Shown: positions 1-64,000 of the stretch, piece by piece
How the letters are laid out: every line of letters begins with the position of its first letter
How positions within the stretch are numbered: the first letter of the stretch is position 1
Origin: an uncultured archaeon
GTDB taxonomy: Archaea > Nanohalarchaeota > Nanosalinia > Nanosalinales > Nanosalinaceae
Length of the DNA: 64,000 bases
Assembly: GCA_964421955.1 (NCBI GenBank)
Contig: CAYQYU010000001.1
Location: forward strand, 76,521-140,520
Direction of reading: 5' to 3'
Notes under the pieces: model-generated
Database searches by the model: none
What the model was told of the DNA's origin: nothing
Seen by the model: only the letters and a program-made list of their open reading frames with translations
Made by a program: the position numbers and the translations under genes

Positions 1-38
1 TTGCTCTTTCCGTCCATGTTCTTCCCGGCTCCATTATT

Positions 39-263
39 CTATTCAGCCTCTGTAAAGTTCTCCAGAGATTCCTGCTTCAGGTAGTGTAATTTGGCTCTTC
101 CTACGGCTCTCTGCTCGATTTTTTCCTCCGCCTTCAGAATCTCAAGGTACTTGGCTGCAGTGGCCCGGCTGATGTCCAGGTCGTCCGAGATATCACTGAT
201 CGTGGAACCGCGAGGATGGTTTGCAAGGTACTCCAGAATTCTTTCTCTTGTTCCGGTGTTCAA
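39..263 (-). CDS. small winged-helix DNA-binding protein (MarR/ArsR/TrmB-like)
   Basis: 74-aa ORF. The HTH-like stretch STISDISDDLDISRATAAKYLEIL followed by a wing-like KIEQRAVGRAKLHY is typical of small archaeal wHTH regulators. Confidence 0.6.
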   Translation of the reverse strand: MNTGTRERILEYLANHPRGSTISDISDDLDISRATAAKYLEILKAEEKIEQRAVGRAKLHYLKQESLENFTEAE

Positions 264-398
264 TTCCCTCCCCCGTTGGTTATCATTAATGCTAACTCCT
301 TATGATAGACAATAATGATTCCCCGTTTATAATTCCTTCGAAAAATTAGGGCCTAAAATACGGTTATCACGGGTTAGAGACGTTTTCGCCCGTGAAAA

Positions 399-845
399 CT
401 ATATGTAGACAACGGCGACTCCGGCGACCTCACCCAGCAGTGCTACAAGAACCAGCCACTGGTAAAGCTCCGCGTTATCTTCCAGCCGGTCCTGCGCATT
501 ATCCGAAAGCCGGAGGGATTTGCCCGCCTGCTGGAAGGCGGTCGCGGCCTGGGCAAAGCTCGCCGCCACACCAGTAGTCGTAGTTCCCTTCGCGGTACTT
601 AACGCTTCAACACTGTCGTTAAAGCTGGGACTGCTTATGATAGCCTCCGCCCGGTCAAAGTTCATGTTGGTCTGCCGCACATCCTTTGCCGACGACTGGA
701 ACACCAGCGTGGCGTGGACTGACACGATTAGAAGTGCCGTTGAGGCTATCACCATTACCTTCCCGAGTTCTCGCTGGTCGATCATGTACTCGTTGTGGAG
801 TTCAGAAATCTTTGCCCGGATATTTCCCGTTTCGGGTAGCTTCAT
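399..845 (-). CDS. hypothetical membrane protein
   Basis: 148-aa ORF with two hydrophobic segments (VMVIASTALLIVSVHATLVF and WLVLVALLGEVAGVAVVYI). No recognisable family. Confidence 0.45.
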   Translation of the reverse strand: MKLPETGNIRAKISELHNEYMIDQRELGKVMVIASTALLIVSVHATLVFQSSAKDVRQTNMNFDRAEAIISSPSFNDSVEALSTAKGTTTTGVAASFAQAATAFQQAGKSLRLSDNAQDRLEDNAELYQWLVLVALLGEVAGVAVVYI

Positions 846-877
846 ATCCTATAATCTTCTGCGACCGTTTAAATTGG

Positions 878-1252
878 TTAACAGGGCTCTAGTTCAATCC
901 CGTATTCCCGATTCCATGTCCTGCAGTTCTGGCCGTAGACCCGTGTCTTCTCCGCCCATGAAGTTCCGATCGAACGATTATTGAGGCCACAGATCCTCTC
1001 TCCCAGGTCAGCACATTTTGCGGATATGTTCGCTACAATACCACACTGCGACTTTTGAACGAAGCTCTCTCGGAAGGACTCGTAGCCCAGGCAGCTGTCA
1101 CCTGCGGGAATACCGTGGCAGAGCTTGGTCTCGGTGTAACAGGTCGAGTCCGCGGTGAAAACAGGGACGCCGTGAACCACCGCCAGGCCCGCGACGAGAA
1201 TTAGAGCAGTAGCGGCGTAGAGGTGTTTTTTCCCAAAATCCGGCATCTCCAT
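878..1252 (-). CDS. small membrane-anchored Cys-rich extracytoplasmic protein (paralog of 10066..10506)
   Basis: 124 aa with an N-terminal hydrophobic anchor (LYAATALILVAGLAVV) and 9 Cys. Shares the motifs C.GI.AG..CLG.E and W[AS]E...Y.GQ...W.....L.PC with the ORF at 10066..10506. Confidence 0.5.
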   Translation of the reverse strand: MEMPDFGKKHLYAATALILVAGLAVVHGVPVFTADSTCYTETKLCHGIPAGDSCLGYESFRESFVQKSQCGIVANISAKCADLGERICGLNNRSIGTSWAEKTRVYGQNCRTWNREYGIELEPC

Positions 1253-1306
1253 GTTGGTTTACTTACCTGCGTTATAAGTTTAAAACTACGCTTCTAGCAA
1301 CAGGCT

Positions 1307-1711
1307 ATGAGTCTCGATGTCTGGATGGTATTCGAAGCTGTGGCGCCTGACAGGGCCTCACTCGAGGACGCTCTCGAAGACCATGTAGAGATGCTTGAGA
1401 GCGAGAATGGTATAGAAATCTCAGAGAAGGAAACAGATGAAATCTCGGAGATGGAGAACCCTCACCCCGGGCTTGACAAGGGTTTTTCGAGCCTGACAGA
1501 GATAAGGGCTGAAGTAGAGGACTTTGCAAGACTGATGGAGTTAGTCATCAACTACGGACCTACCTACGTCCAGCTTGAGGGTCCGGACAGCTACGAACTT
1601 GGCCTCCGTGAGGGCCAGGAAGCTCTCCAGAACGTCGCGAACACGATGCACCAGTACGCTCAGAAGGGAGCAGGAGGAGTGCTTATTTCAAGAGCATCAG
1701 AAGAAAACTAA
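1307..1711 (+). CDS. acidic hypothetical protein
   Basis: 134-aa ORF with D/E-rich composition like the rest of the proteome. No recognised domain. Confidence 0.45.
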   Translation: MSLDVWMVFEAVAPDRASLEDALEDHVEMLESENGIEISEKETDEISEMENPHPGLDKGFSSLTEIRAEVEDFARLMELVINYGPTYVQLEGPDSYELGLREGQEALQNVANTMHQYAQKGAGGVLISRASEEN

Positions 1712-1745
1712 GCTATTTAACACTCAGCTAGACAGAAAAGACATA

Positions 1746-2633
1746 ATGAGGAAACTGCTCGCCGCCGCTCTTGTCGTGATGTTTGTCTGCACGGCAGCGG
1801 CCACCACGGTTCAAAAAGAGAAGGTGAAGGTCGATCTCTCGACCTCAACTGTGAAGGTCGACATGGAGATCAAAGACCTCACCTCGAACCAGTTCACTTA
1901 CCTCACAAACTATCCTGCCCGGAACATACGCGCAAATATAGATGGTTCTCCTGTAGAATGTAGCATCGAGGACCGCACGATCGGGTCTGAGATCACCTGT
2001 GAACCGCCGGAAACGGAAAGCTTTGATGTCAACATGACTTTCAACGGCGCCGGATTTACCGACTCCCTTCAGGATGTCAAGGTCTTCCGGTACAGGCAGT
2101 CCTTCTACCGGCCGACCCAGAACTACAGTATGAAAGTTATTCTGCCCAGGAGCTCGGGTATACTCAACGATCAGAACATGTCGATACCTGTGGTTTCTCC
2201 AGGAAACGCGGATATAGGAAGTGATGGTCGCAGAATCTTCGTCAGATGGAGGATGAATCCCGGTCTGGGTGACAGTACAGAATTCCAGGTCGCCTACGAG
2301 GAGTTCTCAAGCCCTGTCCGGCCACTCCAGTTCGTGGGTATAGCGTTGCTTGCGTTTGTGATGGCAGTTGGAGCTTACCTCGGGTACGTAAGACTGAACC
2401 AGGAGAGCATAGAGAACACGTATGAAGAGCTATCCGAAGATGGCATAGAGGTCGTCGAAATCCTGCGAGAAAACGGGGGAGAGATGCTGCAGAAAGACGT
2501 TGTCAATACACTCGATTACTCCAAATCGAAGATTTCCGGTATCGTGTCAGAACTCGAGGAGAAAGAGATAGTTGTGAAGGAGAAAGAGGGCAGAAGCAAC
2601 AAACTTTCGATTTCCCGGTACTACAGGGGCTAA
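1746..2633 (+). CDS. membrane-tethered winged-helix regulator-like protein
   Basis: ATG at 1746 (MRKLLAAALVVMFVCTAAA signal/anchor). About 220 aa of extracytoplasmic region, a second TM (FVGIALLAFVMAVGAYLGYV), then a C-terminal wHTH (LQKDVVNTLDYSKSKISGIVSELEEKEIVVKEKEGRSNKLSIS). The upstream part of the tracked ORF (1575..1745) overlaps the previous gene. Confidence 0.6.
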   Translation: MRKLLAAALVVMFVCTAAATTVQKEKVKVDLSTSTVKVDMEIKDLTSNQFTYLTNYPARNIRANIDGSPVECSIEDRTIGSEITCEPPETESFDVNMTFNGAGFTDSLQDVKVFRYRQSFYRPTQNYSMKVILPRSSGILNDQNMSIPVVSPGNADIGSDGRRIFVRWRMNPGLGDSTEFQVAYEEFSSPVRPLQFVGIALLAFVMAVGAYLGYVRLNQESIENTYEELSEDGIEVVEILRENGGEMLQKDVVNTLDYSKSKISGIVSELEEKEIVVKEKEGRSNKLSISRYYRG

Positions 2634-2936
2634 CTACTTTGGCACCGTAATTGCAAATGTTCTATTCATGCCTCGATAACTATGTACGCAGAAACACCTG
2701 GCCTCTGTTCTGTTCTGGACTTCCTCTGACAAATTGAGACTTGCACGGTCGGCGGAGAAGCATGAAATCGTACCGTTAAAGCTCTTTTCCTGCCTGACCT
2801 GGTCTTCTATGTTCTTACAGAAAAGGTCTTCCTCTTCGTCTTCCTGACCGTTAAACTCTGCGGTGTATGCCATTAAACCCACGAAAAGCCCCGCGATAAC
2901 TGTGGCGGCGATTATTTTCCAGTTTTCCATTTTCAT
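2634..2936 (-). CDS. small membrane-anchored hypothetical protein
   Basis: 100 aa with an N-terminal TM (IIAATVIAGLFVGLMAY). Its start overlaps the stop of the upstream gene by 4 nt, giving an operon with 2933..6252. Confidence 0.4.
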   Translation of the reverse strand: MKMENWKIIAATVIAGLFVGLMAYTAEFNGQEDEEEDLFCKNIEDQVRQEKSFNGTISCFSADRASLNLSEEVQNRTEARCFCVHSYRGMNRTFAITVPK

Positions 2937-3607
2937 TCACCGGAGGCGCTTACAGTAAGCCGGTCCTCTATGGATCTTCGGGAGTGAACGCCTTCCATCG
3001 TCCGGTTACCGTTTATGACTATAGTCGGCGTTTCAGTCACGTTGAACTGGTTTGACAGTATATCCACCATGCCGTCATCCATCCGTGTCGGTATCGAGAA
3101 TACCAGTAGATCGTTGCCGTATCTTCTTTTCAGGAGCGTTAGCTGGCGGCCCATGTTTTCACAACCGGAGCAGTCTTCTTTTTCAAGTGTGGTTGTGAAG
3201 AAAAGTATGGTATCGGGGCTATAGTTACATCTTTCCCTGACCTCCTCAGCGAATATCCAGTATCTTATGCCTGAGAGTATGTACTGGCGCTTGATGTTCT
3301 GGAACTCCTGAGAGCTGAAGAAGCTGTCCTGCTGGTACTCCTGCACCAGATCCAGCCTCTGGTTGTATCCCGAGACGATATCTGTGAGCGCGATCCTGAG
3401 AACGCCGCAGGACTGGGTGTCGTCGGACCGGAGATAGGAGAGCTGCAGCTGGTTGCTTTCAAGTTCTATGAGGTCTTGCTGTATACCGGCATCCAGGGAC
3501 TCGGACCGGGTCTGGTCCATCAGGTTGCTGAACATAACTCCCATTAGAAAGACCATGACCGTGAGAACGAGTGCGGCGCCGTACCTGTATTTCTGGACTT
3601 TTCTCAT
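2933..3607 (-). CDS. membrane-anchored thioredoxin-fold protein (CxxC)
   Basis: 224 aa with an N-terminal TM. The C-terminal region ILFFTTTLEKEDCSGCENMGRQL...TPTIVINGN resembles a thioredoxin/DsbA-like fold with a CSGC motif. Confidence 0.5.
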   Translation of the reverse strand: MRKVQKYRYGAALVLTVMVFLMGVMFSNLMDQTRSESLDAGIQQDLIELESNQLQLSYLRSDDTQSCGVLRIALTDIVSGYNQRLDLVQEYQQDSFFSSQEFQNIKRQYILSGIRYWIFAEEVRERCNYSPDTILFFTTTLEKEDCSGCENMGRQLTLLKRRYGNDLLVFSIPTRMDDGMVDILSNQFNVTETPTIVINGNRTMEGVHSRRSIEDRLTVSASGE

Positions 3608-3613
3608 TTTTCA

Positions 3614-5002
3614 TTACCTGCTGTAGATCACGTAGTTACACGTATCTCCCCTGATTTCAAAAGACTTTCCGTACCTCTGGTTGAGCCGGTTCTCGAACTC
3701 TTCTATACTGCTTAGGCATTCCCTGTTACCTCTGCAGTCCCAGTAGCACTGGTTAATGGCCCAGTGATCTATCTCTCCTCTTTCCTCCTCGAAGATCTCG
3801 GAAAGCTCAGGCGGCGGTAACTCCTGGTATGAAAAATCGGCGTAAAGATTGGTTGCAGGATCATTAGTGGCTATCCTGCCCTCGAGAGTGGAGACCTCCC
3901 CGAGAAACTTTCGGCGGTCAGGATTCTCCCATGTCACCGCGTTGAAGGTCGTCATGAAGCTGTAAGACATGACCGCGATTATGGCTGCAAGGAGCAGCCA
4001 CTCGATCCGAATCTTTTCCAGATCGATCCGCTCCTTTAACTCCAAAAGCCCTCTCGCAGAGAACACGGCCATAACCGGGAGGAATGGCAGGATGTAACGC
4101 TCCAGTTTCAGGGGAAACACCCCGAAGAAAACGTAGAAAACTACAAGTCCGGAGAAGAACGCACCATAGTTCCAGTCCCTGTCACTGAAGACCGCGTAAA
4201 GTCCGACCGGGAGGAATATCTGGAGAGGATTCGACCTGACCGCCCCGACAAGGTAGTATGCGAAAGCAGTGTAGTCAGCGCCCGCAGCAGCTGTGTTGCC
4301 AGCGCTTACCAGGAACGGTTTCAGCATCGACCCCTCAAAGAACTGGAGGAAGAGCATGTACGGGACGACTATTAACGCTACAGCCGTTGCAAACCTGGAA
4401 ATACTGTTTATTGAACTCCTCAGGTCACCTCTCTTGATTCCCCTGGCAAGTATGAAAACAACCGCAGCTACCCCCACGAGCGCGGCAGGATACCTGAACA
4501 GGAAGGCCGAGGCCGCCAGAACCCCTGCCGGAAAGTATTTTTCCCGGGTGACCATGTAGAGAGACGCGAAGATCAGTATTGAGGAGGGTATTCCGGTCAG
4601 TATTTCAGGTGTGAAAAAGTAGTAGACATGTGATGCCGCTACTATTCCCGCGGTCGCGATCGCCTCCGTCCTGCCAAACAACCGGTCCGTCAGAGTGTAA
4701 AATATTCCGATTCCGATCGCTGATACTCCCAGACCTACCAGTCTCGGGTAGCCCAGCATCGGCATTCCCAGTTTCCAGAAGAGTCCTATAATCATCGGTA
4801 CTCCCGGACCTCTCAAAGCGGACCAGAATCCGTATTCGCCCATGGAGTAGATGTATTTGCCGGTGGCGATGTAGATACTTGAGTCCCAGAGCAGCGGTTT
4901 CTGCCATATTGCTGCGATCAGCACCAGCTGGCCGAGTATAAAAGCGGCTATTATAACGCTAAGCATCCAGTTCTGCTCCAGCCATTCTCTGAATTTTACC
5001 AT
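3614..5002 (-). CDS. GT-C fold glycosyltransferase (family 39/83, ArnT/PMT-like)
   Basis: 462 aa with more than 10 predicted TM segments, an acidic first-loop motif (LWDSSIY), and a soluble Cys-containing C-terminal domain. Overlaps the upstream GT2 gene by 7 nt. Confidence 0.65.
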   Translation of the reverse strand: MVKFREWLEQNWMLSVIIAAFILGQLVLIAAIWQKPLLWDSSIYIATGKYIYSMGEYGFWSALRGPGVPMIIGLFWKLGMPMLGYPRLVGLGVSAIGIGIFYTLTDRLFGRTEAIATAGIVAASHVYYFFTPEILTGIPSSILIFASLYMVTREKYFPAGVLAASAFLFRYPAALVGVAAVVFILARGIKRGDLRSSINSISRFATAVALIVVPYMLFLQFFEGSMLKPFLVSAGNTAAAGADYTAFAYYLVGAVRSNPLQIFLPVGLYAVFSDRDWNYGAFFSGLVVFYVFFGVFPLKLERYILPFLPVMAVFSARGLLELKERIDLEKIRIEWLLLAAIIAVMSYSFMTTFNAVTWENPDRRKFLGEVSTLEGRIATNDPATNLYADFSYQELPPPELSEIFEEERGEIDHWAINQCYWDCRGNRECLSSIEEFENRLNQRYGKSFEIRGDTCNYVIYSR

Positions 5003-6252
5003 CTTCCCTCTCTCCGCAGCAGGAAGTCAACCGTGACTTTGGCCCACATAAGTCCTATGAATAGGAAATACCAGAATACATAAATTATGACAGGAATGTA
5101 TCCATGTTCGAAGAGTTTTTCCTCAGTGTGGATCGCAGAAAGGTAGGAGACAAATATTGACAGGAAGAATAGCGATCCCAGCAGCATCCAGGTGACCACG
5201 TCAAAGCTGATAACTGACCAGTAGAATCCGGAGAAAATACCCTCCACCGTTATCTCATCCAGGTTCAATGTTATAGCGTCCAGACCCACTGCGAGAAAGT
5301 CCAAGACAAAGCTGTACAAGGGCTTGAGGAGAAGGTAGGAAAGTAGCGACAGTCCCGCAATTGAGAGAAATCCCTGCGCCAGCTTCGACGGTACCGCAAA
5401 TATTCCGAAGTCACCGTACTCCGGGTTCATCATCATGTGCTTGTACTTGAGTATGTTTTCGAGCGAGCCCCGGTACCACCTGTACCTCTGGTTGTAGAGC
5501 TCCTTCAAAGTTGCCGGAGCCACTGTGTGAACTTCTCCCTTCCGGGAGTGTCCGACCTCCCAGTGCTGTTCCTGGAACCGGAAACATATCTCCTGGTCCT
5601 CCACAAGAGAATCCTCGTCAAAACCTCCCACATCTTCCAAGATTTCCCTCCTGTAGATGCTGAGCGGTCCAGGAGTGACATGTATGGAGTCTATCAACCC
5701 CATGACGTTCCGGAGGAATATTCCAACCATGTATTCTACCCACTGTAGCCTCTGAAGCAGATTGCCTGGTTGATAAACTTTCATCGCGGAGGCTATTCCT
5801 GCCTTCTTGTCGTCCATGTCCGCCACTATATTCTTCACGGAGTGCTTGTCCAGCCGCGAATCGGCGTCGACACACGCCACCAGGTCTCCCTCGGCCTCTG
5901 CAAGACCTGTATTTAGTGCGGCACCCTTGCCCTGGTTCTCTTGGTTGATCACAGTTATATCGTGCTCTTCACTGTATTCCTCGACTATCTCCCTTGTCTG
6001 GTCCTCGCTGCCGTCGTTGACCACAATAATGTCATACTTCTCTTCAGGGTACTCTATACCGTCCACGGACTCTATGGTCATGCCGATGGTGTCTTCCTCG
6101 TTATAGGCCGGTATTATCAGGCTGACTGATGGCCATTTCTCGGGCCAGTCTGGGTCCTGCCTGAGCCGTCCTTCTTCAAGGAAAACCAGGAGCAGGAAGA
6201 ACGAGATATACAGGATTACCGCGTAGATAACCCATATCAGCTGCCTGAGCAT
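4996..6252 (-). CDS. membrane-integrated family-2 glycosyltransferase, processive synthase type
   Basis: 418 aa. GT2 motifs: SLIIPAYNEE, IIVVNDGSEDQT, VDADS and QRYRWYRG (QxxRW). One N-terminal TM and about 4 C-terminal TM segments. Confidence 0.85.
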   Translation of the reverse strand: MLRQLIWVIYAVILYISFFLLLVFLEEGRLRQDPDWPEKWPSVSLIIPAYNEEDTIGMTIESVDGIEYPEEKYDIIVVNDGSEDQTREIVEEYSEEHDITVINQENQGKGAALNTGLAEAEGDLVACVDADSRLDKHSVKNIVADMDDKKAGIASAMKVYQPGNLLQRLQWVEYMVGIFLRNVMGLIDSIHVTPGPLSIYRREILEDVGGFDEDSLVEDQEICFRFQEQHWEVGHSRKGEVHTVAPATLKELYNQRYRWYRGSLENILKYKHMMMNPEYGDFGIFAVPSKLAQGFLSIAGLSLLSYLLLKPLYSFVLDFLAVGLDAITLNLDEITVEGIFSGFYWSVISFDVVTWMLLGSLFFLSIFVSYLSAIHTEEKLFEHGYIPVIIYVFWYFLFIGLMWAKVTVDFLLRREGRW

Positions 6253-6291
6253 GAATTGAGTGAATCTCTAAGAAGTTAAATAAACTTGGAA

Positions 6292-7440
6292 TCAGTTCTT
6301 CATGATCTCCCGGAGGAAAACAGTCGCGTAACAGCCCTTTGGAAGGTCGAACTTGACCTTCATCTTGTTCTTGGTCATGTTGAGATCGTCCTCGTCAATA
6401 TCGACAACCTCAAAGTTCCTGAAGTCCGCGAATGCACGCCTGTAGCTGCCTTCACTCCTCAGCTCTGGGAAGTCCTGTAATCTGAAGTCTTCCTGGTCGA
6501 CCCCCTCTTCCTCCAGGATTTCTTCCAGGATGTTCTCGGGCTTATTGTCCTTCAACTCCGTCTTGTACCCAACCAGAGGGATCTCATAGTCCTCATCGTA
6601 CCAGTCTTCCTCGAGCAGCCTTGAGAGCACCCGGTTGTAGACCCAGGACTGGTACGCGTGGATAAACAGTTGCTGGAGTCCTTCCGGCAGCCGCTTGATC
6701 GCGCCCTTGTAGTCCTCCTCGTTCTTCGTGAGGTGGTAGAGAAGAGCTTTCTCGTATCGATAATGTTTCGGGAACTTCTCGGCCATGTCCTCTACCTGTC
6801 GCGTCTCCCAGAGTTCCTCCCGGACTTTCCGGATCGATTTATATTCCTCGTCGTAAGGCTTTGCGATGTATGTCCAGACCGCCTCCTCAAACTCTCCCCT
6901 GAGAATGTGTCTACCGACCTGATGTGTGATCGGCCTTGTTGAGCCGAATCTCTGGTCCCCGAAATAGTTGGGGAACTTGCCGTCAAGCTCGTCCACAACC
7001 TTCAGGGCCCGGTTCCTTATATCCTCTATAGGCATGTTCAGATCGCGGACTGTAATCTCGAACCTGTTTGCATCAAGATTCCCGAGACCTATGTAACCAT
7101 TTTTGCCGACAACCTCAAGGTCAAACTCATCTGTAAATATCTGGTTGACATCTTCCTCCGTGACGCCCTCGATAGAAATATACTGCTCTGTAACCGCTCT
7201 TTTGTCTTTGTTTCCAGCGTATCCAACGCGCTTCTTCGAGATGTGGAGTATATTCGATAGAGTGTCGATTGCCTCCATCGTGGTCATGTTCTGCTTTCTC
7301 AGCTTCACTATCAGGTGGTCTCCTTCGCCCGTATCGTGGGATGCAAGTTCCTTGACTATGAAGTCGTTAACCTGCTCCTTTGTCTGTCCCTTTATGCCAG
7401 GGAGATCAGAATAGTAGGACCACTCAGGTAGTTCTTCCAT
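6292..7440 (-). CDS. truD: tRNA pseudouridine synthase TruD/Pus7 family
   Basis: 382 aa. Contains the catalytic-loop motif VGYAGNKDKRAVTEQ and DQRFG, both characteristic of TruD. Confidence 0.85.
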   Translation of the reverse strand: MEELPEWSYYSDLPGIKGQTKEQVNDFIVKELASHDTGEGDHLIVKLRKQNMTTMEAIDTLSNILHISKKRVGYAGNKDKRAVTEQYISIEGVTEEDVNQIFTDEFDLEVVGKNGYIGLGNLDANRFEITVRDLNMPIEDIRNRALKVVDELDGKFPNYFGDQRFGSTRPITHQVGRHILRGEFEEAVWTYIAKPYDEEYKSIRKVREELWETRQVEDMAEKFPKHYRYEKALLYHLTKNEEDYKGAIKRLPEGLQQLFIHAYQSWVYNRVLSRLLEEDWYDEDYEIPLVGYKTELKDNKPENILEEILEEEGVDQEDFRLQDFPELRSEGSYRRAFADFRNFEVVDIDEDDLNMTKNKMKVKFDLPKGCYATVFLREIMKN

Positions 7441-7470
7441 TTTTCTAAAACACCTCTTTTCTAATCTCCT

Positions 7471-7818
7471 TCATTCTATCAATTTTAGCTCTCCTGTTAT
7501 TGAATCGATTTTTGACTCTTCACCAGGCCCTATCCCGAGGGCGGTTTTTGTCCCCGGCTCAAGCTCGGTCATACCCGCATCGGTGACCAGTGCCGATGGA
7601 AGGCCTATGTCTTTGGACCTGTGGTGCAGCGTCTCCAGTTTCTCTCCTCCCAATCCCAGGGCAACTTTCTTCGCACCGGTCTCCTCCCAGTTCCGCTTTT
7701 TCTCACCTGAGGCCTTCTTGTAGGCCTTAAGGGAGGCGTGGCAGGCCTGGGCAATCATCTTACCGGTTGACATCCCCAGATCCTCTCTCAATACAATAAC
7801 CTGCTTATAACTGGTCAT
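7471..7818 (-). CDS. pth2: peptidyl-tRNA hydrolase, archaeal type (Pth2)
   Basis: 115 aa. Motifs MSTGKMIAQACHAS and VTDAGMTELEPGT are typical of Pth2. Confidence 0.85.
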   Translation of the reverse strand: MTSYKQVIVLREDLGMSTGKMIAQACHASLKAYKKASGEKKRNWEETGAKKVALGLGGEKLETLHHRSKDIGLPSALVTDAGMTELEPGTKTALGIGPGEESKIDSITGELKLIE

Positions 7819-7925
7819 AAACTGATTGTTCCTCGTCCAGCTTTAAGGTTGTTATCAACAACAGATTACCTCTGGAGTTTTAAGTACCTGTCGGTAACAA
7901 CGAATGCTGGTCGAGCGTAACCAGT

Positions 7926-8071
7926 TGGGTCCGCCCAGATTCGAACTGGGGATCTTCGCCTCGCCTGCCAGGATCAGGCGGCACTCCGGACGGGTTCAAG
8001 GGAACCCGACATCAGATACCAACAAAATCCTGCTGTAAGGGCGACGTCATAACCAGCTAGACCACGGACCC
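7926..8071 (-). tRNA. tRNA-Val(TAC) with a 72-nt intron
   Basis: Minus-strand cloverleaf. Acceptor GGGTCCG/CGGACCC plus discriminator A. T-arm CCCAG-TTCGAAT-CTGGG. Anticodon stem TCGCC/GGCGA with loop C-T-TAC-A. Intron 8033..7962 lies after position 37; exons are 8071..8034 and 7961..7926. No encoded CCA. Confidence 0.75.
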
Positions 8072-8092
8072 GCAAATAGGTTAGCGACGGTA

Positions 8093-8104
8093 ATTTTCTT
8101 TAAA
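8093..8104 (-). promoter_or_regulatory. candidate TATA box for tRNA-Val
   Basis: Minus-strand TTTAAAGAAAAT is centred about 28 nt upstream of the tRNA 5' end (8071). Confidence 0.4.
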
Positions 8105-8110
8105 CCTTCT

Positions 8111-9976
8111 TCACCCAACTTCCTCTTCAAGTATAGGATCATAAACTTTGTCTTTGTGCGAGTAGTAGGGGTAGTAAACCTCTTTCACCGACGCTTCGGG
8201 GAGTTCCTTCTCGGCCTCCACCGCATCGATCTCGTAGTCGATGAGTTTGTCTGCTTCCACCTTTTCCTCCTGAATATCGATCTGGAAGACCGAATCCTCG
8301 ATATCCAGCGAGTCCTGTGTCACCCTTCCTTTCTGCCTGAGACTATCGATCAGCGAGGTGACCTTCGCAAGCCCCATACCTGTCCGGTCCACGAGCTCAC
8401 TCTTTGAAGCTCCCTGGCTCACAAGATCCAGAATTTCAGCCTCCTCACCTGAAACTTCTGGTTGCTCGGCCTTGATGTCACCCGAGGTGCCGTCAATGAG
8501 CACCTTCTTCTTGCCGTTATCCAGCAGGTAGAGAGGGTAATAAGCCACAGAGTACTTCTCTCCTGTCTCGGCCTCCCGCTGTCTCAACTCCGTTGTTGGC
8601 GGGAAGAGCTCTATATTCTCCTTTTCGACGTACTCCTGCGATGTCTGGGTCTCACCACCGTGCTTTGAACGGCGAGTTCTGACGTCAGTCATCACAGGAT
8701 ACTCGTTGCCGAGCACGAACGCAACGCCTGGTGGAAGCGACTTGATCATTGACTCTACTTCAGAGGTGACTCCTTCAAAAGACTTCGATATAGCACTGAG
8801 ATCGTTAGGATTCGTCACGCGTAGAATAAACTGGGTATTGCATTGTGAAAGCACGTTTTTGTCGATTCTCGCAGGCCTCTGGGACACTACACCGAGACCG
8901 AGGCCAAACTTCCGTCCCTCCGACGCAATCTTACGCAGAATCTTGTTGCTCAGCGCCTGTTCAAATCCCTTCTCCGGAGCAAAGTTGTGTGCCTCCTCGA
9001 TCACCATCAGGAACGGCGGTATCTCGTTCCGCTTCCTGAGATCGAACAAACGCTTCGCGAGCATGTACATGGTCATCTCCGCAGTCTCAGGTTCAACCGC
9101 CTTCAGGTTGACGATGGTGGCCTCGCCGGGTTCAACCATGTTCTCCAGATCGATCGGGTTCTCGCTCATCAGTCCGGACTCCTCTATCTGCTCCAGCGAG
9201 TTCAGGAGGTTCCACTTCGCAGTCGACTCCTCCTGGGACACCGCGTCCATGATGTCCATCAGGTTGTAGTCTTCGTCTTTTTCTCTGAGACGCTTCAGCG
9301 CGTTGTAGAGCACCCCCATCTGGGAGTTGGTCAGCGAGTCAGGGATGATATCCATAAGCTCCTTCTTCTCAAGGTTGACCGACGAGAACGAGATCGGCAG
9401 CGCATCAGAGTTAATATCCGTGTTCGGCGACAGCTCCGTCGCCTTGTATCCCTCGCCTTCCTCCGACTCAGGATTGGGGTGTCTCAGAGACGAGTATTCT
9501 CCATGCGGATCAATTATGAGCACAGGATAGTCTTCCTCGAGCAGCTCCTCGATGAGAACGCCCGTGAGATAGGATTTTCCGGCACCGGTCTGCGCGAGAA
9601 CCGCAAAGTGCTTGTAGAAGTCCTCCCCGTCCACCATGATATCTATATCCGGGTTGGTCTCTAGGTTGCCTATCTTCAGTCCGGCCTCGTTGAGGCCAAG
9701 TGTATCCGAAATTAGCTCTTGATCGGCACGGTAGACAATCGAGTCCGGTTCAATAACCCGGCGAGGCGCTTTTGTGAGACCCTTGTCGCGGTACCCGATG
9801 ATATTTGCGTTTGCGATTGTCTCACCGTCCGGGTGTTTGGTGACCTCTTCGACCTGGCCGAGGATCCAGGTTTCGTTGCTCTTCACGGAGATGAAGTCGA
9901 ACTTCTTTACCTCCTCTGTGGCACGAAATTCGAATGAAGAAGTGTCGACATCTCCCTGGATGGTTCCTAGCTGCAT
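8111..9976 (-). CDS. HerA-like / DUF87 P-loop ATPase with C-terminal wHTH-like extension
   Basis: 621 aa. N-terminal HAS-barrel-like region, Walker A (LAQTGAGKSY), IIDPHGEY, Walker B-like (LMVIEEAHNF) and VVSQRPARID. The C-terminal 150 aa contains EILDLVSQGASKSELVDRTGMGLAKVTSLIDSLRQKGRV. Confidence 0.75.
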   Translation of the reverse strand: MQLGTIQGDVDTSSFEFRATEEVKKFDFISVKSNETWILGQVEEVTKHPDGETIANANIIGYRDKGLTKAPRRVIEPDSIVYRADQELISDTLGLNEAGLKIGNLETNPDIDIMVDGEDFYKHFAVLAQTGAGKSYLTGVLIEELLEEDYPVLIIDPHGEYSSLRHPNPESEEGEGYKATELSPNTDINSDALPISFSSVNLEKKELMDIIPDSLTNSQMGVLYNALKRLREKDEDYNLMDIMDAVSQEESTAKWNLLNSLEQIEESGLMSENPIDLENMVEPGEATIVNLKAVEPETAEMTMYMLAKRLFDLRKRNEIPPFLMVIEEAHNFAPEKGFEQALSNKILRKIASEGRKFGLGLGVVSQRPARIDKNVLSQCNTQFILRVTNPNDLSAISKSFEGVTSEVESMIKSLPPGVAFVLGNEYPVMTDVRTRRSKHGGETQTSQEYVEKENIELFPPTTELRQREAETGEKYSVAYYPLYLLDNGKKKVLIDGTSGDIKAEQPEVSGEEAEILDLVSQGASKSELVDRTGMGLAKVTSLIDSLRQKGRVTQDSLDIEDSVFQIDIQEEKVEADKLIDYEIDAVEAEKELPEASVKEVYYPYYSHKDKVYDPILEEEVG

Positions 9977-10065
9977 CAGTAATTTTTGAGTCAGTTACTC
10001 AGATTCATAAATTCGTTGGCACTCCAGGGAACTGCTTTTAAGAGTCCGCTACCAGACGTTGATAC

Positions 10066-10506
10066 ATGAATCTCAAACTCTCCGAGAGCTTCCAGAAGGA
10101 CCTGATGTTCCTTGGAGGCATCCTGCTCTTCATCGTTCTGGCCGCGGGAGCCAGTAATCTCATGACCTCCGACGACCCGGTACGTGTCGGAATGGTCGAG
10201 ATCGAGACCTACTGTGCTGGTATTGACGCGGGAGTATGCCTCGGACTCGAGAGGAAGAAACACGTGACCTACAATTACGATAACTACGAGGATGCAGAAC
10301 CGGGTACGCCGAACTACTACAGGAAGGTCGAATCCGAGTTAATGGCCCGCGCCTACAACACCTGCTCGGAAGATGTTACAGGCATGGAGTGGGCCTCAGA
10401 GGTCGAGTACGACGGACAGACCGCGGAGGAATGGTTACAGAACGACAACATACAGCTTCTGCCGTGCGAGCAAACTTTCTACCGCAACCTGACAGCCAAT
10501 CCATAA
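10066..10506 (+). CDS. small membrane-anchored Cys-containing extracytoplasmic protein (paralog of 878..1252)
   Basis: 146 aa with an N-terminal TM (FLGGILLFIVLAAGA). Shares YCAGIDAGVCLGLE and MEWASEVEYDGQTAEEW...LLPC with 878..1252. Confidence 0.5.
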   Translation: MNLKLSESFQKDLMFLGGILLFIVLAAGASNLMTSDDPVRVGMVEIETYCAGIDAGVCLGLERKKHVTYNYDNYEDAEPGTPNYYRKVESELMARAYNTCSEDVTGMEWASEVEYDGQTAEEWLQNDNIQLLPCEQTFYRNLTANP

Positions 10507-10548
10507 ATTAAAAAGCTTTCCGCGAATCTAACGGTAAGGCGACCCAAA

Positions 10549-11046
10549 ATGCCAGAGGACTCAGATTACGTTGAGACGACTTTTGTAGCACTGAAGCCTG
10601 ATGCGGTTAAACGCGGAATAGTTGGTGAAATAGTATCCACAATAGAGAACGCGGGTTTCAAGATCTCCGGCATGAAGATGGTCCAGGCCACTGACCAGCT
10701 TCTTGAAAAGCACTACGAGGAGCACGTCGACAAGCCTTTCTACGACGGTCTCGCAGAATACATGCAGCAAGGACCAATAGTGGCACTCGCGATCGAGGGA
10801 GTCCACGCGGTCGAGAACATGAGGAAACTGGTTGGTGACACAAGCGCGAAGGACGCCGACCCATCAACGATCAGGGGTCGTTTCGCCCACATGTCGATGG
10901 AGCACGCAGATGAAGCCGGAAGGCACTACAAGAACATCATCCACGCAGCGGAAGACCTTGAAGCTGCGGAGCGAGAGCTTGAAATCTGGTTCTCGGACGA
11001 CGAGCTTCACGATTACAGGCACGCCCACGAGGAGGAGGTAAGATAA
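10549..11046 (+). CDS. ndk: nucleoside diphosphate kinase
   Basis: 165 aa. Motifs TFVALKPDAV, DKPFYDGL, TIRGRF and NIIHAAED (catalytic His context). Confidence 0.9.
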   Translation: MPEDSDYVETTFVALKPDAVKRGIVGEIVSTIENAGFKISGMKMVQATDQLLEKHYEEHVDKPFYDGLAEYMQQGPIVALAIEGVHAVENMRKLVGDTSAKDADPSTIRGRFAHMSMEHADEAGRHYKNIIHAAEDLEAAERELEIWFSDDELHDYRHAHEEEVR

Positions 11047-11258
11047 TGACAGAGAAACGGCTCTACAGGTCGGAGACCGATAGAATCCTCGGCGGAGTCT
11101 GTGGAGGTATAGCAGAGGTATACGATTTCGATCCCGCACTGGTCAGAATAATCGCGCTTCTGCTGATTTTCAGCGGGATTTCACCACTGGTCTACCTTAT
11201 TGCGTGGCTGATTATACCTACGGAGAGCAAGGTCAAGAGCCGAGGAAATGAAGAGTAG
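11046..11258 (+). CDS. PspC-domain membrane protein
   Basis: 70 aa. LYRSETDRILGGVCGGIAEVYDFDPALVRIIALLL followed by a TM. The ATG overlaps the ndk TAA (TAATG). Confidence 0.75.
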   Translation: MTEKRLYRSETDRILGGVCGGIAEVYDFDPALVRIIALLLIFSGISPLVYLIAWLIIPTESKVKSRGNEE

Positions 11259-11270
11259 TGATCTTCAGGG

Positions 11271-11399
11271 ATGGATGATATCGACGTAAAAAAGGCTGCA
11301 AAAATCGGGTTCGGTTTCGGAATAGGCTTTTTCGCAGCAGGTATTCTTGTATCGATAATCGGTTTCTTGCTCTACATCCCTGTAATGCTAGGCCTGTAA
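11271..11399 (+). CDS. possible 42-aa single-pass membrane peptide
   Basis: ATG..TAA ORF missed by the 60-aa cutoff: MDDIDVKKAAKIGFGFGIGFFAAGILVSIIGFLLYIPVMLGL. No other support. Confidence 0.25.
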   Translation: MDDIDVKKAAKIGFGFGIGFFAAGILVSIIGFLLYIPVMLGL

Positions 11400-11433
11400 A
11401 ACCGGTATAGGACTAAAATTGAACGCTGACGCA

Positions 11434-13083
11434 CTAATCCCTGACTAGATTCAGGAGTTTCTGCACATCGATCTCGAAGCCCGCAACCTTTCTGTCGAGC
11501 CCCCAGTTTTCCACCACACTGTTAGAGAACTCGCCTATGACTCCTACATGTTCCCCTTCGAACATGATATCTCCGGAGCGATCCTGGCGGAAACATTCTT
11601 TCCCGGAAGATTCAATCTCAAATTCGACTCCGAGTTCACGCCCCAGAACCTGTAAAACCTGCCGTACATCAGTGTAGCCCACTCCATTGTCCGAGTGAAC
11701 ATATGCTAGCTTCCTCTTGTTCGAAACACCTACCGCAGAGTTGTCGAGTTCGGAAACATCCGCGACCTCGAAGAACTTCTGCGGGTAGCTCCTGTGCCTA
11801 TTCCGGCCGAGCACCTCCATAAGCGACGGCAGTAGCCAGTTCCTCACAGCGGTATAATCCTCAGTTAGGGGGTTCGACATAGAGGCGATGTCTTCCTCCT
11901 CTAAGCCCATCTTTTCGAACAGCTTCTCCCTGTTTGAAAGGATGTAGGTATGAGCCTCCAGAGCCCCGGTTCCCTGGAAAATATCTCTCAACAGCCGTGT
12001 ATAATTCTCGACCGGTTTCTCGTTACCGATCTGGTCGGCCTCCGGCAGCTCTGGCTCTATATTATCGTATCCATGGGCTATCACCACGTCCTCTATAACA
12101 TCATACTGGTGCATCACATCGTTCCTGTAGGCGGGCACCTCAACAATGATCTTCCTCTTTTTCTTCTTCGCGCCGAACTTCATCCTCTCCAGCCGCTCGA
12201 CAATCTCCTTCCCGTCGAGTTCAAGTCCGGAGACCTTCTGGAAGTACTCGATATCAAGCTCCCGCTCCTCCGGTTCGAGATCCGGCATTACAGTGCCGTC
12301 GACACCCACTGCCTCTATCTTTCCTCCTCTCTCCGCCAGCGCAGTCGCAAGGATATTCAGGGCCTTCATAACTGTTTCACGATCCTTTCCTGTAACATCG
12401 ATGAAGATGTCCTGGGTTCCTGCAGAAACTTCTGTGAGCTGGTTGTTAATGATAGGCGGGAATGAGAGTACACGGTCTTCCGCATCCACAATTATAGGGT
12501 AGCGGTCCTCGTCCTCCAGTATCCAGGCGTACTCCTGTCCTTTCTCGTGCTCTTCGAGAATCTCCCCGAGCTGCATCTCTCTGTCATACTCAAGCGGTTT
12601 GAAAGATACTTTCTCGGGTTCGACCGCCCTGTATGTGAAAGGAGGCTCAACAGCGTCAAGGTCATGGAGGCCGATAGCGAGCTTGTCACGCCTTCTACCC
12701 ATCGATTCATGGAGCTTCTCCTGTAGCTGTATCAGTCCGTTGATCATCCTCTCTGAAAGCTCCAGATCACGGACAACCGCACCGCCGATGTAAGGTCTTA
12801 CGTCTTCAACCGAATCTTCAATCCTGATCTCCGTGCTGCCGTCCCGGATCCTGTATTCGTCCAGACCCTGCTCCAGCCCGAAGAATCCTCGATACGCGCG
12901 GGCAAGACCCTCCACTGACAGAAGGTCGGGACGGTTAGGATAGACCTCCACGTCCCACTTTTCGCCTTCTACGTGGTTCCAGTGCGCGCCCAGGAAAGAC
13001 GCCTTTTCGTGGAGAAGCCGCTCATCAACCTCATTCTCCATTAGACTGTCGAACTCCTTCTTGTTTATTTTGATATGTGAAAT
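11434..13083 (-). CDS. pheT: phenylalanine--tRNA ligase beta subunit; probable ATT start at 13083
   Basis: Archaeal PheT homology along the whole ORF (NRPDLLSVEGLARAYRGFFG and others). The first ATG is 13041, but the conserved N-terminus (I)SHIKINKKEFDSL is encoded upstream in frame. ATT 13083..13081 lies 6 nt behind GGAGGTGA. Confidence 0.9.
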   Translation of the reverse strand: MSHIKINKKEFDSLMENEVDERLLHEKASFLGAHWNHVEGEKWDVEVYPNRPDLLSVEGLARAYRGFFGLEQGLDEYRIRDGSTEIRIEDSVEDVRPYIGGAVVRDLELSERMINGLIQLQEKLHESMGRRRDKLAIGLHDLDAVEPPFTYRAVEPEKVSFKPLEYDREMQLGEILEEHEKGQEYAWILEDEDRYPIIVDAEDRVLSFPPIINNQLTEVSAGTQDIFIDVTGKDRETVMKALNILATALAERGGKIEAVGVDGTVMPDLEPEERELDIEYFQKVSGLELDGKEIVERLERMKFGAKKKKRKIIVEVPAYRNDVMHQYDVIEDVVIAHGYDNIEPELPEADQIGNEKPVENYTRLLRDIFQGTGALEAHTYILSNREKLFEKMGLEEEDIASMSNPLTEDYTAVRNWLLPSLMEVLGRNRHRSYPQKFFEVADVSELDNSAVGVSNKRKLAYVHSDNGVGYTDVRQVLQVLGRELGVEFEIESSGKECFRQDRSGDIMFEGEHVGVIGEFSNSVVENWGLDRKVAGFEIDVQKLLNLVRD

Positions 13084-14489
13084 TACGCATCACCTCCCGT
13101 CTTGTCCGGCCTCCATGCTGGCGTCTGTTCAAGTATTTCGATGTCGTTCCTGTAGAGTTCACGGATATCTTCAAGTCCTGCAGACTTCATCGCTATTCTC
13201 GGTATCCCTAGGCCCCAGGCGAGAACCGTAGCCTCGAATCCCAGCATCGGTTTCACCACTTCCGGCCGGAACATTCCCGCGCCGCCGAGCCCCACCCATT
13301 CCTGGTCTTTCTCATCCCACACATGCACCTCGACACTCATCTCGGTGTAGGGGAAGTAGCTCGGGACTAAACGGAACTCCTCGAACCCCATTTTGCTGAA
13401 GAACTCGCTGATGTAACCCTTCAGGTTCGTGAACGACAGGTCTTTCCCGACGACTATGCCGTCGGTCTGGTAGAACTCTGCGAGATGGAAGCGGTCGACT
13501 GTCTCGTTCCGGAAGTTCCTGGATACTGTAAAGAACTTCTTCGGCAGCTCCTCTTCATTTACATCGATCTCATGTATCCTCTGTATAGAGACCGCAGTAG
13601 TATGTGTCCTAAGAACATTCTTCTTTGCCTCCTCCAGCGACCAGTCGTATCCCCAGCCTCTTGAGCCTGTTTCCCAGCCGTTTTCATGCGTCTGCTTCAC
13701 GTGATCGACCTTGTCTCCATAGCTTGAAAGGTCCGCTTCCGCAGGATCTTCCATGAAGAATGTGTCATGCATCTCCCTTGCAGGGTGGTCCTGGGGGGTA
13801 TAGAGCGCGTCGAAGTTCAGGAAGCTCGATACTATGAAGTCGCCAGACATCTCCTGGAAGCCCATTTCCAGCCACTTCATCCTTGCCTGATCTATTATGT
13901 CCTTGTAGAAATGTTTCTTGCCGATACGCGGGGTCTTCACCGATGCCTCGACATTAAAGTCCTCGTCGATTTCGCCCAGTTCTACCGACTCACCCTCCGC
14001 AGTGATCTCGATGACTCTCTCCGTTTTTTCCCGGGTTCTTACCAGCCCGCGTTCTTCAAGGTCGGTATCGTAGTTCCGGGACTCCAGCTTCTGCCGGACA
14101 GGATCGCTGTCAAGATTCTCCCTGCCTTTCCTGGTGAGCGATGCCTCGCCGTCCTCGAGCCTCACCCACGATTTTTCTCTCGCTTTCCCTAAAGCTACGT
14201 CGAGATCAAGGTCTTGGAGATCAGAAAGTTCTCTGGATTCATCTTCGAGCCTCTGCACCAGCTGGTATTCCGGGGAACCGTGCTCCAGAACATCTCTGCC
14301 CGCGTCGGTAAGTTCGTGCGTTAGTTCATCCTCTTCCTGTATCTTCGCGAGCCCTTTCTCTTCAAGTTCCAGCCCGGCCCTGTGAACCATCGACTGGTCG
14401 TATCCCTCTTTCTCGAGATCCTCAATCTTCAGGGAACTCTTCTGCTTGAGCTCCTCCAGAATCTGGATTGCCTGGCTTGAAAGCTTCAC
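13083..14489 (-). CDS. pheS: phenylalanine--tRNA ligase alpha subunit
   Basis: 468 aa with class II aaRS motifs (HPAREMHDTFF, FRNE, GLGIPRIAM). GTG start with a TATA-like TTATTAAAG about 25 nt upstream. Confidence 0.9.
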   Translation of the reverse strand: MKLSSQAIQILEELKQKSSLKIEDLEKEGYDQSMVHRAGLELEEKGLAKIQEEDELTHELTDAGRDVLEHGSPEYQLVQRLEDESRELSDLQDLDLDVALGKAREKSWVRLEDGEASLTRKGRENLDSDPVRQKLESRNYDTDLEERGLVRTREKTERVIEITAEGESVELGEIDEDFNVEASVKTPRIGKKHFYKDIIDQARMKWLEMGFQEMSGDFIVSSFLNFDALYTPQDHPAREMHDTFFMEDPAEADLSSYGDKVDHVKQTHENGWETGSRGWGYDWSLEEAKKNVLRTHTTAVSIQRIHEIDVNEEELPKKFFTVSRNFRNETVDRFHLAEFYQTDGIVVGKDLSFTNLKGYISEFFSKMGFEEFRLVPSYFPYTEMSVEVHVWDEKDQEWVGLGGAGMFRPEVVKPMLGFEATVLAWGLGIPRIAMKSAGLEDIRELYRNDIEILEQTPAWRPDKTGGDA

Positions 14490-14520
14490 GTCTGGAGTAA
14501 AACAGTGAATTCTTTAATAA

Positions 14521-15216
14521 TTACGCAGTCTCAAGTACTGCGGCAGCCACTATCAGCACAACTCCCAGTGCAACCAGTTTCAGCAGGTCGAGCCATGTAT
14601 CCTTCTCGAAATGTTCCCTGTACATCGCGGCAGACATCATCGTGCCCGCGATCCCGGCAATGATAAATCCCAGCATCTCCAGCGATGCGTGTGGAACGTA
14701 CGCGAGCGGTAGCACCGGGGTCTGCTGGAAGATATCCGCGAGAAATACTCCGAGAACCGAGGCGTTCCAGGTCAGTATGAAAGATCCCGCGGAACCAACT
14801 ACAACTGCTACCGTAAGTATCCCGAGGAAAACTATGATGTTGTTCAGGAATATCGAGCCGAAGGAAACAGGGTTTACAGCGTTACCGGTCGCGCCTATTA
14901 TCTGGTTCTGTAGCTGGAAAACGTCGCTGAAATAGAGAGCCATTATGAAGAATGCGACGACCTCTCCAAGGAAAACCGATCCGTAAACCATGATCTCAGG
15001 TATGTGAGGTGCGGAGTTGTTTTCGCGTTCCAGGAAGTAACTTGTAAGAGGATAGATCAGCGGTATTGCGGCGAACATGACCCCGACTATGTCGGCCTCC
15101 GAGGGGAAAAGCCACCTCGCGGCCGCAAAGCCCGCGAGTCCGGAGAGAAGGCCTAGACCCACGAGAAGGGCAAAGTTCTCCTCTTCCTCCTCTCTCAGTA
15201 TAAGCTCCGGGAGCAT
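14521..15216 (-). CDS. SpoIIM/DUF95-like integral membrane protein
   Basis: About 6 TM segments with DUF95-like topology. ATG 15216 lies about 27 nt downstream of a TATA-like GCTTTAAAC. The tracked ORF extends to a TTG at 15255. Confidence 0.55.
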   Translation of the reverse strand: MLPELILREEEEENFALLVGLGLLSGLAGFAAARWLFPSEADIVGVMFAAIPLIYPLTSYFLERENNSAPHIPEIMVYGSVFLGEVVAFFIMALYFSDVFQLQNQIIGATGNAVNPVSFGSIFLNNIIVFLGILTVAVVVGSAGSFILTWNASVLGVFLADIFQQTPVLPLAYVPHASLEMLGFIIAGIAGTMMSAAMYREHFEKDTWLDLLKLVALGVVLIVAAAVLETA

Positions 15217-15282
15217 GTCAAGGGCTTGACATTGCCAGTTTAAAGCATTTATCAAACAGGCAAGAACACCCTCCCTGAGGAC

Positions 15283-15597
15283 TCAGTCCAGGTTCTCCCA
15301 GTCCTGGAGCCAGTGTTCTACACGCTCTCTTTCACCGTTCCGAGCCCCGGTCAGGTCACAGTAGTAGTCGACCAGCGCTTCCTCCTCTGCAGGGTCCACA
15401 GTTGCGCCGCTGGGACGGTAAAGACGTGCCGTGCTCACGTCCTCCAGGATAACTATTGCACCCGTTTCACCAGCCCAGTGGATCTTGGAACCGGGCTCAA
15501 CCGGCCTATAGTCCGGGTTCTCAAGCTCTGTTAGTTCTCCAGGAGCCTCTGCATCCGGATTCTCGAGATAACCCTCAAGACAGCGGTATCCATTCAT
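15283..15597 (-). CDS. acidic hypothetical protein
   Basis: 104-aa ORF preceded by GGAGGTGA plus a 6-nt spacer plus ATG. No recognised domain. Confidence 0.45.
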   Translation of the reverse strand: MNGYRCLEGYLENPDAEAPGELTELENPDYRPVEPGSKIHWAGETGAIVILEDVSTARLYRPSGATVDPAEEEALVDYYCDLTGARNGERERVEHWLQDWENLD

Positions 15598-15877
15598 TGA
15601 TTCTCACCTCCTTTCTTACCTCTAAAGGTTTTAAACCAGTCGGAAACAGAAGATAGGCATTAGTCACTTGGGAGCCCACATCGGAGCTCCCTGGATAAAT
15701 TGGCGGTTGACCACCCTGTCTGAAAATCTGAATACACGTACGCGAGACGTGCTAAGAGCCGTCCCGGCACCAGCCGGGATTACCAGGCAAATTGGCGGTA
15801 AAACCCTTCGGCAATTTTAGCTCTCATACTAGGATTCTGGAGCAACTCAGGCTTAAAAAAGGTTCGGAACTCTGGTC

Positions 15878-16972
15878 TCAAATGTCGTTCTCCTCAACGT
15901 ACTGTTCGACCTTTTCCCGGGCATCTTTTCTCTTCTGCTGGTGCTCGACAAGGAACTCTTCTATGCGGTCCTTCGCTATCTGTTTGAGTTCCCCGGAAAG
16001 CATCTCGCCGGACTTGTATTCCTGCTTGATGCGTCCCAGTTCATCATCGTCCCGGATCAGGTGGAACGCGAGCAGCTCGAAAACCATGTCCTCTTCAATC
16101 TTCGCACCCTTCTCTCTGTGCTCCTCCAGAGTATCGCGGCCGCCAGTCTTGGCCTCGTCTATCTTTTTCTTCGCCGCCTCGACCGAGTCAGTCAGTGCGA
16201 TGTACGACTTCGGATTGCTCGAAGACATCTTCCCACCCTGTAGTCCGCGCATGAACTTGTTGTAGGTCGACGCGGGCTTGTAGAAGTCGAGGTCGCGGAA
16301 CTTTCTAGCGACCTCACGGGTCAGTCTTATGTGAGGATCCTGGTCGACACCTACAGGAACCACTGTCGGTTTCTTGCCTCCTTTCTCCGGGAACTGCGGC
16401 CTCAGAATATCGGCGTACTGGGTCAGCGCAGACGCAATCTTTCCAGGCTCCGCGCTTCCATAGGTTGCCTCAACTTCGTTCTGGGTTAAATAGCGGGAGA
16501 ACATTTTGCTCCTCACAAGGTGGTCGTTACCCGCCTTTGACTGGAAGTAGAAGTCCATTTTGTCAAGATCTATTCCCAGCGCTATGTAGTTCGTTAAGTA
16601 CTCCTTTATCGCGGTCTCTCTGGCATCCTCGAGAGGTATTTCCCTTGTAGCGTATGACTCTATATCCGCGACGGTTAAGGTCAGGCGGGCGCCCATGTCC
16701 TGGTACATCTTCATCTGGTCGACCACAATTTTGTGACCGAAATGGGCGTCTCCCGACGGCATTATACCTGTTATAGCCGCCACTTCTTCTCCGTCTTCCC
16801 TGGAATCGAGAAATTCTTTCATGCCGCGGTGGCCGAAGATTATGCCTCTGGTTATGTACCGGTGGTCAGGCATCCTGTCCGCGATCTCATCTATAGGCGA
16901 GATACCGAACTCTTCCATCTTCTGCTTATAGTCTCCAAGTTCAACGTCTCCCCATGGGTCTATCTCTGGCAT
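15878..16972 (-). CDS. trpS: tryptophan--tRNA ligase
   Basis: 364 aa, class I aaRS. HIGH-like SGDAHFGH, KMSSS, and archaeal/eukaryotic TrpRS-like segments (ITRGIIFGHRG, GGRDTLEEHREKG, LSGELK). Confidence 0.85.
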   Translation of the reverse strand: MPEIDPWGDVELGDYKQKMEEFGISPIDEIADRMPDHRYITRGIIFGHRGMKEFLDSREDGEEVAAITGIMPSGDAHFGHKIVVDQMKMYQDMGARLTLTVADIESYATREIPLEDARETAIKEYLTNYIALGIDLDKMDFYFQSKAGNDHLVRSKMFSRYLTQNEVEATYGSAEPGKIASALTQYADILRPQFPEKGGKKPTVVPVGVDQDPHIRLTREVARKFRDLDFYKPASTYNKFMRGLQGGKMSSSNPKSYIALTDSVEAAKKKIDEAKTGGRDTLEEHREKGAKIEEDMVFELLAFHLIRDDDELGRIKQEYKSGEMLSGELKQIAKDRIEEFLVEHQQKRKDAREKVEQYVEENDI

Positions 16973-17002
16973 ATGTAGGTAAGCGGCTAGAAGAATTTTA
17001 AA

Positions 17003-17776
17003 TCAGAGGTTGGAGGGAATCTCTATACTCTTCGCCTTCAGGCCGATTATATCCTCGTAGCCGTTGGTCGACATCAGGACGGGATAGAAACTCTCACCCG
17101 CCCGTAACTCTTCGCCATCTTTTCTCGCAAAGACTTCTCCCTTTTCAACCAGTTCAAAGTTCCTGCCTAGGAACTCGTATCCCTTTCCGGGAACATCTTC
17201 GATGTACTCGTAGAATTCTGGATCCGACCTCTCGAACTCCGCATCTATAACTCCCTCGGATGCAAGAAAATTGACCAAGATTTCATAGGCCATCTCGGCC
17301 GCCTCCTCAGTTCCCTGCGGACCCACCTCGACTATGACTCCTTCCGCACAGGTTCTAGTTGTTCCAGAACTCTCGGGAAAACGCACCGCATTCGGGACAC
17401 CAGTGGATCTCACCATCGAAATCACCGTGTCATCGAGCTCCGAAAAGTTTGTGAACGGTACTGGCTGGGAACGTGTGGAGTGAATGTCCAGCAGTTTCGT
17501 GCCTTTTATCTCCGCGTTTATCTCGGCTGCCAGACGCTCCTCATATAAACCACTTTCTGGATTGCCTGGAAAAGACCGGTTGAGATCTGTATCTATGAAA
17601 CGTGTGTCTTTTTCGAGTGCTTTCTCGTTCGCGATAACGAACTTTACAGGGATTTTGACGTTCCAGCCCTTAGAAAGAAACCGCTCGATAGCCTTCTTTC
17701 CACAGGGCTCGTCGCCGTGTACCGAGCCCACAACACAGTACTCGGCTTCTCCATCTCCAAGTTTCTCTACCTTCAT
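17003..17776 (-). CDS. succinylglutamate desuccinylase/aspartoacylase-family zinc hydrolase
   Basis: 257 aa. Motifs VVGSVHGDEPCG, DTDLNRSFPG and LDIHS match the AstE/AspA (M14-like) family. Confidence 0.75.
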   Translation of the reverse strand: MKVEKLGDGEAEYCVVGSVHGDEPCGKKAIERFLSKGWNVKIPVKFVIANEKALEKDTRFIDTDLNRSFPGNPESGLYEERLAAEINAEIKGTKLLDIHSTRSQPVPFTNFSELDDTVISMVRSTGVPNAVRFPESSGTTRTCAEGVIVEVGPQGTEEAAEMAYEILVNFLASEGVIDAEFERSDPEFYEYIEDVPGKGYEFLGRNFELVEKGEVFARKDGEELRAGESFYPVLMSTNGYEDIIGLKAKSIEIPSNL

Positions 17777-17812
17777 AAAGTCTCACTTTGAGCGCAGGCG
17801 GGATTTAAATTT

Positions 17813-18985
17813 TTACGAGTATTTCTCCAGGGCTTCCAGAACGGGCAGTGGCTCCCCCGACATGTATCTGACGAATGCTCCTCCTGCTATCGAGACATGA
17901 GAGAAGTCGTCAAGACTGTGGTCGAAACGCTGTACCAGTGACGATGTATGGCCTCCACCCAGTACCGTGAAACTGTCGCTTGAGGCTATAGCATCTACTA
18001 TTGCCCTAGTGCCCTCCGGGTAATCCTCGAAGGCTCCCATGGGGCCCTTCATAACTATTGAATCGGCTTCTCTCATCTCCTCCACAAATCTTTCCTGCGT
18101 CTTCTTCCCAATATCCCAGGTCATCTCGTCTTCCGGGACCTCTTCTACACTGTAGTTTCCAGAGTCGGTCCTGACGTCTTCCGGGAGGACAATCTTGTCA
18201 CCGTGCTGCTCTATCAGCTCCATCAACTCTTTTTCGTTGCCGTCGAAGCCCTGTTCCTCTATCCACTCTGCCTTTTTCCCCAGATCATTCCCCTCAAGCT
18301 TCAGGGCCAGTTCTCCCGGTATTCCCCCGAGAAGCACTTTTTCCGCTCTATCAATCATCTGCTCCATCATGCCGATCAGATCCGAAGGTTTCTCTCCGCC
18401 GAGGACAAGCAGCGGTGATTCCAGCTCGTCTCTTATCTTCCTGCAGCTCTCGGTCTCCCTTCGCAGAACAGGACCTGCATAAGAGTCCAGCAGAGGGATA
18501 AAACCAACGAGAGAGCCATGTGACCGATGTGCTGCGGAGAAGGCATCGTTAACATAGATATCGAAGTAGGAGGACATGTTCTCGACAAAGTAGTCGTGGG
18601 AGTGCCTCTTTGCGCTCAGGGTCTGGAGCTCCTCCGAAAGAAAGCGGACGTTTTCGAGAAGCACCACCTCACCGTCTTCCATCGACGCGACCGCTTCTCC
18701 CAGTTCCTGTCCAAAAAAGCACCTGACAAAGCCGATCGGTTGATCGAGTTCTTCCGACATCAGTTCGGCATGTCCCTCAAGCGACATGAAGTCCTTTCTC
18801 GCCGGCCTTCCCTGATGCGCAACCACTAGCGTCCGGGCGCCGCGGTCGCTCAGTTCCTCAATAGTTTCGAGGTAGCGCCTGAATCTCACTGTCTTCAGGG
18901 GAGCTCCGTTCTCAATCGGGAGATTCAGATCAGTCCGGAGCACCACTTTTTTTCCTGCTAGTTCTGTTCCGTTGAGCTTCTGCAT
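17813..18985 (-). CDS. pgk: phosphoglycerate kinase
   Basis: 390 aa. Motifs VVLRTDLNLP, AHQGRP and LGGGHTS, consistent with an archaeal PGK layout. Confidence 0.9.
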   Translation of the reverse strand: MQKLNGTELAGKKVVLRTDLNLPIENGAPLKTVRFRRYLETIEELSDRGARTLVVAHQGRPARKDFMSLEGHAELMSEELDQPIGFVRCFFGQELGEAVASMEDGEVVLLENVRFLSEELQTLSAKRHSHDYFVENMSSYFDIYVNDAFSAAHRSHGSLVGFIPLLDSYAGPVLRRETESCRKIRDELESPLLVLGGEKPSDLIGMMEQMIDRAEKVLLGGIPGELALKLEGNDLGKKAEWIEEQGFDGNEKELMELIEQHGDKIVLPEDVRTDSGNYSVEEVPEDEMTWDIGKKTQERFVEEMREADSIVMKGPMGAFEDYPEGTRAIVDAIASSDSFTVLGGGHTSSLVQRFDHSLDDFSHVSIAGGAFVRYMSGEPLPVLEALEKYS

Positions 18986-19192
18986 CAGATCACCAAAAAT
19001 TCTATATTACGAAGTAATACTTGCTCATTTTTAAGCTTTCCATAGAGACCGGGAAGCTATAAAAGAATGGTAAACTCGACCTTATACTACGTGATTGACA
19101 TGCCAACTAAGGGTGGACGTTTTGGATGTGCCTCGATCAACTGAAGTTCTAAACCCTCACTCTAGACCTACTTCTCCAGGGATGCACCAGAG

Positions 19193-20926
19193 ATGAGCGA
19201 TAATACTGTAGGGAAACTGAAGGAGCTGGCGAAGCGGCGCGGGTTCTTCCTTCCCTCAAACGAAGTCTACGGGGGAACCGCAGGATTCTACACCTTTGGA
19301 CCTAACGGTGCCGCTCTGAAGAGAAATATAGAGGACGCCTGGCGCGAGAGGTTCACCTATGGCGAGGGTCACCGCGAAATCGAATCCCCCACCGTAATGC
19401 CCGAGGCAGTTTTCGAGGCCTCCGGACACCTTGAAGGCTTCGACGATATGATAATAGATTGCGAGGAGTGCCAGACCTCGCACCGGGCCGATCATCTAAT
19501 AGAGGACAATACCGATATTGAGGAGGCTGAGTCGCTTCCTGTTGAAAAAGTCGCGGAACTCATTTCGGAAAACAACATCCAATGTCCGAACTGTGGTTCA
19601 GAACTCGCTGGAGCAGAGGTAGAGGACTTCAACCTGATGTTTGAGACCAACATAGGTCCCGGATCATCGAGCCCGGGCTACCTGAGACCGGAGACCGCGC
19701 AGGGAATATTCGTTGAATTCCCGCAGCTGAAAGAATATGCGCGCAACCAGCTGCCGTTCGGAATAACACAGATCGGGAAGGCCTACAGGAACGAGATTTC
19801 GCCGAGAAAATCCATCATCCGCGTAAGAGAGTTCACACAGGCAGAGCTCGAGCACTTCATCGACCCTGAAGAGGACGAGCCAGAACTTGGGCACGTAGAG
19901 GAGGTGGAAGTAGAACTCTACCCGATCTCCGAGCAGGAGAAAGAAGACGGCGAAATCATAACTACAACTATTGGAGATGCTGTGGAGGACGGTATTATCG
20001 AGAGTGATTGGATCGGCTACTATCTCGGCATCACGAAGAAATGGTACGAATCGCTTGGCGTCAACATGGAAAAGTTCCGGTTCCGGCAGCACCTTGAAGG
20101 TGAGCGGGCGCATTACTCAGAGGACTGCTGGGATGCTGAAGCCTTCGTCGCGAACGACTGGGTGGAGCTTGCAGGCTTCTCTTACAGGGGATGCTATGAT
20201 GTCAGCAAGCACCAGGAACACTCCTGCGAAGATTTCACTGTCTTCAAACCCTACGACGAGCCGAAAACCGTCGAGAAGGTAACTGTAAGTCCGGACATGG
20301 GCTTCCTGGGCCCGGAGTTTGGCGACCAGGCTGGAGAGATTGCGGAAGAGCTTGAAAGACTCGCAGAAGAGGAACCCAAGAGGTTTGAAGAAAACGACGA
20401 GATAGAGATGGAGATCGACGGCGATAATGTGGAAGTTCCGGTTGAGAAGATCGGATTCGCGAGGGAAGACGTTGAAGAAGCAGGCGAACACGTACTGCCC
20501 CACGTCGTCGAACCCTCCTTCGGTGTTGACAGGCTTCTCTACACGGTCTTGGAACACAGCTACGACGAGGATGAGGTCGACGACGAGGCAAGGAAAGTTC
20601 TCAGGATCAAGCCGGATATCGCGCCTCTAGATGTCGCGGTGTTCCCGTTAATGGACAGGGAGGGCATGGGAGAGAAAGCCAGAGAACTCGCCGGAGAACT
20701 CAGGAACCGGGGTTTCTCGGTGAAGTACGACGACTCCGGTGCGATCGGCCGGAGGTACAGGCGGCAGGACGAGATCGGGACTCCAGTATGTGTCACGGTT
20801 GACCACCAGAGCCTGGAAGACGGTACAGTTACCCTGAGAGACAGGGACTCAACCCACCAGGTCCGGGTAGATATCGAGAATCTCGAGAGCAGACTTCGAG
20901 AGTTCCTGGAGACCGGAGAATTCTAG
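19193..20926 (+). CDS. glyS: glycine--tRNA ligase (alpha2 archaeal/eukaryotic type)
   Basis: 577 aa. Motifs RRGFFLPSNEVYGG..GFYTFGP, LRPETAQG, FRNEISPR and EPSFGVDR. Confidence 0.92.
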   Translation: MSDNTVGKLKELAKRRGFFLPSNEVYGGTAGFYTFGPNGAALKRNIEDAWRERFTYGEGHREIESPTVMPEAVFEASGHLEGFDDMIIDCEECQTSHRADHLIEDNTDIEEAESLPVEKVAELISENNIQCPNCGSELAGAEVEDFNLMFETNIGPGSSSPGYLRPETAQGIFVEFPQLKEYARNQLPFGITQIGKAYRNEISPRKSIIRVREFTQAELEHFIDPEEDEPELGHVEEVEVELYPISEQEKEDGEIITTTIGDAVEDGIIESDWIGYYLGITKKWYESLGVNMEKFRFRQHLEGERAHYSEDCWDAEAFVANDWVELAGFSYRGCYDVSKHQEHSCEDFTVFKPYDEPKTVEKVTVSPDMGFLGPEFGDQAGEIAEELERLAEEEPKRFEENDEIEMEIDGDNVEVPVEKIGFAREDVEEAGEHVLPHVVEPSFGVDRLLYTVLEHSYDEDEVDDEARKVLRIKPDIAPLDVAVFPLMDREGMGEKARELAGELRNRGFSVKYDDSGAIGRRYRRQDEIGTPVCVTVDHQSLEDGTVTLRDRDSTHQVRVDIENLESRLREFLETGEF

Positions 20927-20991
20927 GCTGGTAAAAGCCTCTGTACTCTAACGAAACTAGTTTGATAAAACCTCTCTCCGCAACATTTTCC

Positions 20992-21888
20992 ATGGCCGAA
21001 TGTTCAAAGTGCGGGAAGGAGTCTATGTCTTTCACCTGCCGCTACTGCGGCAAGAAGTTCTGTTCCTCGCACCGATTACCTGAAAACCACGATTGCGAGA
21101 AGATGGAGGAAGAGGTTGAGAGACAGCGCGAGGAGACGGATAGATGGTTCCAAGAAAAAGATGTGCGCGACGATTTAAAGCCCAATGAGCCCAGAAAGCC
21201 ATCAGCGCTTGAAGACATGGCAAAAACTCTAACCGGTAGCGCCACACTCGGCATAATAACCATTACTGTGCTGGCCTTCCTGGTCCAGGGCTACTCTTCC
21301 GGCTTCACAGATCTTATGCTCTTGAACCCTTCACTTGACGCAATCCTTTCCCGACCATGGACCCTAGTAACAGTAATGATTGTTCACGCAGGCTTCTTCC
21401 ATATCTTCGCGAACATGGTGACTTTCTACTTCTTTGGAACACCGCTTGAGCGTATAGTAGGGCGCCGCGACCTCCTCGTGTTCTACATCGGTTCCGGAGT
21501 ACTGGCCTCGATAGGCTACGTTGTCTTCAGGAATATTCTTCTCCAGTTCTACGGCTCGACTCTCGGAGGAGTACCAACACTCGGAGTTGCCGTGGGAGCA
21601 TCCGGTGCAGTAGTCGCCGTCTTTGCCGCCATCGCGGTGCTTTATCCCGAGGCGGAGGTGCTGCTCTACTTCTTCATCCCGATGAAGATCAGGACCGCGC
21701 TCTACCTTTTCGCAGGAGTTGAAGGCATCAACCTCCTTACAAAGACGGTCGGGATCACGCTGCCCCTGATAGGGAACTTCGCCTCCTCCGCACACCTCAC
21801 AGGTCTCTTAGTAGGAGTCTGGTACGGCCGGAGGCTCAGGCAGAAGTACAACACGAAGACAGGAGTGCTGGATCTTCTGGGTTACTGA
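20992..21888 (+). CDS. rhomboid intramembrane serine protease with N-terminal AN1-type zinc finger
   Basis: The ATG at 20992 gives MAECSKCGKE..CRYCGKKFCSSHRLPENHDC (AN1 zinc finger). Rhomboid motifs HAGFFHIFANM and GASGAV plus the catalytic His region AHLTG, with 6 TM segments. Confidence 0.8.
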   Translation: MAECSKCGKESMSFTCRYCGKKFCSSHRLPENHDCEKMEEEVERQREETDRWFQEKDVRDDLKPNEPRKPSALEDMAKTLTGSATLGIITITVLAFLVQGYSSGFTDLMLLNPSLDAILSRPWTLVTVMIVHAGFFHIFANMVTFYFFGTPLERIVGRRDLLVFYIGSGVLASIGYVVFRNILLQFYGSTLGGVPTLGVAVGASGAVVAVFAAIAVLYPEAEVLLYFFIPMKIRTALYLFAGVEGINLLTKTVGITLPLIGNFASSAHLTGLLVGVWYGRRLRQKYNTKTGVLDLLGY

Positions 21889-22833
21889 CTACTCAAGCTC
21901 TATGTTGTAGATACCGTTTCTCACTTCTTCATCCGCTATCAAACTTACCGTTTCATCAAGGTCATCAAGTGAGTCCTCGTATACAGGCTCTCCGTTCTCG
22001 TATACTACCAGCTTTCCATCGCTATATTCGGCGTCGAGAGAATCCAGTTCCAGGAAAGTAGTGTCCAGAAGTACGGTGCAGCCTTCTCTAGTTTCTGTCA
22101 CGTCCGCAAAAATCGGGCTGAACTCTCCAGCCTCCTCTAGCTCGTTTTCGTCTCGTACGTATTCGTTCATATCCATCTCTGGGTTAGCAACTATCTCATC
22201 TGAGGGAGTTCTAAGACTTGCTGCAGGAATTTTCCTAGGTATCTCTCTGTTGGCGTAAACCGGGACCAGGAAGTTGTTTAGGATTGCCTGATCCTCAACA
22301 GCGTCCAAGTAGTCCTGCCTCGCCTCTTCTATTTCCTCCTCCAACTGCTCTTCATCTATCGAATCCTCCTGGATAAATCTTTGTGAGACCACCTGCATAT
22401 TCTCAAGACGATCCAGCAGTTCAGTGTGCGTTTTCAGAGTTACAGGATACATATGAGGGTCCTCTGTGAACCGCATAAACGCCGCAACTCTATCATCGCC
22501 TCCAAGAAGCTCAAGAAGTTCCTCGTTCACAAAGACAGGATTCTCCTCATCCTTCTCGGCCAGCTCCTCCTTGAAACGAAGAGCAGCCTCCCAAGCTTTT
22601 CTTTCAGCATCTTCGATAGTGTCGCTGAGAATTATTGAAGTAGTGATATCTTTTGCCAGCACATAGGCTCCGGTCGTAACTGCGTCAAGCGGAGGATCAT
22701 CATAACGTCGGAATTCAGCATTAACAGCTGTCTCGCCGCTCAAAGGCTCATCAAGAAAGTCCGGCTCTCCAAGAGGTTCAAGCTCATCCTCTCCAACTAT
22801 ATTGTCCAAAGTAGCACGGTCCCGTGCACTCAT
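21889..22833 (-). CDS. very acidic hypothetical protein, C-terminal Hsp20/alpha-crystallin-like segment
   Basis: 314 aa. The C-terminal about 70 aa (ADVTETREGCTVLLDTTFLELDSLDAEYSDGKLVV...) loosely resembles an sHSP/CS beta-sandwich. Confidence 0.4.
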   Translation of the reverse strand: MSARDRATLDNIVGEDELEPLGEPDFLDEPLSGETAVNAEFRRYDDPPLDAVTTGAYVLAKDITTSIILSDTIEDAERKAWEAALRFKEELAEKDEENPVFVNEELLELLGGDDRVAAFMRFTEDPHMYPVTLKTHTELLDRLENMQVVSQRFIQEDSIDEEQLEEEIEEARQDYLDAVEDQAILNNFLVPVYANREIPRKIPAASLRTPSDEIVANPEMDMNEYVRDENELEEAGEFSPIFADVTETREGCTVLLDTTFLELDSLDAEYSDGKLVVYENGEPVYEDSLDDLDETVSLIADEEVRNGIYNIELE

Positions 22834-22868
22834 CTACACATGTTATTGCCGAAGAGAAGTTAAAAATT

Positions 22869-23408
22869 CTACGGAGTAACCCGTTCGACTTCATAGTAGG
22901 TGACGCCTCCTTCTGAATCCACGACACCCCATAGCATCTTTGCGCGGATGTTGTGCGCGAGTCTTACAGCGCGGGACATTTCCTGGAAGCTGAGTGTGTG
23001 GTTCTCGGGAACAGCGTGGACCACCCACTTTGTGTGCTCCTTCTGCTTCTTGGGCCCCTCCTTGTACGGGTTGACGCCTCTCGGGTAAACGCGAAAGTGG
23101 GTGCCGAACTTGAAGCCGCTCTTCACTATGTAGCCCCTGTCTCTTAGATCGTCGTAGACCTTGTACGTGTGGTCGAACTCGTCGTCGATCAACGAGAAAC
23201 GGGAGTAAAGCTCGTCCCGGGAAAGTTCCTCCCCGTTCTCCTTGACCTCGAGTTCTTCACGGTCGACAAGGTGCATCGCCTCCACGGGCGAAAGTTCGAG
23301 GACATCGTCGTTCTGGTATTTGCCGTAGTAGAACTCCTCATATACTTCCTCCGCATCTTTTTCATCCTCTACGCGGACGCGGGATTCCACAAGTTTTCCG
23401 GCTGTCAT
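22869..23408 (-). CDS. endA: tRNA-splicing endonuclease
   Basis: 179 aa from ATG 23408, with the TATA-like TTTAAAAG about 30 nt upstream. Motifs RGYIVKSGFKFGTHFRVY, HTKWVVH and a late catalytic Lys region (NIRAKMLWGVV). Confidence 0.85.
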   Translation of the reverse strand: MTAGKLVESRVRVEDEKDAEEVYEEFYYGKYQNDDVLELSPVEAMHLVDREELEVKENGEELSRDELYSRFSLIDDEFDHTYKVYDDLRDRGYIVKSGFKFGTHFRVYPRGVNPYKEGPKKQKEHTKWVVHAVPENHTLSFQEMSRAVRLAHNIRAKMLWGVVDSEGGVTYYEVERVTP

Positions 23409-23443
23409 ACTACTAGCGGAGCATATGAAACTTTTAAAGCTGG

Positions 23444-24025
23444 CTAGAACCAACTAGAGCCTTCTCTTTGAAGTTCAAAATTATCATCCTTGGTCTCTTC
23501 AAAGTAGTCTGACACCGTGTCGCCTCTAAGCACAGCCGCGGCCATCTCATCGAAGGCAGTTGAATAGACTAGTACATTGTCTTCCGACCCTGCAAAGCCA
23601 AAGGTGTAGGTATTAATCCCCTCCTTGTTGCCCGATACCTCTGCTAGATGCTCCGCCATCGATCCCAGAAAGTCTTCTCCAGCCTCTGAAACATATCCTC
23701 TAGTATCAAGTACGGCCTCAACATCTTCTCCAGAGAAATCATCTCGCACAGGTACTCTATAATCTATCTCAGTGACCTCATAAGAGCCCCCTAAATTACT
23801 ACCGCTAACGTTAACGGACCAAGTCAACTCTTCAGCCACTAGTTCTTCAAATTCAAGATCTTCAATATCTCTTCTTACTCTCTCAGCTGGCTCAGCAATA
23901 TCTTTTTCCAACTGATTCTCGTTCTTTTCCCTGCCTAGATGTGACGGGACTAGAACAATACCTCCAATACCCAGACCCAAGCCTCCAGCCACTCCCAAAG
24001 TACCAATAAGCTTTCTGCGCCTCAT
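23444..24025 (-). CDS. exported or membrane-anchored hypothetical protein with twin-arginine-like N-terminus
   Basis: 193 aa. MRRRKLIGTLGVAGGLGLGIGGIVLV is followed by an acidic domain. Confidence 0.45.
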   Translation of the reverse strand: MRRRKLIGTLGVAGGLGLGIGGIVLVPSHLGREKNENQLEKDIAEPAERVRRDIEDLEFEELVAEELTWSVNVSGSNLGGSYEVTEIDYRVPVRDDFSGEDVEAVLDTRGYVSEAGEDFLGSMAEHLAEVSGNKEGINTYTFGFAGSEDNVLVYSTAFDEMAAAVLRGDTVSDYFEETKDDNFELQREGSSWF

Positions 24026-24049
24026 GTGATCTTTTACTACCGTAAGATA

Positions 24050-24712
24050 TTAAAAACTATCAAGATCGCTCTGCTCAGATTCCTCTATTATGCGCTGGCA
24101 GGTCTTCCACGACCTTCTGGCCTCTTCAGGAAGATCGCCGAACTCTTCCAGGTACTGCTTCAGGAACTCTGTAACCTCTTCATCGTGCGCGTAACCCGAC
24201 TTGAAGTCGAAGCCGTACTTTTGCTTCAGCTCCTCAACGTGCTTCTCGCGGGCGCTCTTCGCCACGATTGACGCCGCGGACACGACAGGATACTCGTCGT
24301 CCGCACCGTGCTCCGCGATGAAATCCGCCTCTTCAAACCGGGGTGGAAGCTCTTTTTTCAGCTTCTTGATAAAACGGTCGCCGTCCGGCTCGGGGAGATC
24401 CACGATGACACGATCAGCGCCGGATTCCTCGATTACATTTGCAAAGGCCTGTACTTCTATCTCGTTGAGATTCATGACCTGCCTGAGTTCATCGATCTCG
24501 GAGGCGGTGATCTCCTTCAGGAAGAAGTCGTCGATCTCATCCAGTTCTTCACGTATAGATTCTCTTTTCTTATCGGACAGCTTCTTCGAATCCTTGACCC
24601 CTAACTCTCTCAACTTCTCTACCCGGGATTCGTCGACCAGAAACCCCGCGACGAACATGGAGCCTATTGCGGGGCCTCTTCCTGCCTCGTCAACTCCGAG
24701 AATTTTAGCCAT
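24050..24712 (-). CDS. rnhB: ribonuclease HII
   Basis: 220 aa. ILGVDEAGRGPAIGSMFVAG and the DSKKLS motif. Confidence 0.9.
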   Translation of the reverse strand: MAKILGVDEAGRGPAIGSMFVAGFLVDESRVEKLRELGVKDSKKLSDKKRESIREELDEIDDFFLKEITASEIDELRQVMNLNEIEVQAFANVIEESGADRVIVDLPEPDGDRFIKKLKKELPPRFEEADFIAEHGADDEYPVVSAASIVAKSAREKHVEELKQKYGFDFKSGYAHDEEVTEFLKQYLEEFGDLPEEARRSWKTCQRIIEESEQSDLDSF

Positions 24713-24736
24713 AAATCTTCTTTGTCCACTAGATTA

Positions 24737-25642
24737 TTATTCCTGATCTTCAACCACCAGGTAGAAATTCCGGGGGTTCTCCTTCACACCATAAGTTCCT
24801 TTACTGCTCTTCAGGCTGCCCTCATACGTCCTTATGTTCTCACCGTTCTCGTCGATAAAGTTTACAGAACCTTCTTCCTCTTCAATTCTAACTATGTCGT
24901 AATCCGACCAAGGATAGACCTCTACCATCATTATCCCCTCGTCCTCGGCCGCCTCTACGACTGCACCATCTACCAATATCCTGTCTTTCTCAAGCATGGT
25001 CTCCCGGATGCCCTCATATTCCATCCCAGTCTCCATCCCCTCTCTTACTTCAGAACCCATGCCGCTGTGGATCTCTCCCTGTTTCCGGGGAGTCATTATG
25101 GCCTGGTCGCTGCCGACTAGAATTGTCCTTCTTGAAGACCAATTCCTGTCATCGTATTCGCGTGAAGGCACCGCCAGCATCCTGCCGTCGTCAAAGATCC
25201 GATCATCTATGTGTTCGTAAAGCTCGTCGAACCGTTTGGATTCCAGGACCATTTTCAGGCCCTCTGGTCTCCATGCCTTGGCCAGGTATCTTCCTGGCTC
25301 GCCCTCAATACAGAGCTTCGCCGGCCAGTAACCCTCATCGATTTCAGCAAACTCCTCGAGAACATCCTCGGGAGGGAAAATACCGAAGTCGGCTCCGTTC
25401 GTAAAATCCCGGAGATCATAGAGAAGCTTTTCCTCCTCCATCTCTTTCCCAAAACTGCCAACAGCACTCCAGTAATGAACGGATTCTCCTCCAACTCCTT
25501 TGATAGCGTCACCTTCTTCCAAGGACTCGAATACCTGGATATCCTCGTCTCCCCATGTACGCTTCAGTTCAAACTCGTTGAGTTCTTTAATCAGTTCATC
25601 TATTTCTTCAGATTCAGTTTCAGAGCTTGTGTCAGTGTCCAT
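24737..25642 (-). CDS. acidic hypothetical protein
   Basis: 301-aa ORF with composition like neighbouring genes. No recognised domain. Confidence 0.4.
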   Translation of the reverse strand: MDTDTSSETESEEIDELIKELNEFELKRTWGDEDIQVFESLEEGDAIKGVGGESVHYWSAVGSFGKEMEEEKLLYDLRDFTNGADFGIFPPEDVLEEFAEIDEGYWPAKLCIEGEPGRYLAKAWRPEGLKMVLESKRFDELYEHIDDRIFDDGRMLAVPSREYDDRNWSSRRTILVGSDQAIMTPRKQGEIHSGMGSEVREGMETGMEYEGIRETMLEKDRILVDGAVVEAAEDEGIMMVEVYPWSDYDIVRIEEEEGSVNFIDENGENIRTYEGSLKSSKGTYGVKENPRNFYLVVEDQE

Positions 25643-25747
25643 CCGTCTATATCAGTATCTTTTAATCGATATAAATCTGCTGACCCGGAGGATTAATGGT
25701 TTAAAAGAGTGCACTCCGGTTTCGTTTTATACAACCAGCGTTTCTAT

Positions 25748-25822
25748 AGCGGGGTAGAGCAGCCAGGAGTGCTCGTCGGGCTCATAACCCGGAGGTCCGT
25801 GGTTCAAATCCACGCCCCGCTA
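25748..25822 (+). tRNA. initiator tRNA-Met(CAT)
   Basis: 75 nt. Acceptor AGCGGGG/CCCCGCT with A1:U72. GGG/CCC closes the anticodon stem, loop CTCATAA. T-arm CGTGG-TTCAAAT-CCACG, discriminator A, no CCA. Confidence 0.9.
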
Positions 25823-25901
25823 AAACTTCTGAAAGTTTTATCATCATAAACCATTCAATGACTGGCTTTCAGCGCTTGATCGAACTTAGCGCCTGAAGTT
25901 C

Positions 25902-25935
25902 GGTTCACTAATCCACGCCCCGCTAACGAACTTCT
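25902..25935 (+). repeat. partial direct copy of the tRNA-iMet 3' end plus trailer
   Basis: GGTTCActAATCCACGCCCCGCTAAcgAACTTCT here versus GGTTCAAATCCACGCCCCGCTAAAACTTCT at 25801..25830. Confidence 0.8.
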
Positions 25936-26051
25936 AGATTCGAAGACAGCGAGGTTTTCTGTAACCAGCAACCATTAGTTGCGGAAGTTTCGATCACTTT
26001 CAAATCATAGACCGGCGCCGTTTTAAATTCGAGTTTTTAGAATTTCTGGAC

Positions 26052-26483
26052 ATGATATCAGTATCTCATTTAATTTTTGGGCTTGCTCTGGCATATATTT
26101 TCGATAGGAGGCTTGTTACAGCGTCTATTTTCTCTATCGTGCCTGATTTCGATGTCACTTTTGACTTCCTTTATCCTTTTGTCCACCGAGGAATCATGCA
26201 TTCGATGCTCGCCGCCGGTTTTTTCAGCCTCCTGACCTATATAGGGACTGAGGACCAGTTCTCGGCAGAAAGCTGCGCTATAGGCTACATATCCCATCTT
26301 GCGCTCGACACTCTTACTCCTTCAGGCGTCCCGCTTCTCTTCCCTCTATCAAACAGTTTCTCGCTCTCCTTAACCTATGCAAACAGCCTAAAGTTTAATT
26401 CAGCGATAATAGCCCTTTCAGTAGGACTTATGCTTGTAAAGAAGAATACTGAGGTCTTCAGACCGTTTTTAAAAATTCTATGA
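26052..26483 (+). CDS. DUF457/YdjM-like membrane-bound metal-dependent hydrolase
   Basis: 143 aa. Pattern SHLIFGLA...PDFD...HRGIMHS...ISHLALDTLTPSGVPLLFP. Confidence 0.7.
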   Translation: MISVSHLIFGLALAYIFDRRLVTASIFSIVPDFDVTFDFLYPFVHRGIMHSMLAAGFFSLLTYIGTEDQFSAESCAIGYISHLALDTLTPSGVPLLFPLSNSFSLSLTYANSLKFNSAIIALSVGLMLVKKNTEVFRPFLKIL

Positions 26484-26643
26484 GCTTTTCGAGGTTGTCT
26501 GGAACCCGATCCGTTAACTTAAATAAAGGTTGTGAAGAAGGAAATTGGTAAGGCGCAGCATCGAGACACTCGATGTTGCTAAAAGCAATATTTCTCGAGA
26601 GAGAAATTTGCGGGGGAAGGGACCAGATAGAGGGTCTCAATTA

Positions 26644-26997
26644 ATGGAGAAAATAGGAAACGTCATAATTCGGACGATGGAAGATCTGTCAGGCATAGCA
26701 ACGAATGGCTCAGCCCATATAAGGATCAACAAGGATATATGCGAACCCGAGAAGTTCCGGCACCTCTTCAACCATTTCTCCCGCGGAACAATTCTTGAAC
26801 GCCTGGACCTCAATGTCGAGCCTCTTGAAACACGGCTTAAATGCGGCTGCGGTCATGAAGAAGCAGTCAACGATGACCATTCCGGATACAAGAAATGCCC
26901 TTCATGCGGCCGCTTCGCGGAAGTCCAGGACAACACCTACGAACTCGTGAGGCCGGATCCCTCCAAAGTAGGGAAGAGAAGAAGCATCCGGTTCTAG
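26644..26997 (+). CDS. HypA/HybF-like zinc-finger metallochaperone homolog
   Basis: 117 aa from ATG 26644. FRHLFNHFSRGTILE..L.V.P...KC.CGHE...CPSCG...EL resembles the HypA layout (N-terminal metal site plus a CxxC...CxxC zinc site). Confidence 0.55.
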   Translation: MEKIGNVIIRTMEDLSGIATNGSAHIRINKDICEPEKFRHLFNHFSRGTILERLDLNVEPLETRLKCGCGHEEAVNDDHSGYKKCPSCGRFAEVQDNTYELVRPDPSKVGKRRSIRF

Positions 26998-27081
26998 AGC
27001 ACACTTAAAAAATTCTCGCATCCTCCTCACTATATCCCATGTCGGTTAGCTCTGCTAACCGTCTCTTTGCTCAAAGTTTGT

Positions 27082-27215
27082 GGGCCGGTAGCTCAGTCTG
27101 GCAGAGCGCGAGGCTCTTAAACACCTCAAGTCTCCGCAGGAGACGAGGACCCAGAAAATCTCCGATTTTCGATAGAGATACCTCGTCGTCGTGGGTTCAA
27201 ATCCCATCCGGCCCG
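27082..27215 (+). tRNA. tRNA-Lys(CTT) with a 60-nt intron
   Basis: Acceptor GGGCCGG/CCGGCCC, D-arm GCTC/GAGC. Anticodon stem CGAGG/CCTCG with loop C-T-CTT-A. Intron 27120..27179 after position 37. T-arm GTGGG-TTCAAAT-CCCAT, discriminator G. Confidence 0.85.
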
Positions 27216-27229
27216 AGATTTGATATCCT

Positions 27230-27276
27230 CCAGAAAATCTTCGATTTTCGTCTGGGTTCAAATCCCATCCGGCCCG
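27230..27276 (+). repeat. partial direct copy of tRNA-Lys (intron hairpin plus T-arm plus 3' acceptor strand)
   Basis: CCAGAAAATCTtCGATTTTCG-tc-TGGGTTCAAATCCCATCCGGCCCG matches 27150..27215, apart from one mismatch and a 20-nt deletion that removes the 3' anticodon-stem strand. Confidence 0.85.
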
Positions 27277-27311
27277 CATCTCTTTTACCATTTGATACCT
27301 AAATTCTGGTT

Positions 27312-27794
27312 ATGGCCGAGCTATTCACCTTGATCGCGGCGGCCCTAATGATTCTTGCGGTCGTCGGAAGCTTTGTACCCATGATGCCCGGAGCGCTGCT
27401 TTCCATACTTGGTATCCTGGTCTACTGGTATGGCACAGGGTTCACACGTCCAAGCACATTTTTCCTGGTCGCCTTCATACTAACCAGTATCTTTGCGGTG
27501 GCGATGGACTATTTTTCCGGCGTGATAGCAGCGAAGGCCGGAGGAGCATCCGCCCGGACATCTATCATAGCAGGAGCTGTTGGATTCCTGCTCTTCTTCG
27601 TGCTCGGCCCTCTCGGTATCCTGTTAGGAGTGGTGGGAACCGTGTTCATCCGGCAATACCTCCTCACCGGAGAGAAAGACCGGAGTCTCAGGACCGCGGC
27701 CTATTCTGCCGCCGGCGTACTTGGATCCGCAATAATCCAGTTCCTGGTGACCGTATCGCTCCTGGTGGCTTTCCTGATTACTCTCGTAGTCTAG
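27312..27794 (+). CDS. DUF456-family membrane protein
   Basis: 160 aa, 4 TM segments, N-terminal VGSFVPMMPGALLSILG motif. Confidence 0.65.
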   Translation: MAELFTLIAAALMILAVVGSFVPMMPGALLSILGILVYWYGTGFTRPSTFFLVAFILTSIFAVAMDYFSGVIAAKAGGASARTSIIAGAVGFLLFFVLGPLGILLGVVGTVFIRQYLLTGEKDRSLRTAAYSAAGVLGSAIIQFLVTVSLLVAFLITLVV

Positions 27795-27831
27795 AGAAAA
27801 ACTATTATCTTACAGCCGGGAAAAATGATCT

Positions 27832-28323
27832 ATGGAGACCCCGGAATCAGAATTCGAGGCAGTTGCCACTCTCTGTTACATCATAGAAGACGGCCGAGTG
27901 CTCTTAATCTACAAGAAACGCGGAATTGGAGAAGGACTGTATAACGGGCCTGGCGGCAAAGTAGAGCAACATGATGATTCCCCGAGAGAGGCAGCGAAAA
28001 GAGAGGTGAAAGAAGAGGTCAGGGTTGAGGTCGAAGATCTGGAGAAGGTCGGGGAACTCGAGTTCTACTTTGGAGACAGACCATTCATGTATGGACATAT
28101 TTTCAAGACCTCTGAATACGAAGGTGAACCAGAAGAAACTGAAGAGGCGCGGCCGGAATGGTTCGAGATTGGATCACTACCCTACGACCAGATGTGGGAA
28201 GACGACCGCTACTGGATGCCCAAGATGTTCAACGGCAAGAAAATCAAAGCGAAGTTCCAGTTTGACGAAGACGGTGACGAATTTTACTGGGAGAAATCCG
28301 CCATCGGAAAGGCCAGCTTCTAG
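27832..28323 (+). CDS. NUDIX hydrolase (MutT-like)
   Basis: Nudix box GPGGKVEQHDDSPREAAKREVKEEVRV. Confidence 0.85.
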   Translation: METPESEFEAVATLCYIIEDGRVLLIYKKRGIGEGLYNGPGGKVEQHDDSPREAAKREVKEEVRVEVEDLEKVGELEFYFGDRPFMYGHIFKTSEYEGEPEETEEARPEWFEIGSLPYDQMWEDDRYWMPKMFNGKKIKAKFQFDEDGDEFYWEKSAIGKASF

Positions 28324-30251
28324 ACCATTTTCTCCGGGAAACCATTTACCTTTGTCTCGTATTCGCCGCCTTCGCCCGCGGCATTGAAACCGTATTCACG
28401 GGAGAGATCGATCAATTCCTCCACAGACTCCTCATCAAGGACTCTTCTCTCCCAGCTTTCTTCCAGTCCGCGTGCCGCGACCGAGGTAATCTCGACTTCA
28501 AAGCCTTCTCTCACAAGCCACCTCATGTAGTGTTCCTGATCTTCCTGCCAGAGCGGTGCGAAGACCTTCAGGCCAATTTTTTCCGCAACTTTCTCGACCC
28601 GGTCCCTCTGGTAGGTCGATGCGAGAGCTCCTGCAACAACTCCTTCGACATCGTATTCCTCTCTGGCCTTTCTCAGGACTTTTTCCAGGTCTTCCAGCTC
28701 TTCTTCTTTCTCTCCCTCCGTTTCCTGGACTACTAGAGGGATACCCAGTTCCCCCGCCTGTCTCTCGAGTTCTGAAAGTTGTTTCTTCGAGTCGAACATG
28801 TAGCTGTCCCTGTTCTCCGACCGGAGTGTCACCAGGCAGGCGATCTCATTGTTGCGGCGGCGCATCCTGTAAAGTGCGGCATTCGAATCTTTGCCCCCAG
28901 AGGTCAACACAGCTAAACGGTGATTTGGCTCCTCTCTCAGCGAGTTGAGATACCCCTGCTTGGAATCGAAGCCATTATCTTTTGCGAGCCTCTCGACCGC
29001 CTTGTCGAAGTTGCTTCCATACTGGGCTGCGGTCTTCTCCCTCCAGGCCACGTCTTCAGGCACCCCCAGCTCCTCAGCCGCCTTCCTCAAAACGTATTTC
29101 CGGTAGCCCTCCTTCATCTTGTAATCCTCCGGAACCATAAGTGCGTGCTCCACCAGGTCGTGGTCAAGGAATAGAACCCTGAGTTCGTAGCTGTTCCTCA
29201 TAGACACGACATCGTCCCTGTAAAGGTCGCGATGGAAAAGCGACCTCAGTCCCGAGAGACATTCGCGGTTCAGGTAGTTCTCCATTCTCGAGTACCCGGC
29301 GTAGAGCTGCTCCGACCCCAGGCCAGACATCACAACTTTCTCGTCGCCGTTCAAGGCCAGGTGGAACGGTAGCGCCACTCCCAGCTTCACTACCGATGTT
29401 GAAGAGATCCAGTCCGCAAGTCTAGGTAGCACAGTCTCGACCTCTTCAAGCGAGGCATCGTAACTCCTGAGTTCCAATTCCATCTCTTCAGCAACTTTCT
29501 CCGCCCATTCTGTATCTCTGGGCGCATCAACATTACCGTGTTGTATTCCGGCAGTGTAGCAGGTGAAATCTCTCTCGAGTTCCTTTAGTGCGGCCGCAAC
29601 CATAGTGGAGTCCACTCCGCCTGAGAACAATAATGCAAGTTCTCCATCTGGAACTCGTTTCTCAACTGCCTCCAGGAATTTTTCCTTTATCTCCTCGGCA
29701 GCCTCTTCTATACTTTTACCTTCTTTGACATCTGTCTCGAAGAACTCTCGCTTCCGGAAGCTTAATTCTCCTGACTCTATATCGTACCTGAGTACCAGTC
29801 GTGGATGTAGCTCCTGGGCCTCCAGGCCTTCCTTTTCCAGCGCCTGTTTCTCGGAGGCGAAGGCAAAAGGCTTCCTGGAATACCAGACAGGTTTCACCCC
29901 CAGGAGGTCACGGGCCAGTATAACCTCTCCATTATTAAAATAGGCGAAAGCATAGACACCATCAAGCAACTCAAGCGCATCTTTACCCCTGGCTTCGAGC
30001 AGCTCCAGGAGGAGTTCAGCGTCATTTCTTACATCCAGGCTGTATTCTTCCGCTAGCTCCTGCCAGTTGTATATCTCGCAGTTCGCCACCAGCGTTCCTT
30101 CTCTCTGGAGAGGCTGTTCGACATCTCCCACAACAGGATGAAGCACATGACCCAGCGGAAATTCGCCGCCATCAATTTTGCTGGAGCCACCCCTGTGTTT
30201 GAGGTGCTTCGCCAGTTTCTCTGCCTTTTCGCCACCCGTTATGCCGCACAT
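28320..30251 (-). CDS. fusion protein: AsnB-like glutamine amidotransferase/asparagine-synthase domain plus Dph6-like (DUF71/MJ0570) PP-loop ATPase
   Basis: 643 aa. N-terminus MCGI (Ntn nucleophile Cys2), first PP-loop LLFSGGVDST, second PP-loop AVLTSGGKDSNAALY, and a C-terminal GEGGEYET motif typical of DUF71. Confidence 0.75.
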   Translation of the reverse strand: MCGITGGEKAEKLAKHLKHRGGSSKIDGGEFPLGHVLHPVVGDVEQPLQREGTLVANCEIYNWQELAEEYSLDVRNDAELLLELLEARGKDALELLDGVYAFAYFNNGEVILARDLLGVKPVWYSRKPFAFASEKQALEKEGLEAQELHPRLVLRYDIESGELSFRKREFFETDVKEGKSIEEAAEEIKEKFLEAVEKRVPDGELALLFSGGVDSTMVAAALKELERDFTCYTAGIQHGNVDAPRDTEWAEKVAEEMELELRSYDASLEEVETVLPRLADWISSTSVVKLGVALPFHLALNGDEKVVMSGLGSEQLYAGYSRMENYLNRECLSGLRSLFHRDLYRDDVVSMRNSYELRVLFLDHDLVEHALMVPEDYKMKEGYRKYVLRKAAEELGVPEDVAWREKTAAQYGSNFDKAVERLAKDNGFDSKQGYLNSLREEPNHRLAVLTSGGKDSNAALYRMRRRNNEIACLVTLRSENRDSYMFDSKKQLSELERQAGELGIPLVVQETEGEKEEELEDLEKVLRKAREEYDVEGVVAGALASTYQRDRVEKVAEKIGLKVFAPLWQEDQEHYMRWLVREGFEVEITSVAARGLEESWERRVLDEESVEELIDLSREYGFNAAGEGGEYETKVNGFPEKMV

Positions 30252-30286
30252 GATCTAGAAAAAGGGTTGAAGCTTTTTGTAGCAAA

Positions 30287-31075
30287 TCACTCCGCACTAT
30301 AATCTGGACCGAAGTCGCTGATCTCTCGCTGGGACCTGTCGAGAGCCTCGTAACTTGCGATCACGTCCTCCATCTCGACCTCGACAAATTCGAGATCGCG
30401 GTCCTCAAGATATGCGAGCACTTTTTCAGTCATCTTCGGCGCAACCAGAATGCCACGGATGTCTCCCCGGAACTCCTCTTCTATCTCATCCACGTAGCGC
30501 TGGAGCTGGAGGACGGTGTTGTAGTCAGGGTTTCTCTTGACCTCTATTACAACGTAGTTGTCGCTCTCGTCGCGGGCGAAAACATCTATGAAGCCAGCAG
30601 GTGTCTCTCGCTCCCTCTCGATCACTTTCAGGCCATCCTCGACTATCTCCGGTTTCTCCTCTATTGACTCATGGATATCCACTTCGTGGCCACGAATCTT
30701 CAGCTCAGACCTGTCGACCATTTTGTCGACAGAGAGAAAATCAATCTCCTCAAACCTTATCTCGACAAGTTCCTCGGGACTGGAACGCCGGGCCTCAACT
30801 ACAAGCTCGCCGTATTCCTCATCCACCTTTACATTCCAGGAGTCGACCTCGGGCTGCCAGTTCTTCGGCTGGTAGTTGTCAGGGCCATGGACGAGTAACG
30901 CAGAGTCCTGCTTCTTGATGACGATGCGTTCTCCTCTATCCAGTTTCGACTTCGCGCGGCCCTGGTAGTTCACTGAGCATAGACCGTTGACCTGGACCGT
31001 GTACTTGCGGGAGAGGTATTCTTGCAGCATCCGCTGGGCCTCCTCAAAATCTGGCTCTCGAGCGAACTCTTCCAT
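30287..31075 (-). CDS. nucS: endonuclease NucS/EndoMS
   Basis: 262 aa. N-terminal half with YQGRAKSKL and YQPKNWQP. C-terminal RecB-like nuclease motifs IDVFARD...VVIEVKR. Confidence 0.85.
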   Translation of the reverse strand: MEEFAREPDFEEAQRMLQEYLSRKYTVQVNGLCSVNYQGRAKSKLDRGERIVIKKQDSALLVHGPDNYQPKNWQPEVDSWNVKVDEEYGELVVEARRSSPEELVEIRFEEIDFLSVDKMVDRSELKIRGHEVDIHESIEEKPEIVEDGLKVIERERETPAGFIDVFARDESDNYVVIEVKRNPDYNTVLQLQRYVDEIEEEFRGDIRGILVAPKMTEKVLAYLEDRDLEFVEVEMEDVIASYEALDRSQREISDFGPDYSAE

Positions 31076-31144
31076 GCCTCTGGGATGCCGGGGGAATTTT
31101 TTAGCTGTAACCTTTAACTTTCCAGGAGATCAAAACCACAATTT

Positions 31145-31816
31145 ATGGATTACAGGATCAAAGACCTACCTCAGGAAGAGCGGCCAAGAGAAAAACTGGA
31201 GAAACACGGCGCATCTTCACTTACAGAGGTTGAGCTTCTCTCAATCGTGTTAAGAACGGGAATTCCCGGCAAAAATGTGAAGGAGCTGGCTGGCGAGATA
31301 CTGAACAGTTACTCCCTGCAGAATCTGGCAAACCGATCGCTTGAGGACCTGAAGGGCTTCGAAGGCGTATCAAAAGTGAAGGCCGGACAGCTCAAAGCAG
31401 TGGGAGAACTCGCGAGAAGAATGCAGGTCGAGAAAAGGGAGAGGATTGAGTCCTTCTCAGACGTGAAAGCCAGAGTGGAGGATATGAAGTATCTCGAAGA
31501 GGAGCGGCTGCGTGTCTTCTACCTATCCTCAGGGAATGAGATTTTATCTGAAGAGAATTTCGAAGGCGGCATTGATTCGGTCAACATCGACTTCCGGAAA
31601 CTGTTCCGGGAGGCCATAGGCTCAGGTGCATCCGCGGTAGTCTTGACACATAACCACCCCTCCGGAAACCCGGACCCAACCCCACAGGATATCGAGGTCA
31701 CAGAAGAGCTGATCGAGGCCGGAAACAGGCTCGGAATAAAGGTGCTGGATCACGTAATTATCGGAGAAACCGCCTCAAGCATGAAGGCCTCTGGAGCCGC
31801 AGATTTCACGTCCTAG
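31145..31816 (+). CDS. radC: RadC-like JAB-domain protein
   Basis: 223 aa. N-terminus ERPREKL...LSxxELLSIVLRTG, an HhH region, and the JAMM motif HNHPSGNPDPTPQD. Confidence 0.85.
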   Translation: MDYRIKDLPQEERPREKLEKHGASSLTEVELLSIVLRTGIPGKNVKELAGEILNSYSLQNLANRSLEDLKGFEGVSKVKAGQLKAVGELARRMQVEKRERIESFSDVKARVEDMKYLEEERLRVFYLSSGNEILSEENFEGGIDSVNIDFRKLFREAIGSGASAVVLTHNHPSGNPDPTPQDIEVTEELIEAGNRLGIKVLDHVIIGETASSMKASGAADFTS

Positions 31817-31854
31817 ACACCCCCTTTAATACCTTTCGGTTAGACGTCACCACC

Positions 31855-31864
31855 TATTTAAAGA
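31855..31864 (+). promoter_or_regulatory. candidate TATA box of the rpoH-rpoB-rpoA operon
   Basis: TATTTAAAGA lies about 55 nt upstream of the rpoH ATG, with the SD-like GGGAGGGA in between. Confidence 0.4.
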
Positions 31865-31915
31865 TTACCCGTGTCTTGGTAGTTGTAGCTTTCTCAGGGA
31901 GGGATTCAAAAATAG

Positions 31916-32152
31916 ATGGCCATGGACATAACCGACCACGAAGCAGTTCCGGAACACAGGAAACTTGATGAAGAAGAAACCGAGGAAGTGCTTGAGAAGT
32001 ACGGTGCGTCCCGAGACGACCTCCCAAAGATTCAGAGGACAGATGCCGCACTGAAGCAGATGGATGCCGAGGTCGGCGACATTATAGAGATCCAGAGATC
32101 AAGTCCAACAGCGGGAGAAACCACCTATTATAGAGTGGTTGTAGAAGGGTGA
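31916..32152 (+). CDS. rpoH: DNA-directed RNA polymerase subunit H (Rpo5)
   Basis: 78 aa. HEAVPEHRKL..EE...L.KY......LPKI...D and the YYRVVV C-terminus. Confidence 0.9.
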   Translation: MAMDITDHEAVPEHRKLDEEETEEVLEKYGASRDDLPKIQRTDAALKQMDAEVGDIIEIQRSSPTAGETTYYRVVVEG

Positions 32153-32159
32153 ATAAAGA

Positions 32160-33617
32160 ATGCAAGAAGAATTCCTCTCACAGCTTATAGAACAGAATCT
32201 CGTAAAACATCAGATTGATTCTTACAACCGGTTTGTAGAAGAGCGGATCCAGTCAATTCTTAACGAGGTCGGAGAAATCAAGCCTGACCTTCCCGAGGGA
32301 GAGGAGCTTGTAATAAAGATAGTTGATGTCGATGTCAAGCGACCACATATTAACGAGGCCGACGGATCGGTAAGAAGGATCACGCCTAAAGAGGCGAGGA
32401 TGCGTGACCTGACCTATTCTTCCGAGATCAAGGTTACGATGACCCCAATTTTCGAGGGGGTGCAGCAGGAGAGCGAGGAAGTTACCATCGGACGTATTCC
32501 GGTGATGGTCGGAAGCGACCTGTGCTGGACTGCCGACATGACAGAGGAAGAACTGAGGGAAGCGGGCGAAGACCCCGATGATCCCGAGGGATATTTCATA
32601 ATTAACGGTTCCGAGAAGACAATTATCGCGATGGAAGAGTTCGCGAACAATAAGCCGGTTTACCAGCAGGACGATGATGAGCAGATCTGCCGCATCAATT
32701 CGGAGCAGAGCGGTTACGTACAGCGACATGTTCTGAGGCGAGACGACGACATTGTCAACATTTCATTCGCGAACGTCAAGAAGACGCCGGCGGTTGCACT
32801 TGTCAGAGCTCTTGGCTACGAGACCGACCAGGAGATCGTCGAGGCGATCGGTGAAGAGTACGCCAGCGATATCTATCTGAATATGTATGAAACTGATGCC
32901 AGCAACCAGGAAGAGGCCTACGAGTACGTTGCGAACAAGGCAGGGATCACCTCGGATATTGAAGAGCGGGTCGAAAGCATTCTCGACGAGTACCTTCTGC
33001 CGCACCTGGGACAGGATCCGGAGTTCCGGGACGAGAAAGCGCAGTTCCTCGCGAACCTGATAAGAAATACTATAGCGCTCGGAAAGGGTGACATCGAGCA
33101 GGACGACATGGACCACTACGCTAACAAGAGGCTGAACCTTGCAGGAGAGCTACTCGAGATGCAGTTCAGGAGCGTCTTCCTCGGGAAATGGGGTCTGCTC
33201 GCACGCATGAAGTATAACTTCCGTAAATCTGCTAAGCGAGGTAGACTGCCTTCACTCCAGTCCACGATTGTCGCGGACACACTTACGAAGCAGATAATGG
33301 GTGCGATGGCGACAGGTAACTGGGTCGGGGGCCGCACAGGAATCTGCCAGAGACTCGACCGCGGAAACAGGATCAAGACCCTTTCCCACATGAGGAATAT
33401 TGTGTCGCCGCTGTCAAGCGAAAGACAGCACTTTGAGGCACGTGATCTCCACCCGACACAGTGGGGGCGTGTCTGCCCTATCAAGACACCGGAAGGTATG
33501 AACATCGGACTAAGAACCTACCTTGCTATGAGTGCCAACGTCTCCACGGGAATGAGCGAGATGGAGCGAAACTCCCTTAGAGCAAAACTGGAAGAAGAGG
33601 GTCTCGAAGCCCGGTAA
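32160..33617 (+). CDS. rpoB2: DNA-directed RNA polymerase subunit B''
   Basis: 485 aa, N-terminal half of Rpo2 (HQIDSYNRF, GYFIINGSEK, HPTQWGRVCPIKTPEG). Confidence 0.95.
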   Translation: MQEEFLSQLIEQNLVKHQIDSYNRFVEERIQSILNEVGEIKPDLPEGEELVIKIVDVDVKRPHINEADGSVRRITPKEARMRDLTYSSEIKVTMTPIFEGVQQESEEVTIGRIPVMVGSDLCWTADMTEEELREAGEDPDDPEGYFIINGSEKTIIAMEEFANNKPVYQQDDDEQICRINSEQSGYVQRHVLRRDDDIVNISFANVKKTPAVALVRALGYETDQEIVEAIGEEYASDIYLNMYETDASNQEEAYEYVANKAGITSDIEERVESILDEYLLPHLGQDPEFRDEKAQFLANLIRNTIALGKGDIEQDDMDHYANKRLNLAGELLEMQFRSVFLGKWGLLARMKYNFRKSAKRGRLPSLQSTIVADTLTKQIMGAMATGNWVGGRTGICQRLDRGNRIKTLSHMRNIVSPLSSERQHFEARDLHPTQWGRVCPIKTPEGMNIGLRTYLAMSANVSTGMSEMERNSLRAKLEEEGLEAR

Positions 33618-33712
33618 ACTGATACTATGATAATGAACCCAAACCTCGAAACAAAGGTCACTTCGCCGCAGGCGAATGTGGCACAGATGATGAAACTCTC
33701 TAGGTGAGTTTC

Positions 33713-35515
33713 ATGACGAATGTATTCCTTGACGGCGAGCTTATCGACGAAATCGAATCTCCCGACGAGATCAGAGATGCAATTATAGAGAGACGGCGTG
33801 AGGGCGAACTAGAGAAAGAAATATCCGTCTATTACGCAGAGGACAAGGACGAGCTCCGAATCAATACGGACTCGGGAAGGGTCCTGAGACCTGTAGTTAT
33901 CGTTGAAGACGGAGAGCCGAGGCTCACAGACGAGCAGCGCGAGCAGCTTGAAGCAGGAGAAATAAGTCTCGAGGATCTTGAAGAGGAGGGAATAATTGAA
34001 TACCTCGATGCAGAAGAAGAGGAAAATGCGTATGTGGCAATGAACGACGAGGAAGTGACTGAAGATCATACACACATGGAGATCGATCCCGCGATTACAC
34101 ACGGCCTCTCGGCTTCGCTTGTAGTATACCCGGAACACAACAGAGGGGACCGTGTCAACTTCGGCGCAAAGATGAGCGGCCAGGGAATCGGGATGTACTC
34201 CCGGGAGTTCCACCAGAGATTCGATACTAACGCAAATATCCTGACATACGGCCAGCAGCCTATCGTGGGAACGCAGACCTACGATACACTGGTCGGGAAG
34301 CACCCGATCGGCCAGAACATGGTCGTCGCGCTCGCATCTTTCGACGGCTACAATATCGAGGACGCAGTAATTATGAACAAGGCGTCAATCGAGCGGGGTA
34401 TCGCAAGATCCACCTATATCCGTACCTACAAGACCGAGGCACAGAGGTTCTGGGGCGGACAGAAGGACGAGATCGAGACTCCTGACAAGGACGTCCGTGG
34501 ATACAGAAACGAGGAAGCGTACCAGCACCTCGATGAAGACGGAATTATCAACCCCGAGACCGACGTTGACTCAGACGCCGTACTTGTAGGAAAGACCTCT
34601 CCCCCAAAGTTCCTAGGATCGGGAGGAGGCGAAGAAGTCAAGATGGGTCTCGCGGAGAGAAGAGAGACCTCTCTGACGGTAAGGCACGGGGAAAAAGGCA
34701 AGGTCGACAAGATAATGGTATCGGAGACCGGAGATGGCGACAAACTGATCAAGATGAAGCTCCGTGAATACAGGATTCCGGAACTCGGCGACAAGTTCGC
34801 GACACGGCACGGCCAGAAAGGAGTTATCGGAATGATCGCTCCCGAGGAGAACATGCCGTTCACAAAACAGGGAATAACACCCGACATAATTCTATCGACA
34901 CATGCCATCCCGAGCCGTATGACCGTGTCACAGCTGATCGAGATACTCGCCGGCAAGGTGGGTGCTATGAGGGGCGACCCTGTAGACGGTACCGCCTTCC
35001 ACAGCGAGGACAAGGAAGATCTCAAGGAAGAGCTGGAAGAACTCGGCTTCGAGAGCACCGGAAAGGAGACAATGTACGACGGAGTAACAGGACAGGAGCT
35101 TGAAGCAGAAATAATGATCGGGCCAGGATACTACCTCAAACTCGACCACCAGGTCGGAGACAAGATTCACGCTAGGGCGCGCGGACCCGTGACGCTGCTC
35201 ACAAAGCAGCCTACAGAAGGCCGTTCGCAGGAAGGTGGACTGAGACTCGGAGAGATGGAAAAGGACGTCTTCGTGGGCCACGGCGCATCACTGCTTCTAA
35301 AGGAGAGATTCGGAGCAGACTCCACCGGCATCAATGTCTGTGAGAACTGTGGAGAGATAGGTGTCGAAGATCGTGAAGAGAACCGCACCTACTGCCCTAG
35401 CTGTGAAGCGGGAGACCTGGAGGAGGCGGAAGTTCCGCACGCATTCCTGCTCCTGCTTAACGAGCTAAAATCCATGATGATGGACGTCGAGATCGGACTT
35501 GAAGAGGAGGCGTAA
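33713..35515 (+). CDS. rpoB1: DNA-directed RNA polymerase subunit B'
   Basis: C-terminal half of Rpo2 (GYNIEDA, GDKFATRHGQKGV, GGLRLGEMEKD, C-terminal zinc ribbon CxxC...CxxC). ATG 33713 lies 5 nt behind GGTGA. Confidence 0.95.
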   Translation: MTNVFLDGELIDEIESPDEIRDAIIERRREGELEKEISVYYAEDKDELRINTDSGRVLRPVVIVEDGEPRLTDEQREQLEAGEISLEDLEEEGIIEYLDAEEEENAYVAMNDEEVTEDHTHMEIDPAITHGLSASLVVYPEHNRGDRVNFGAKMSGQGIGMYSREFHQRFDTNANILTYGQQPIVGTQTYDTLVGKHPIGQNMVVALASFDGYNIEDAVIMNKASIERGIARSTYIRTYKTEAQRFWGGQKDEIETPDKDVRGYRNEEAYQHLDEDGIINPETDVDSDAVLVGKTSPPKFLGSGGGEEVKMGLAERRETSLTVRHGEKGKVDKIMVSETGDGDKLIKMKLREYRIPELGDKFATRHGQKGVIGMIAPEENMPFTKQGITPDIILSTHAIPSRMTVSQLIEILAGKVGAMRGDPVDGTAFHSEDKEDLKEELEELGFESTGKETMYDGVTGQELEAEIMIGPGYYLKLDHQVGDKIHARARGPVTLLTKQPTEGRSQEGGLRLGEMEKDVFVGHGASLLLKERFGADSTGINVCENCGEIGVEDREENRTYCPSCEAGDLEEAEVPHAFLLLLNELKSMMMDVEIGLEEEA

Positions 35516-35518
35516 GAG

Positions 35519-37984
35519 ATGAGAAACATAGAGAAATTGGATTTCGGAATCATGAGCAACCAAAAGCTGCGGGAGATCGCTGTCAAGGAAATTACACAGG
35601 CAGAGGTCTACGATGCGGACGGTTTCCCTGTAGAGGACGGGGTCATGGATCCTGCACTGGGAGTTATCGACCCCGGTATGACCTGCCAGACATGCGGCGG
35701 GAGGATAAGAGAATGCAAGGGCCACTTCGGACTAATTGAACTTTCAAGGCCAGTTGCACACGTACTCTACACCAAGAAGATCAGGAACCTTCTCCGGTTC
35801 ACGTGTACCGAGTGCCAGTCCCTGCTCGTAAAGGACGAGGACAAGTCACTCAGGAAATCAAACCTGATGACGGAATGTCCAGAATGTGAGGCAGACCAGG
35901 AAGATGTCAAGCTCGACAAGCCGTACTCATTCTACGAGGGCAGCGACGAGCTGAAGCCCGACCAGATCCGCGAGCGGCTTTCAAAGATCCCGGATGAAGT
36001 TGCGGCATCACTCGGAGTCTCAGGAGGACGACCTGAGGATCTTATAATGACACACATTCCCGTACCTCCAGTAACCATGAGGCCCTCGATCACACTGGAG
36101 ACCGGTGAAAGAAGTGAGGACGATATTACACATAAGCTGGTCGACGTGATCCGGATTAACCGGAGACTGCAGAACAATATTGAGATTGAGGCTCCCGACT
36201 TCATTATCGATGACCTCTGGGAGCTGCTACAGTACCACGTATCAACGCTATTCTACAACGACCTCTCCGGTGTGCCGCCCGCCCGGCATAGATCAGGCAG
36301 ATCACTGAAATCCCTGATCGAGCGTGTCCAGGGCAAGCAGGGCCGGTTCCGCCAGAACCTCATAGGAAAGAGGGTCAACTTTTCAGCACGAACCGTCATC
36401 TCGCCCGACCCGAATATCGGCATCAACGAGGTCGGAATACCGAAGATGGTGGCGGAGAAGCTCACCGTCCAGAAAAAAGTTACAGAAAGAAATTACGAGG
36501 AATCGATAGAGGCGATCGAGAACGGTCCAGACCAGCATCCGGGAGCGAACTACGTTTTCCATCCCGATGGAAGAAGGCGGAAGATAACTGAGGAAAACAA
36601 GGAAGAGATAATCGAAGTTATTGAAGCGGATGCAGGATGGAAGGTCGAGAGACACCTTGAGGACGGCGATATCGTACTTTTCAACAGGCAGCCCTCGCTC
36701 CACAGGATGTCAATAATGGCCCACAAAGTTCGCGTACTTCCATACAGGACCTTCCGGATCAACCCGAACGTGTGTGCACCCTACAACGCAGACTTCGACG
36801 GTGACGAGATGAACGTTCACGTGCCGCAGACAGAGGAGGCTCGGGCAGAAGCCGAAGAGCTGATGCAGGTCCAGGAGCACGTCAAGTCCCCGAAGATGGG
36901 AGGACCGATCGTGGGCATGCTTCAGGACTACGTGTCCGGGCTGTACCTTTTAACCCGGGGCGATACTGAACTCTCAAGAGAGGAAGCATTCAACCTTCTT
37001 GCGGAGGCAGGGGAGCACGACAAATCACTGCCTGAAGGAGAGGAAACAATAACAGGAGAACAGCTGGTATCTCTCTTCATCCCTGAAGATATCTCCCTGA
37101 CTATCAACGAGGGAGAGGAAAGCGAGGTAGTGATCGAGGACGGGAAACTCGAGAAGGGTGTGCTCGACGAGGACGCACTAGGAGACTACGGGGGAGAGAT
37201 CATCCAGCAGCTAAATATTGAATACGGGCCTGAAAAGGTTACAGAGTTCCTCAACCGGGTCTCAAGAATCGGTTCCGTCTACCTTACCCGGAGAGGATTC
37301 TCGATCAGTCTGGACGACCTAGAAATTCCAGACGACGCAACAGAAGAAATCCGGGATCTAGTAGAGGAGACAGTCGAGAACGCGGAAGAAGTTATCGAAG
37401 AATACAAGTCAGGAGAAATGGAACCCATCACAGGAAAGACCCTGGAAGAAACCCGGGAAATCGAGATCACAAAGACACTGAACCAGGTCTTCACCGAGAT
37501 CGGTGACATCATCGAAGACAACGTAGAAGAAGATTCCAGCGCCCTGGTCATGGCAGACTCAGGTGCAAGAGGATCAATGGAAAACGTTACAACAATGGCC
37601 GGACTTCTAGGCCAGAACTCCGTGAGAGACCAGAGGATCAACAGGGGATACAAGGGCCGCACCACCTCACATTTCCAGAAGGGCGAGATGAGTCCAAAGG
37701 CCCACGGATTCGTGTCCTCCAGCATTCTCGGAGGACTCGACGCGCAGGAAATATTCTTCCACCAGATGAGCCAGAGAAAGGCGCTGATGGACAAGTCGCT
37801 GAGAACCAAGACTTCCGGATACATGTACCGCCGGGTGTCGAACTCGCTGCAGGACCTGACTGTAGGATACGACCAGACCGTGAGGAACGCGCAGGGAGAC
37901 ATTATCCAGTTCCGTGCGGGGGAGGACGGGGTTGACCCACAAAAATCCGACAGAGGAATAGTATCGACCGAGATCGATCTCTGA
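35519..37984 (+). CDS. rpoA1: DNA-directed RNA polymerase subunit A'
   Basis: 821 aa. Zinc motif CQTCGG, NRQPSLHRMS, and the catalytic NADFDGDEMNVH. Confidence 0.95.
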   Translation: MRNIEKLDFGIMSNQKLREIAVKEITQAEVYDADGFPVEDGVMDPALGVIDPGMTCQTCGGRIRECKGHFGLIELSRPVAHVLYTKKIRNLLRFTCTECQSLLVKDEDKSLRKSNLMTECPECEADQEDVKLDKPYSFYEGSDELKPDQIRERLSKIPDEVAASLGVSGGRPEDLIMTHIPVPPVTMRPSITLETGERSEDDITHKLVDVIRINRRLQNNIEIEAPDFIIDDLWELLQYHVSTLFYNDLSGVPPARHRSGRSLKSLIERVQGKQGRFRQNLIGKRVNFSARTVISPDPNIGINEVGIPKMVAEKLTVQKKVTERNYEESIEAIENGPDQHPGANYVFHPDGRRRKITEENKEEIIEVIEADAGWKVERHLEDGDIVLFNRQPSLHRMSIMAHKVRVLPYRTFRINPNVCAPYNADFDGDEMNVHVPQTEEARAEAEELMQVQEHVKSPKMGGPIVGMLQDYVSGLYLLTRGDTELSREEAFNLLAEAGEHDKSLPEGEETITGEQLVSLFIPEDISLTINEGEESEVVIEDGKLEKGVLDEDALGDYGGEIIQQLNIEYGPEKVTEFLNRVSRIGSVYLTRRGFSISLDDLEIPDDATEEIRDLVEETVENAEEVIEEYKSGEMEPITGKTLEETREIEITKTLNQVFTEIGDIIEDNVEEDSSALVMADSGARGSMENVTTMAGLLGQNSVRDQRINRGYKGRTTSHFQKGEMSPKAHGFVSSSILGGLDAQEIFFHQMSQRKALMDKSLRTKTSGYMYRRVSNSLQDLTVGYDQTVRNAQGDIIQFRAGEDGVDPQKSDRGIVSTEIDL

Positions 37985-37994
37985 GGTAATTTAA

Positions 37995-39104
37995 ATGAGC
38001 AAGATTGACTGGAAAGAACGCGCGAACGAACTCCCACCACGCTACAGGGATCTGGGAGTCAACAAGGATACACAGGAAAAAATTGAGGAGCGGTACGAGA
38101 AGATGCAGTACGAGCCCGGTGAGGCAATTGGACTGGTTGCGGCACAGTCAATTTCTGAACCAGCCACACAGCTGACGATGGAAACATACCACGCCGCAGG
38201 AGCCGCACAGGTTTCGCTGACCGCGGGGCTTCCAAGACTAATCGAAATTGTAGACGCCCGGCGCAACCCGGACACTCCATCCATGGACGTCTACCTCCAC
38301 GATGACTACGACAACGAGGAGGACGCGAAAAAAGTTGCGAGGAAGCTGAGAGAAGTGACGCTCGGCGACCTTATCAGCAAGGACACTATGGATATAATGC
38401 AGCTCTATGTCGAATACGAGCTGAACGAGGAGCTTCTCGAGGACTACGATGTCGACATGGAGGACATCAAGTCCCGGATCAAGGAAAACACCAAGAAGGC
38501 CAAGGTAGAGATAGAGGGCGACAATAAGCTGAAGCTGGAGTCCTCTGAAGAAGATTACGATCTCAGGGACCTACAGGATATCAAGACCGATGCCGAAGAG
38601 GCCCGGATTAAGGGTCTGAAGGGGATCGACCAGGTAGTCATACAGGAGGAAGAAGATGGTTGGCGGCTCCAGACCGCAGGAACATCTCTGAGGAAGACAC
38701 TGAAGCTGAAGGAGGTAGACGAGACACGCACAATTTCCAACGACCTATACGAGGTCGCGAAGGTTCTCGGGGTCGAGGGCCTGAGACAGCGGATCGTCGA
38801 GGAAGTTAACGAAACGCTAGCTGCGCAGGGAATCGGGATAGACGATCGTCACATAATGCTTCTCGCGGACATGATGACAAAAGAGGGAGAGCTCAACGGA
38901 ACGACACGCTACGGGATAGTCGGTAACAAGAAGTCGATCCTGGCAAGAGCTGCCTTTGAAGAGACGAAAAAGCACCTGAGAGAGGGAACTCTCCAGGGCG
39001 AGACAGACGACCTCGACGGAATTATAGAGAACATCATTGTCGGCCAGTCCGTGCCTGTAGGAACCGGAATTATCGATCTGAAGGCCGGGTTCGGCGGAGA
39101 TTGA
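37995..39104 (+). CDS. rpoA2: DNA-directed RNA polymerase subunit A''
   Basis: 369 aa. Trigger-loop region [15 protein letters not shown], plus [10 protein letters not shown]. Confidence 0.95.
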
Positions 39105-39176
39105 AGATGAGACCACAAATCCTTTATAAAAGCTGGGCTCTCAGGCTTTAACACAGGTTCAGAGGGTAAGTATACT

Positions 39177-39602
39177 ATGTCGAATGTAACCTACGACACC
39201 GAAATGCTCCGGGCAATCAACATTTTCGAGAACGTCACCGGGGTCGAGGCCAGGGAATGCGTTATCAAGGAAGACGAGGCCTACTTCGTCGTTCCTGAAG
39301 GAAAGGCAGGGATGGCAATCGGCAAGGGCGGCAAAGTCGTCCAGAAGGTGCAGAAGAAGCTGAACAAGGACATCAAGGTCTATGAGTACAGTGACAACAT
39401 CGGCAAGTTCCTCAACAACATCGTTCCAGCGGATATAAGAGGCGTCGACATCGAAGAGAACGGTAGCGGCGAGAAAGAGGTCGAGATTTCCGTTTCACGT
39501 GAAAACAAGGGCCGCGTTGTGGGAAAGAACGGTAACAAGATCGACTCCATCCGTGAGATTCTGGAGCGGACACACAACGTCCAGGAAGTCACAGTTGAGT
39601 AA
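39177..39602 (+). CDS. nusA: archaeal NusA-like KH-domain protein
   Basis: 141 aa with two KH GxxG motifs (IGKGGKVV, VGKNGNKI). Conserved position after rpoA''. Confidence 0.9.
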   Translation: MSNVTYDTEMLRAINIFENVTGVEARECVIKEDEAYFVVPEGKAGMAIGKGGKVVQKVQKKLNKDIKVYEYSDNIGKFLNNIVPADIRGVDIEENGSGEKEVEISVSRENKGRVVGKNGNKIDSIREILERTHNVQEVTVE

Positions 39603-39633
39603 GACTTTTCACATTCTCCAGCTAAAAGGTTTT

Positions 39634-39942
39634 ATGGAAGAAGAGATACGTTTCTGCCCCAACTGCGGGTCCACCAATGTCGAGCCCGACACTTCCAATG
39701 CGGCGTATGTGGGTGAAGCCGGGGGCAACCCCAACACCTGGCGCTGCAACGACTGCGAATACACTGGTATAATGCCGCAGAATTCTCAATCCGGGGAGGA
39801 CTTTGACGAAGAAATAGATTTCGAACCCCCAGAGAAATACCCCCGGGAAGATATTGGGTTCGGAAAGGCCTACCTCAAGTACCTGCTTTACATTGCGCTA
39901 CCTTTACTGCTGATATACCTCCTCTACATTACACTTATTTGA
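39634..39942 (+). CDS. zinc-ribbon protein with C-terminal membrane anchor
   Basis: 102 aa from ATG 39634. CPNCGS...CNDCEY ribbon and C-terminal LLYIALPLLLIYLLYITLI. Confidence 0.5.
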   Translation: MEEEIRFCPNCGSTNVEPDTSNAAYVGEAGGNPNTWRCNDCEYTGIMPQNSQSGEDFDEEIDFEPPEKYPREDIGFGKAYLKYLLYIALPLLLIYLLYITLI

Positions 39943-39963
39943 GGCTGGAAACAACTGGATTCT

Positions 39964-40179
39964 ATGAACGGCCTAAAACGGGAGATAGAAGATATCGAGC
40001 GCTTCGAAGAAATTCTCCACATCCTCTTCGACCAGGGCTTCAGGGCACTACTTGACAGGCTTGATCTACTGCATCATATCCCTGTGGCGGAACGGCTCAG
40101 GAAGCCCGGGAAAAAGACGACCAGACCTGGTATCCCGGGAAGCAGCTGTTCGCTCTTGGAATCGCCGAGCTGGTTTTAG
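39964..40179 (+). pseudogene. possible remnant of an ABC1/UbiB-kinase-family N-terminus
   Basis: The 71-aa [31 protein letters not shown] resembles, from memory, the start of ABC1/UbiB-type kinases. No kinase domain follows. Confidence 0.3.
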
Positions 40180-40217
40180 CTGCGATCATGGTCAGGCACA
40201 GCTAGCCAAGGTCCACG

Positions 40218-40227
40218 TATATAAAAA
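40218..40227 (+). promoter_or_regulatory. candidate TATA box for rps12-rps7-fusA
   Basis: TATATAAAAA is centred about 28 nt upstream of the rps12 ATG, implying a leaderless or very short leader. Confidence 0.45.
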
Positions 40228-40249
40228 GTTTAACCTGAATCTTCCGGGT

Positions 40250-40672
40250 ATGGGTCTATACAACGCACGCAAGCTGAGAAAAAAGAGGCAGGAGTTCCGC
40301 TGGAGCGATATCGACTACAAGCGGAGAATGGAGAACCTGAAGGAGAAAGCAGACCCTCTAGAAGGTTCACCGCAGGGCCGTGGAATCGTTCTAGAAAAGC
40401 GGGTTATCGAGGCGAAGCAGCCCAACTCCGCGCTGAGAAAATGTGTGCGTGTACAGTTGATCAAGAATGGCAAACAGCTGACCGCATTCGTCCCAGGAGA
40501 CGGCGCGATCGACTACATCGACGAGCACGACGAAGTTCTAATTGAAGGTATCGGTGGTGCAAAAGGAGGACCGAAAGGAGATATTCCAACGGTCCGGTAC
40601 CAGGTAGTAAAAGTCAACGGCGTCTCACTCGAAGAACTTGTAGAGGGTCGCGCGGAGAAACCAACGAGGTAA
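40250..40672 (+). CDS. rps12: 30S ribosomal protein S12 (uS12)
   Basis: 140 aa from ATG 40250. [47 protein letters not shown]. Confidence 0.95.
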
Positions 40673-40678
40673 GACAGG

Positions 40679-41305
40679 ATGAGCGACGCAGCAAAGATAG
40701 AGGTACAGGACGAACTTCTGACGATGGGACGATGGGACGCCTCCGAGGTCAACATCGAGGACGAGGGACTTCTCCGTTACATCAACCTGGAAAATATTCT
40801 TGCGCCCAGATCCAAAGGCCGGCACGTCGAAAAACAGTTCTACAAGGCAGATGTGCCGGTAGTCGAGCGCCTCCTGAACAGAATGTACGTCGCCGGTCAC
40901 AGGGGAAACAAGCACATGATCACCTCCGGAAGAAACACAGGATCGTCCAGGAAACTCTGGAGAACAATCGAAGAGGCTTTCGAAACAATAGAGGAAGAAA
41001 CCTCGGAGAACCCCATCCAGGTACTTGTCGATGCGATTGAGAACTCCGCACCAAAAGAAGAGGTAGTCACATACCAGAGAGGAGGAGTACGCGCCAGGAA
41101 AGCAGTACTGGTCTCTCCACAGAGGAGGGTAGATCTTGCTCTGAGACTTCTGGTGCAGGGAGCATATGAAGACCGGCTCTCCGCCTCGAACGATGCGGTA
41201 GAAACTCTTGCAAGCGAGATCATCGAGGCCGCGAACGGCAGCTCGGAAGTAAGAGCCGTCCGCGAAAAAGAAAGAAGAGAGCGGGAAGCAGAAGGCGCAC
41301 GGTAG
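40679..41305 (+). CDS. rps7: 30S ribosomal protein S7 (uS7)
   Basis: 208 aa. VERLLNRM, ENPIQVLVDAIEN..P.EE and SPQRRVD. Confidence 0.95.
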   Translation: MSDAAKIEVQDELLTMGRWDASEVNIEDEGLLRYINLENILAPRSKGRHVEKQFYKADVPVVERLLNRMYVAGHRGNKHMITSGRNTGSSRKLWRTIEEAFETIEEETSENPIQVLVDAIENSAPKEEVVTYQRGGVRARKAVLVSPQRRVDLALRLLVQGAYEDRLSASNDAVETLASEIIEAANGSSEVRAVREKERREREAEGAR

Positions 41306-41398
41306 TAACTATACTGCCCAGTTCCGGAACACCCGTTTCCACTATCCATTTTTAAAACTTAGAACTGCTTTCAAGCATATAATCGAGGTAACTAAATA

Positions 41399-43585
41399 AT
41401 GTCCGACAAAGAGCTTGACGCAATAAAGGGAGTAATTGAAGATCCTGAACACATCAGAAATATTGCCATCGCCGCACACATCGACCACGGGAAAACAACG
41501 CTTACAGATAATTTACTTGCGAGAGCGGGCATGATATCGGAGAAGCTGGCGGGAGATCAGCGTTTCATGGATTTCGACGAGCAGGAAGCCGAGCGAGGGA
41601 TAACGATTTACAGCGCAAACATTTCGATGGTCCACGAGTTCGACGGCGATGACTACCTGATCAACCTTATCGACACGCCAGGCCACGTTGACTTCGGAGG
41701 AGACGTCACACGGGCAATGCGTGCAGTTGACGGTGTAGTGGTTCTCGTGGACGCAGTTGACGGCGTCATGCCACAGACAGAGACCGTCATGAAACAGGCT
41801 CTCCAGGAAGGCGTCAAGCCAGTACTATTCATCAACAAGGTTGACCGCCTTATAGAAGAAATGCAGCTGACCCCCGAGGAGATGCAGGAGCGTTTCACCA
41901 AGATCATCAGGGAAGTCAACACCGCGCTGAGAAAGTACGCTGACGAGGAGACCGCTGAAGAATGGAAGATGACAGTAAACAACGGAACTGTCGCGTTCGG
42001 TTCTGCGCTGAAGAACTGGGCGATCAGCGTACCTTACATGCAGGAAACAGGAATCAGCTTTGGAGACATAATTGACTACGTAAATGACGGCGATCACGAA
42101 GGTCTGAGAGATGAGGCGCCGATCGAAGAGGTAGTCCTCGACATGGTCGTACAACACCTGGTCAACCCTCAAGAAGCCGCACAGGACAGGATCAAGCACG
42201 TCTGGCCGGGCGACCCTGACTCGGATGTCGGGACTGCGATGCAGAAACAGGATCAGGACGGACCTCTCGTGGGTGTTGTCACGAACGTCGAGGATGACGA
42301 ACATGCGGGAACCATTGTAACAGCACGGCTATTCTCGGGAACGGTAAATGAGGGAGATGAACTCTACGGAATCGGCTCCCAGAAAACCGAGCGGGCGCAG
42401 CAGGTCGGAATTTACTCTGGACCAAGAAAACTCACAGTTGATTCAGTTCCGGCGGGCAACATCGCCGCGATCACAGGCCCTGACTTTTCCACGGGCGAAA
42501 CATTCATCCTGGAAGGCCAGGAGGAGATCCAGCCGTTCGAGCAGATCGAGCACGTCTTCGAACCTGTTGTCACAAAGTCAATCGAGCCGAAGAGAACCTC
42601 GGATCTTCCAAAACTTATCGAGACGCTGAGGAAGAGGGCTAAGGAAGACAATACTATCAAGGTAGATATTGACGAAGAGACTGGAGAAACGCTTGTATCC
42701 GGACTTGGAGAGCTCCACATCGAGGCCAAGATTGAGAGACACCTCGAGGAGAAAGGAATCGACATCAACGTTTCAGAGCCTATCGTCGTTTTCCGTGAAG
42801 GAGTCTCGAAATCCTCGCCACACATGACAGGAAAGTCGCCGAACAGGCACAACAACCTCGAAATTTCGGTAGAGCCCATCTCTGATGAACTCAGGACATT
42901 CCTGAAGGAGGACTACGAGGACGTCCAGAGACAGGCAGACGACGACACCGAGGTAAGGGACGCACTCGTCGAGGCAGGAATGGACAAGGATGACGCGGAC
43001 AACATCATGGACGTGTACGAAGAAAACCTGTTCATCAACGATTCGAGAGGAATCAAGAATCTAAGGGAAATCAAGGAGTACCTCGTTGACGCTTTCCACG
43101 AGTTCTGCGATGAGGGGCCTCTCGCCAACGAGCCTGTAATCGGCTTCATGGTGAGGCTTCACGATGCGAAGCTCCACGAGGACGCGATCCACAGAGGTCC
43201 TGCGCAGATGATCCCTGCCACAAAAGATGCGATGAAAAACGGCTTCCTGGAGGCAGATCCACAGCTCATCGAGCCGAAACAGATCATCCGGATCGACACC
43301 CCGACAAGCCAGATGGGAGACGCCATGACAGAGGTCTCTAACAGGAGGGGCGATGTCGAGAACATGGAGGAGGAAGGCGACGCTGCAATCCTGACATGCA
43401 AGCTACCTGTAGAGGAACTGTTCGGATTCGAGGCCGCACTCAAATCGGCTACGGGTGGAAAAGGATTCTTCAACCCGAAGGAGCTGATCTTTGAGCCGCT
43501 TCCGATGAATCTCCAGGAAGAGAAGATCATGGAGATCCGGGAGCGGAAGGGCATGAAGAAAGAGATGCCGAAGGTCGAGGAGTAG
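41399..43585 (+). CDS. fusA: elongation factor 2 (aEF-2)
   Basis: 728 aa. GTPase motifs AHIDHGKTT, DTPGHVDF and NKVD. Diphthamide-loop context HEDAIHRGPAQ. Confidence 0.97.
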   Translation: MSDKELDAIKGVIEDPEHIRNIAIAAHIDHGKTTLTDNLLARAGMISEKLAGDQRFMDFDEQEAERGITIYSANISMVHEFDGDDYLINLIDTPGHVDFGGDVTRAMRAVDGVVVLVDAVDGVMPQTETVMKQALQEGVKPVLFINKVDRLIEEMQLTPEEMQERFTKIIREVNTALRKYADEETAEEWKMTVNNGTVAFGSALKNWAISVPYMQETGISFGDIIDYVNDGDHEGLRDEAPIEEVVLDMVVQHLVNPQEAAQDRIKHVWPGDPDSDVGTAMQKQDQDGPLVGVVTNVEDDEHAGTIVTARLFSGTVNEGDELYGIGSQKTERAQQVGIYSGPRKLTVDSVPAGNIAAITGPDFSTGETFILEGQEEIQPFEQIEHVFEPVVTKSIEPKRTSDLPKLIETLRKRAKEDNTIKVDIDEETGETLVSGLGELHIEAKIERHLEEKGIDINVSEPIVVFREGVSKSSPHMTGKSPNRHNNLEISVEPISDELRTFLKEDYEDVQRQADDDTEVRDALVEAGMDKDDADNIMDVYEENLFINDSRGIKNLREIKEYLVDAFHEFCDEGPLANEPVIGFMVRLHDAKLHEDAIHRGPAQMIPATKDAMKNGFLEADPQLIEPKQIIRIDTPTSQMGDAMTEVSNRRGDVENMEEEGDAAILTCKLPVEELFGFEAALKSATGGKGFFNPKELIFEPLPMNLQEEKIMEIRERKGMKKEMPKVEE

Positions 43586-43587
43586 AA

Positions 43588-43923
43588 TCAGTAATCCTCT
43601 GGCTCGAACCCCAGCAGTAGATACTCCTCAACAGTCTCCATTAACTCTTCAAATCTGTATACTGCTTCCAGCTCCTCCTCTGACTCATCGTAGAGAGGAT
43701 TTTCCAGGATCGCTGTAGCAGTACGATAATGCGCATTTGCTCTCTCAAGAACTGTCCAGAACCCGGGACCAGCAAGAGGTTGTCCCACACGGTAGAACTC
43801 ATTTGCCGCCTGGATCCGTTCGTTATCATCTCTAAGATTTTCAATAGTGGACTCCATTACCGGATCAAAACCTTCCTCTATGTCGTCAACGCCCACAGAC
43901 AGCCGTTTCTCTGCAATAAACAA
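43588..43923 (-). CDS. acidic hypothetical protein on the opposite strand between fusA and tuf
   Basis: 111-aa ORF with a TTG start a few nt downstream of where a minus-strand TATA (TTTAAAAAGG) would place the transcription start. No recognised domain. Confidence 0.45.
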   Translation of the reverse strand: MFIAEKRLSVGVDDIEEGFDPVMESTIENLRDDNERIQAANEFYRVGQPLAGPGFWTVLERANAHYRTATAILENPLYDESEEELEAVYRFEELMETVEEYLLLGFEPEDY

Positions 43924-43952
43924 AAAACCTTCCCGAGGAAATCATGACACCC

Positions 43953-43966
43953 TTTTTAAAGTTTAA
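43953..43966. promoter_or_regulatory. candidate bidirectional TATA region (tuf / 43588..43923)
   Basis: TTTTTAAAGTTTAA reads as a TATA box on both strands. The tuf ATG lies 40-50 nt downstream with the SD GGTGA. Confidence 0.4.
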
Positions 43967-44005
43967 CCGGTTAATTCGAGAATATACGCATCAGGTGACA
44001 AAATA

Positions 44006-45274
44006 ATGGCTGACAAACCACACATTAACCTAGTATTCATCGGTCACGTCGACCACGGAAAGTCCACCACTATCGGACGGCTACTGTGGGAGACCGAAAA
44101 CCTACCACAAGAGGAAATGAGGAAGCTAGAGGAAGCAGCGGAAGAAGCAGGTAAAGAGACCTTCTCATTCGCGTTCGCAATGGACAACCTGGAAGAAGAA
44201 CGTGAAAGAGGAGTCACAATCGACCTTGCACACCAGGATTTCACAACTGACAACTACTACTTCACGATCATCGACGCACCTGGACACCGCGACTTCATTA
44301 AAAACATGATTACAGGTGCTTCACAGGCTGACGCCGCAGTTCTAGTTGTCGCGGCAGACGACGGAATTCAGCCACAGACCAAGGAGCACGCCTACCTCGC
44401 AAAGACTCTGGGCATCGACCAGCTCATCGTGGCGGTCAACAAGATGGACCTGGAGGACTACGACGAGGGAGCTTACAACGACCTGAAAGACGAAGTATCC
44501 GAGATGCTCCAGGGCGTAGGATTTGACACATCCAAGATTCCATTCGTACCTGTCTCTTCATTCGAGGGAGAAGGCGTAGTGGAAGAAAGCGACGAGACAG
44601 GATGGTACGACGGACCAACTCTGTACGACGCACTCGACGACCTTGAGGAGCCAGAGAAGGCAGTTGATCTGCCACTCAGGATTCCTGTACAGGACGTCTA
44701 CAAGATTTCCGGTATCGGAGCAGTCTCTGTCGGACGTGTCGAAACCGGAGAGATTTCCCAGGGAGACGACGTAACCTTCAAGCCCGCGGATGTCGGTGGC
44801 GAAGTCAAGACCATCGAGATGCACCACGAGGAAGTTGACTCCGCGGAACCAGGGGATAACATCGGATGGAACACAAGAGGAGTAGGATCTGACGACATCA
44901 AGAAAGGAGACGTCGCAGGACCAGCAGACAACCCTCCAACAGTTGTCGACTCCTTCGAGGCGCAGGTCATCGTCCTCAACCACCCGAACGTCATCTCGGA
45001 AGGTTACACACCGGTATTCCACGTCAACACGGCTCAGGTCTCATGCACATTCACAGACCTGAAGAAGACCATGAACCCGAAGACAGGTGAAACGATCGAG
45101 GAAGAACCTGACTACATTAAACAGGGGCAAGCAGCGATCGTAGAGATTACACCGCAGCAGCCGCTCGTCATCGAGGAGAACGACGACATTCCACAGATGG
45201 CACGGTTCGCAATCAGGGACATGGGACAGACTGTCGGCGCAGGAATGGCCCTCAGCGTCGAAGAGAAGGAATAA
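44006..45274 (+). CDS. tuf: elongation factor 1-alpha (aEF-1A)
   Basis: 422 aa. [17 protein letters not shown] and NKMD. Confidence 0.97.
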
Positions 45275-45326
45275 ACCTCTTCTCATCCTTATTTCTTACT
45301 TTCTCTTTTCCCTCTATCCTAAACCA

Positions 45327-45334
45327 TTTATAAG
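45327..45334 (+). promoter_or_regulatory. candidate TATA box for rps10 (leaderless)
   Basis: TTTATAAG is centred about 27 nt upstream of ATG 45357. No SD. Confidence 0.45.
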
Positions 45335-45356
45335 AGTTAATTTTCATCGTTAGGCT

Positions 45357-45665
45357 ATGCAGAAGGCGCGTGTAAAACTCCGGAGCACTGACCAGGAGAA
45401 GATCGCTGAACTGGCGGATGAAATTGTGGATATCGGGAAGGAGTACAACGCCAAGGTTTCAGGTCCGGTACCTCTCCCTACACAGACGCTCAAGATTCCG
45501 ACCCGGAAAGCTCCTGATGGGGAAGGCTCAGAAACGATCGAGCGGTACGAAATGCATGTTCACAACCGGCTCATCGACATCAAGGAAAGCGAGCGAGCGC
45601 TTCGACAGGTTATGCGTGTCCACGTCCCAGAGGGCGTCGACATCGAAATCGAGCTTACAGAATAA
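45357..45665 (+). CDS. rps10: 30S ribosomal protein S10 (uS10)
   Basis: 102 aa. KARVKL.S.D...L, GPVPLPT and RLIDI. Confidence 0.95.
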   Translation: MQKARVKLRSTDQEKIAELADEIVDIGKEYNAKVSGPVPLPTQTLKIPTRKAPDGEGSETIERYEMHVHNRLIDIKESERALRQVMRVHVPEGVDIEIELTE

Positions 45666-45716
45666 TTTTCTCTGCTGAACCCAATTTTTCTAACAAGTCA
45701 TAGATGATAGTTGAAT

Positions 45717-45739
45717 CGCCGGGACTGGGATTTGAACCC
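45717..45739 (-). repeat. exact 23-nt copy of the tRNA-Ser T-arm/3' acceptor strand
   Basis: CGCCGGGACTGGGATTTGAACCC on the plus strand is identical to 45791..45813. It lies 51 nt downstream of the tRNA in tRNA orientation. Confidence 0.8.
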
Positions 45740-45790
45740 GAAGCTCGCAGAACTGGAGCTTCTACTCTCAAATCCCGACTAGGCGTGAAA

Positions 45791-45879
45791 CGCCGGGACT
45801 GGGATTTGAACCCAGGAGGGCCGTCACGGCCCACCGGTTCTCAAGACCGGCACTTTTAGCCAGACTCAGTCATCCCGGC
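45791..45879 (-). tRNA. tRNA-Ser(TGA)
   Basis: 89 nt. Acceptor GCCGGGA/TCCCGGC, discriminator G. Anticodon arm CCGGT-CTTGAGA-ACCGG. Long variable arm (GGGCCGTGACGGCCC). T-arm CTGGG-TTCAAAT-CCCAG. Confidence 0.9.
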
Positions 45880-45923
45880 AGATTGTAAATCTGCTGTGGA
45901 TACAGAAACTCTTCAGAGTTTCG

Positions 45924-45934
45924 CATCCCGGCAG
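45924..45934 (-). repeat. 11-nt copy of the tRNA-Ser 5' end
   Basis: CATCCCGGCAG on the plus strand repeats 45871..45881. A chance match cannot be excluded at this length. Confidence 0.45.
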
Positions 45935-46033
45935 TAATAGAGCGCTCGGACTATAGAATTTAGCCTGTGGAAAGTTTAAATTAGGGAAGGTATAGCCAAG
46001 AAATTTAGACTTCTAGAACAAAAAAAAATTAAC

Positions 46034-46270
46034 ATGGCAGGACCACATCCATCGAAGATTGAACTCGAGAACGCGAAGGTCTACATCCACAAGAAGGACG
46101 AGGACTCTGGCTCCCAGAACATCCACATCGACGTAGAGCATCCTGAACTCAACGAAGTAATAGAGCCTGGAGAGAATACCTTTGTCGGCGGGAAGAAAGA
46201 TGGAGTCTTCATCGGCCTCAAGAACGAGATGATCGACAGAGCGAAAAACTGGATTGAGAAACACGAATGA
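46034..46270 (+). CDS. hypothetical protein
   Basis: 78-aa ORF downstream of a TATA-like TTTAAATTA. No recognised domain. Confidence 0.4.
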   Translation: MAGPHPSKIELENAKVYIHKKDEDSGSQNIHIDVEHPELNEVIEPGENTFVGGKKDGVFIGLKNEMIDRAKNWIEKHE

Positions 46271-46364
46271 AACTGGTTTTTCGTGAGTTACAGAAACTTC
46301 AAGCTTCAAATGGAGCCGAGAACGCCGGGAAAACGAATAAAACACGCGGGGAGAATCCCGAGAC

Positions 46365-46952
46365 ATGGGCAGCTATATCGAGGAGCTCCAGGAAGACCGG
46401 GAAAAGAAGTCGGAGATCGTCGTGACTGTCGACGGACCTTCGGCCGCCGGAAAAGGAACACTCGCAGAGTTTATAGCAGAGGAGCTCGGAGTCAAACAGT
46501 TCTCCGCCAGCGACGTGTTTTACTCTATCGCAGAGGAACGAGGTCTGAAAGATGTGGAGTTCTCAAGCGAGGCTGAGAAAGAAGTCGATCTAGAGGTTGA
46601 CCGGAAGACTCTGGAACGCGGTCTCAAGAAATCTTGCGTGATCGATGCCCGGATAGCATCCTGGGTGCTTGGAGATTACGCGGACTTCACGATTCACCTG
46701 ACCGCAGATCTCGAAGAACGCACAAGGAGGCTCGCGGAGAGGGAGGGACACGATATCGAAGAGGCCCGGAAAATTTTGGAGGAGCGTGACCAGGAGGACT
46801 CCCGACGGTACCAGAACTACTATGGAATCGATACTGACGACCTTGAGATATACGATCTGATTGTGGACAACACTGATTTGAACATCGAGAAGCAAAACCG
46901 TCTCGTGAAGAAGGTCCTGAAACAGGCCTTCCCAGAAAGATTCGAGGATTGA
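46365..46952 (+). CDS. cmk: cytidylate kinase (archaeal type)
   Basis: 195 aa. P-loop DGPSAAGKGT, and LEVDRKT...RRYQNYYGIDTDDLEIYDLIVDN. Confidence 0.85.
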   Translation: MGSYIEELQEDREKKSEIVVTVDGPSAAGKGTLAEFIAEELGVKQFSASDVFYSIAEERGLKDVEFSSEAEKEVDLEVDRKTLERGLKKSCVIDARIASWVLGDYADFTIHLTADLEERTRRLAEREGHDIEEARKILEERDQEDSRRYQNYYGIDTDDLEIYDLIVDNTDLNIEKQNRLVKKVLKQAFPERFED

Positions 46953-46953
46953 A

Positions 46954-47367
46954 ATGCCGTACGAGATACTTGACCACACCGCCGACGCAAAGTTCCAGGC
47001 CACAGGTCACGATCTGGAAGAAGCATTCTCAGAATCAGTCGAGGCATTCTCAGAAGTTGTTGGCGACGGCGAGGTAGGCAGCGTCAAGCATGAAATCGAG
47101 GTCGAATCCGAGAACCTGGAGGCACTGCTGTTCGACTTCATGGACGAGCTCATCTACCTCCAGGACGTCAATAATGTTATAGTCGGGAGGGCAGAGAACC
47201 TGAAAATTGAGGAACTCAAACCAGGTTACCGGATTACCGCGGACATCTACGTTGACAATATAAGCCCGGGCTGCTCGTACCTCGATATCAAGGGGCCGAC
47301 CTACAACGAGATGAAGATCGAGCACGGCGATCACGAGTGGGTGCTTGAAGTGGTGCTCGACATATAG
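46954..47367 (+). CDS. archease (RtcB activator)
   Basis: 137 aa. N-terminal YEILDHTADAKF. Lies directly upstream of rtcB. Confidence 0.9.
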   Translation: MPYEILDHTADAKFQATGHDLEEAFSESVEAFSEVVGDGEVGSVKHEIEVESENLEALLFDFMDELIYLQDVNNVIVGRAENLKIEELKPGYRITADIYVDNISPGCSYLDIKGPTYNEMKIEHGDHEWVLEVVLDI

Positions 47368-47458
47368 CGTATTACAAAAATATCATTTAAAGCCCTATTA
47401 ATAGATTTTGTATTACAAAATCCAAGTCTTTACAAGTTTTCGGCTCCAGATATAGAAC

Positions 47459-48877
47459 ATGGAACTGAAACAGGTCGACGACAACATCTACGAAATTCCG
47501 CAGGAAGGACAGATGAAAGTGCCTGCCAGAATATACGCATCCGAGAGGCTTCTGGAAGAGATACAGCAGGATAGGACGCTTGAGCAGGTCAAGAATGTCG
47601 CGACGCTTCCAGGCATACAGAAATACTCGATAGTGCTGCCTGACGGCCACCAGGGATACGGATTCCCTATTGGCGGGGTCGCGGCAGTGGACACGGAAAC
47701 GGGCGTCATAAGCCCTGGAGGTATCGGATACGACATCAACTGCGGTGTCCGCGTCCTGAAGACCAGCCTGAAGCTTGAAGATATAAAAGGAAGAGAGCAG
47801 CAGCTCGCCAACATCATGTTCAGCAAGGTTCCAACCGGACTCGGGAAAGGAGGATACATCGATATTGACAGGAACGATCTCCGGGAGATACTTGAGAAAG
47901 GAATGGAATGGATGCTGGAAAACGGTCACGCCCGGGAAAGCGATCTCGAGCACTGCGAGGAGAAAGGCCGCCTTGAAGGCGACGCAGGAAAGGTCCCGGA
48001 CGAGGCGATTGACCGAGGACTCAACCAGCTGGGCTCACTCGGATCGGGAAACCACTTCCTCGAGGTCCAGACAGTATCAGATATCTACAGCCAGAACAAG
48101 GCGGAGGCTTATGGCCTGGAGGAAGACCAGGTGGTCGTTATGATTCATTCCGGCTCCAGAGGTCTCGGGCACCAGACCTGCACCCATTACCTCAGGAAGT
48201 TCGAGAAAAACTACCCGGAAATAGTTGAAGAAATACCTGACAAGGAGCTGATCTACGCCCCTCTAGAAGACGAACTGGCACAGGATTACTGGAATGCCAT
48301 GAATGCGGCCGCAAACTTCGCCTGGGCTAACAGGCAGGCGATGACCCAGGCGGTCCGGGAGGCCCTGGACACTTTATTTGGCGATGTCAAGGTTGACCTG
48401 GTCTATGATGTCTGCCATAACATCGCGAAAAAGGAGATGCATGAAGTCAACGGAGAGCAGAAAGAGCTTCTGGTACACAGGAAAGGAGCAACGAGAGCTA
48501 TGCCTGCAGGGAGACCAGAAGTGCCTGAAGCCTACCAAGACGTGGGACAGCCAGTACTAATTCCAGGCACCATGGGAACCTCATCCTACATTCTCTCGGG
48601 TGGTGAAAACTCCCTGGAAATCTCGTTCGGCTCTACTGCTCACGGCGCAGGAAGACTCAAGTCGAGAACACAGGCCAAGAAAGAGTACCGCGGCGAAAGG
48701 TTACAGAAAGATCTACAGCAGGAAGGAGTGTGCGTCAAGGCAGCCTCAGGCGAGACAGTCGCTGAGGAGGCTCCCGGCGCCTACAAGGATGTCGACGAGG
48801 TCATCCGCGTCTCCGACGAACTCGGGATCGGAAAAAAGGTGGCGAGAATGACTCCGATCGCAAACATTAAGGGCTAG
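47459..48877 (+). CDS. rtcB: RNA-splicing ligase RtcB
   Basis: 472 aa. PDGHQGYGFPIGGVAA, DINCGVR, GSGNHFLE, HSGSRGLGH and HGAGR. Confidence 0.95.
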   Translation: MELKQVDDNIYEIPQEGQMKVPARIYASERLLEEIQQDRTLEQVKNVATLPGIQKYSIVLPDGHQGYGFPIGGVAAVDTETGVISPGGIGYDINCGVRVLKTSLKLEDIKGREQQLANIMFSKVPTGLGKGGYIDIDRNDLREILEKGMEWMLENGHARESDLEHCEEKGRLEGDAGKVPDEAIDRGLNQLGSLGSGNHFLEVQTVSDIYSQNKAEAYGLEEDQVVVMIHSGSRGLGHQTCTHYLRKFEKNYPEIVEEIPDKELIYAPLEDELAQDYWNAMNAAANFAWANRQAMTQAVREALDTLFGDVKVDLVYDVCHNIAKKEMHEVNGEQKELLVHRKGATRAMPAGRPEVPEAYQDVGQPVLIPGTMGTSSYILSGGENSLEISFGSTAHGAGRLKSRTQAKKEYRGERLQKDLQQEGVCVKAASGETVAEEAPGAYKDVDEVIRVSDELGIGKKVARMTPIANIKG

Positions 48878-48908
48878 ATCTATAACTTTCTAGCTACAAT
48901 ACACGCCC

Positions 48909-49520
48909 ATGGACAACAACCAACTTAGATACGTGGTCCGGCAGCTTGGCCAGATGCAAGAAGATTCAGCACTGGAGTTTAGCTACGGCAGTATAAAGAG
49001 AGAAACTACAAAAAACGAAGAACTTGCAGAATACGATCCAGATGAAATAGCAGCAACTATAGTCCCTTCCGATGAAGAAGAGTACCTTTCAATAGGAGGA
49101 CCTAGCCTCCAGGCTAACTTCTATATTACGACAACTCCAAATCCCGTGTTTGAATACAAACTAATCGCGAATGGAAGGAAAGCTGTAGAAGAGACTGTAG
49201 AAGACATAGAATGGAATGCTAAATGCCTTATGGAAGATAGAGAGCTAGGAGAATCTACCATCGCCTGGGATTATGATTTCGACACAACTGTAGATCAAAG
49301 AGAGCACTTTAAACCCGGGGATAACTCTCAACCTGTCAAGTTCAGAACTGATCCTGTATACCACTTAGATCACCTAACTGAGATAGCAGACAGAGCATAC
49401 CGCGCCAGGGAGAGAGTAAGAGAGGAGTTAGACCCCCTAACCCGAGACATCAGCCATATTCTGGATGAACACAGTCAGAACGTTCCCGGCAGATTCCAAG
49501 AACCAGAATCCTGGTGTTAA
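48909..49520 (+). CDS. acidic hypothetical protein
   Basis: 203-aa ORF. No recognised domain. Confidence 0.4.
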   Translation: MDNNQLRYVVRQLGQMQEDSALEFSYGSIKRETTKNEELAEYDPDEIAATIVPSDEEEYLSIGGPSLQANFYITTTPNPVFEYKLIANGRKAVEETVEDIEWNAKCLMEDRELGESTIAWDYDFDTTVDQREHFKPGDNSQPVKFRTDPVYHLDHLTEIADRAYRARERVREELDPLTRDISHILDEHSQNVPGRFQEPESWC

Positions 49521-49563
49521 CTAGCACTTCCCTGACAAAACCTGGACTTACCCCATCGCTCTA

Positions 49564-49571
49564 TTTATAAA
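49564..49571 (+). promoter_or_regulatory. candidate TATA box of the rpl3 operon
   Basis: TTTATAAA predicts a transcription start near 49595 and a leader of about 135 nt before the rpl3 start. Confidence 0.45.
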
Positions 49572-49731
49572 ACTTGGTTGTGACTGTTGAATTACTCTCA
49601 GGCACACTGGAACCACTGGTTCCGGGTTCGCAGAAGCTCCGTCAAGGAGTTTCGAGCGGTTCTTGGGAGACAAGCCTTCGCTTGTGGTGAAGGCCTCTGG
49701 AGCGAGTCAACCGAACAAGAGGTGACTATCT

Positions 49732-50703
49732 ATTTCCGACGTAAACAGACCACGCAGTGGATCGCTAGGGTTCAAGCCCAAGGTACGCGCACAGAGGATC
49801 TATCCAGAGATAGATAACTGGAAGGACGAGGAAGAGATGAAGCCGCTGGGATACGCCGGCTACAAGGTCGGCATGACACGAATCCTGATGATCGACGATA
49901 CCGAAGGAGCGACAAGCGGTCAGGAAGTTGCGACACCAGTAACAGTACTTGAAGCACCACCTCTCCGGATATACGGCGCCCGTTTTTACACCGAAGACCC
50001 TAATTCCGGTAAGCAAGTCTTCACTGAAGCGTGGACTGAATCGCCTTCTCCAGAGCTACAAAGAGCGACCGACATCCCGAAGGAAGGCAACATGGACAAC
50101 TTTGACGCGGCAAAGGAGATTTCCGACGATCTGATTGACGTGAGGCTCCTGGTCCATACCCAGCCATCACAGGCCGGCATTAGCAGGAAGAAGCCGGAGA
50201 ACTTCGAGATCGGTCTCGGAGGAACAGTTGACGAAAAAATTGAATACGCGGAAGAGATGATTGGAAAGGAGATAGAGTTCTCCGACGTTTTCGAGCCAGG
50301 AGAGTACTCCGATGTTGTCGCAGTGACCAAAGGACGTGGTACTGAGGGTCCGATCAAGAGATACGGCATCAAGAGGTTGACCCACAAGACCCAGAAGAAA
50401 CGACGCAAGGCAGGAAACGTTGGCCCATGGCATCCTGACAAGCTATCGTGGAAAGTTCCACTTCCAGGGCAGCAGGGCTACAATAACCGGACGGAGCTGA
50501 ACAAGAGAATCATCGGATACGGAGAGGAGCCTGAAGAAGTACAGCGCGACGGAGGATTCAAGGGCTACGGCGAGGTCAGGTCGAACTACATACTCATTAA
50601 GGGATCAGTTCCCGGCTCTGAGGAGAGACTTGTAAGGCTGAGAACCGCGCTGAGAAAAGACGAAAAACCAGGAGAACCAGAGATAACACACGTTGACAGG
50701 TGA
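49732..50703 (+). CDS. rpl3: 50S ribosomal protein L3 (uL3); probable ATT start
   Basis: uL3 homology (GYAGYKVGMT, TKGRGTEGPIKR, HPDKLSWKVP..GQQGYNNRTE). The conserved N-terminus SDVNRPRSGSLGFKPK is encoded in frame upstream of the first ATG (49837). ATT 49732 lies 6 nt behind GAGGTGA. Confidence 0.9.
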   Translation: MSDVNRPRSGSLGFKPKVRAQRIYPEIDNWKDEEEMKPLGYAGYKVGMTRILMIDDTEGATSGQEVATPVTVLEAPPLRIYGARFYTEDPNSGKQVFTEAWTESPSPELQRATDIPKEGNMDNFDAAKEISDDLIDVRLLVHTQPSQAGISRKKPENFEIGLGGTVDEKIEYAEEMIGKEIEFSDVFEPGEYSDVVAVTKGRGTEGPIKRYGIKRLTHKTQKKRRKAGNVGPWHPDKLSWKVPLPGQQGYNNRTELNKRIIGYGEEPEEVQRDGGFKGYGEVRSNYILIKGSVPGSEERLVRLRTALRKDEKPGEPEITHVDR

Positions 50704-50712
50704 GAACTAAAA

Positions 50713-51471
50713 ATGACCGATCTACCAGACCAGTTCAATGAACGAGTGAGGCCGGACATTATCAAGCGCGCGGTTCTTTCAATCCAGTCGAAGAACCGCC
50801 AGAGCTACGGAAGCGATAGAGAAGCTGGTCTGAAACACATGACCTACTGGAAGAAGAGAAATAACGCATTTAGAAGCCAGAAAGGAAGAGGACAGTCACG
50901 GACGCCCCGGAAGATTGTTAGAAGACAGGGCAGCCAGCTCGTAGGAATAGGTGCAGAGGCTCCGAACACCCGAGGCGGTAGAAGGGCACATCCTCCAAAG
51001 GTAGAAAAGGATTTCGACGAGGAGATCAACGACAAGGAGCGCAGGAAAGCAATCCGTTCCGGAATCGCGGCCTCCAACGATATCGATCTAGTCAGCGAAA
51101 AGCACAGTTACGAGGGCGATCTTCCGCTTGTAGAAGATATCGAGGACATCGAAAAGACCTCGGAGCTTGAGAAGACGCTAGAAGACCTCGGACTCGAGGA
51201 AGAGCTTGAAAGAGTCAGGGAAAAGAATGTTAGAGCCGGCAGAGGAACATCCCGCGGAAGAAAATACCGCAGAAAGGTGGGGCCTCTGCTCGTAGTTGCT
51301 AAAGACGGCGGTATCTTCGACGCCGCATCAAATCTTCCGGGAGTCGATATCTCCCGGGTCGAAAACCTTAACGCAGAGCTTCTCGCACCCGGCACAAAGC
51401 CAGGAAGACTGGTAGTCTGGAGCGAGGAAGCACTGGAAAAACTTGGAGACGAGCAGCTTTTCGTGGATTGA
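50713..51471 (+). CDS. rpl4: 50S ribosomal protein L4 (uL4)
   Basis: 252 aa. RPDIIKRAV...Q.YG and GRRAHPPK. Confidence 0.95.
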   Translation: MTDLPDQFNERVRPDIIKRAVLSIQSKNRQSYGSDREAGLKHMTYWKKRNNAFRSQKGRGQSRTPRKIVRRQGSQLVGIGAEAPNTRGGRRAHPPKVEKDFDEEINDKERRKAIRSGIAASNDIDLVSEKHSYEGDLPLVEDIEDIEKTSELEKTLEDLGLEEELERVREKNVRAGRGTSRGRKYRRKVGPLLVVAKDGGIFDAASNLPGVDISRVENLNAELLAPGTKPGRLVVWSEEALEKLGDEQLFVD

Positions 51472-51477
51472 TAAGAC

Positions 51478-51747
51478 ATGGATGAAGAAAAAGCGTGGAC
51501 GATAATCGAGAACCCTCACCTGACAGAGAAATCGATGGACCAGGTGGACGAGGACAATACCCTGGTAATAATGGTTGACCTCGACGCGAACAAGAACCAG
51601 GTGAAGGACGCGGTCGAGGAGCTGTTCAGTGTCACGGTTATAAAAGTAAACACCGCTATCACTCCACAGGCCAAGAAAAAGGCCTTTGTACGGCTAAGCG
51701 AGTCTGACGACGCAATGGACGTCGCGACACAGCTCGGCATGATGTAG
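51478..51747 (+). CDS. rpl23: 50S ribosomal protein L23 (uL23)
   Basis: 89 aa. NPHLTEKSM and the KKAFVRL motif. Confidence 0.95.
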   Translation: MDEEKAWTIIENPHLTEKSMDQVDEDNTLVIMVDLDANKNQVKDAVEELFSVTVIKVNTAITPQAKKKAFVRLSESDDAMDVATQLGMM

Positions 51748-51758
51748 GTGGAAAAATA

Positions 51759-52481
51759 ATGGGATCTCCAATCAAACAGCAGAGAAGAGGAAAAGGCTCC
51801 CCGACGTTCCGGGCGAACTCGCACCGGGGCAGGGGAGATGTTGAGCACAGGAACGCAGAAACCACAGGCACAGTTCTGGATATAGTCCACGATCCCTCGA
51901 GAACCGCACCAGTTGCGGTAGTGGAGTTCGAAGACGGAGATACCAGGAACGTTCTCGCACCTGAAAACCTCCAGGTAGGGGACGAGATTGAAGTCGGGGT
52001 GTCCGCGGAAATCGAGGAAGGAAACGTTCTGCCTCTAGGAGAGATTCCGGAGGGAGTTCCAATACATAATATCGAGCTACAGCCGAACGACGGCGGGAAA
52101 CTTGTACGAAGCTCTGGAACCTACGCATTTGTCGTGACCCAGGAACAGGACGGCGTAAGAATCAGGCTGCCAAGCAAAAAATTCAAGAAACTTAGGACCG
52201 ACTGCCGCGCGACGATCGGAAAGGTCGCTGCCGGAGGAAGAAAGGACAAGCCGTTCGTTAAGGCAGGAAACAAGTACAAGGCCATGAAGGCACGCGGAAA
52301 GAAATACCCAAAGGTCTCCGCAGTCGCAATGAACGCGGTCGACCACCCGTTCGGAGGTTCTGCAAAGCCGGGACAGCCGAAGACAGTCTCACGCCACGCA
52401 TCGCCGGGTAGCAAGGTAGGCAGCATTTCAGCGAGAAGAACAGGAAACAAGCAGTCCAGCAAAGGTGACAATGATGAGTAA
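51759..52481 (+). CDS. rpl2: 50S ribosomal protein L2 (uL2)
   Basis: 240 aa. QRRGKGSPTFRA, G.IHNIE and MNAVDHPFGG. Confidence 0.97.
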   Translation: MGSPIKQQRRGKGSPTFRANSHRGRGDVEHRNAETTGTVLDIVHDPSRTAPVAVVEFEDGDTRNVLAPENLQVGDEIEVGVSAEIEEGNVLPLGEIPEGVPIHNIELQPNDGGKLVRSSGTYAFVVTQEQDGVRIRLPSKKFKKLRTDCRATIGKVAAGGRKDKPFVKAGNKYKAMKARGKKYPKVSAVAMNAVDHPFGGSAKPGQPKTVSRHASPGSKVGSISARRTGNKQSSKGDNDE

Positions 52482-52857
52482 TGACGATGACTGGAGCTTC
52501 CGCGGTCACACGTTTGACGAACTCCAGGAGATGAGCCTGGACGAGTTTGCGGAGCTTCTGGACTCGAGAGGGCGCAGGAAGATTGAACGTGGATTGAGGC
52601 GACAGGAAAAAAAGATGCTTGAAGATCTTGAAGAAAAGGACAGCGTCAGGACCCACATGAGATCGATGATTGTGGTGCCTGAAATGGTCGGGAAACAGGT
52701 ACACATCTACAACGGCCAGGACTTCGTTCCTGTAGAGATAGAGAAAGACATGATTGGACATTACCTAGGAGAGTTCGCGAAAACCCGGAAGAAAGTCGAG
52801 CACAGCGCACCAGGACTCGGTGCAACACGCTCGTCACAGCACGTACCGCTGAAGTAG
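52465..52857 (+). CDS. rps19: 30S ribosomal protein S19 (uS19)
   Basis: FRGHTFDELQEMSLDEF, V.IYNGQ.F.PVEI and GHYLGEFA. The true start may be ATG 52471 or 52474 rather than GTG 52465. Confidence 0.93.
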   Translation: MTMMSNDDDWSFRGHTFDELQEMSLDEFAELLDSRGRRKIERGLRRQEKKMLEDLEEKDSVRTHMRSMIVVPEMVGKQVHIYNGQDFVPVEIEKDMIGHYLGEFAKTRKKVEHSAPGLGATRSSQHVPLK

Positions 52858-52868
52858 AGGTATCATAT

Positions 52869-53273
52869 ATGCCGATACAGACCGAGCCGCACCAGGCCAA
52901 GGCAGTTGGAAACGATCTCCGGGTTTCATGGAAAGACGTCACCGAGATCGGGCGCTTCGTGAAGGGCGACTCAATAGAGAAGGCGGAGAATAAGCTGGAG
53001 CGCGTGATTGAAGAAGAGCTCCCCGTACCGTTCACCAAGTTCTCGGGCGCTTCGCATAGAAGCGGTCAGGGGGAGGGACGTTACCCGAAGAAGGCCGCAG
53101 AGGAAGTTCTGGAAGTTCTCAGGAGCGCGGCCTCGAACGCAGAGAACGAGGGTCTCAACACTGATAATCTCGAGATCCAGAAGTTCATAACCAACCAGGG
53201 CTCCCGTTTCAGGACCACGAGAGGTCACAGGATAAAATCCGCACACATAAAGATAGTAGTGGGAGAAAGCTAA
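52869..53273 (+). CDS. rpl22: 50S ribosomal protein L22 (uL22)
   Basis: 134 aa. PVPF..F..........GRYPKKAA. Conserved position between rps19 and rps3. Confidence 0.9.
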   Translation: MPIQTEPHQAKAVGNDLRVSWKDVTEIGRFVKGDSIEKAENKLERVIEEELPVPFTKFSGASHRSGQGEGRYPKKAAEEVLEVLRSAASNAENEGLNTDNLEIQKFITNQGSRFRTTRGHRIKSAHIKIVVGES

Positions 53274-53274
53274 C

Positions 53275-54381
53275 ATGCAGGAGAAACAGTTTATCGACAA
53301 GGGCGCCAGGAAGGTAAGGCTTCACGAATATCTCGAAGAAGAGCTAGAGGGCGCAGGTTATTCGAAGAGCGATATTGTAAGAACCCCGACATCCACAAAG
53401 ATCGTTATCTTCGCCCAGAGACCGGGGCTAGTAATCGGTCGGGGCGGATCACGCATCAGAGAACTCACCTCCGAGATGGAAGAGAAATTCGATTTCGAGA
53501 ACCCGCAGGTCGAGGTAAACGAGATCGAGAACCCGGACGCAGACGCGGAAATAGTCGCGAAATCAATGGCTTCCTGGCTTGAGAAAGGCGGTCGAACAAA
53601 GAGAGTCGGCTACACTTACCTGAGAAGGATGAAGGAGGCAGGAGTGATCGGCGCAGAGATCGAGATCGCCGGGAAACTATCAGGTAACAGGGGTCGCACG
53701 GAAAAGTTCTCATTCGGATACGTGAAACGATGTGGAAACACCTCGAAGGAAAACGTCGCACAGGCCTACGAACTCGCGAGAACCAAGCCTGGAGCGATCG
53801 GCGTGAAGGTAAGAATAATGGAGTCGATGCCCGAGTTCAAGCACCGGGATGTCGACGTTGAGGAGGAAATCCTCCACGAGACGATCGAGCACGAGGAAGG
53901 TTTACCGCGTGACGAGAGAATCGAAATGGTCGTGGCAGAGGCCGAGAACATGACCTCCACAGGTATTGAAGACGCGATGGGAGAACTCGAGGTCGGAACA
54001 GACGACATCGAGAAGCAGGAGGTCAGGGACGTCTTTGAGGACCGTGGAGAAGAGATCCAGGAAGAAGCCGAAGAAAGAGAGCAAGAAGTAGAGACAGAAG
54101 ACGCCAAGGAGGAAAGTGACACTGAAGAAGACGAAGCAGAAGAGACTGAAGAGGAACCTGAGGCCGAGGAAGAAGAACTAGAGACCGAAGAGGAAGAGAG
54201 TGAAGAAGATACCGAAACAGCTTCCGCGGACTACGAAGAAATCCTATCCGGAACGATCAGCGACGCCAAAGACGTGCTTGAAGACCTGGAAAATCCGGAC
54301 TGGGATGCCGCGCTTGAAGCCGAGAAGGACAACAAAAATCGCACAACATTCATCGACTGGCTCGAAACCAGGATAGACTGA
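53275..54381 (+). CDS. rps3: 30S ribosomal protein S3 (uS3) with a C-terminal extension of about 160 aa, mostly acidic
   Basis: KH/S3 core (GLVIGRGGSRIRELT, GAEIEIAGKLSG) followed by a long E/D-rich tail ending DWDAALEAEKDNKNRTTFIDWLETRID. Confidence 0.93.
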   Translation: MQEKQFIDKGARKVRLHEYLEEELEGAGYSKSDIVRTPTSTKIVIFAQRPGLVIGRGGSRIRELTSEMEEKFDFENPQVEVNEIENPDADAEIVAKSMASWLEKGGRTKRVGYTYLRRMKEAGVIGAEIEIAGKLSGNRGRTEKFSFGYVKRCGNTSKENVAQAYELARTKPGAIGVKVRIMESMPEFKHRDVDVEEEILHETIEHEEGLPRDERIEMVVAEAENMTSTGIEDAMGELEVGTDDIEKQEVRDVFEDRGEEIQEEAEEREQEVETEDAKEESDTEEDEAEETEEEPEAEEEELETEEEESEEDTETASADYEEILSGTISDAKDVLEDLENPDWDAALEAEKDNKNRTTFIDWLETRID

Positions 54382-54387
54382 TTATCG

Positions 54388-54537
54388 ATGTCAAAGCACG
54401 AGAAGGTACAGATCTGGGAGAAATACAGCGACGATGGCAGCTACGAGGGCGAGAAATGTCCCCGGTGCGGTAGTTTCCTTGCAGAGCACGAGGACCGCAA
54501 AAGTTGCGGCAAATGCGGCTACACCAAGCACGGATAG
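54388..54537 (+). CDS. rps27ae: 30S ribosomal protein S27ae (eS31)
   Basis: 49-aa ORF below the track cutoff. Contains [23 protein letters not shown], the zinc ribbon typical of eS31. Confidence 0.85.
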
Positions 54538-54574
54538 ATTTCTCTTTTAACTCTTCCAACAGTATTTCTAGACT

Positions 54575-55555
54575 ATGAAAATCCTTGGAATTGAAAGTAC
54601 GGCCCACACGTTTGGCGTAGGAATAGTCAACGAGGAGGAAATACTCGCGAACGAAAAGTCGATGTTCGAGCCGGAAGAGGGCGGCATACACCCACGTAAG
54701 GCAGCGGAACACCACTACCAGAACGCCCTGGAGGTGCTGAAAAACGCGCTCCAGAATGCGGACCTGGAAGAGGATGATCTGGATGCTATAGCATTTTCCC
54801 AGGGACCAGGTATCCCGCAATGCCTGGATACCGGAGCTGTTGTCGCTCGATCACTCAGTATGAAGCACGAAATACCCCTTATAGGCGTAAACCACTGTCT
54901 CGCCCACATCTCTATCGGGACTAGAACCACGGGAGCAGAAGCCCCGACCACGCTCTACCTATCCGGCGGAAACTCCCAGATACTTGAGCTCAAGAACGGG
55001 CGGTACCGGATTATCGGGGAGACTCTCGACGTCGCTCTTGGAAATGCGCTTGACAAGCTAGCACGGAAAATGGGTCACCCACATCCGGGAGGACCGGAGA
55101 TAGAGAGGTTGGCGGAAGGGACTTCAGATATAGTCGAAGTCTCCTATCCCATCAAGGGGATGGACTTCTCCTTTTCCGGACTGGTCACTGAGTGTGAAAG
55201 AAAAATTAACAGTGTGGAAGAAGAGGTAATCGCGAACAGCTTCCAGGAGCACGCCTATGCCGCAGTGGTCGAGGCGCTGGAACGTGCAATGGCGCAGGAA
55301 GAATCGGATGAGGCGCTTTTGACCGGCGGCGTTGCGATGAACTCTCGGCTGAGGGAGATGGTGGAGCAGATGTGCGAGCAGCGGAATGCGGAAGCCTACT
55401 TTCCACCGAGAGAGTTCTGCATGGATAACGGCGCGATGATTGCGGAACAGGGGCGGCTGGAGCTGGAAGCTGGCAGAGAGACTCCTGTAGAAGAATCCGC
55501 AAAGAAACCGAACTGGAGACCTGACGAGGTCGAGGTAACATGGACCTGGAGCTAG
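54575..55555 (+). CDS. kae1: tRNA N6-adenosine threonylcarbamoyltransferase Kae1
   Basis: 326 aa. ILGIESTAHTFGVGIV, GVNHCLAH, LYLSGGN and FCMDNGAMI. Confidence 0.93.
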   Translation: MKILGIESTAHTFGVGIVNEEEILANEKSMFEPEEGGIHPRKAAEHHYQNALEVLKNALQNADLEEDDLDAIAFSQGPGIPQCLDTGAVVARSLSMKHEIPLIGVNHCLAHISIGTRTTGAEAPTTLYLSGGNSQILELKNGRYRIIGETLDVALGNALDKLARKMGHPHPGGPEIERLAEGTSDIVEVSYPIKGMDFSFSGLVTECERKINSVEEEVIANSFQEHAYAAVVEALERAMAQEESDEALLTGGVAMNSRLREMVEQMCEQRNAEAYFPPREFCMDNGAMIAEQGRLELEAGRETPVEESAKKPNWRPDEVEVTWTWS

Positions 55556-56130
55556 AGCAACAGATAAAGCGGGCCAGAGAAGCCCTGAAAGATGGCGGAA
55601 TGGCGATCTTCCCGACTGAGACTGCCTACGGCATAGCCGTGGACGCGATGAATCCTGGTGCGGTGGAGAAAGTCTATGAGGCCAAAGGGAGACCGCGAGA
55701 GAAAGGTCTTACAGTGATAGTTGCCAGCCTGGAGCAGGCGGAAGAGCACGCAGAGCTTTCAGACGAGGATAGGAAGGTGGTGGAAGAGTTCATGCCTGGC
55801 CCGCTGACACTTGTAGTGGAGAAGAAACCAGAGGTCCCCGATATTCTCAACGAAAAATTTGTGTTCCGGATCTCTTCCAGCAGGATCGCCAGAGAGTTGG
55901 CAAGGAACAACCCCATTACCGCAACAAGCGCCAACATTTCAGGTACGAAGACTTCTTACCGGGTCGAGGATATCGACCCAGAACTACGGGAAATGGCGGA
56001 CTACATTATCGACATCGGCGAACTCGAGCGTTCTCCCACCTCTACGATCGCAGAAGTTAATAACTCGCGTCTCGTCATTCACCGTAGAGGCCCGGTTACA
56101 CGGGAACAGCTCGAAGACGTGCTAAAATAA
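55540..56130 (+). CDS. tsaC: threonylcarbamoyl-AMP synthase, YrdC-domain-only (TsaC/Sua5 family)
   Basis: 196 aa. FPTETAYGIAVDA, KGRP..K.L and TATSANISG. Overlaps kae1 by 16 nt. Confidence 0.9.
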   Translation: MDLELEQQIKRAREALKDGGMAIFPTETAYGIAVDAMNPGAVEKVYEAKGRPREKGLTVIVASLEQAEEHAELSDEDRKVVEEFMPGPLTLVVEKKPEVPDILNEKFVFRISSSRIARELARNNPITATSANISGTKTSYRVEDIDPELREMADYIIDIGELERSPTSTIAEVNNSRLVIHRRGPVTREQLEDVLK

Positions 56131-57806
56131 TGGCTGGGACACTTGCGCTTGAACCTTTCGCACTGCTTGTAGTAGTCGCTGCTCTACTCGGGATTGTATT
56201 CCGGAAGCTGAAGCAGCCGACACTCGTAGCATACATCGTTACCGGTCTTGTGCTCGGACCAGTGGGGCTTGCGGTGGTTTCAAAGACCGGTATAATAGAG
56301 ACACTTTCAGAGCTCGGCCTGGTTTTCCTTCTCTTCCTCATAGGCCTTGAGATACAGATTGACGAAATAAAACAGATACTCAAACCCGTGACAGTAATAG
56401 CAGTTCTCCAGATGTCCTTGACCGCTTTCGTGGGCTATTTCCTGGCGCAGTTCCTCGGCTTCGGTCTTATGGAGTCTCTGATTATAGCTGCGGCCTCGAT
56501 GTTCTCCTCTACCGCGGTCGTTGTGAAGCTGCTCGCGGACAGGGACGAGATCTCGACTTTACCGGGCAAGATCGATATAGGCATACTGTTGCTTCAAGAT
56601 CTCGCGGTCGTGATAATACTCACAGTTCTGGGTACAAACGCCGCCACCCCTCTTGAGATAGGATTTAACATAGTAGAGATTGCCGCCGTGGTCGGAGCCA
56701 TAGGATCACTGTCCTACCTCTCATCTCTCTACCTTCTGCCCAGGATATTCCGGAAAATATCCGAGAACCAGCACGCCTTCTTCGTCCACGGTATCGCCTG
56801 GGCCTTCGTACTCATAACAGCTGCATCACAGTTCGGGGTCTCACAGGAGATCGGCGCATTCATCGCGGGCCTGAGTCTCGCACAGATACCCTACAGCCAG
56901 GAACTACAGGAACGGGTCCGCCCCCTGACAGATTTCCTGATGGCGGTCTTCTTCATAAACATCGGTCTCAGCCTCTCCCCGGGCTCTTTAGGGATCTACT
57001 GGCAGGAAGCCCTTATCGCCTCAGGAGTTCTTGTTGTCTCAAAGTTCGGCATAATAATGGCGCTGGTGGATCGGGCAAAATTCACGCCGGAAACCTCACT
57101 CAGGGCAAGCCTCAACATGAGCCAGATCAGCGAATTCTCCCTGATCCTGGGAGGGGTAGCAGTCGCAGAAGGCCTTGTAGGCCCTGAAATCCTGGGTTTC
57201 CTGAGCATAGTCGTCATCACAACCATGGGCGCCTCATCGTACCTCATAACGTTCAACTCACAGATCGTTGACAAGGTGGAACATCTGCTCCGGATACTGG
57301 AATCCGATGAGAAAGAGGACGTCGAGATCAGGGATCTCGAGAACCATGCCGTGGTGATCGGCTACGACAGGCTCTCACGGAAAACACTGCCCGTGCTGAA
57401 AGAGTACTTCGACGATGTAATAGTTATAGACCGGGATCCCCGGAACACTTCAGACCTTGCGGCATCAAAATACGAGTATATCTACGGGGACTTCAGGCAC
57501 TCCGAGATCAGGAAGGCCTCGGGAATAAAGGAGGCAGACCTGGTGATATGCCTGGCACCGGATAAATGGGTGAACAGGAAGGCCGCAGAAGACTCGGGAG
57601 ATGCCACACTGTTCCTGAAGGCCAGAAACATGGAGGAAGCCGCCGAACTCTACGATCTCGGAGCCCATTATGTCATAGTGAAGAACATTATAGCCGGGGA
57701 AAAAATGAGCGAGTACCTCCAGCTCTACGCCGAGGACCCCGAACTATTCAGGGAAGAGATAAGCAGAGATCTGGAGTCGATCCACTGGGGTGGTAACCTT
57801 GACTGA
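56130..57806 (+). CDS. CPA2-family cation:proton antiporter (Kef-like) with C-terminal RCK/TrkA-N domain
   Basis: 558 aa with about 11-12 TM segments (ELGLVFLLFLIGLE). The C-terminal Rossmann-like domain starts HAVVIGYDRLSRK. The ATG overlaps the tsaC TAA. Confidence 0.85.
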   Translation: MAGTLALEPFALLVVVAALLGIVFRKLKQPTLVAYIVTGLVLGPVGLAVVSKTGIIETLSELGLVFLLFLIGLEIQIDEIKQILKPVTVIAVLQMSLTAFVGYFLAQFLGFGLMESLIIAAASMFSSTAVVVKLLADRDEISTLPGKIDIGILLLQDLAVVIILTVLGTNAATPLEIGFNIVEIAAVVGAIGSLSYLSSLYLLPRIFRKISENQHAFFVHGIAWAFVLITAASQFGVSQEIGAFIAGLSLAQIPYSQELQERVRPLTDFLMAVFFINIGLSLSPGSLGIYWQEALIASGVLVVSKFGIIMALVDRAKFTPETSLRASLNMSQISEFSLILGGVAVAEGLVGPEILGFLSIVVITTMGASSYLITFNSQIVDKVEHLLRILESDEKEDVEIRDLENHAVVIGYDRLSRKTLPVLKEYFDDVIVIDRDPRNTSDLAASKYEYIYGDFRHSEIRKASGIKEADLVICLAPDKWVNRKAAEDSGDATLFLKARNMEEAAELYDLGAHYVIVKNIIAGEKMSEYLQLYAEDPELFREEISRDLESIHWGGNLD

Positions 57807-59454
57807 AATCCTCACCCTGCTTACCGCGATCTTCGTGGTTTCCTCAGTGATGATATTCGTGATGGACCGGTTGTCCCACTCTGCGCTCCCCGCCTACATA
57901 CTTGCCGGGGTGGTCATAGGAGTCTTTCTCGGGCAGAAAAGCCAGATAATTGGGCTCTCGCAGCTGGGCATAGCATTTCTGGTCTTCATATTCGGACTCA
58001 AGACAGAACCGGAGAGGATAAAATCCGTCGCCGGAGAGAGCGTCTCGACCACGGTCATACAGGTTCTGGTTATAGGAGCCACCACCTATCTCTTCGCCCA
58101 GGGACTGGGGCTGGACCTGCTGAACACTCTTTACCTCGTGATAGCGGCCTCCCTGAGTTCCTCGCTAGTCGGGCTTGAACTCGCAGAGAAAGAGATCAGG
58201 ATCGATCTGCTTCACGGGAGGCTCTCGGAATCCATACACCTCACACAGGACCTTATAGCCATAGCCGCAGTACTGGTGCTGTCGTCGGCAGTTATAACAC
58301 CTTCCGCAGCGATATCAAACCTTTTCAAGGGAGCGCTCCTGATACTTCTCGCACTGATGGTGCGCTCAACCGCATTCCCGGTAATCTCCCGGCAGGTGAG
58401 CGAGTCAACGGAACTGACAATGTTCGCGGGAATAGCATTCCTCGCCACCTTCATAGGGGCAGCTTCCATACTGGGCATATCCATAGTCGTGGGTTCTTTC
58501 GCGGCCGGGCTCGCCGTAGCACGTTTCCCCTACAACATGGAGCTGCTCGAGAACATGGGATCGCTGAAGGACTTCTTCTCAGCGATCTTCTTCGTCTCAC
58601 TCGGGGCGCTGGTAACAGTTCCGAGCATACAGGGGATTATACTCGCGATCTTCCTCATAGGAATCACCGTGGTACTCAAGCCGACCATAACCGTTCTGGC
58701 GCTCCTGATCAGCGGCTACGACCAGCGGACATCACATCTCACCGCACTGTCGCTCGACCAGGTGAGCGAATTCGGCCTGATAATCGCTATACAGGCATTC
58801 ATAGCGGGCACGATACAGACCGAACTCTTCAACGCCATAGTTCTCGCCGCGGCAGTAACAATGATTACCTCCTCCTACACCAGCAAGAACGAGGAACTCA
58901 TATACCGTATTGTCTCACGGTACAGCACAGTCGATACCAACAGGAAGAAGATCGAAAAATGGACTTCCATGGACGAAGAGCTTAATGACCACGTTATACT
59001 GATAGGCTACGACACACAGGGCAAGGAAATTGCGGAGGCCCTGAAAAAGGAAGGTCAGGAGTTCGTGATAGTTGAGAACGACCCCGAGAAGATAATGGAG
59101 GCGAAGGAAAAAGAGGAGAACTACATCTTCGGGGACGTCATGGACGAGAAAACATGGGAGATAGCAAAGGCGGAAAAGGCGAAGCTCGCAGTCTCGACAA
59201 TACCACGCCACAAGGTATCGATGAAAATACTCGTCAGGGATAAACCAGAACACAAGATACTGAGATCAGGAGAAATAGAAAAGGCGGAAGATCTCCTGCA
59301 CAAAGGCGCCCTGTACGTCGAGGTCCCGGACATCGTTGCAGCGGAAGAGCTGCTGGACCACATACGCGGAGTGATGGAGAACACCAACTACCGCGAAGAA
59401 CTCCGGAGAAGAAACCTTTTAGAGATAAGGAGATACCTTCAGTCCGAGGAGTAG
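57790..59454 (+). CDS. second CPA2-family cation:proton antiporter with RCK/TrkA-N domain (tandem paralog)
   Basis: 554 aa with the same architecture (QLGIAFLVFIFGLK; HVILIGYDTQGKE). The start is GTG 57790 or TTG 57799, either overlapping the previous gene. Confidence 0.85.
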   Translation: MVTLTEILTLLTAIFVVSSVMIFVMDRLSHSALPAYILAGVVIGVFLGQKSQIIGLSQLGIAFLVFIFGLKTEPERIKSVAGESVSTTVIQVLVIGATTYLFAQGLGLDLLNTLYLVIAASLSSSLVGLELAEKEIRIDLLHGRLSESIHLTQDLIAIAAVLVLSSAVITPSAAISNLFKGALLILLALMVRSTAFPVISRQVSESTELTMFAGIAFLATFIGAASILGISIVVGSFAAGLAVARFPYNMELLENMGSLKDFFSAIFFVSLGALVTVPSIQGIILAIFLIGITVVLKPTITVLALLISGYDQRTSHLTALSLDQVSEFGLIIAIQAFIAGTIQTELFNAIVLAAAVTMITSSYTSKNEELIYRIVSRYSTVDTNRKKIEKWTSMDEELNDHVILIGYDTQGKEIAEALKKEGQEFVIVENDPEKIMEAKEKEENYIFGDVMDEKTWEIAKAEKAKLAVSTIPRHKVSMKILVRDKPEHKILRSGEIEKAEDLLHKGALYVEVPDIVAAEELLDHIRGVMENTNYREELRRRNLLEIRRYLQSEE

Positions 59455-59457
59455 GAG

Positions 59458-60030
59458 ATGACAGAGATACAGGGCGCAGAGGCCACAGTTGAAATTGACG
59501 GAAACGTGATCAAGAAACGGCTGAGAAAGAACTACAGGCACCGCGAACTCGATGGAAGAATCAGGAAGGACAGGACCGGGAAAGAGGCCAGAATAATGAA
59601 AGAGGCACGGAAAAACGGCGCCCGCGTTCCAGAAGTGGAACAGGTCGATGACTACACCCTGGATATAGAGAAGATAGAAGGAGAACAGCTCAAAGACGTG
59701 CTGGAAGACAATATTGATGCGATGAGCGATCTCGGAAGGAACACGGCAAAGTTGCACGGCGCGGACATAATCCACGGAGACCTCACGACCAGGAACACCA
59801 TTCTATCCGACGAAATCTACCTTATCGACTTCGGTCTTGCCTCCCGGTCACAGAGGATAGAGGACCGGGCAGTCGACATACATCTCCTCAAACAGGTGCT
59901 CGAAAGTTCCCATCCGGGAGTCGCAGAGGAGGCATGGAAAAACTTCCGGGAAGGTTACCGGGAATACGAGAAGAGTGAAGAGGTCCTGGAAAGACTTGAA
60001 GAGGTTGAAAAAAGGGGTCGCTACAAGTGA
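59458..60030 (+). CDS. bud32: KEOPS kinase/ATPase Bud32
   Basis: 190 aa. GAEATV, YRHRELD..IR..RT..EAR, IIHGDLTTRN and LIDFGLA. Confidence 0.9.
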   Translation: MTEIQGAEATVEIDGNVIKKRLRKNYRHRELDGRIRKDRTGKEARIMKEARKNGARVPEVEQVDDYTLDIEKIEGEQLKDVLEDNIDAMSDLGRNTAKLHGADIIHGDLTTRNTILSDEIYLIDFGLASRSQRIEDRAVDIHLLKQVLESSHPGVAEEAWKNFREGYREYEKSEEVLERLEEVEKRGRYK

Positions 60031-60031
60031 A

Positions 60032-60853
60032 TCAGTCGGCGACCGAGCGGAAAATTCCGGAGCCGCTGGCGTCGTCGATGTAGATGGTCATATCCTCCGG
60101 CTCCGACGGGCATTCTCCACGCTCAATCGAATAGGTTCCGGAGACAGTCACGTTCTCGTCAGGTCTCGATCCCACAGTGTCATTCAGTGATAATCTCTCC
60201 ACGGTTCCTCCGCCTATAAGGTCTCGATTCCCGGGACTCATGAACACTGGTCGCGGATTATGCTCTTCTGAAATAGACAGGCAGCCCCTGAAACTGGGAA
60301 CATCAACGTTACGGGACAGTAGAAAGTCGTTCCTGATCTCGAATACACCCACCTCGAACTCCACTCCCTCAACCACTTCAACTGTCTCGTGAAGCTCCAA
60401 GCTGTACTCGGGCTGCGGACCCATCACATCGAAAACAACGAGGACTGCCAGAACAGCTATTACACCGCCAAGCAACTTCCGGGCCTGATCCTCGTCAAGA
60501 CCGTAACCCTTCGCACTTCTAGCGTATCCCAGGCCGATAAATATTGCAGAAGATGCCGCGAGAATCAGGAATACCTGCTCACTGCTGAACCCGAACCTTG
60601 CAAAGATGTAGACCAGAAAGCTGAGGTAGGAAAAGGCGGAGAAAATGTAGAAAGAAGACTTGAGTATACTCTCCCTGACGTACTCCGCGGTCCCGAGGAA
60701 CATCGCAGTGCCCGAAAGAAGTATGAAGGACTTGACTGTGGGCGAGAGATCCAGAATCAGCTCGTGACCGAAATATATTATGGCAACAACCCCCAGGAAA
60801 GCGCCCAGACCGTACAGGAGCTTTGATTCATCAATTTGGAAATCCATGGACAC
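60032..60853 (-). CDS. hypothetical integral membrane protein with C-terminal soluble domain
   Basis: 273 aa, 5 predicted N-terminal TM segments. TATA-like TATTTTAAA about 25 nt upstream of the ATG. Confidence 0.45.
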   Translation of the reverse strand: MSMDFQIDESKLLYGLGAFLGVVAIIYFGHELILDLSPTVKSFILLSGTAMFLGTAEYVRESILKSSFYIFSAFSYLSFLVYIFARFGFSSEQVFLILAASSAIFIGLGYARSAKGYGLDEDQARKLLGGVIAVLAVLVVFDVMGPQPEYSLELHETVEVVEGVEFEVGVFEIRNDFLLSRNVDVPSFRGCLSISEEHNPRPVFMSPGNRDLIGGGTVERLSLNDTVGSRPDENVTVSGTYSIERGECPSEPEDMTIYIDDASGSGIFRSVAD

Positions 60854-61025
60854 AAAATACCGGCTCTAGTTTAAAATACTCGTGGAATATCCTGGGGATG
60901 TTTAAAAAAGTTCCTCGCAACCTTGATTCTAGACCGGCAACGTCGGCAAGCTCGAAGCGAAGAACTATCTCTGAGTTATGAGGCCTTCGCTTCTCGGCGG
61001 AACCGGATCAGCAGGTGAACAAAGA

Positions 61026-61106
61026 ATGAGAACCAACTCCAGACTTGCAGTGTACAACTATTTCAAAAACAGGTTTCCAGCGGTAGCTTACGGAGGCGGA
61101 TTCTAG
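61026..61106 (+). CDS. candidate 26-codon upstream ORF coupled to rps15
   Basis: GGTGA plus 7 nt plus ATG 61026 gives MRTNSRLAVYNYFKNRFPAVAYGGGF. Its TAG (61104..61106) overlaps the rps15 GTG (61106) as TAGTG. Confidence 0.3.
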   Translation: MRTNSRLAVYNYFKNRFPAVAYGGGF

Positions 61107-61540
61107 TGGCACGCATGCACTCGCGCAACCGGGGAAGCTCTGGATCCGACAAGCCAGTATCGAAGAAAGTTCCGCGCTGGGTTGACTACGACGAGGAAGA
61201 GGTCATCGATCTTGTAGTGAAGCTCCGTGAAAAAGGCCTCGCACCGTCAGAGATTGGGCTCGAACTCCGGGATGAGTACGGAATCCCATCAGTCCGGGAA
61301 CTCACTGGAAAGAAGATAACGGAGATACTGGAGGACGAGGGAGTCAAGCCCGAACTTCCAGAGGACCTGAACAGTCTAGTTGAGAAGGCGGAATCCATCC
61401 AGGAACACCTTAAAGAAAACGAGAACGACGGTCATGCGGAGAGACAGCTGGAGCTGACCGAGGCCAAGATCAGAAGGATTGCGCAGTATCATCGCGAGAA
61501 CGGGAATATCGACGAGGACTGGAAATACGTCCGGGAATAA
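61106..61540 (+). CDS. rps15: 30S ribosomal protein S15 (uS15)
   Basis: 144 aa with a GTG start. The N-terminus (M)ARMHSRNRGSSGSDKP is typical of archaeal uS15. Confidence 0.93.
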   Translation: MARMHSRNRGSSGSDKPVSKKVPRWVDYDEEEVIDLVVKLREKGLAPSEIGLELRDEYGIPSVRELTGKKITEILEDEGVKPELPEDLNSLVEKAESIQEHLKENENDGHAERQLELTEAKIRRIAQYHRENGNIDEDWKYVRE

Positions 61541-61610
61541 TTAACTTTTCTCCGGCACTGAACAAAGGCATAAAAGATGAGACAGTTGAAACATTTTACA
61601 GTGATAGCTT

Positions 61611-62972
61611 TTGGTAAAAGACATTCTTGACTCTGCAAAGCCCGCGGCCGAGAAACTTGAGAAATTCGATGGAAAGATACGTCTGATCGGACAGTACGAC
61701 GCAGACGGCATATGCGCAACCGCGATCGCCCACGAAATTCTTGAGAGACTCGGCAAAGATTTCGAGTATGAGATACTGAAGCAGCTCTACCGGGAAGACG
61801 TTGAGAGACTCGCAGAAGAAGATGAGGAACTCCTGCTGTTCGTTGATATAGGATCCGGAAAGTCGGAGGCGATCCAGGAGCTGGTGGTCGAAGACGCGGG
61901 CAAAGAAGTCATAGTCTCAGACCACCACTCGCCCCAGGTAGAAGGAGATTTCATACATCTGAACCCTCACTTCCTTGGTCACGATGGAGGGGAGGCGATA
62001 AGCGCCGCCGGGATGACATACCTTCTCGCGGAGTCTGTAAGCCAGGACAATACGGATCTCGTGCCGCTGGCTCTCATAGGAGCGACGGGAGATATACAGA
62101 AGCAGGACGGAGAGTTCCTGGGACTGAACAGGGATTTACTGGAGCGAGCCGAGAAAAACAACCTTATCGACAGGAGGAAAGGACTTGATCTCTACGGTCG
62201 TTCAACCAAGCCACTGCACAAGTCACTGATGTATACCTCTGATCCATATCTCGACGGCATATCCAACAACGAATCGGGCGCAATACAGTTCATACAGAGC
62301 TGTGGCGTCGATATAAGAGATAACGGAAGGTTCAAGACACTCGAAGATCTTGACCCTGAGGAAGAGAAGAAGATAATACACGGCCTGATCAAGAGAGGTT
62401 ACGACGTTGAATCACTGCTCCAGGACATCTACGTCCTTGACAACGGCCACGGAATCGACGAGTTCTCCACCATAATAAACGCCTGCGGTCGACTTGGCGA
62501 GCCAGAGAAGGGCGTCAGGATTCTGCTTGACGAGGACCTCAAGCTAGCGGAGAAAATCTCGAAGAAGTACGGCAGGAAAATCTCTTCATCGCTCCGTTTC
62601 GTGGAAAACAACAGCGATAACGAGGAGTTCATCTACGAAAACGACATAGGCGTTATCGATGCCAGAGACAATATAGACGAGGACTTCATAGGCACGGTAA
62701 CAACAATCACGATGAGCGACGGCTTCTTTTCTTCCCCTGTGGTTGCGGGTCTCGCGCACGCTGAGAAGGATAAAATCAAGGTTTCCTGCCGGGCCACCAA
62801 GGAAGCGGTCGAGACCGGCCTCAACCTCGGAGAAATTATAGAGGAAATCTGCGAGGAAATCGATGGCGAAGGCGGCGGCCACAACGTCGCGGCAGGCGCA
62901 AAAATTCCACGGGAGAAGAAGGAAGAATTCCTAGAACAGCTGGACTCTGGTGTCAGGGAGTTCACGGACTAG
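61611..62972 (+). CDS. DHH-family phosphoesterase, RecJ/GAN (Cdc45-like) homolog
   Basis: 453 aa. DADGICA, VSDHH and GGGHNVAAGA. TTG start immediately after an in-frame TAG. The position next to rps15 is common in archaea. Confidence 0.8.
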   Translation: MVKDILDSAKPAAEKLEKFDGKIRLIGQYDADGICATAIAHEILERLGKDFEYEILKQLYREDVERLAEEDEELLLFVDIGSGKSEAIQELVVEDAGKEVIVSDHHSPQVEGDFIHLNPHFLGHDGGEAISAAGMTYLLAESVSQDNTDLVPLALIGATGDIQKQDGEFLGLNRDLLERAEKNNLIDRRKGLDLYGRSTKPLHKSLMYTSDPYLDGISNNESGAIQFIQSCGVDIRDNGRFKTLEDLDPEEEKKIIHGLIKRGYDVESLLQDIYVLDNGHGIDEFSTIINACGRLGEPEKGVRILLDEDLKLAEKISKKYGRKISSSLRFVENNSDNEEFIYENDIGVIDARDNIDEDFIGTVTTITMSDGFFSSPVVAGLAHAEKDKIKVSCRATKEAVETGLNLGEIIEEICEEIDGEGGGHNVAAGAKIPREKKEEFLEQLDSGVREFTD

Positions 62973-63014
62973 AGCATCATACCGTTTATAAAGTTTTGAC
63001 TCGCGATCAGTAGC

Positions 63015-63569
63015 ATGGCCAAGGCTGTTATACAGAAAAACTGGTACGATATCCAGGCTCCGGACATATTCTCCGAGGACAAGATAGGAGAGACACCGGC
63101 GGAGAAAGAGTCGCAGCTAATCGACAGGAGGATCAGCAAAGACCTCACCTCGGTCTTCGATGGTACCGACAAGTACTACGTCGATGTCCACTTCAGGGTG
63201 ACCGATGTCGAAGGCAACAAGGCTTTCACAGAGATTGACGGAATGGAGTGCTCGAAGGAGTTCGTGTCCCGGATGGTCAGAAAGCGCTCTGACCGCATGG
63301 ACCTTGTCCACGACACAGAAACCTCGGACGACAGGAAAGTCCGTGTAAAGGTAGTGGGAGCCACGGTAAGCAACACTTCTACAAAGACCCTCAAGGCCTC
63401 CAGAGAAGCAATCAAGGACGCAATCGACGAGAAAGCGTCGGAGCAGAGTTACGAGGAGCTGATGGAGAACATCTTCGCGGACAACCTCCAGAAAGGTATC
63501 AGGGACGCGGCCAACGGCATCTACCCGTTCAGGGAGCTTGAAGTCAGGAAGACAGAGCTTCTGGAATAA
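63015..63569 (+). CDS. rps3ae: 30S ribosomal protein S3Ae (eS1)
   Basis: 184 aa. KNWYDIQAP..F. TATA-like TTTATAAAG about 25 nt upstream. Confidence 0.92.
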   Translation: MAKAVIQKNWYDIQAPDIFSEDKIGETPAEKESQLIDRRISKDLTSVFDGTDKYYVDVHFRVTDVEGNKAFTEIDGMECSKEFVSRMVRKRSDRMDLVHDTETSDDRKVRVKVVGATVSNTSTKTLKASREAIKDAIDEKASEQSYEELMENIFADNLQKGIRDAANGIYPFRELEVRKTELLE

Positions 63570-63740
63570 AAATATAAGCCGTCACACTAACTTTTTCTCT
63601 ATGGCCCTGTTCTCCTACTTGGAGAAACTACAGTCAAAGCTAGCCGATGAGCCCTATGATGAGAGCCTTATCGAATACGGTGAGGGGCAAAGACCGGAAG
63701 AGGAACGTTTAGCAACTTTCAGTATTCTTGACTAACGATC

Positions 63741-64000
63741 TCAGTGCAGGATGAAGTCCAGGGCGTACATTCCCGGACCGACAAGGTAGAACATGAAAAC
63801 CGCTCCAAGGAGAAGTAGATCGACCTCGTAACCGCCTGCAAACTCTTTATCCATCTTGTCAATCGCCACGTATGTTATGACACCCATGAAAAGAGTCAGC
63901 ACAAGGGCGGCGACACGGGTGAAAAGACCGAGTGCAAGCATCGTTCCTGCAACCACCTCTACTCCCAGTGCGAGATAGACCAGGAATATAGAGTCTGAAA
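63741..64000 (-). CDS. DoxX-family membrane protein (C-terminal part; gene continues past the window end)
   Basis: LALGLFTRVAALVLTLFMGV is a DoxX-like segment. The reading frame stays open to position 64000. Confidence 0.6.
   Translation of the reverse strand, partial: SDSIFLVYLALGVEVVAGTMLALGLFTRVAALVLTLFMGVITYVAIDKMDKEFAGGYEVDLLLLGAVFMFYLVGPGMYALDFILH

Follow-up and report, generated by a model that had tools for sequence, protein, structure and literature searches.

Where does translation of pheT begin in this archaeal DNA? The gene, which encodes the beta subunit of Phe-tRNA ligase (PheRS), lies in a 64,000-nt stretch from a salt-loving Nanohaloarchaeon (the window). Its public annotation begins at an ATG (13041) for which an SD scan detected no upstream Shine-Dalgarno (SD) sequence. 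An earlier note on this DNA had proposed instead that the gene starts at an ATT overlapping the pheS stop codon. Its sequence statements (the ATG, an upstream TGA, the ATT, the TAATT overlap and an SD 6 nt upstream) all hold on re-reading, and the locus thus raises the question of whether AUU serves as an initiator here or whether some other explanation accounts for the arrangement.

Two genes with the same layout

The minus strand of pheS ends in ...ACG GGA GGT GAT GCG TAA (TAA, 13085..13083), and the same DNA read in the pheT frame gives TGA(13092..13090) TGC GTA ATT(13083..13081) TCA CAT ATC AAA ATA AAC AAG AAG GAG TTC GAC AGT CTA ATG(13041..13039). The TGA closes the frame upstream, and between it and ATG 13041 there is no in-frame ATG, GTG or TTG. 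The SD core, GGAGGTGA (13097..13090), is followed by 6 nt (TGCGTA) and then by the ATT, whose first base (13083) is also the last base of the pheS TAA; the same-strand pair joined by this TAATT overlap encodes the two subunits of PheRS. The in-frame TGA lies inside the SD because the 6-nt spacing follows GGTGA, and it is a mere consequence of that spacing. Two further near-cognate codons, ATC 13074 and ATA 13068, were rejected as pheT starts, their distances to the SD (15 and 21 nt) being too great.

The earlier note had assigned the same geometry to rpl3 (uL3), and here too it read the DNA correctly: a strong SD, GAGGTGA, is followed by 6 nt and by ATT 49732, with no canonical start back to the TGA (Table 1). 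The annotated start, ATG 49837, is the first canonical one, 35 codons past the ATT, and yields a protein of 288 aa (P0121); ahead of it stands a 4-nt GAGG only. The gene is the first behind a leader of about 140 nt that contains no upstream ORF and no ATG. The leader hairpin shows compensatory changes in alignments and has a folding z-score of -2.95; an Rfam scan of the window yielded three tRNAs only, and no family for the leader.

Table 1. Features of the two loci and of the initiator-type tRNA, in window coordinates
Feature	Position	Strand	Remarks
pheS (Phe-tRNA ligase alpha subunit), 468 aa	13083..14489	-	GTG start 14489; TAA stop 13085..13083; ORF plus NCBIfam PRK04172 and TIGR00468 matches
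pheT (Phe-tRNA ligase beta subunit), proposed corrected extent	11434..13083	-	549 codons plus stop; from orthologue lengths, Pfam and structure
SD of pheT, GGAGGTGAT	13089..13097	-	Within pheS 3' end; contains TGA 13092..13090
ATT, proposed AUU start of pheT	13081..13083	-	Met1 alignment; ATG/GTG in relatives' DNA
13 codons (SHIKINKKEFDSL) between ATT and first ATG of pheT	13042..13080	-	N-terminal part absent from annotated protein
First in-frame ATG of pheT	13039..13041	-	Start in public annotation (535 aa)
Initiator-type tRNA-Met	25747..25823	+	Normal CAT anticodon; A1:U72; GGG/CCC in anticodon stem
TATA-like box (archaeal), ATTTATAAAA	49563..49572	+	Upstream of rpl3; conserved in relatives
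rpl3 5' leader, ~140 nt	49595..49731	+	Conserved hairpin GCCTTC 49674..49679 / GAAGGC 49689..49694
SD of rpl3, GAGGTGA	49719..49725	+	Contains in-frame TGA 49723..49725
ATT, proposed AUU start of rpl3	49732..49734	+	6 nt (CTATCT) after GAGGTGA; Met1 alignment
rpl3 (uL3), proposed corrected extent	49732..50703	+	323 codons plus stop

Among the 64 predicted genes of the window, only pheT and rpl3 have, ahead of the first canonical start, a strong SD (7 nt or more) followed by a near-cognate codon; when 30 other stop-to-stop ORFs were scanned with profiles, no other family profile began inside an upstream extension. The spacing between SD and start is 4-9 nt in the canonical genes of the window and 6 nt at both ATTs.

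The start codons in relatives

The comparisons that the earlier note had proposed, of the pheS-pheT junction, of PheT N-termini and otherwise, all favor the ATT. Met1 of 119 PheT orthologues aligns with it; these proteins begin with the pattern M[APS][HNT][ILV][KE][IV][ND]K.EF and are 543-557 aa long, against 535 aa for the annotated protein here (P0001). The archaeal PheT N-terminal pattern that the note had given was right, and the residues ahead of Met 13041 are conserved. Among 28 distinct junctions in the DNA of relatives, 24 have ATG at the homologous position and 4 have GTG, in every case with an SD 5-10 nt before it; ATT is found at none of these 28 junctions and in none of the 119 orthologues. 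The GTG start of pheS is common to 25 of 26 related loci.

For uL3 the picture is similar. Met1 of approximately 115 orthologues aligns with the rpl3 ATT, as does residue 1 of the solved Pyrococcus protein (4v4n chain AC), residues 1-87 aligning to 1-87. The three closest relatives read ATG TCA GAC where this genome reads ATT TCC GAC, and over codons 2-28 the comparison with one relative (L056) gives nine synonymous and no nonsynonymous differences. The 35-residue N-terminal segment is conserved from archaea to eukaryotes; the protein consists of PF00297 and an archaeal/eukaryotic N-terminal extension (RPRxGSLGF) that is present only if translation begins at the ATT. In both genes the pN/pS of the N-terminal extension (0.24-0.31) may be set against that of the remainder (0.15-0.25), and by this measure the skipped codons evolve as coding sequence.

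Structure prediction places PheT residues 2-7 in strand 1 and residues 8-15 in helix 1 of domain B1 (AlphaFold2, pLDDT ~89; mean for the model, 83). The Pfam domains B1, B3_4, B5 and tRNA_synthFbeta (precomputed for P0001 and its orthologues) identify an archaeal/eukaryotic-type PheRS beta subunit, with PDB matches 2cxi, 7dpi and 3l4g.

The SD of pheT, with 9 nt of complementarity as scored against an assumed archaeal anti-SD consensus (the 16S 3' end lies outside the window), is longer than any other in a set of 29 distinct Nanohaloarchaeal pheT junctions, in which the remaining SDs have 4-7 nt. Within this set the mean is 5.7 nt ahead of ATG and 6.5 nt ahead of GTG. Weaker starts thus go with stronger SDs in this clade, and the 9-nt SD is consistent with compensation of a weak start, as has been reported for GUG and UUG (Belinky, Rogozin and Koonin 2017, PMC5622118).

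Probable initiation at AUU and its alternatives

We consider it probable that translation of pheT and rpl3 still starts at the ATT, in a process of SD-driven near-cognate AUU initiation. ATT is a permitted initiator in genetic code table 11. In pheT the ATT would have arisen by a G-to-T change from an ancestral start that was ATG (or GTG), and the same change would have occurred independently in rpl3. Pairing of a strong, optimally spaced SD with the 3' end of 16S rRNA should then place AUU in the P site, where the initiator Met-tRNA (CAU anticodon) would read it with a third-position mismatch, so that the protein still begins with Met. The true products are most likely a PheT of 549 aa and a uL3 of 323 aa, and the deposited proteins of 535 and 288 aa are most likely artefacts of gene callers that permit only ATG, GTG and TTG, a truncation that the earlier note had anticipated. 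An altered initiator tRNA was rejected as a cause: the tRNA-Met in Table 1, which we take to be the initiator from its sequence features and what is established of archaeal initiator tRNAs, has a normal CAT anticodon. Loss of t6A synthesis was likewise rejected, Kae1, TsaC and a RIO-domain kinase (possibly Bud32-like) being encoded in the window.

Translational coupling, which the earlier note had offered as a possible aid, is applicable to pheT only, because rpl3 is the first gene behind its leader. At the pheS-pheT junction ribosomes that terminate at the overlapping UAA (UAAUU) could reinitiate locally, and such reinitiation would raise the yield of PheT and keep the alpha and beta subunits matched. 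Coupling possibly aids the use of AUU there. In Haloferax volcanii, translational coupling has been found for overlapping genes whose products form heteromeric complexes (PMC10666635), and the termination-reinitiation pairs described in that species and in E. coli resemble pheS-pheT in their 1-nt overlap of stop and start, their single direction, their heteromeric enzyme subunits and the location of the SD in the end of the upstream gene. They differ in having a canonical overlap, UAAUG or AUGA, where pheS-pheT has UAAUU and coupling is putative.

Three other explanations deserve attention. It is unlikely, in our estimate, that the real codon is ATG at both sites, hidden by an error of base calling, consensus building or assembly or by a minority variant taken up during MAG assembly. 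The organism is represented by a single assembly across all collections searched, and both T bases rest on that one assembly: exact-protein look-ups with P0001 and one edge gene found no second copy of the genome, both annotated proteins form single-member clusters, and genome and metagenome scans returned relatives only, at 74% identity or less. If random errors had struck the third base of the start codon in two genes out of 64, the error rate would nevertheless be about 1%, in a window where 30 genes match family profiles over their full length with no frameshift or premature stop. The identical G-to-T change in an identical context (ATGTC to ATTTC), creating a TTT run each time, counts toward an error; a systematic miscall of this kind was rejected, since the window has ATGTC at a normal count, 148 against an expectation of 138. 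Relatives all have ATG or GTG, and switches from AUG to AUU number 1 in 61,358 in curated comparisons (PMC5622118) as against two in 64 genes here, both of which speak for an error, whereas the SDs of pheT and rpl3 are the strongest or jointly strongest of their orthologue sets, which an error would not lead one to expect, and an independent ATC stands at the rpl3 start of another lineage.

A second explanation, which we think rather unlikely, accepts the ATTs as real and regards the old starts as dead, the downstream ATGs (13041 and 49837) now giving a PheT of 535 aa and a uL3 of 288 aa while the codons ahead of them are still intact. The first downstream ATG encodes a Met that in uL3 (position 36; L, Q or K in relatives) occurs in this genome alone and in PheT (position 15; V, L or I in most relatives) is confined to this genome and a few others, and this peculiarity of both genes may leave room for a shifted start. 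Bacterial uL3, moreover, begins naturally near the GYK.GMT motif. Yet in this archaeon a downstream start would remove the uL3 segment conserved as far as eukaryotes and, from PheT, the predicted strand 1 and helix 1 of domain B1, and it would leave the coding-type conservation of the skipped codons unaccounted for. Nor does the placement of the SDs favor it, the strong ones standing 6 nt before the ATTs, with the GAGG at 49837 and nothing at 13041 to compare with them. From the pheS stop to ATG 13041 there are 42 nt, and reinitiation in H. volcanii is lost beyond approximately 20 nt (PMC10666635). In favor of the downstream ATGs, initiation from AUU is normally poor and in bacteria and yeast very weak, and aIF1 of Sulfolobus solfataricus discriminates against this codon in vitro (reviewed in PMC4705826); for a ribosomal protein that is highly expressed, so weak a start is an awkward fit.

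The third, recoding, either as a PheS-PheT fusion through a frameshift near the pheS stop or as initiation at an out-of-frame ATG (13090..13088) with a +1 shift, is very improbable: the pheT frame is indeed open for three codons before the ATT, overlapping the end of pheS, and an ATG does occur at 13090 in another frame, but GGT GAT GCG TAA holds no slippery heptamer and GGTGATGCGTAA no X XXY YYZ motif, the junction RNA is no more structured than shuffled sequences (z = -0.30), the ATG lies inside the SD with zero spacing in a frame that stops after 19 codons, PheS and PheT are encoded separately in all relatives, and rpl3 has the ATT geometry with neither upstream ORF nor leader ATG, so that a single explanation for both genes favors AUU.

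AUU starts elsewhere, and what these would mean

If AUU initiation is the correct reading, the ATT starts of pheT and rpl3 belong to a rare but known kind. The AUU start of E. coli infC is conserved across species and serves autoregulation of IF3. In Enterococcus faecalis, ebpA starts at ATT, and its first ATG, well downstream, was misannotated as the start (PMC4447247). These bacterial genes share with ours a near-cognate AUU at the true start, behind an SD, with the first ATG well downstream, and in them the weak start lowers or modulates expression. They are served by IF1-3, in contrast to the aIF1, aIF1A and aIF2 of the archaeal initiation machinery. The infC AUU is conserved and autoregulatory, whereas the ATTs of pheT and rpl3 occur in one genome; the conservation of AUU among related species that characterizes an infC-type start was found for neither gene.

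Another parallel is the Asgard archaeal tubulin AtubA, for which a rare ATT start has been inferred (PMC13394414). This gene, too, comes from an archaeal MAG, and its protein was deposited minus the first beta strand. The conserved N-terminus is recovered when translation is taken to begin at an in-frame ATT farther upstream, plausibly spaced from a ribosome-binding site, and the start is deduced, as with pheT and rpl3, from alignment and structure prediction only. The gene and the phylum are different, and here we are dealing with two essential housekeeping genes in one 64-kb stretch and with dozens of relatives that have ATG or GTG at the homologous codon.

The earlier note had suggested that AUU may be a real alternative initiator in this lineage. 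Given the start codons of the relatives, including the three closest for rpl3, that was too broad: on the comparisons made, the ATT starts are specific to this genome and not clade-wide. No relative shares them, and the change could be recent; because ATT is conserved in no relative, long-term selection for AUU is not demonstrable. One may still imagine, although we find it distinctly unlikely, that start codons are checked in a relaxed or specially tuned manner in Nanohaloarchaea as a whole, or at any rate in this lineage, so that AUH codons (AUU, AUC) behind a strong SD are efficient enough for highly expressed essential genes such as those for uL3 and PheRS beta, and that the two ATTs and the independent ATC of rpl3 are the tip of a genome-wide class truncated by gene callers. 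On that reading, the weak starts might even have a sensing role and link the output of ribosomal proteins and synthetases to the activity of aIF1, in an archaeal analogue of the bacterial infC AUU circuit.

To our knowledge, AUU or AUC starts are almost undocumented in archaea in vivo. If the two described here are used, the reported rejection of AUU by aIF1 can be overcome by a strong SD, whether or not termination-reinitiation contributes, and pheT and rpl3 form a natural test pair for start-codon fidelity in SD-led archaeal mRNAs. Should the bases be wrong or the downstream ATGs be used, there would be only a sequencing note or a recent shift of start to record. With AUU initiation, the deposited PheT is short of 14 residues and the deposited uL3 of 35, and the same would apply wherever callers permit only ATG, GTG and TTG; such truncations distort alignments, universal-marker phylogenies and structure predictions for DPANN archaea.

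Truncated uL3 orthologues do occur among the relatives. Four of them (P0195, P0196, P0229 and P0232) were rejected as cases of non-canonical starts, since an upstream in-frame ATG is present and they are gene-caller miscalls. The only real non-canonical case among the truncated orthologues is that of a distant Nanohaloarchaeon (L057; protein P0237), with ATC at the position of the rpl3 ATT on a contig recovered from two samples. As a conserved start this ATC was rejected: the closest relatives (75-69% identity) have full-length proteins, the closest of them (L060) starts rpl3 with ATG, and the ATC is therefore sporadic.

The starts of pheT and rpl3

The start annotation of PheT and uL3 in this genome is wrong. 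As the earlier note had proposed, the gene caller has shortened both genes: in the deposited PheT (P0001, 535 aa) and uL3 (P0121, 288 aa), the first ATG of the frame is taken as the start. The host is a Nanohaloarchaeon (DPANN), its close PheT and uL3 homologues being all Nanohaloarchaeal (nearest identities 77% and 82%, respectively), and the window is part of an NCBI contig of 158,209 bp. On the minus strand, pheS ends ...ACG GGA GGT GAT GCG TAA, and the pheT frame reads TGA TGC GTA ATT TCA CAT ATC AAA ATA AAC AAG AAG GAG TTC GAC AGT CTA ATG, with no in-frame ATG, GTG or TTG between the TGA and ATG 13041. That absence had been claimed from the first reading, and re-reading found its coordinates exact for all five pheT elements, and its claim of identical geometry at rpl3 exact as well.

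Coordinates of the start regions and of candidate t6A genes
Feature	Position	Strand	Remark
In-frame TGA closing the pheT frame upstream	13092..13090	minus	
pheT Shine-Dalgarno (SD) motif GGAGGTGA	13097..13090	minus	6 nt, then ATT
pheS TAA	13085..13083	minus	one base shared with the pheT ATT
ATT, candidate pheT start	13083..13081	minus	
First in-frame ATG of pheT	13041	minus	
rpl3 SD GAGGTGA	49719..49725	plus	then CTATCT, then ATT
ATT, candidate rpl3 start	49732..49734	plus	
First canonical start of rpl3, ATG	49837	plus	
Cluster of Kae1/TsaD, TsaC/Sua5 and RIO-domain kinase (possibly Bud32-like)	54575-56130 and 59458-60030		Kae1 at 54575; TsaC at 55540; kinase at 59458

The skipped pheT codons translate as (I)SHIKINKKEFDSL, against MSHIKINKKEFDEL in the closest PheT N-termini (database proteins P0007 and P0008). 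The 119 orthologues returned are 543-557 aa long and begin M[APS][HNT][ILV][KE][IV][ND]K.EF, a pattern matched by the residues before Met 13041. At the DNA level, the codon homologous to the ATT is ATG (24) or GTG (4) in 28 distinct related pheS-pheT junctions, behind an SD in every one, and the pheS stop often abuts or overlaps it. Both comparisons, which the earlier note had proposed, fit its placing of Met1 at the ATT. The upstream codons of rpl3 translate as (I)SDVNRPRSGSLGFKPKVRAQRIYPEID, identical to the database protein P0123 over the first 28 residues except residue 1; this stretch aligns from residue 1 with residue 1 of the solved Pyrococcus uL3 and also matches eukaryotic uL3. At the position of the window's ATT TCC GAC, the three closest rpl3 genes have ATG TCA GAC.

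Our results show that the skipped stretches of both genes evolved as coding sequence, while giving no date for the G-to-T change. Codons 2-28 of rpl3 differ from those of the related locus L056 by 9 synonymous and 0 nonsynonymous changes, and pN/pS (Nei-Gojobori) is 0.24-0.31 in the two extensions versus 0.15-0.25 in the remainder of pheT and rpl3. In an AlphaFold2 model of PheT (41 sequences, mean pLDDT 83), residues 2-7 form a beta strand and 8-15 a helix (pLDDT ~89); a protein begun at Met15 would be without this predicted strand and helix of domain B1.

Proposed AUU initiation and its alternatives

Initiation at AUU is the best-supported reading of both genes, and we consider it probable. 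Base-call error at both sites is rather unlikely. The two changes are alike, G to T in ATGTC, and error keeps some probability because a second assembly of the organism was not found in the collections searched; however, the window shows no shortage of ATGTC (148 observed versus 138 expected), and random errors dense enough to strike two start codons would break many genes, of which none is broken. NCBIfam matches are complete and unbroken in 30 further stop-to-stop ORFs, so the assembly is not error-ridden. Nor does error predict the pairing of a weak start with a strong SD, which is what compensation predicts (PMC5622118) and what both ATTs display: at pheT, 9 nt match the anti-SD, more than at any other of the 29 junctions (4-7 nt), and the rpl3 SD is joint longest among six aligned start regions (the window and five relatives). 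The mean match is 6.5 nt at GTG-start junctions and 5.7 nt at ATG-start junctions.

That translation has shifted to the downstream ATGs is unlikely. The Met at the first downstream ATG is genome-specific in both genes: PheT position 15 (13039-13041) is mostly V/L/I in relatives, and uL3 position 36 (49837-49839) mostly L/Q/K. Chance may explain these Met codons, or they may be back-up starts or signs of a start shift. Against such a shift, ATG 13041 lacks an SD and ATG 49837 has only a 4-nt GAGG before it, the skipped codons show coding-type conservation, predicted structure would be lost, and the pheT ATG is probably too distant for reinitiation. In H. volcanii, termination-reinitiation, typical of genes for heteromeric complexes, works over a few nucleotides only (PMC10666635), which favours the ATT over ATG 13041, 42 nt away. 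Frameshifting or fusion is highly improbable, a slippery site being absent and rpl3 offering no counterpart.

In the simplest model of initiation at AUU, the SD would anchor the ribosome and set AUU in the P site, where Met-tRNAi would pair at two of three positions. At pheT only, the UAAUU overlap would permit local termination-reinitiation after pheS; the suggested help from translational coupling is thus possible there but does not extend to rpl3, which has no upstream cistron, only a conserved TATA box and a ~140-nt leader, so coupling is no general requirement. Bacteria and yeast use AUU poorly as a start, a point against its efficient use. The window's initiator-type tRNA-Met carries a normal CAT anticodon, and the Kae1, TsaC and kinase genes point to t6A37 tRNA-modification machinery at least partly encoded here. 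Such machinery affects start-codon fidelity in other systems; neither the initiator anticodon nor the t6A genes within the window show any sign of altered decoding. Sulfolobus aIF1 rejects AUU model mRNAs in vitro, which counts against efficient use of AUU (PMC4705826), whereas ribosome profiling of H. volcanii speaks for some tolerance: near-cognate codons account for ~30% of its putative alternative initiation sites (PMC7261190). A rare ATT start in an Asgard tubulin gene was inferred from the same kind of evidence (PMC13394414). The proposed pheT and rpl3 ATT starts would be a further case of known non-AUG, SD-dependent starts, and would carry wider weight if AUH (AUU, AUC) starts prove common and efficient in these archaea.

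Distribution in the window and the clade

Of the 64 predicted genes scanned, only pheT and rpl3 have a strong SD followed by a near-cognate codon before their first canonical start, and no NCBIfam profile starts inside an upstream extension in the 30 further ORFs. The ~150 neighbour starts checked in 56 related loci (L001-L056; HerA, NDK, PspC, PheS, PheT, L3, L4, L23 and L2) are canonical without exception, lying at most 3 codons from the aligned position. The idea that AUU is an alternative initiator of the lineage is not supported by these sequences, relatives having ATG or GTG at pheT and the closest rpl3 genes ATG. One distant Nanohaloarchaeon (L057 493-498, a Logan SRR11308166 contig seen in 2 samples) has GGGGTG, TGAAAA and then ATC at the Met1 codon of rpl3; 36 codons pass without a canonical start, and the database protein is shortened (P0237, 284 aa). 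Its closest relative, L060, reads GAGGTG, ATACTG and then ATG, and other close relatives have full-length uL3; AUH starts at rpl3 therefore appear to arise sporadically in the clade, without conservation.

Four other shortened uL3 entries (P0195, P0196, P0229 and P0232, from L025, L026, L058 and L059) were rejected as non-canonical starts: they lack 10-21 residues of a conserved N-terminus that has an in-frame ATG upstream, and are caller miscalls. Gene callers often choose the wrong start for rpl3 in Nanohaloarchaea.

Other features of the window

The region 5' of rpl3 (window 49563-49731) includes the TATA box (ATTTATAAAA), which is conserved in L054, L055, L056, L025, L026, L057 and L060. 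In the same loci the leader carries the motif CAAGCCT(T)C-loop-G(A)AGGCCTCTGGA, and pairing of its hairpin (window 49674-49679 / 49689-49694) is kept via compensatory changes, such as ACCTTC/GAAGGT in L025 and a fifth pair that is C-G or U-A. The leader folds more stably than shuffled sequences do (z = -2.95), has no Rfam family match, and may serve in autoregulation of the ribosomal-protein operon.

The pheS start is GTG (14487-14489, minus) and is common to 25 of 26 related loci (L001-L044; N-terminus V[KR]LSxQA). For an essential synthetase subunit, keeping GUG throughout a clade is unusual, and it hints that a weak start has been selected for at pheS, which opens the pheST pair. A 134-nt Rfam tRNA match at 27082-27215 (plus), not reported by ARAGORN, is presumably an intron-containing tRNA; a tRNA-splicing endonuclease gene lies nearby (22869-23453). 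The uS3 gene (53275-54381, plus) encodes 368 aa, of which profiles span only the first ~213, leaving a long extra C-terminal region. A 643-aa ORF (28320-30251, minus) joins a glutamine amidotransferase and asparagine-synthase-like region to a C-terminal diphthamide-synthase (Diphthami_syn_2) domain, an unusual fusion.

Follow-up and report, generated by a model that had tools for sequence, protein, structure and literature searches.

Likely ATT start codons for ribosomal protein uL3 and PheRS beta in a nanohaloarchaeon

Where does translation of ribosomal protein uL3 begin in a nanohaloarchaeon whose uL3 reading frame lacks a canonical start codon ahead of its conserved N-terminus? The question arises from a 64-kb stretch of archaeal DNA (hereafter the window, meaning the whole stretch that was analysed), in which the uL3 frame contains no ATG, GTG, or TTG before the ATG at 49837 (37 codons after an in-frame TGA and 35 after an ATT codon, according to the ORF listing). 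Translation table 11 allows ATT as a start, and a first-pass annotation of this DNA had proposed that uL3 begins at that ATT, on the grounds that a start at the first ATG would cost the protein its conserved N-terminus. Comparison with related genomes indicates that uL3 and pheT, which encodes PheRS beta, most likely both start at the rare codon ATT and that their database versions are wrongly shortened. The features on which this reading is based are collected in Table 1.

Table 1. Positions in the window of the start regions of uL3 and pheT and of associated features
Feature	Position	Strand	Details
Archaeal TATA box TTTATAAAA, promoter of the uL3 operon	49564..49572	+	Block conserved in relatives
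Structured 5' leader of uL3	49597..49700	+	Fold, RNAalifold, covariance model
Parts of the leader	P1, 49597-49667, with two inserted hairpins; ACAA; hairpin P2, 49674-49694; CTCTGG tail, 49695-49700	+	
Shine-Dalgarno sequence GAGGTGA of uL3	49719..49725	+	7 bases match the nanohaloarchaeal consensus GGAGGUGA; contains in-frame TGA 49723-49725
ATT, proposed uL3 start codon	49732..49734	+	Separated by 6 nt from the Shine-Dalgarno sequence; ATG at this codon in 28/28 relatives
uL3 CDS at proposed full length, 323 codons + TGA stop	49732..50703	+	NF003261 and TIGR03626 scores; relatives 322-323 aa
ATG, uL3 codon 36	49837..49839	+	First canonical in-frame start; public gene call (288 aa) begins here
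Shine-Dalgarno sequence GGAGGTGA of pheT, full 8-nt match	13090..13097	-	Inside the end of pheS
ATT, proposed pheT start codon	13081..13083	-	Overlaps pheS stop TAA (13083-13085) as TAATT
pheT CDS at proposed full length, 549 codons + stop	11434..13083	-	TIGR00471, 551.7 bits, profile positions 3-551
Comparator GGAGGTGA-N6-ATG of a 104-aa ORF	15595..15611	-	Shows that a 6-nt spacing works for a canonical start in the same genome
Initiator-type tRNA-Met, CAU anticodon unaltered	25747..25823	+	ARAGORN and direct reading of the sequence

The start region of uL3

A base-by-base reading of positions 49400-50900 gave the order GAGGTGA, CTA TCT, ATT at the start of uL3, and agreed with every sequence statement of the first-pass annotation on this region, namely the GAGGTGA-N6-ATT layout, the in-frame TGA, the 37 codons without a canonical start, and the position of ATT 49732 as the sole near-cognate codon between that TGA and the conserved uL3 motif. 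The N-terminal translation reads I-SDVNRPRSGSLGFKPKVRAQRIYPEIDNWKDEEE-M, where SDVNRPRSGSLGFKPKVRAQRIYPEIDNWKDEEE spans the distance from ATT to ATG 49837. No other plausible uL3 start was found, either as an ATG, GTG, or TTG upstream in the same frame or nearby in the other frames.

Translated from 49726, the frame scored 379.1 bits against NF003261 (cut-off 341) and 373.2 bits against TIGR03626 (cut-off 308.7), and the NF003261 match begins 2 residues after ATT. Residue 3 of Thermococcus kodakarensis uL3 (6skf_BD) also aligns 2 positions after the window ATT, which places ATT at the Met1 position. A protein search assigned the window to the Nanohaloarchaea, and the closest nanohaloarchaeal uL3 relatives are 322-323 aa long and share 80-82% identity over 100% of the length. 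Several of them begin MSDVNRPRSGSLGFKPKVRAQRIYPEID, from which the window differs by I for M only; the peptide upstream of ATG 49837 is thus homologous to uL3 N-termini, a point on which the first-pass annotation had made its proposal depend. The conserved RPRxGSLxFxPK/R segment, identical to that of relatives P0003, P0005, and P0008, belongs to the protein only when translation begins no later than 49732. Downstream, the genes follow the order uL3-uL4-uL23-uL2-uS19-uL22-uS3 (ORFs at 50713, 51478, 51759, 52474, 52869, and 53275, with uS3 confirmed by profile), and orthologues of the same downstream genes follow uL3 in the loci of relatives.

For comparison at the DNA level, 26 loci were fetched (25 nanohaloarchaeal and one more distant), and the codon homologous to the window ATT is ATG in all of them. 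Counted over all 28 nanohaloarchaeal uL3 relatives, the Met1 codon is invariably ATG and never ATT. The alignment of orthologues with their upstream DNA, which the first-pass annotation had suggested as a check, hence places a canonical start at this position throughout the relatives and shows that ATT is not conserved. As an example, relative L013 reads GAGGTGA-CAATCT-ATG where the window reads GAGGTGA-CTATCT-ATT, and the window would accordingly differ by a single G-to-T change in an otherwise ordinary start region. Two uL3 entries of 301-302 aa from other nanohaloarchaea (P0075 and P0076) were considered as further cases of non-canonical starts and rejected, since their DNA has ATG at Met1 and both short entries are therefore gene-calling errors. 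Relative to the nearest relative, uL3 codons 2-36 of the window lack stops and indels and have a pN of 0.13 against a pS of 0.46; on these estimates they show purifying selection, indicating that the segment has been translated along most of the lineage.

These data bear directly on the start used in the public gene call, ATG 49837, which would yield a 288-aa uL3 without the archaeal N-terminal extension, either alone or beside an ATT-initiated form. This ATG is the first canonical start in the frame and is unique to the window genome among 26 sequences (codon 36 is ATG in 0/25 relatives, which encode Q, L, K, E, T, or R there), and the acidic linker is altered in a manner that creates a GAGG 5 nt upstream. 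Bacterial uL3 begins roughly at window codon 36, so that a protein reduced to the core fold is conceivable. Nonetheless, a protein begun at this ATG would lack 35 residues that every nanohaloarchaeal, archaeal, and eukaryotic uL3 examined possesses. The 35 codons are intact and under purifying selection, and the GAGG is short and lies nearer to its ATG than the spacing range elsewhere in the window. A canonical start in pheT would, in addition, mean the separate loss of 14 N-terminal residues matching its profile. We consider initiation at ATG 49837 improbable in either form, although a shorter uL3 is possible as a minor isoform.

A second ATT start in pheT and the rarity of such starts

The first-pass annotation had pointed to the same arrangement of Shine-Dalgarno sequence and ATT at pheT, and this was confirmed. 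The pheT start region, on the minus strand, reads GGAGGTGA (13090-13097), TGC GTA, and ATT (13083-13081), whose A is the last base of the pheS TAA, giving GGAGGTGA-N6-ATT at the Met1 position. Position 3 of the archaeal pheT profile TIGR00471 aligns with the residue two codons after this ATT. Among 22 metagenomic relatives with alignable N-termini, the Met1-aligned codon is ATG in 21, GTG in one, and ATT in none, and the pheS/pheT junction in relatives reads TAATG or has TAA and ATG directly adjacent. The public pheT call begins at ATG 13041 (535 aa), and this call and the 288-aa uL3 call, both truncated, are located on one 158,209-bp NCBI contig. In both genes, ATT occupies exactly the position at which relatives have ATG (or, once, GTG) and lies behind a near-perfect Shine-Dalgarno sequence, which argues for an ATT start and for database versions that are too short. 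The original claim for uL3 thus draws support from the ATG codons of 28/28 relatives, the placement of T. kodakarensis Met1, purifying selection on the N-terminal codons, the 6-nt spacing, and pheT. Based on these sequence comparisons, we think it quite probable that uL3 of the window nanohaloarchaeon is translated from AUU at 49732-49734.

To place the two ATT codons in context, the 65 accepted gene starts in the window comprise 53 ATG, five TTG, four GTG, and two ATT, together with uS12 (start ATG 40250). Shine-Dalgarno complementarity of at least 7 nt was found at three of these 65 starts, which all share the 6-nt spacing: pheT (ATT, 8 nt), the ORF at 15597 (ATG, 8 nt), and uL3 (ATT, 7 nt). 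The hypergeometric chance of both ATT genes falling among the top three Shine-Dalgarno sites is ~0.0014, a value computed after the pattern had been seen. GAGGTGA as such is not enriched in the window (12 occurrences versus 12.7 expected). A search for a Shine-Dalgarno sequence followed by N6-ATT, also proposed in the first-pass annotation, was run within the 64-kb window and recovered AGGTGA-N6-ATT twice (0.42 expected), in both cases at the Met1-aligned codons of uL3 and pheT. The consensus and anti-Shine-Dalgarno sequences used for reference, GGAGGUGA and UCACCUCC, are those reported for nanohaloarchaea (PMC10783764). An earlier remark that most other Shine-Dalgarno sites in the window are 4-5 nt long holds roughly but not exactly, as five other starts have 6-nt sites. 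The related idea that a longer site suits a weak start codon fared less well: relatives bearing ATG have the same 7-nt sequence, indicating that the long site predates ATT, and a specific compensation for ATT was rejected as its explanation.

Further non-canonical starts were sought by scanning all stop-to-stop frames of at least 110 codons for a Shine-Dalgarno sequence with ATT, ATC, ATA, or CTG, and by profile scans of 50 window genes, ~37 of which matched a family (only matched genes were judged by N-terminal alignment). Apart from uL3 and pheT, neither the frame scan nor the ~37 family-matched genes yielded any such start in the window, and the profile N-terminus fits a canonical start in every family-matched gene except these two. 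Neighboring genes were also compared in the loci of relatives (RtcB, uL4, uL23, uL2, uS19, uL22, uS3, archease, and cmk). For each of the ~140 alignable starts of these genes, an ATG, GTG, or TTG lay no more than a few codons from the aligned position, which indicates that ATT starts are specific to the window lineage.

A rival explanation is that ATT arose as an error in sequencing or assembly, or is a minority allele that entered the consensus, and that the true codon of the organism is ATG. The window derives from a metagenome-style contig, and no second assembly covers the ATT base; the Logan contig ends at 49596. Nor is an identical protein found elsewhere: a search with the N-terminal 110 aa for a second copy of this base, in which five candidates only were evaluated, returned no identical fragment, and an M-initial 323-aa uL3 is absent from the public protein collection, where the sole 100%-identical entry is the 288-aa call. 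An error would, however, need to have made the same change at two start codons on opposite strands, and two random errors, each in the third base of a start codon, are very unlikely. All family-matched window genes are intact and aligned from their N-termini, and apart from ATTTC, the uL3 and pheT sites have no methylation-like or homopolymer context in common. The independent Logan contig, assembled from SRR14300223 and carrying an identical RtcB, matches the window without a difference over 3.8 kb (45798-49596). It breaks off directly behind a 32-nt promoter stretch that another species (locus L002) has in identical form, which explains the break without variation at ATT. We therefore give little credence to an error as the origin of the uL3 ATT.

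Proposed initiation at AUU and comparison with known systems

In the tRNA-Met encoded in the window, A1 pairs with U72 and the anticodon stem includes three G:C pairs, both of which are features of archaeal initiator tRNAs. An altered initiator tRNA was considered and rejected, as the anticodon is the normal CAU; AUU would consequently be read with a third-position mismatch. Reading of TGA as a sense codon (codes 4 and 25) was likewise excluded, because uL3 itself stops at a TGA (50701-50703, 9 nt before the uL4 ATG) that directly follows the same C-terminal residue as in relatives.

In the mechanism that we propose, the operon mRNA would begin ~135 nt upstream of uL3 at the TTTATAAAA promoter and bear a structured leader. 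GAGGUGA would pair with the 3' end of 16S rRNA (UCACCUCC) and so bring AUU, which lies 6 nt further on, into the P site, where the normal initiator Met-tRNA (CAU) would read the codon despite the mismatch. The first residues of uL3 would then be Met-Ser-Asp-Val-Asn-Arg-Pro-Arg, as in relatives, with Met1 presumed from initiation by this tRNA. The ATT codon would have been derived from an ancestral ATG by a lineage-specific G-to-T change, probably tolerated since a near-perfect, optimally spaced Shine-Dalgarno sequence was already present, and pheT would have undergone the same ATG-to-ATT change. In vitro work on Sulfolobus solfataricus shows that aIF1 discriminates against AUU (reviewed in PMC4705826), and weaker, aIF1-dependent initiation is hence expected at both codons. 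By analogy, the efficiency of AUU initiation may be low and sensitive to this fidelity factor. ATT, absent from all 28 uL3 relatives, could represent a very recent, mildly deleterious change, and the sequence would fit a regulatory use of the weak start as well as mere drift in a symbiont with a small genome.

A broader interpretation is that the lineage has a relaxed start-codon stringency, in which AUU would serve as a regular start when located 6 nt behind a full GGAGGUGA, and in which aIF1 and the availability of the initiator tRNA would limit, or be coupled to, the expression of several essential translation genes (uL3 with the large ribosomal-protein operon, and PheRS beta). This interpretation is tentative, and we consider it rather unlikely. 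The occurrence of two ATT starts in 64 kb, compared with none among ~190 checked starts of relatives, does hint that selection is relaxed, or the fidelity of initiation altered, in this symbiont lineage with its reduced genome. Were relaxed stringency to apply, it would represent an archaeal analogue of infC-style control and would imply systematic N-terminal mis-annotation in DPANN genomes.

Initiation at AUU is already known in kind, and what is notable here is that it would affect the gene that opens the main ribosomal-protein operon as well as a tRNA synthetase subunit, and that dozens of orthologous ATG codons support it. Bacterial examples include Escherichia coli infC (PMC4705826), in which AUU is reportedly used for autoregulation by IF3, and Enterococcus faecalis ebpA (PMC4447247). 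Like these genes, uL3 and pheT have ATT/AUU behind a Shine-Dalgarno sequence where a canonical start would be expected, with a downstream ATG that misleads annotation, and attenuated expression and dependence on an initiation-fidelity factor would be expected in the same way. They differ from infC in that ATT is confined to one lineage and not conserved (0/28 uL3 and 0/22 pheT relatives), and in that neither gene has a known link to aIF1. They also differ from both bacterial genes in belonging to the domain Archaea, with its e/aIF2 and aIF1.

Within Archaea, the nearest parallel is the Asgard tubulin AtubA, for which an ATT start has been inferred in silico (PMC13394414). Both cases involve an archaeal metagenome gene whose deposited protein is N-terminally short, and an upstream ATT at a plausible distance from a ribosome binding site that restores conserved residues; in contrast to AtubA, the case described here has dozens of ATG-bearing orthologues, a second gene, and a universally conserved essential protein. 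The 6-nt spacing and leadered Shine-Dalgarno pairing are the same as in the Pyrococcus abyssi aEF1A model mRNA, GGAGGUGA-N6-AUG (PMC6237735, PMC4705826), whereas an abundant ribosomal-protein mRNA that is translated productively from AUU would depart from the picture obtained in vitro for S. solfataricus, where aIF1 rejects AUU. The one-base overlap of pheS and pheT (TAATT) resembles that of TAATG-type coupled gene pairs, but the restart codon is ATT, and uL3 lacks a credible upstream translated ORF. Near-cognate initiation sites have also been seen in Haloferax by ribosome profiling, although they were set aside in that study (PMC7261190).

If both ATT codons are the true starts, the public calls for two essential proteins would be wrong, with uL3 short by 35 residues and PheRS beta by 14, and gene finders limited to ATG, GTG, and TTG will repeat such errors in other archaeal metagenome genomes. 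An AUU-dependent ribosomal-protein operon, along with a synthetase subunit, would also provide a natural test of the extent to which a perfect Shine-Dalgarno sequence can override archaeal start-codon discrimination.

The leader upstream of uL3

A conserved TTAC (49592-49595) is located ~20 nt downstream of the TATA box, and the block TTTATAAA(A/G)-N~20-TTAC also precedes uL3 in the 27 relatives listed. Judging from this spacing, TTAC is the likely transcript start, which would give a 5' UTR of ~135 nt. The leader that follows folds as a single sequence with -61.3 kcal/mol (z = -2.25), and RNAalifold applied to 19 relatives predicted 12 pairs, with compensatory changes in 9. A covariance model of the leader (R1) has a single match in the window, at 49650-49706 with 30.3 bits. 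Comparison with Rfam gave no family match, even at E values up to 10, and a literature search on archaeal uL3-operon leaders identified nothing relevant.

The same-frame upstream ORF noted in the first-pass annotation (49591-49725) falls within this structured leader, which affects a further explanation, namely that the uL3 N-terminus is reached through that ORF, by termination-reinitiation or by readthrough or recoding of its TGA. The frame is indeed open from 49591 to the TGA and includes a TTG at 49663 and GTGs at 49684 and 49687, and the TAATT overlap at pheT fits termination-reinitiation with pheS. However, the stretch upstream of uL3 is a non-coding leader with compensatory pair changes and a length that varies among relatives, and its internal TTG and GTG codons are situated within helices without a Shine-Dalgarno sequence; termination-reinitiation, which the first-pass annotation had offered as an alternative route to ATT, is thus weakened and unsupported for uL3. 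The TGA is moreover a true stop, used also at the end of uL3, and reinitiation would still require ATT as the start. Overall, we regard a contribution of this ORF to the uL3 N-terminus as highly improbable. The situation at pheT is different, as the pheS stop overlaps the proposed pheT start codon, while the upstream frame of uL3 has no start preceded by a Shine-Dalgarno sequence. Given this overlap, coupling to pheS translation may help initiation at the pheT ATT, and termination-reinitiation is plausible as a helper there.

Independently of the start codon, the region upstream of uL3 harbors a conserved, covarying, and unclassified RNA leader, and the gap between the leader motif and the uL3 start ranges from 12 to 102 nt across relatives.

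Promoter and structured leader of the uL3 operon

The promoter upstream of the ribosomal protein gene uL3 has a layout, TTTATAAAA-N~20-TTAC, that is conserved between the window and the loci of its nanohaloarchaeal relatives. Downstream of it lies the structured 5' leader of the operon, made up in order of a hairpin (P1), ACAA, a second hairpin (P2) and either CTCTGG or CAATGG. Compensatory changes were found in 9 of the 12 leader pairs, and the leader covariance model matched 8 held-out sequences while giving a single match in the whole 64-kb window. A comparison of the leader with Rfam returned no match. The element could represent an archaeal ribosomal-protein leader of an unclassified type.

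An independent assembly of a public run reaches this region. Logan contig SRR14300223_168346 matches all 3,799 nt of 45798-49596 without a difference and ends at 49596, directly 3' of a 32-nt promoter stretch common to the window and another nanohaloarchaeal species (locus L002). The break likely reflects a de Bruijn-graph branch at the conserved promoter. The identity points to SRR14300223 as a candidate read set bearing on the proposed ATT start of uL3 (49732-49734, +).

Codon 36 of uL3

Counted from this ATT, codon 36 is an ATG (49837-49839) only in the window genome, with Q, L, K, E, T or R in 25 relatives. The linker before it (49822-49836) reads D-E-E-E in the window versus the usually conserved E-T-D-E, which creates a GAGG 5 nt upstream of the ATG. 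Bacterial uL3 begins roughly at the position of codon 36, so a short uL3 isoform initiated at this ATG is conceivable.

Other features of the window

Coordinates and principal features of the loci discussed
Feature	Position	Strand	Remarks
tRNA match	27082-27215	+	134 nt; Rfam
Asparagine-synthase-like/Dph6 protein	28320-30251	-	643 aa; C-terminal diphthine-ammonia ligase (Dph6) domain
uS12 start region	40219-40252	+	ATG 40250; TATATAAAAAG box ~25 nt upstream
uL3 operon promoter and leader	49564-49700		upstream of uL3; conserved by comparison with L001-L025, L027, L028
uS3	53275-54381	+	368 aa; family profile match
Kae1	54575-55555	+	t6A synthesis; directly after uL3-uS3 block
Sua5/TsaC	55540-56130	+	t6A synthesis; clustered with Kae1
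Bud32	59458-60030	+	t6A synthesis; clustered with Kae1 and Sua5/TsaC

The family profile of uS3 spans residues 2-208 only, leaving a C-terminal extension of ~160 residues. The usual continuation of the ribosomal-protein cluster (uL29/uS17/uL14) is absent after the uL3-uS3 block; the region right behind it (54575-60030, +) groups the three t6A-synthesis genes, interrupted by two CPA2-type cation/proton antiporter genes. Given the position of the TATATAAAAAG box, the uS12 mRNA is probably leaderless or near-leaderless; a longer ORF that the ORF list gives from 40052, with a TTG start, does not correspond to uS12.

The asparagine-synthase-like region of the 643-aa protein aligns from profile position 18, and the protein thus apparently lacks the usual N-terminal catalytic Cys segment. 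A start-codon problem does not account for this short N-terminus, since a single codon separates the ATG from the upstream stop. Unlike Rfam, ARAGORN called no tRNA at 27082-27215 (+), where the match is probably an intron-containing tRNA. The tRNA-splicing endonuclease gene endA lies close by (about 22869-23408, minus strand).
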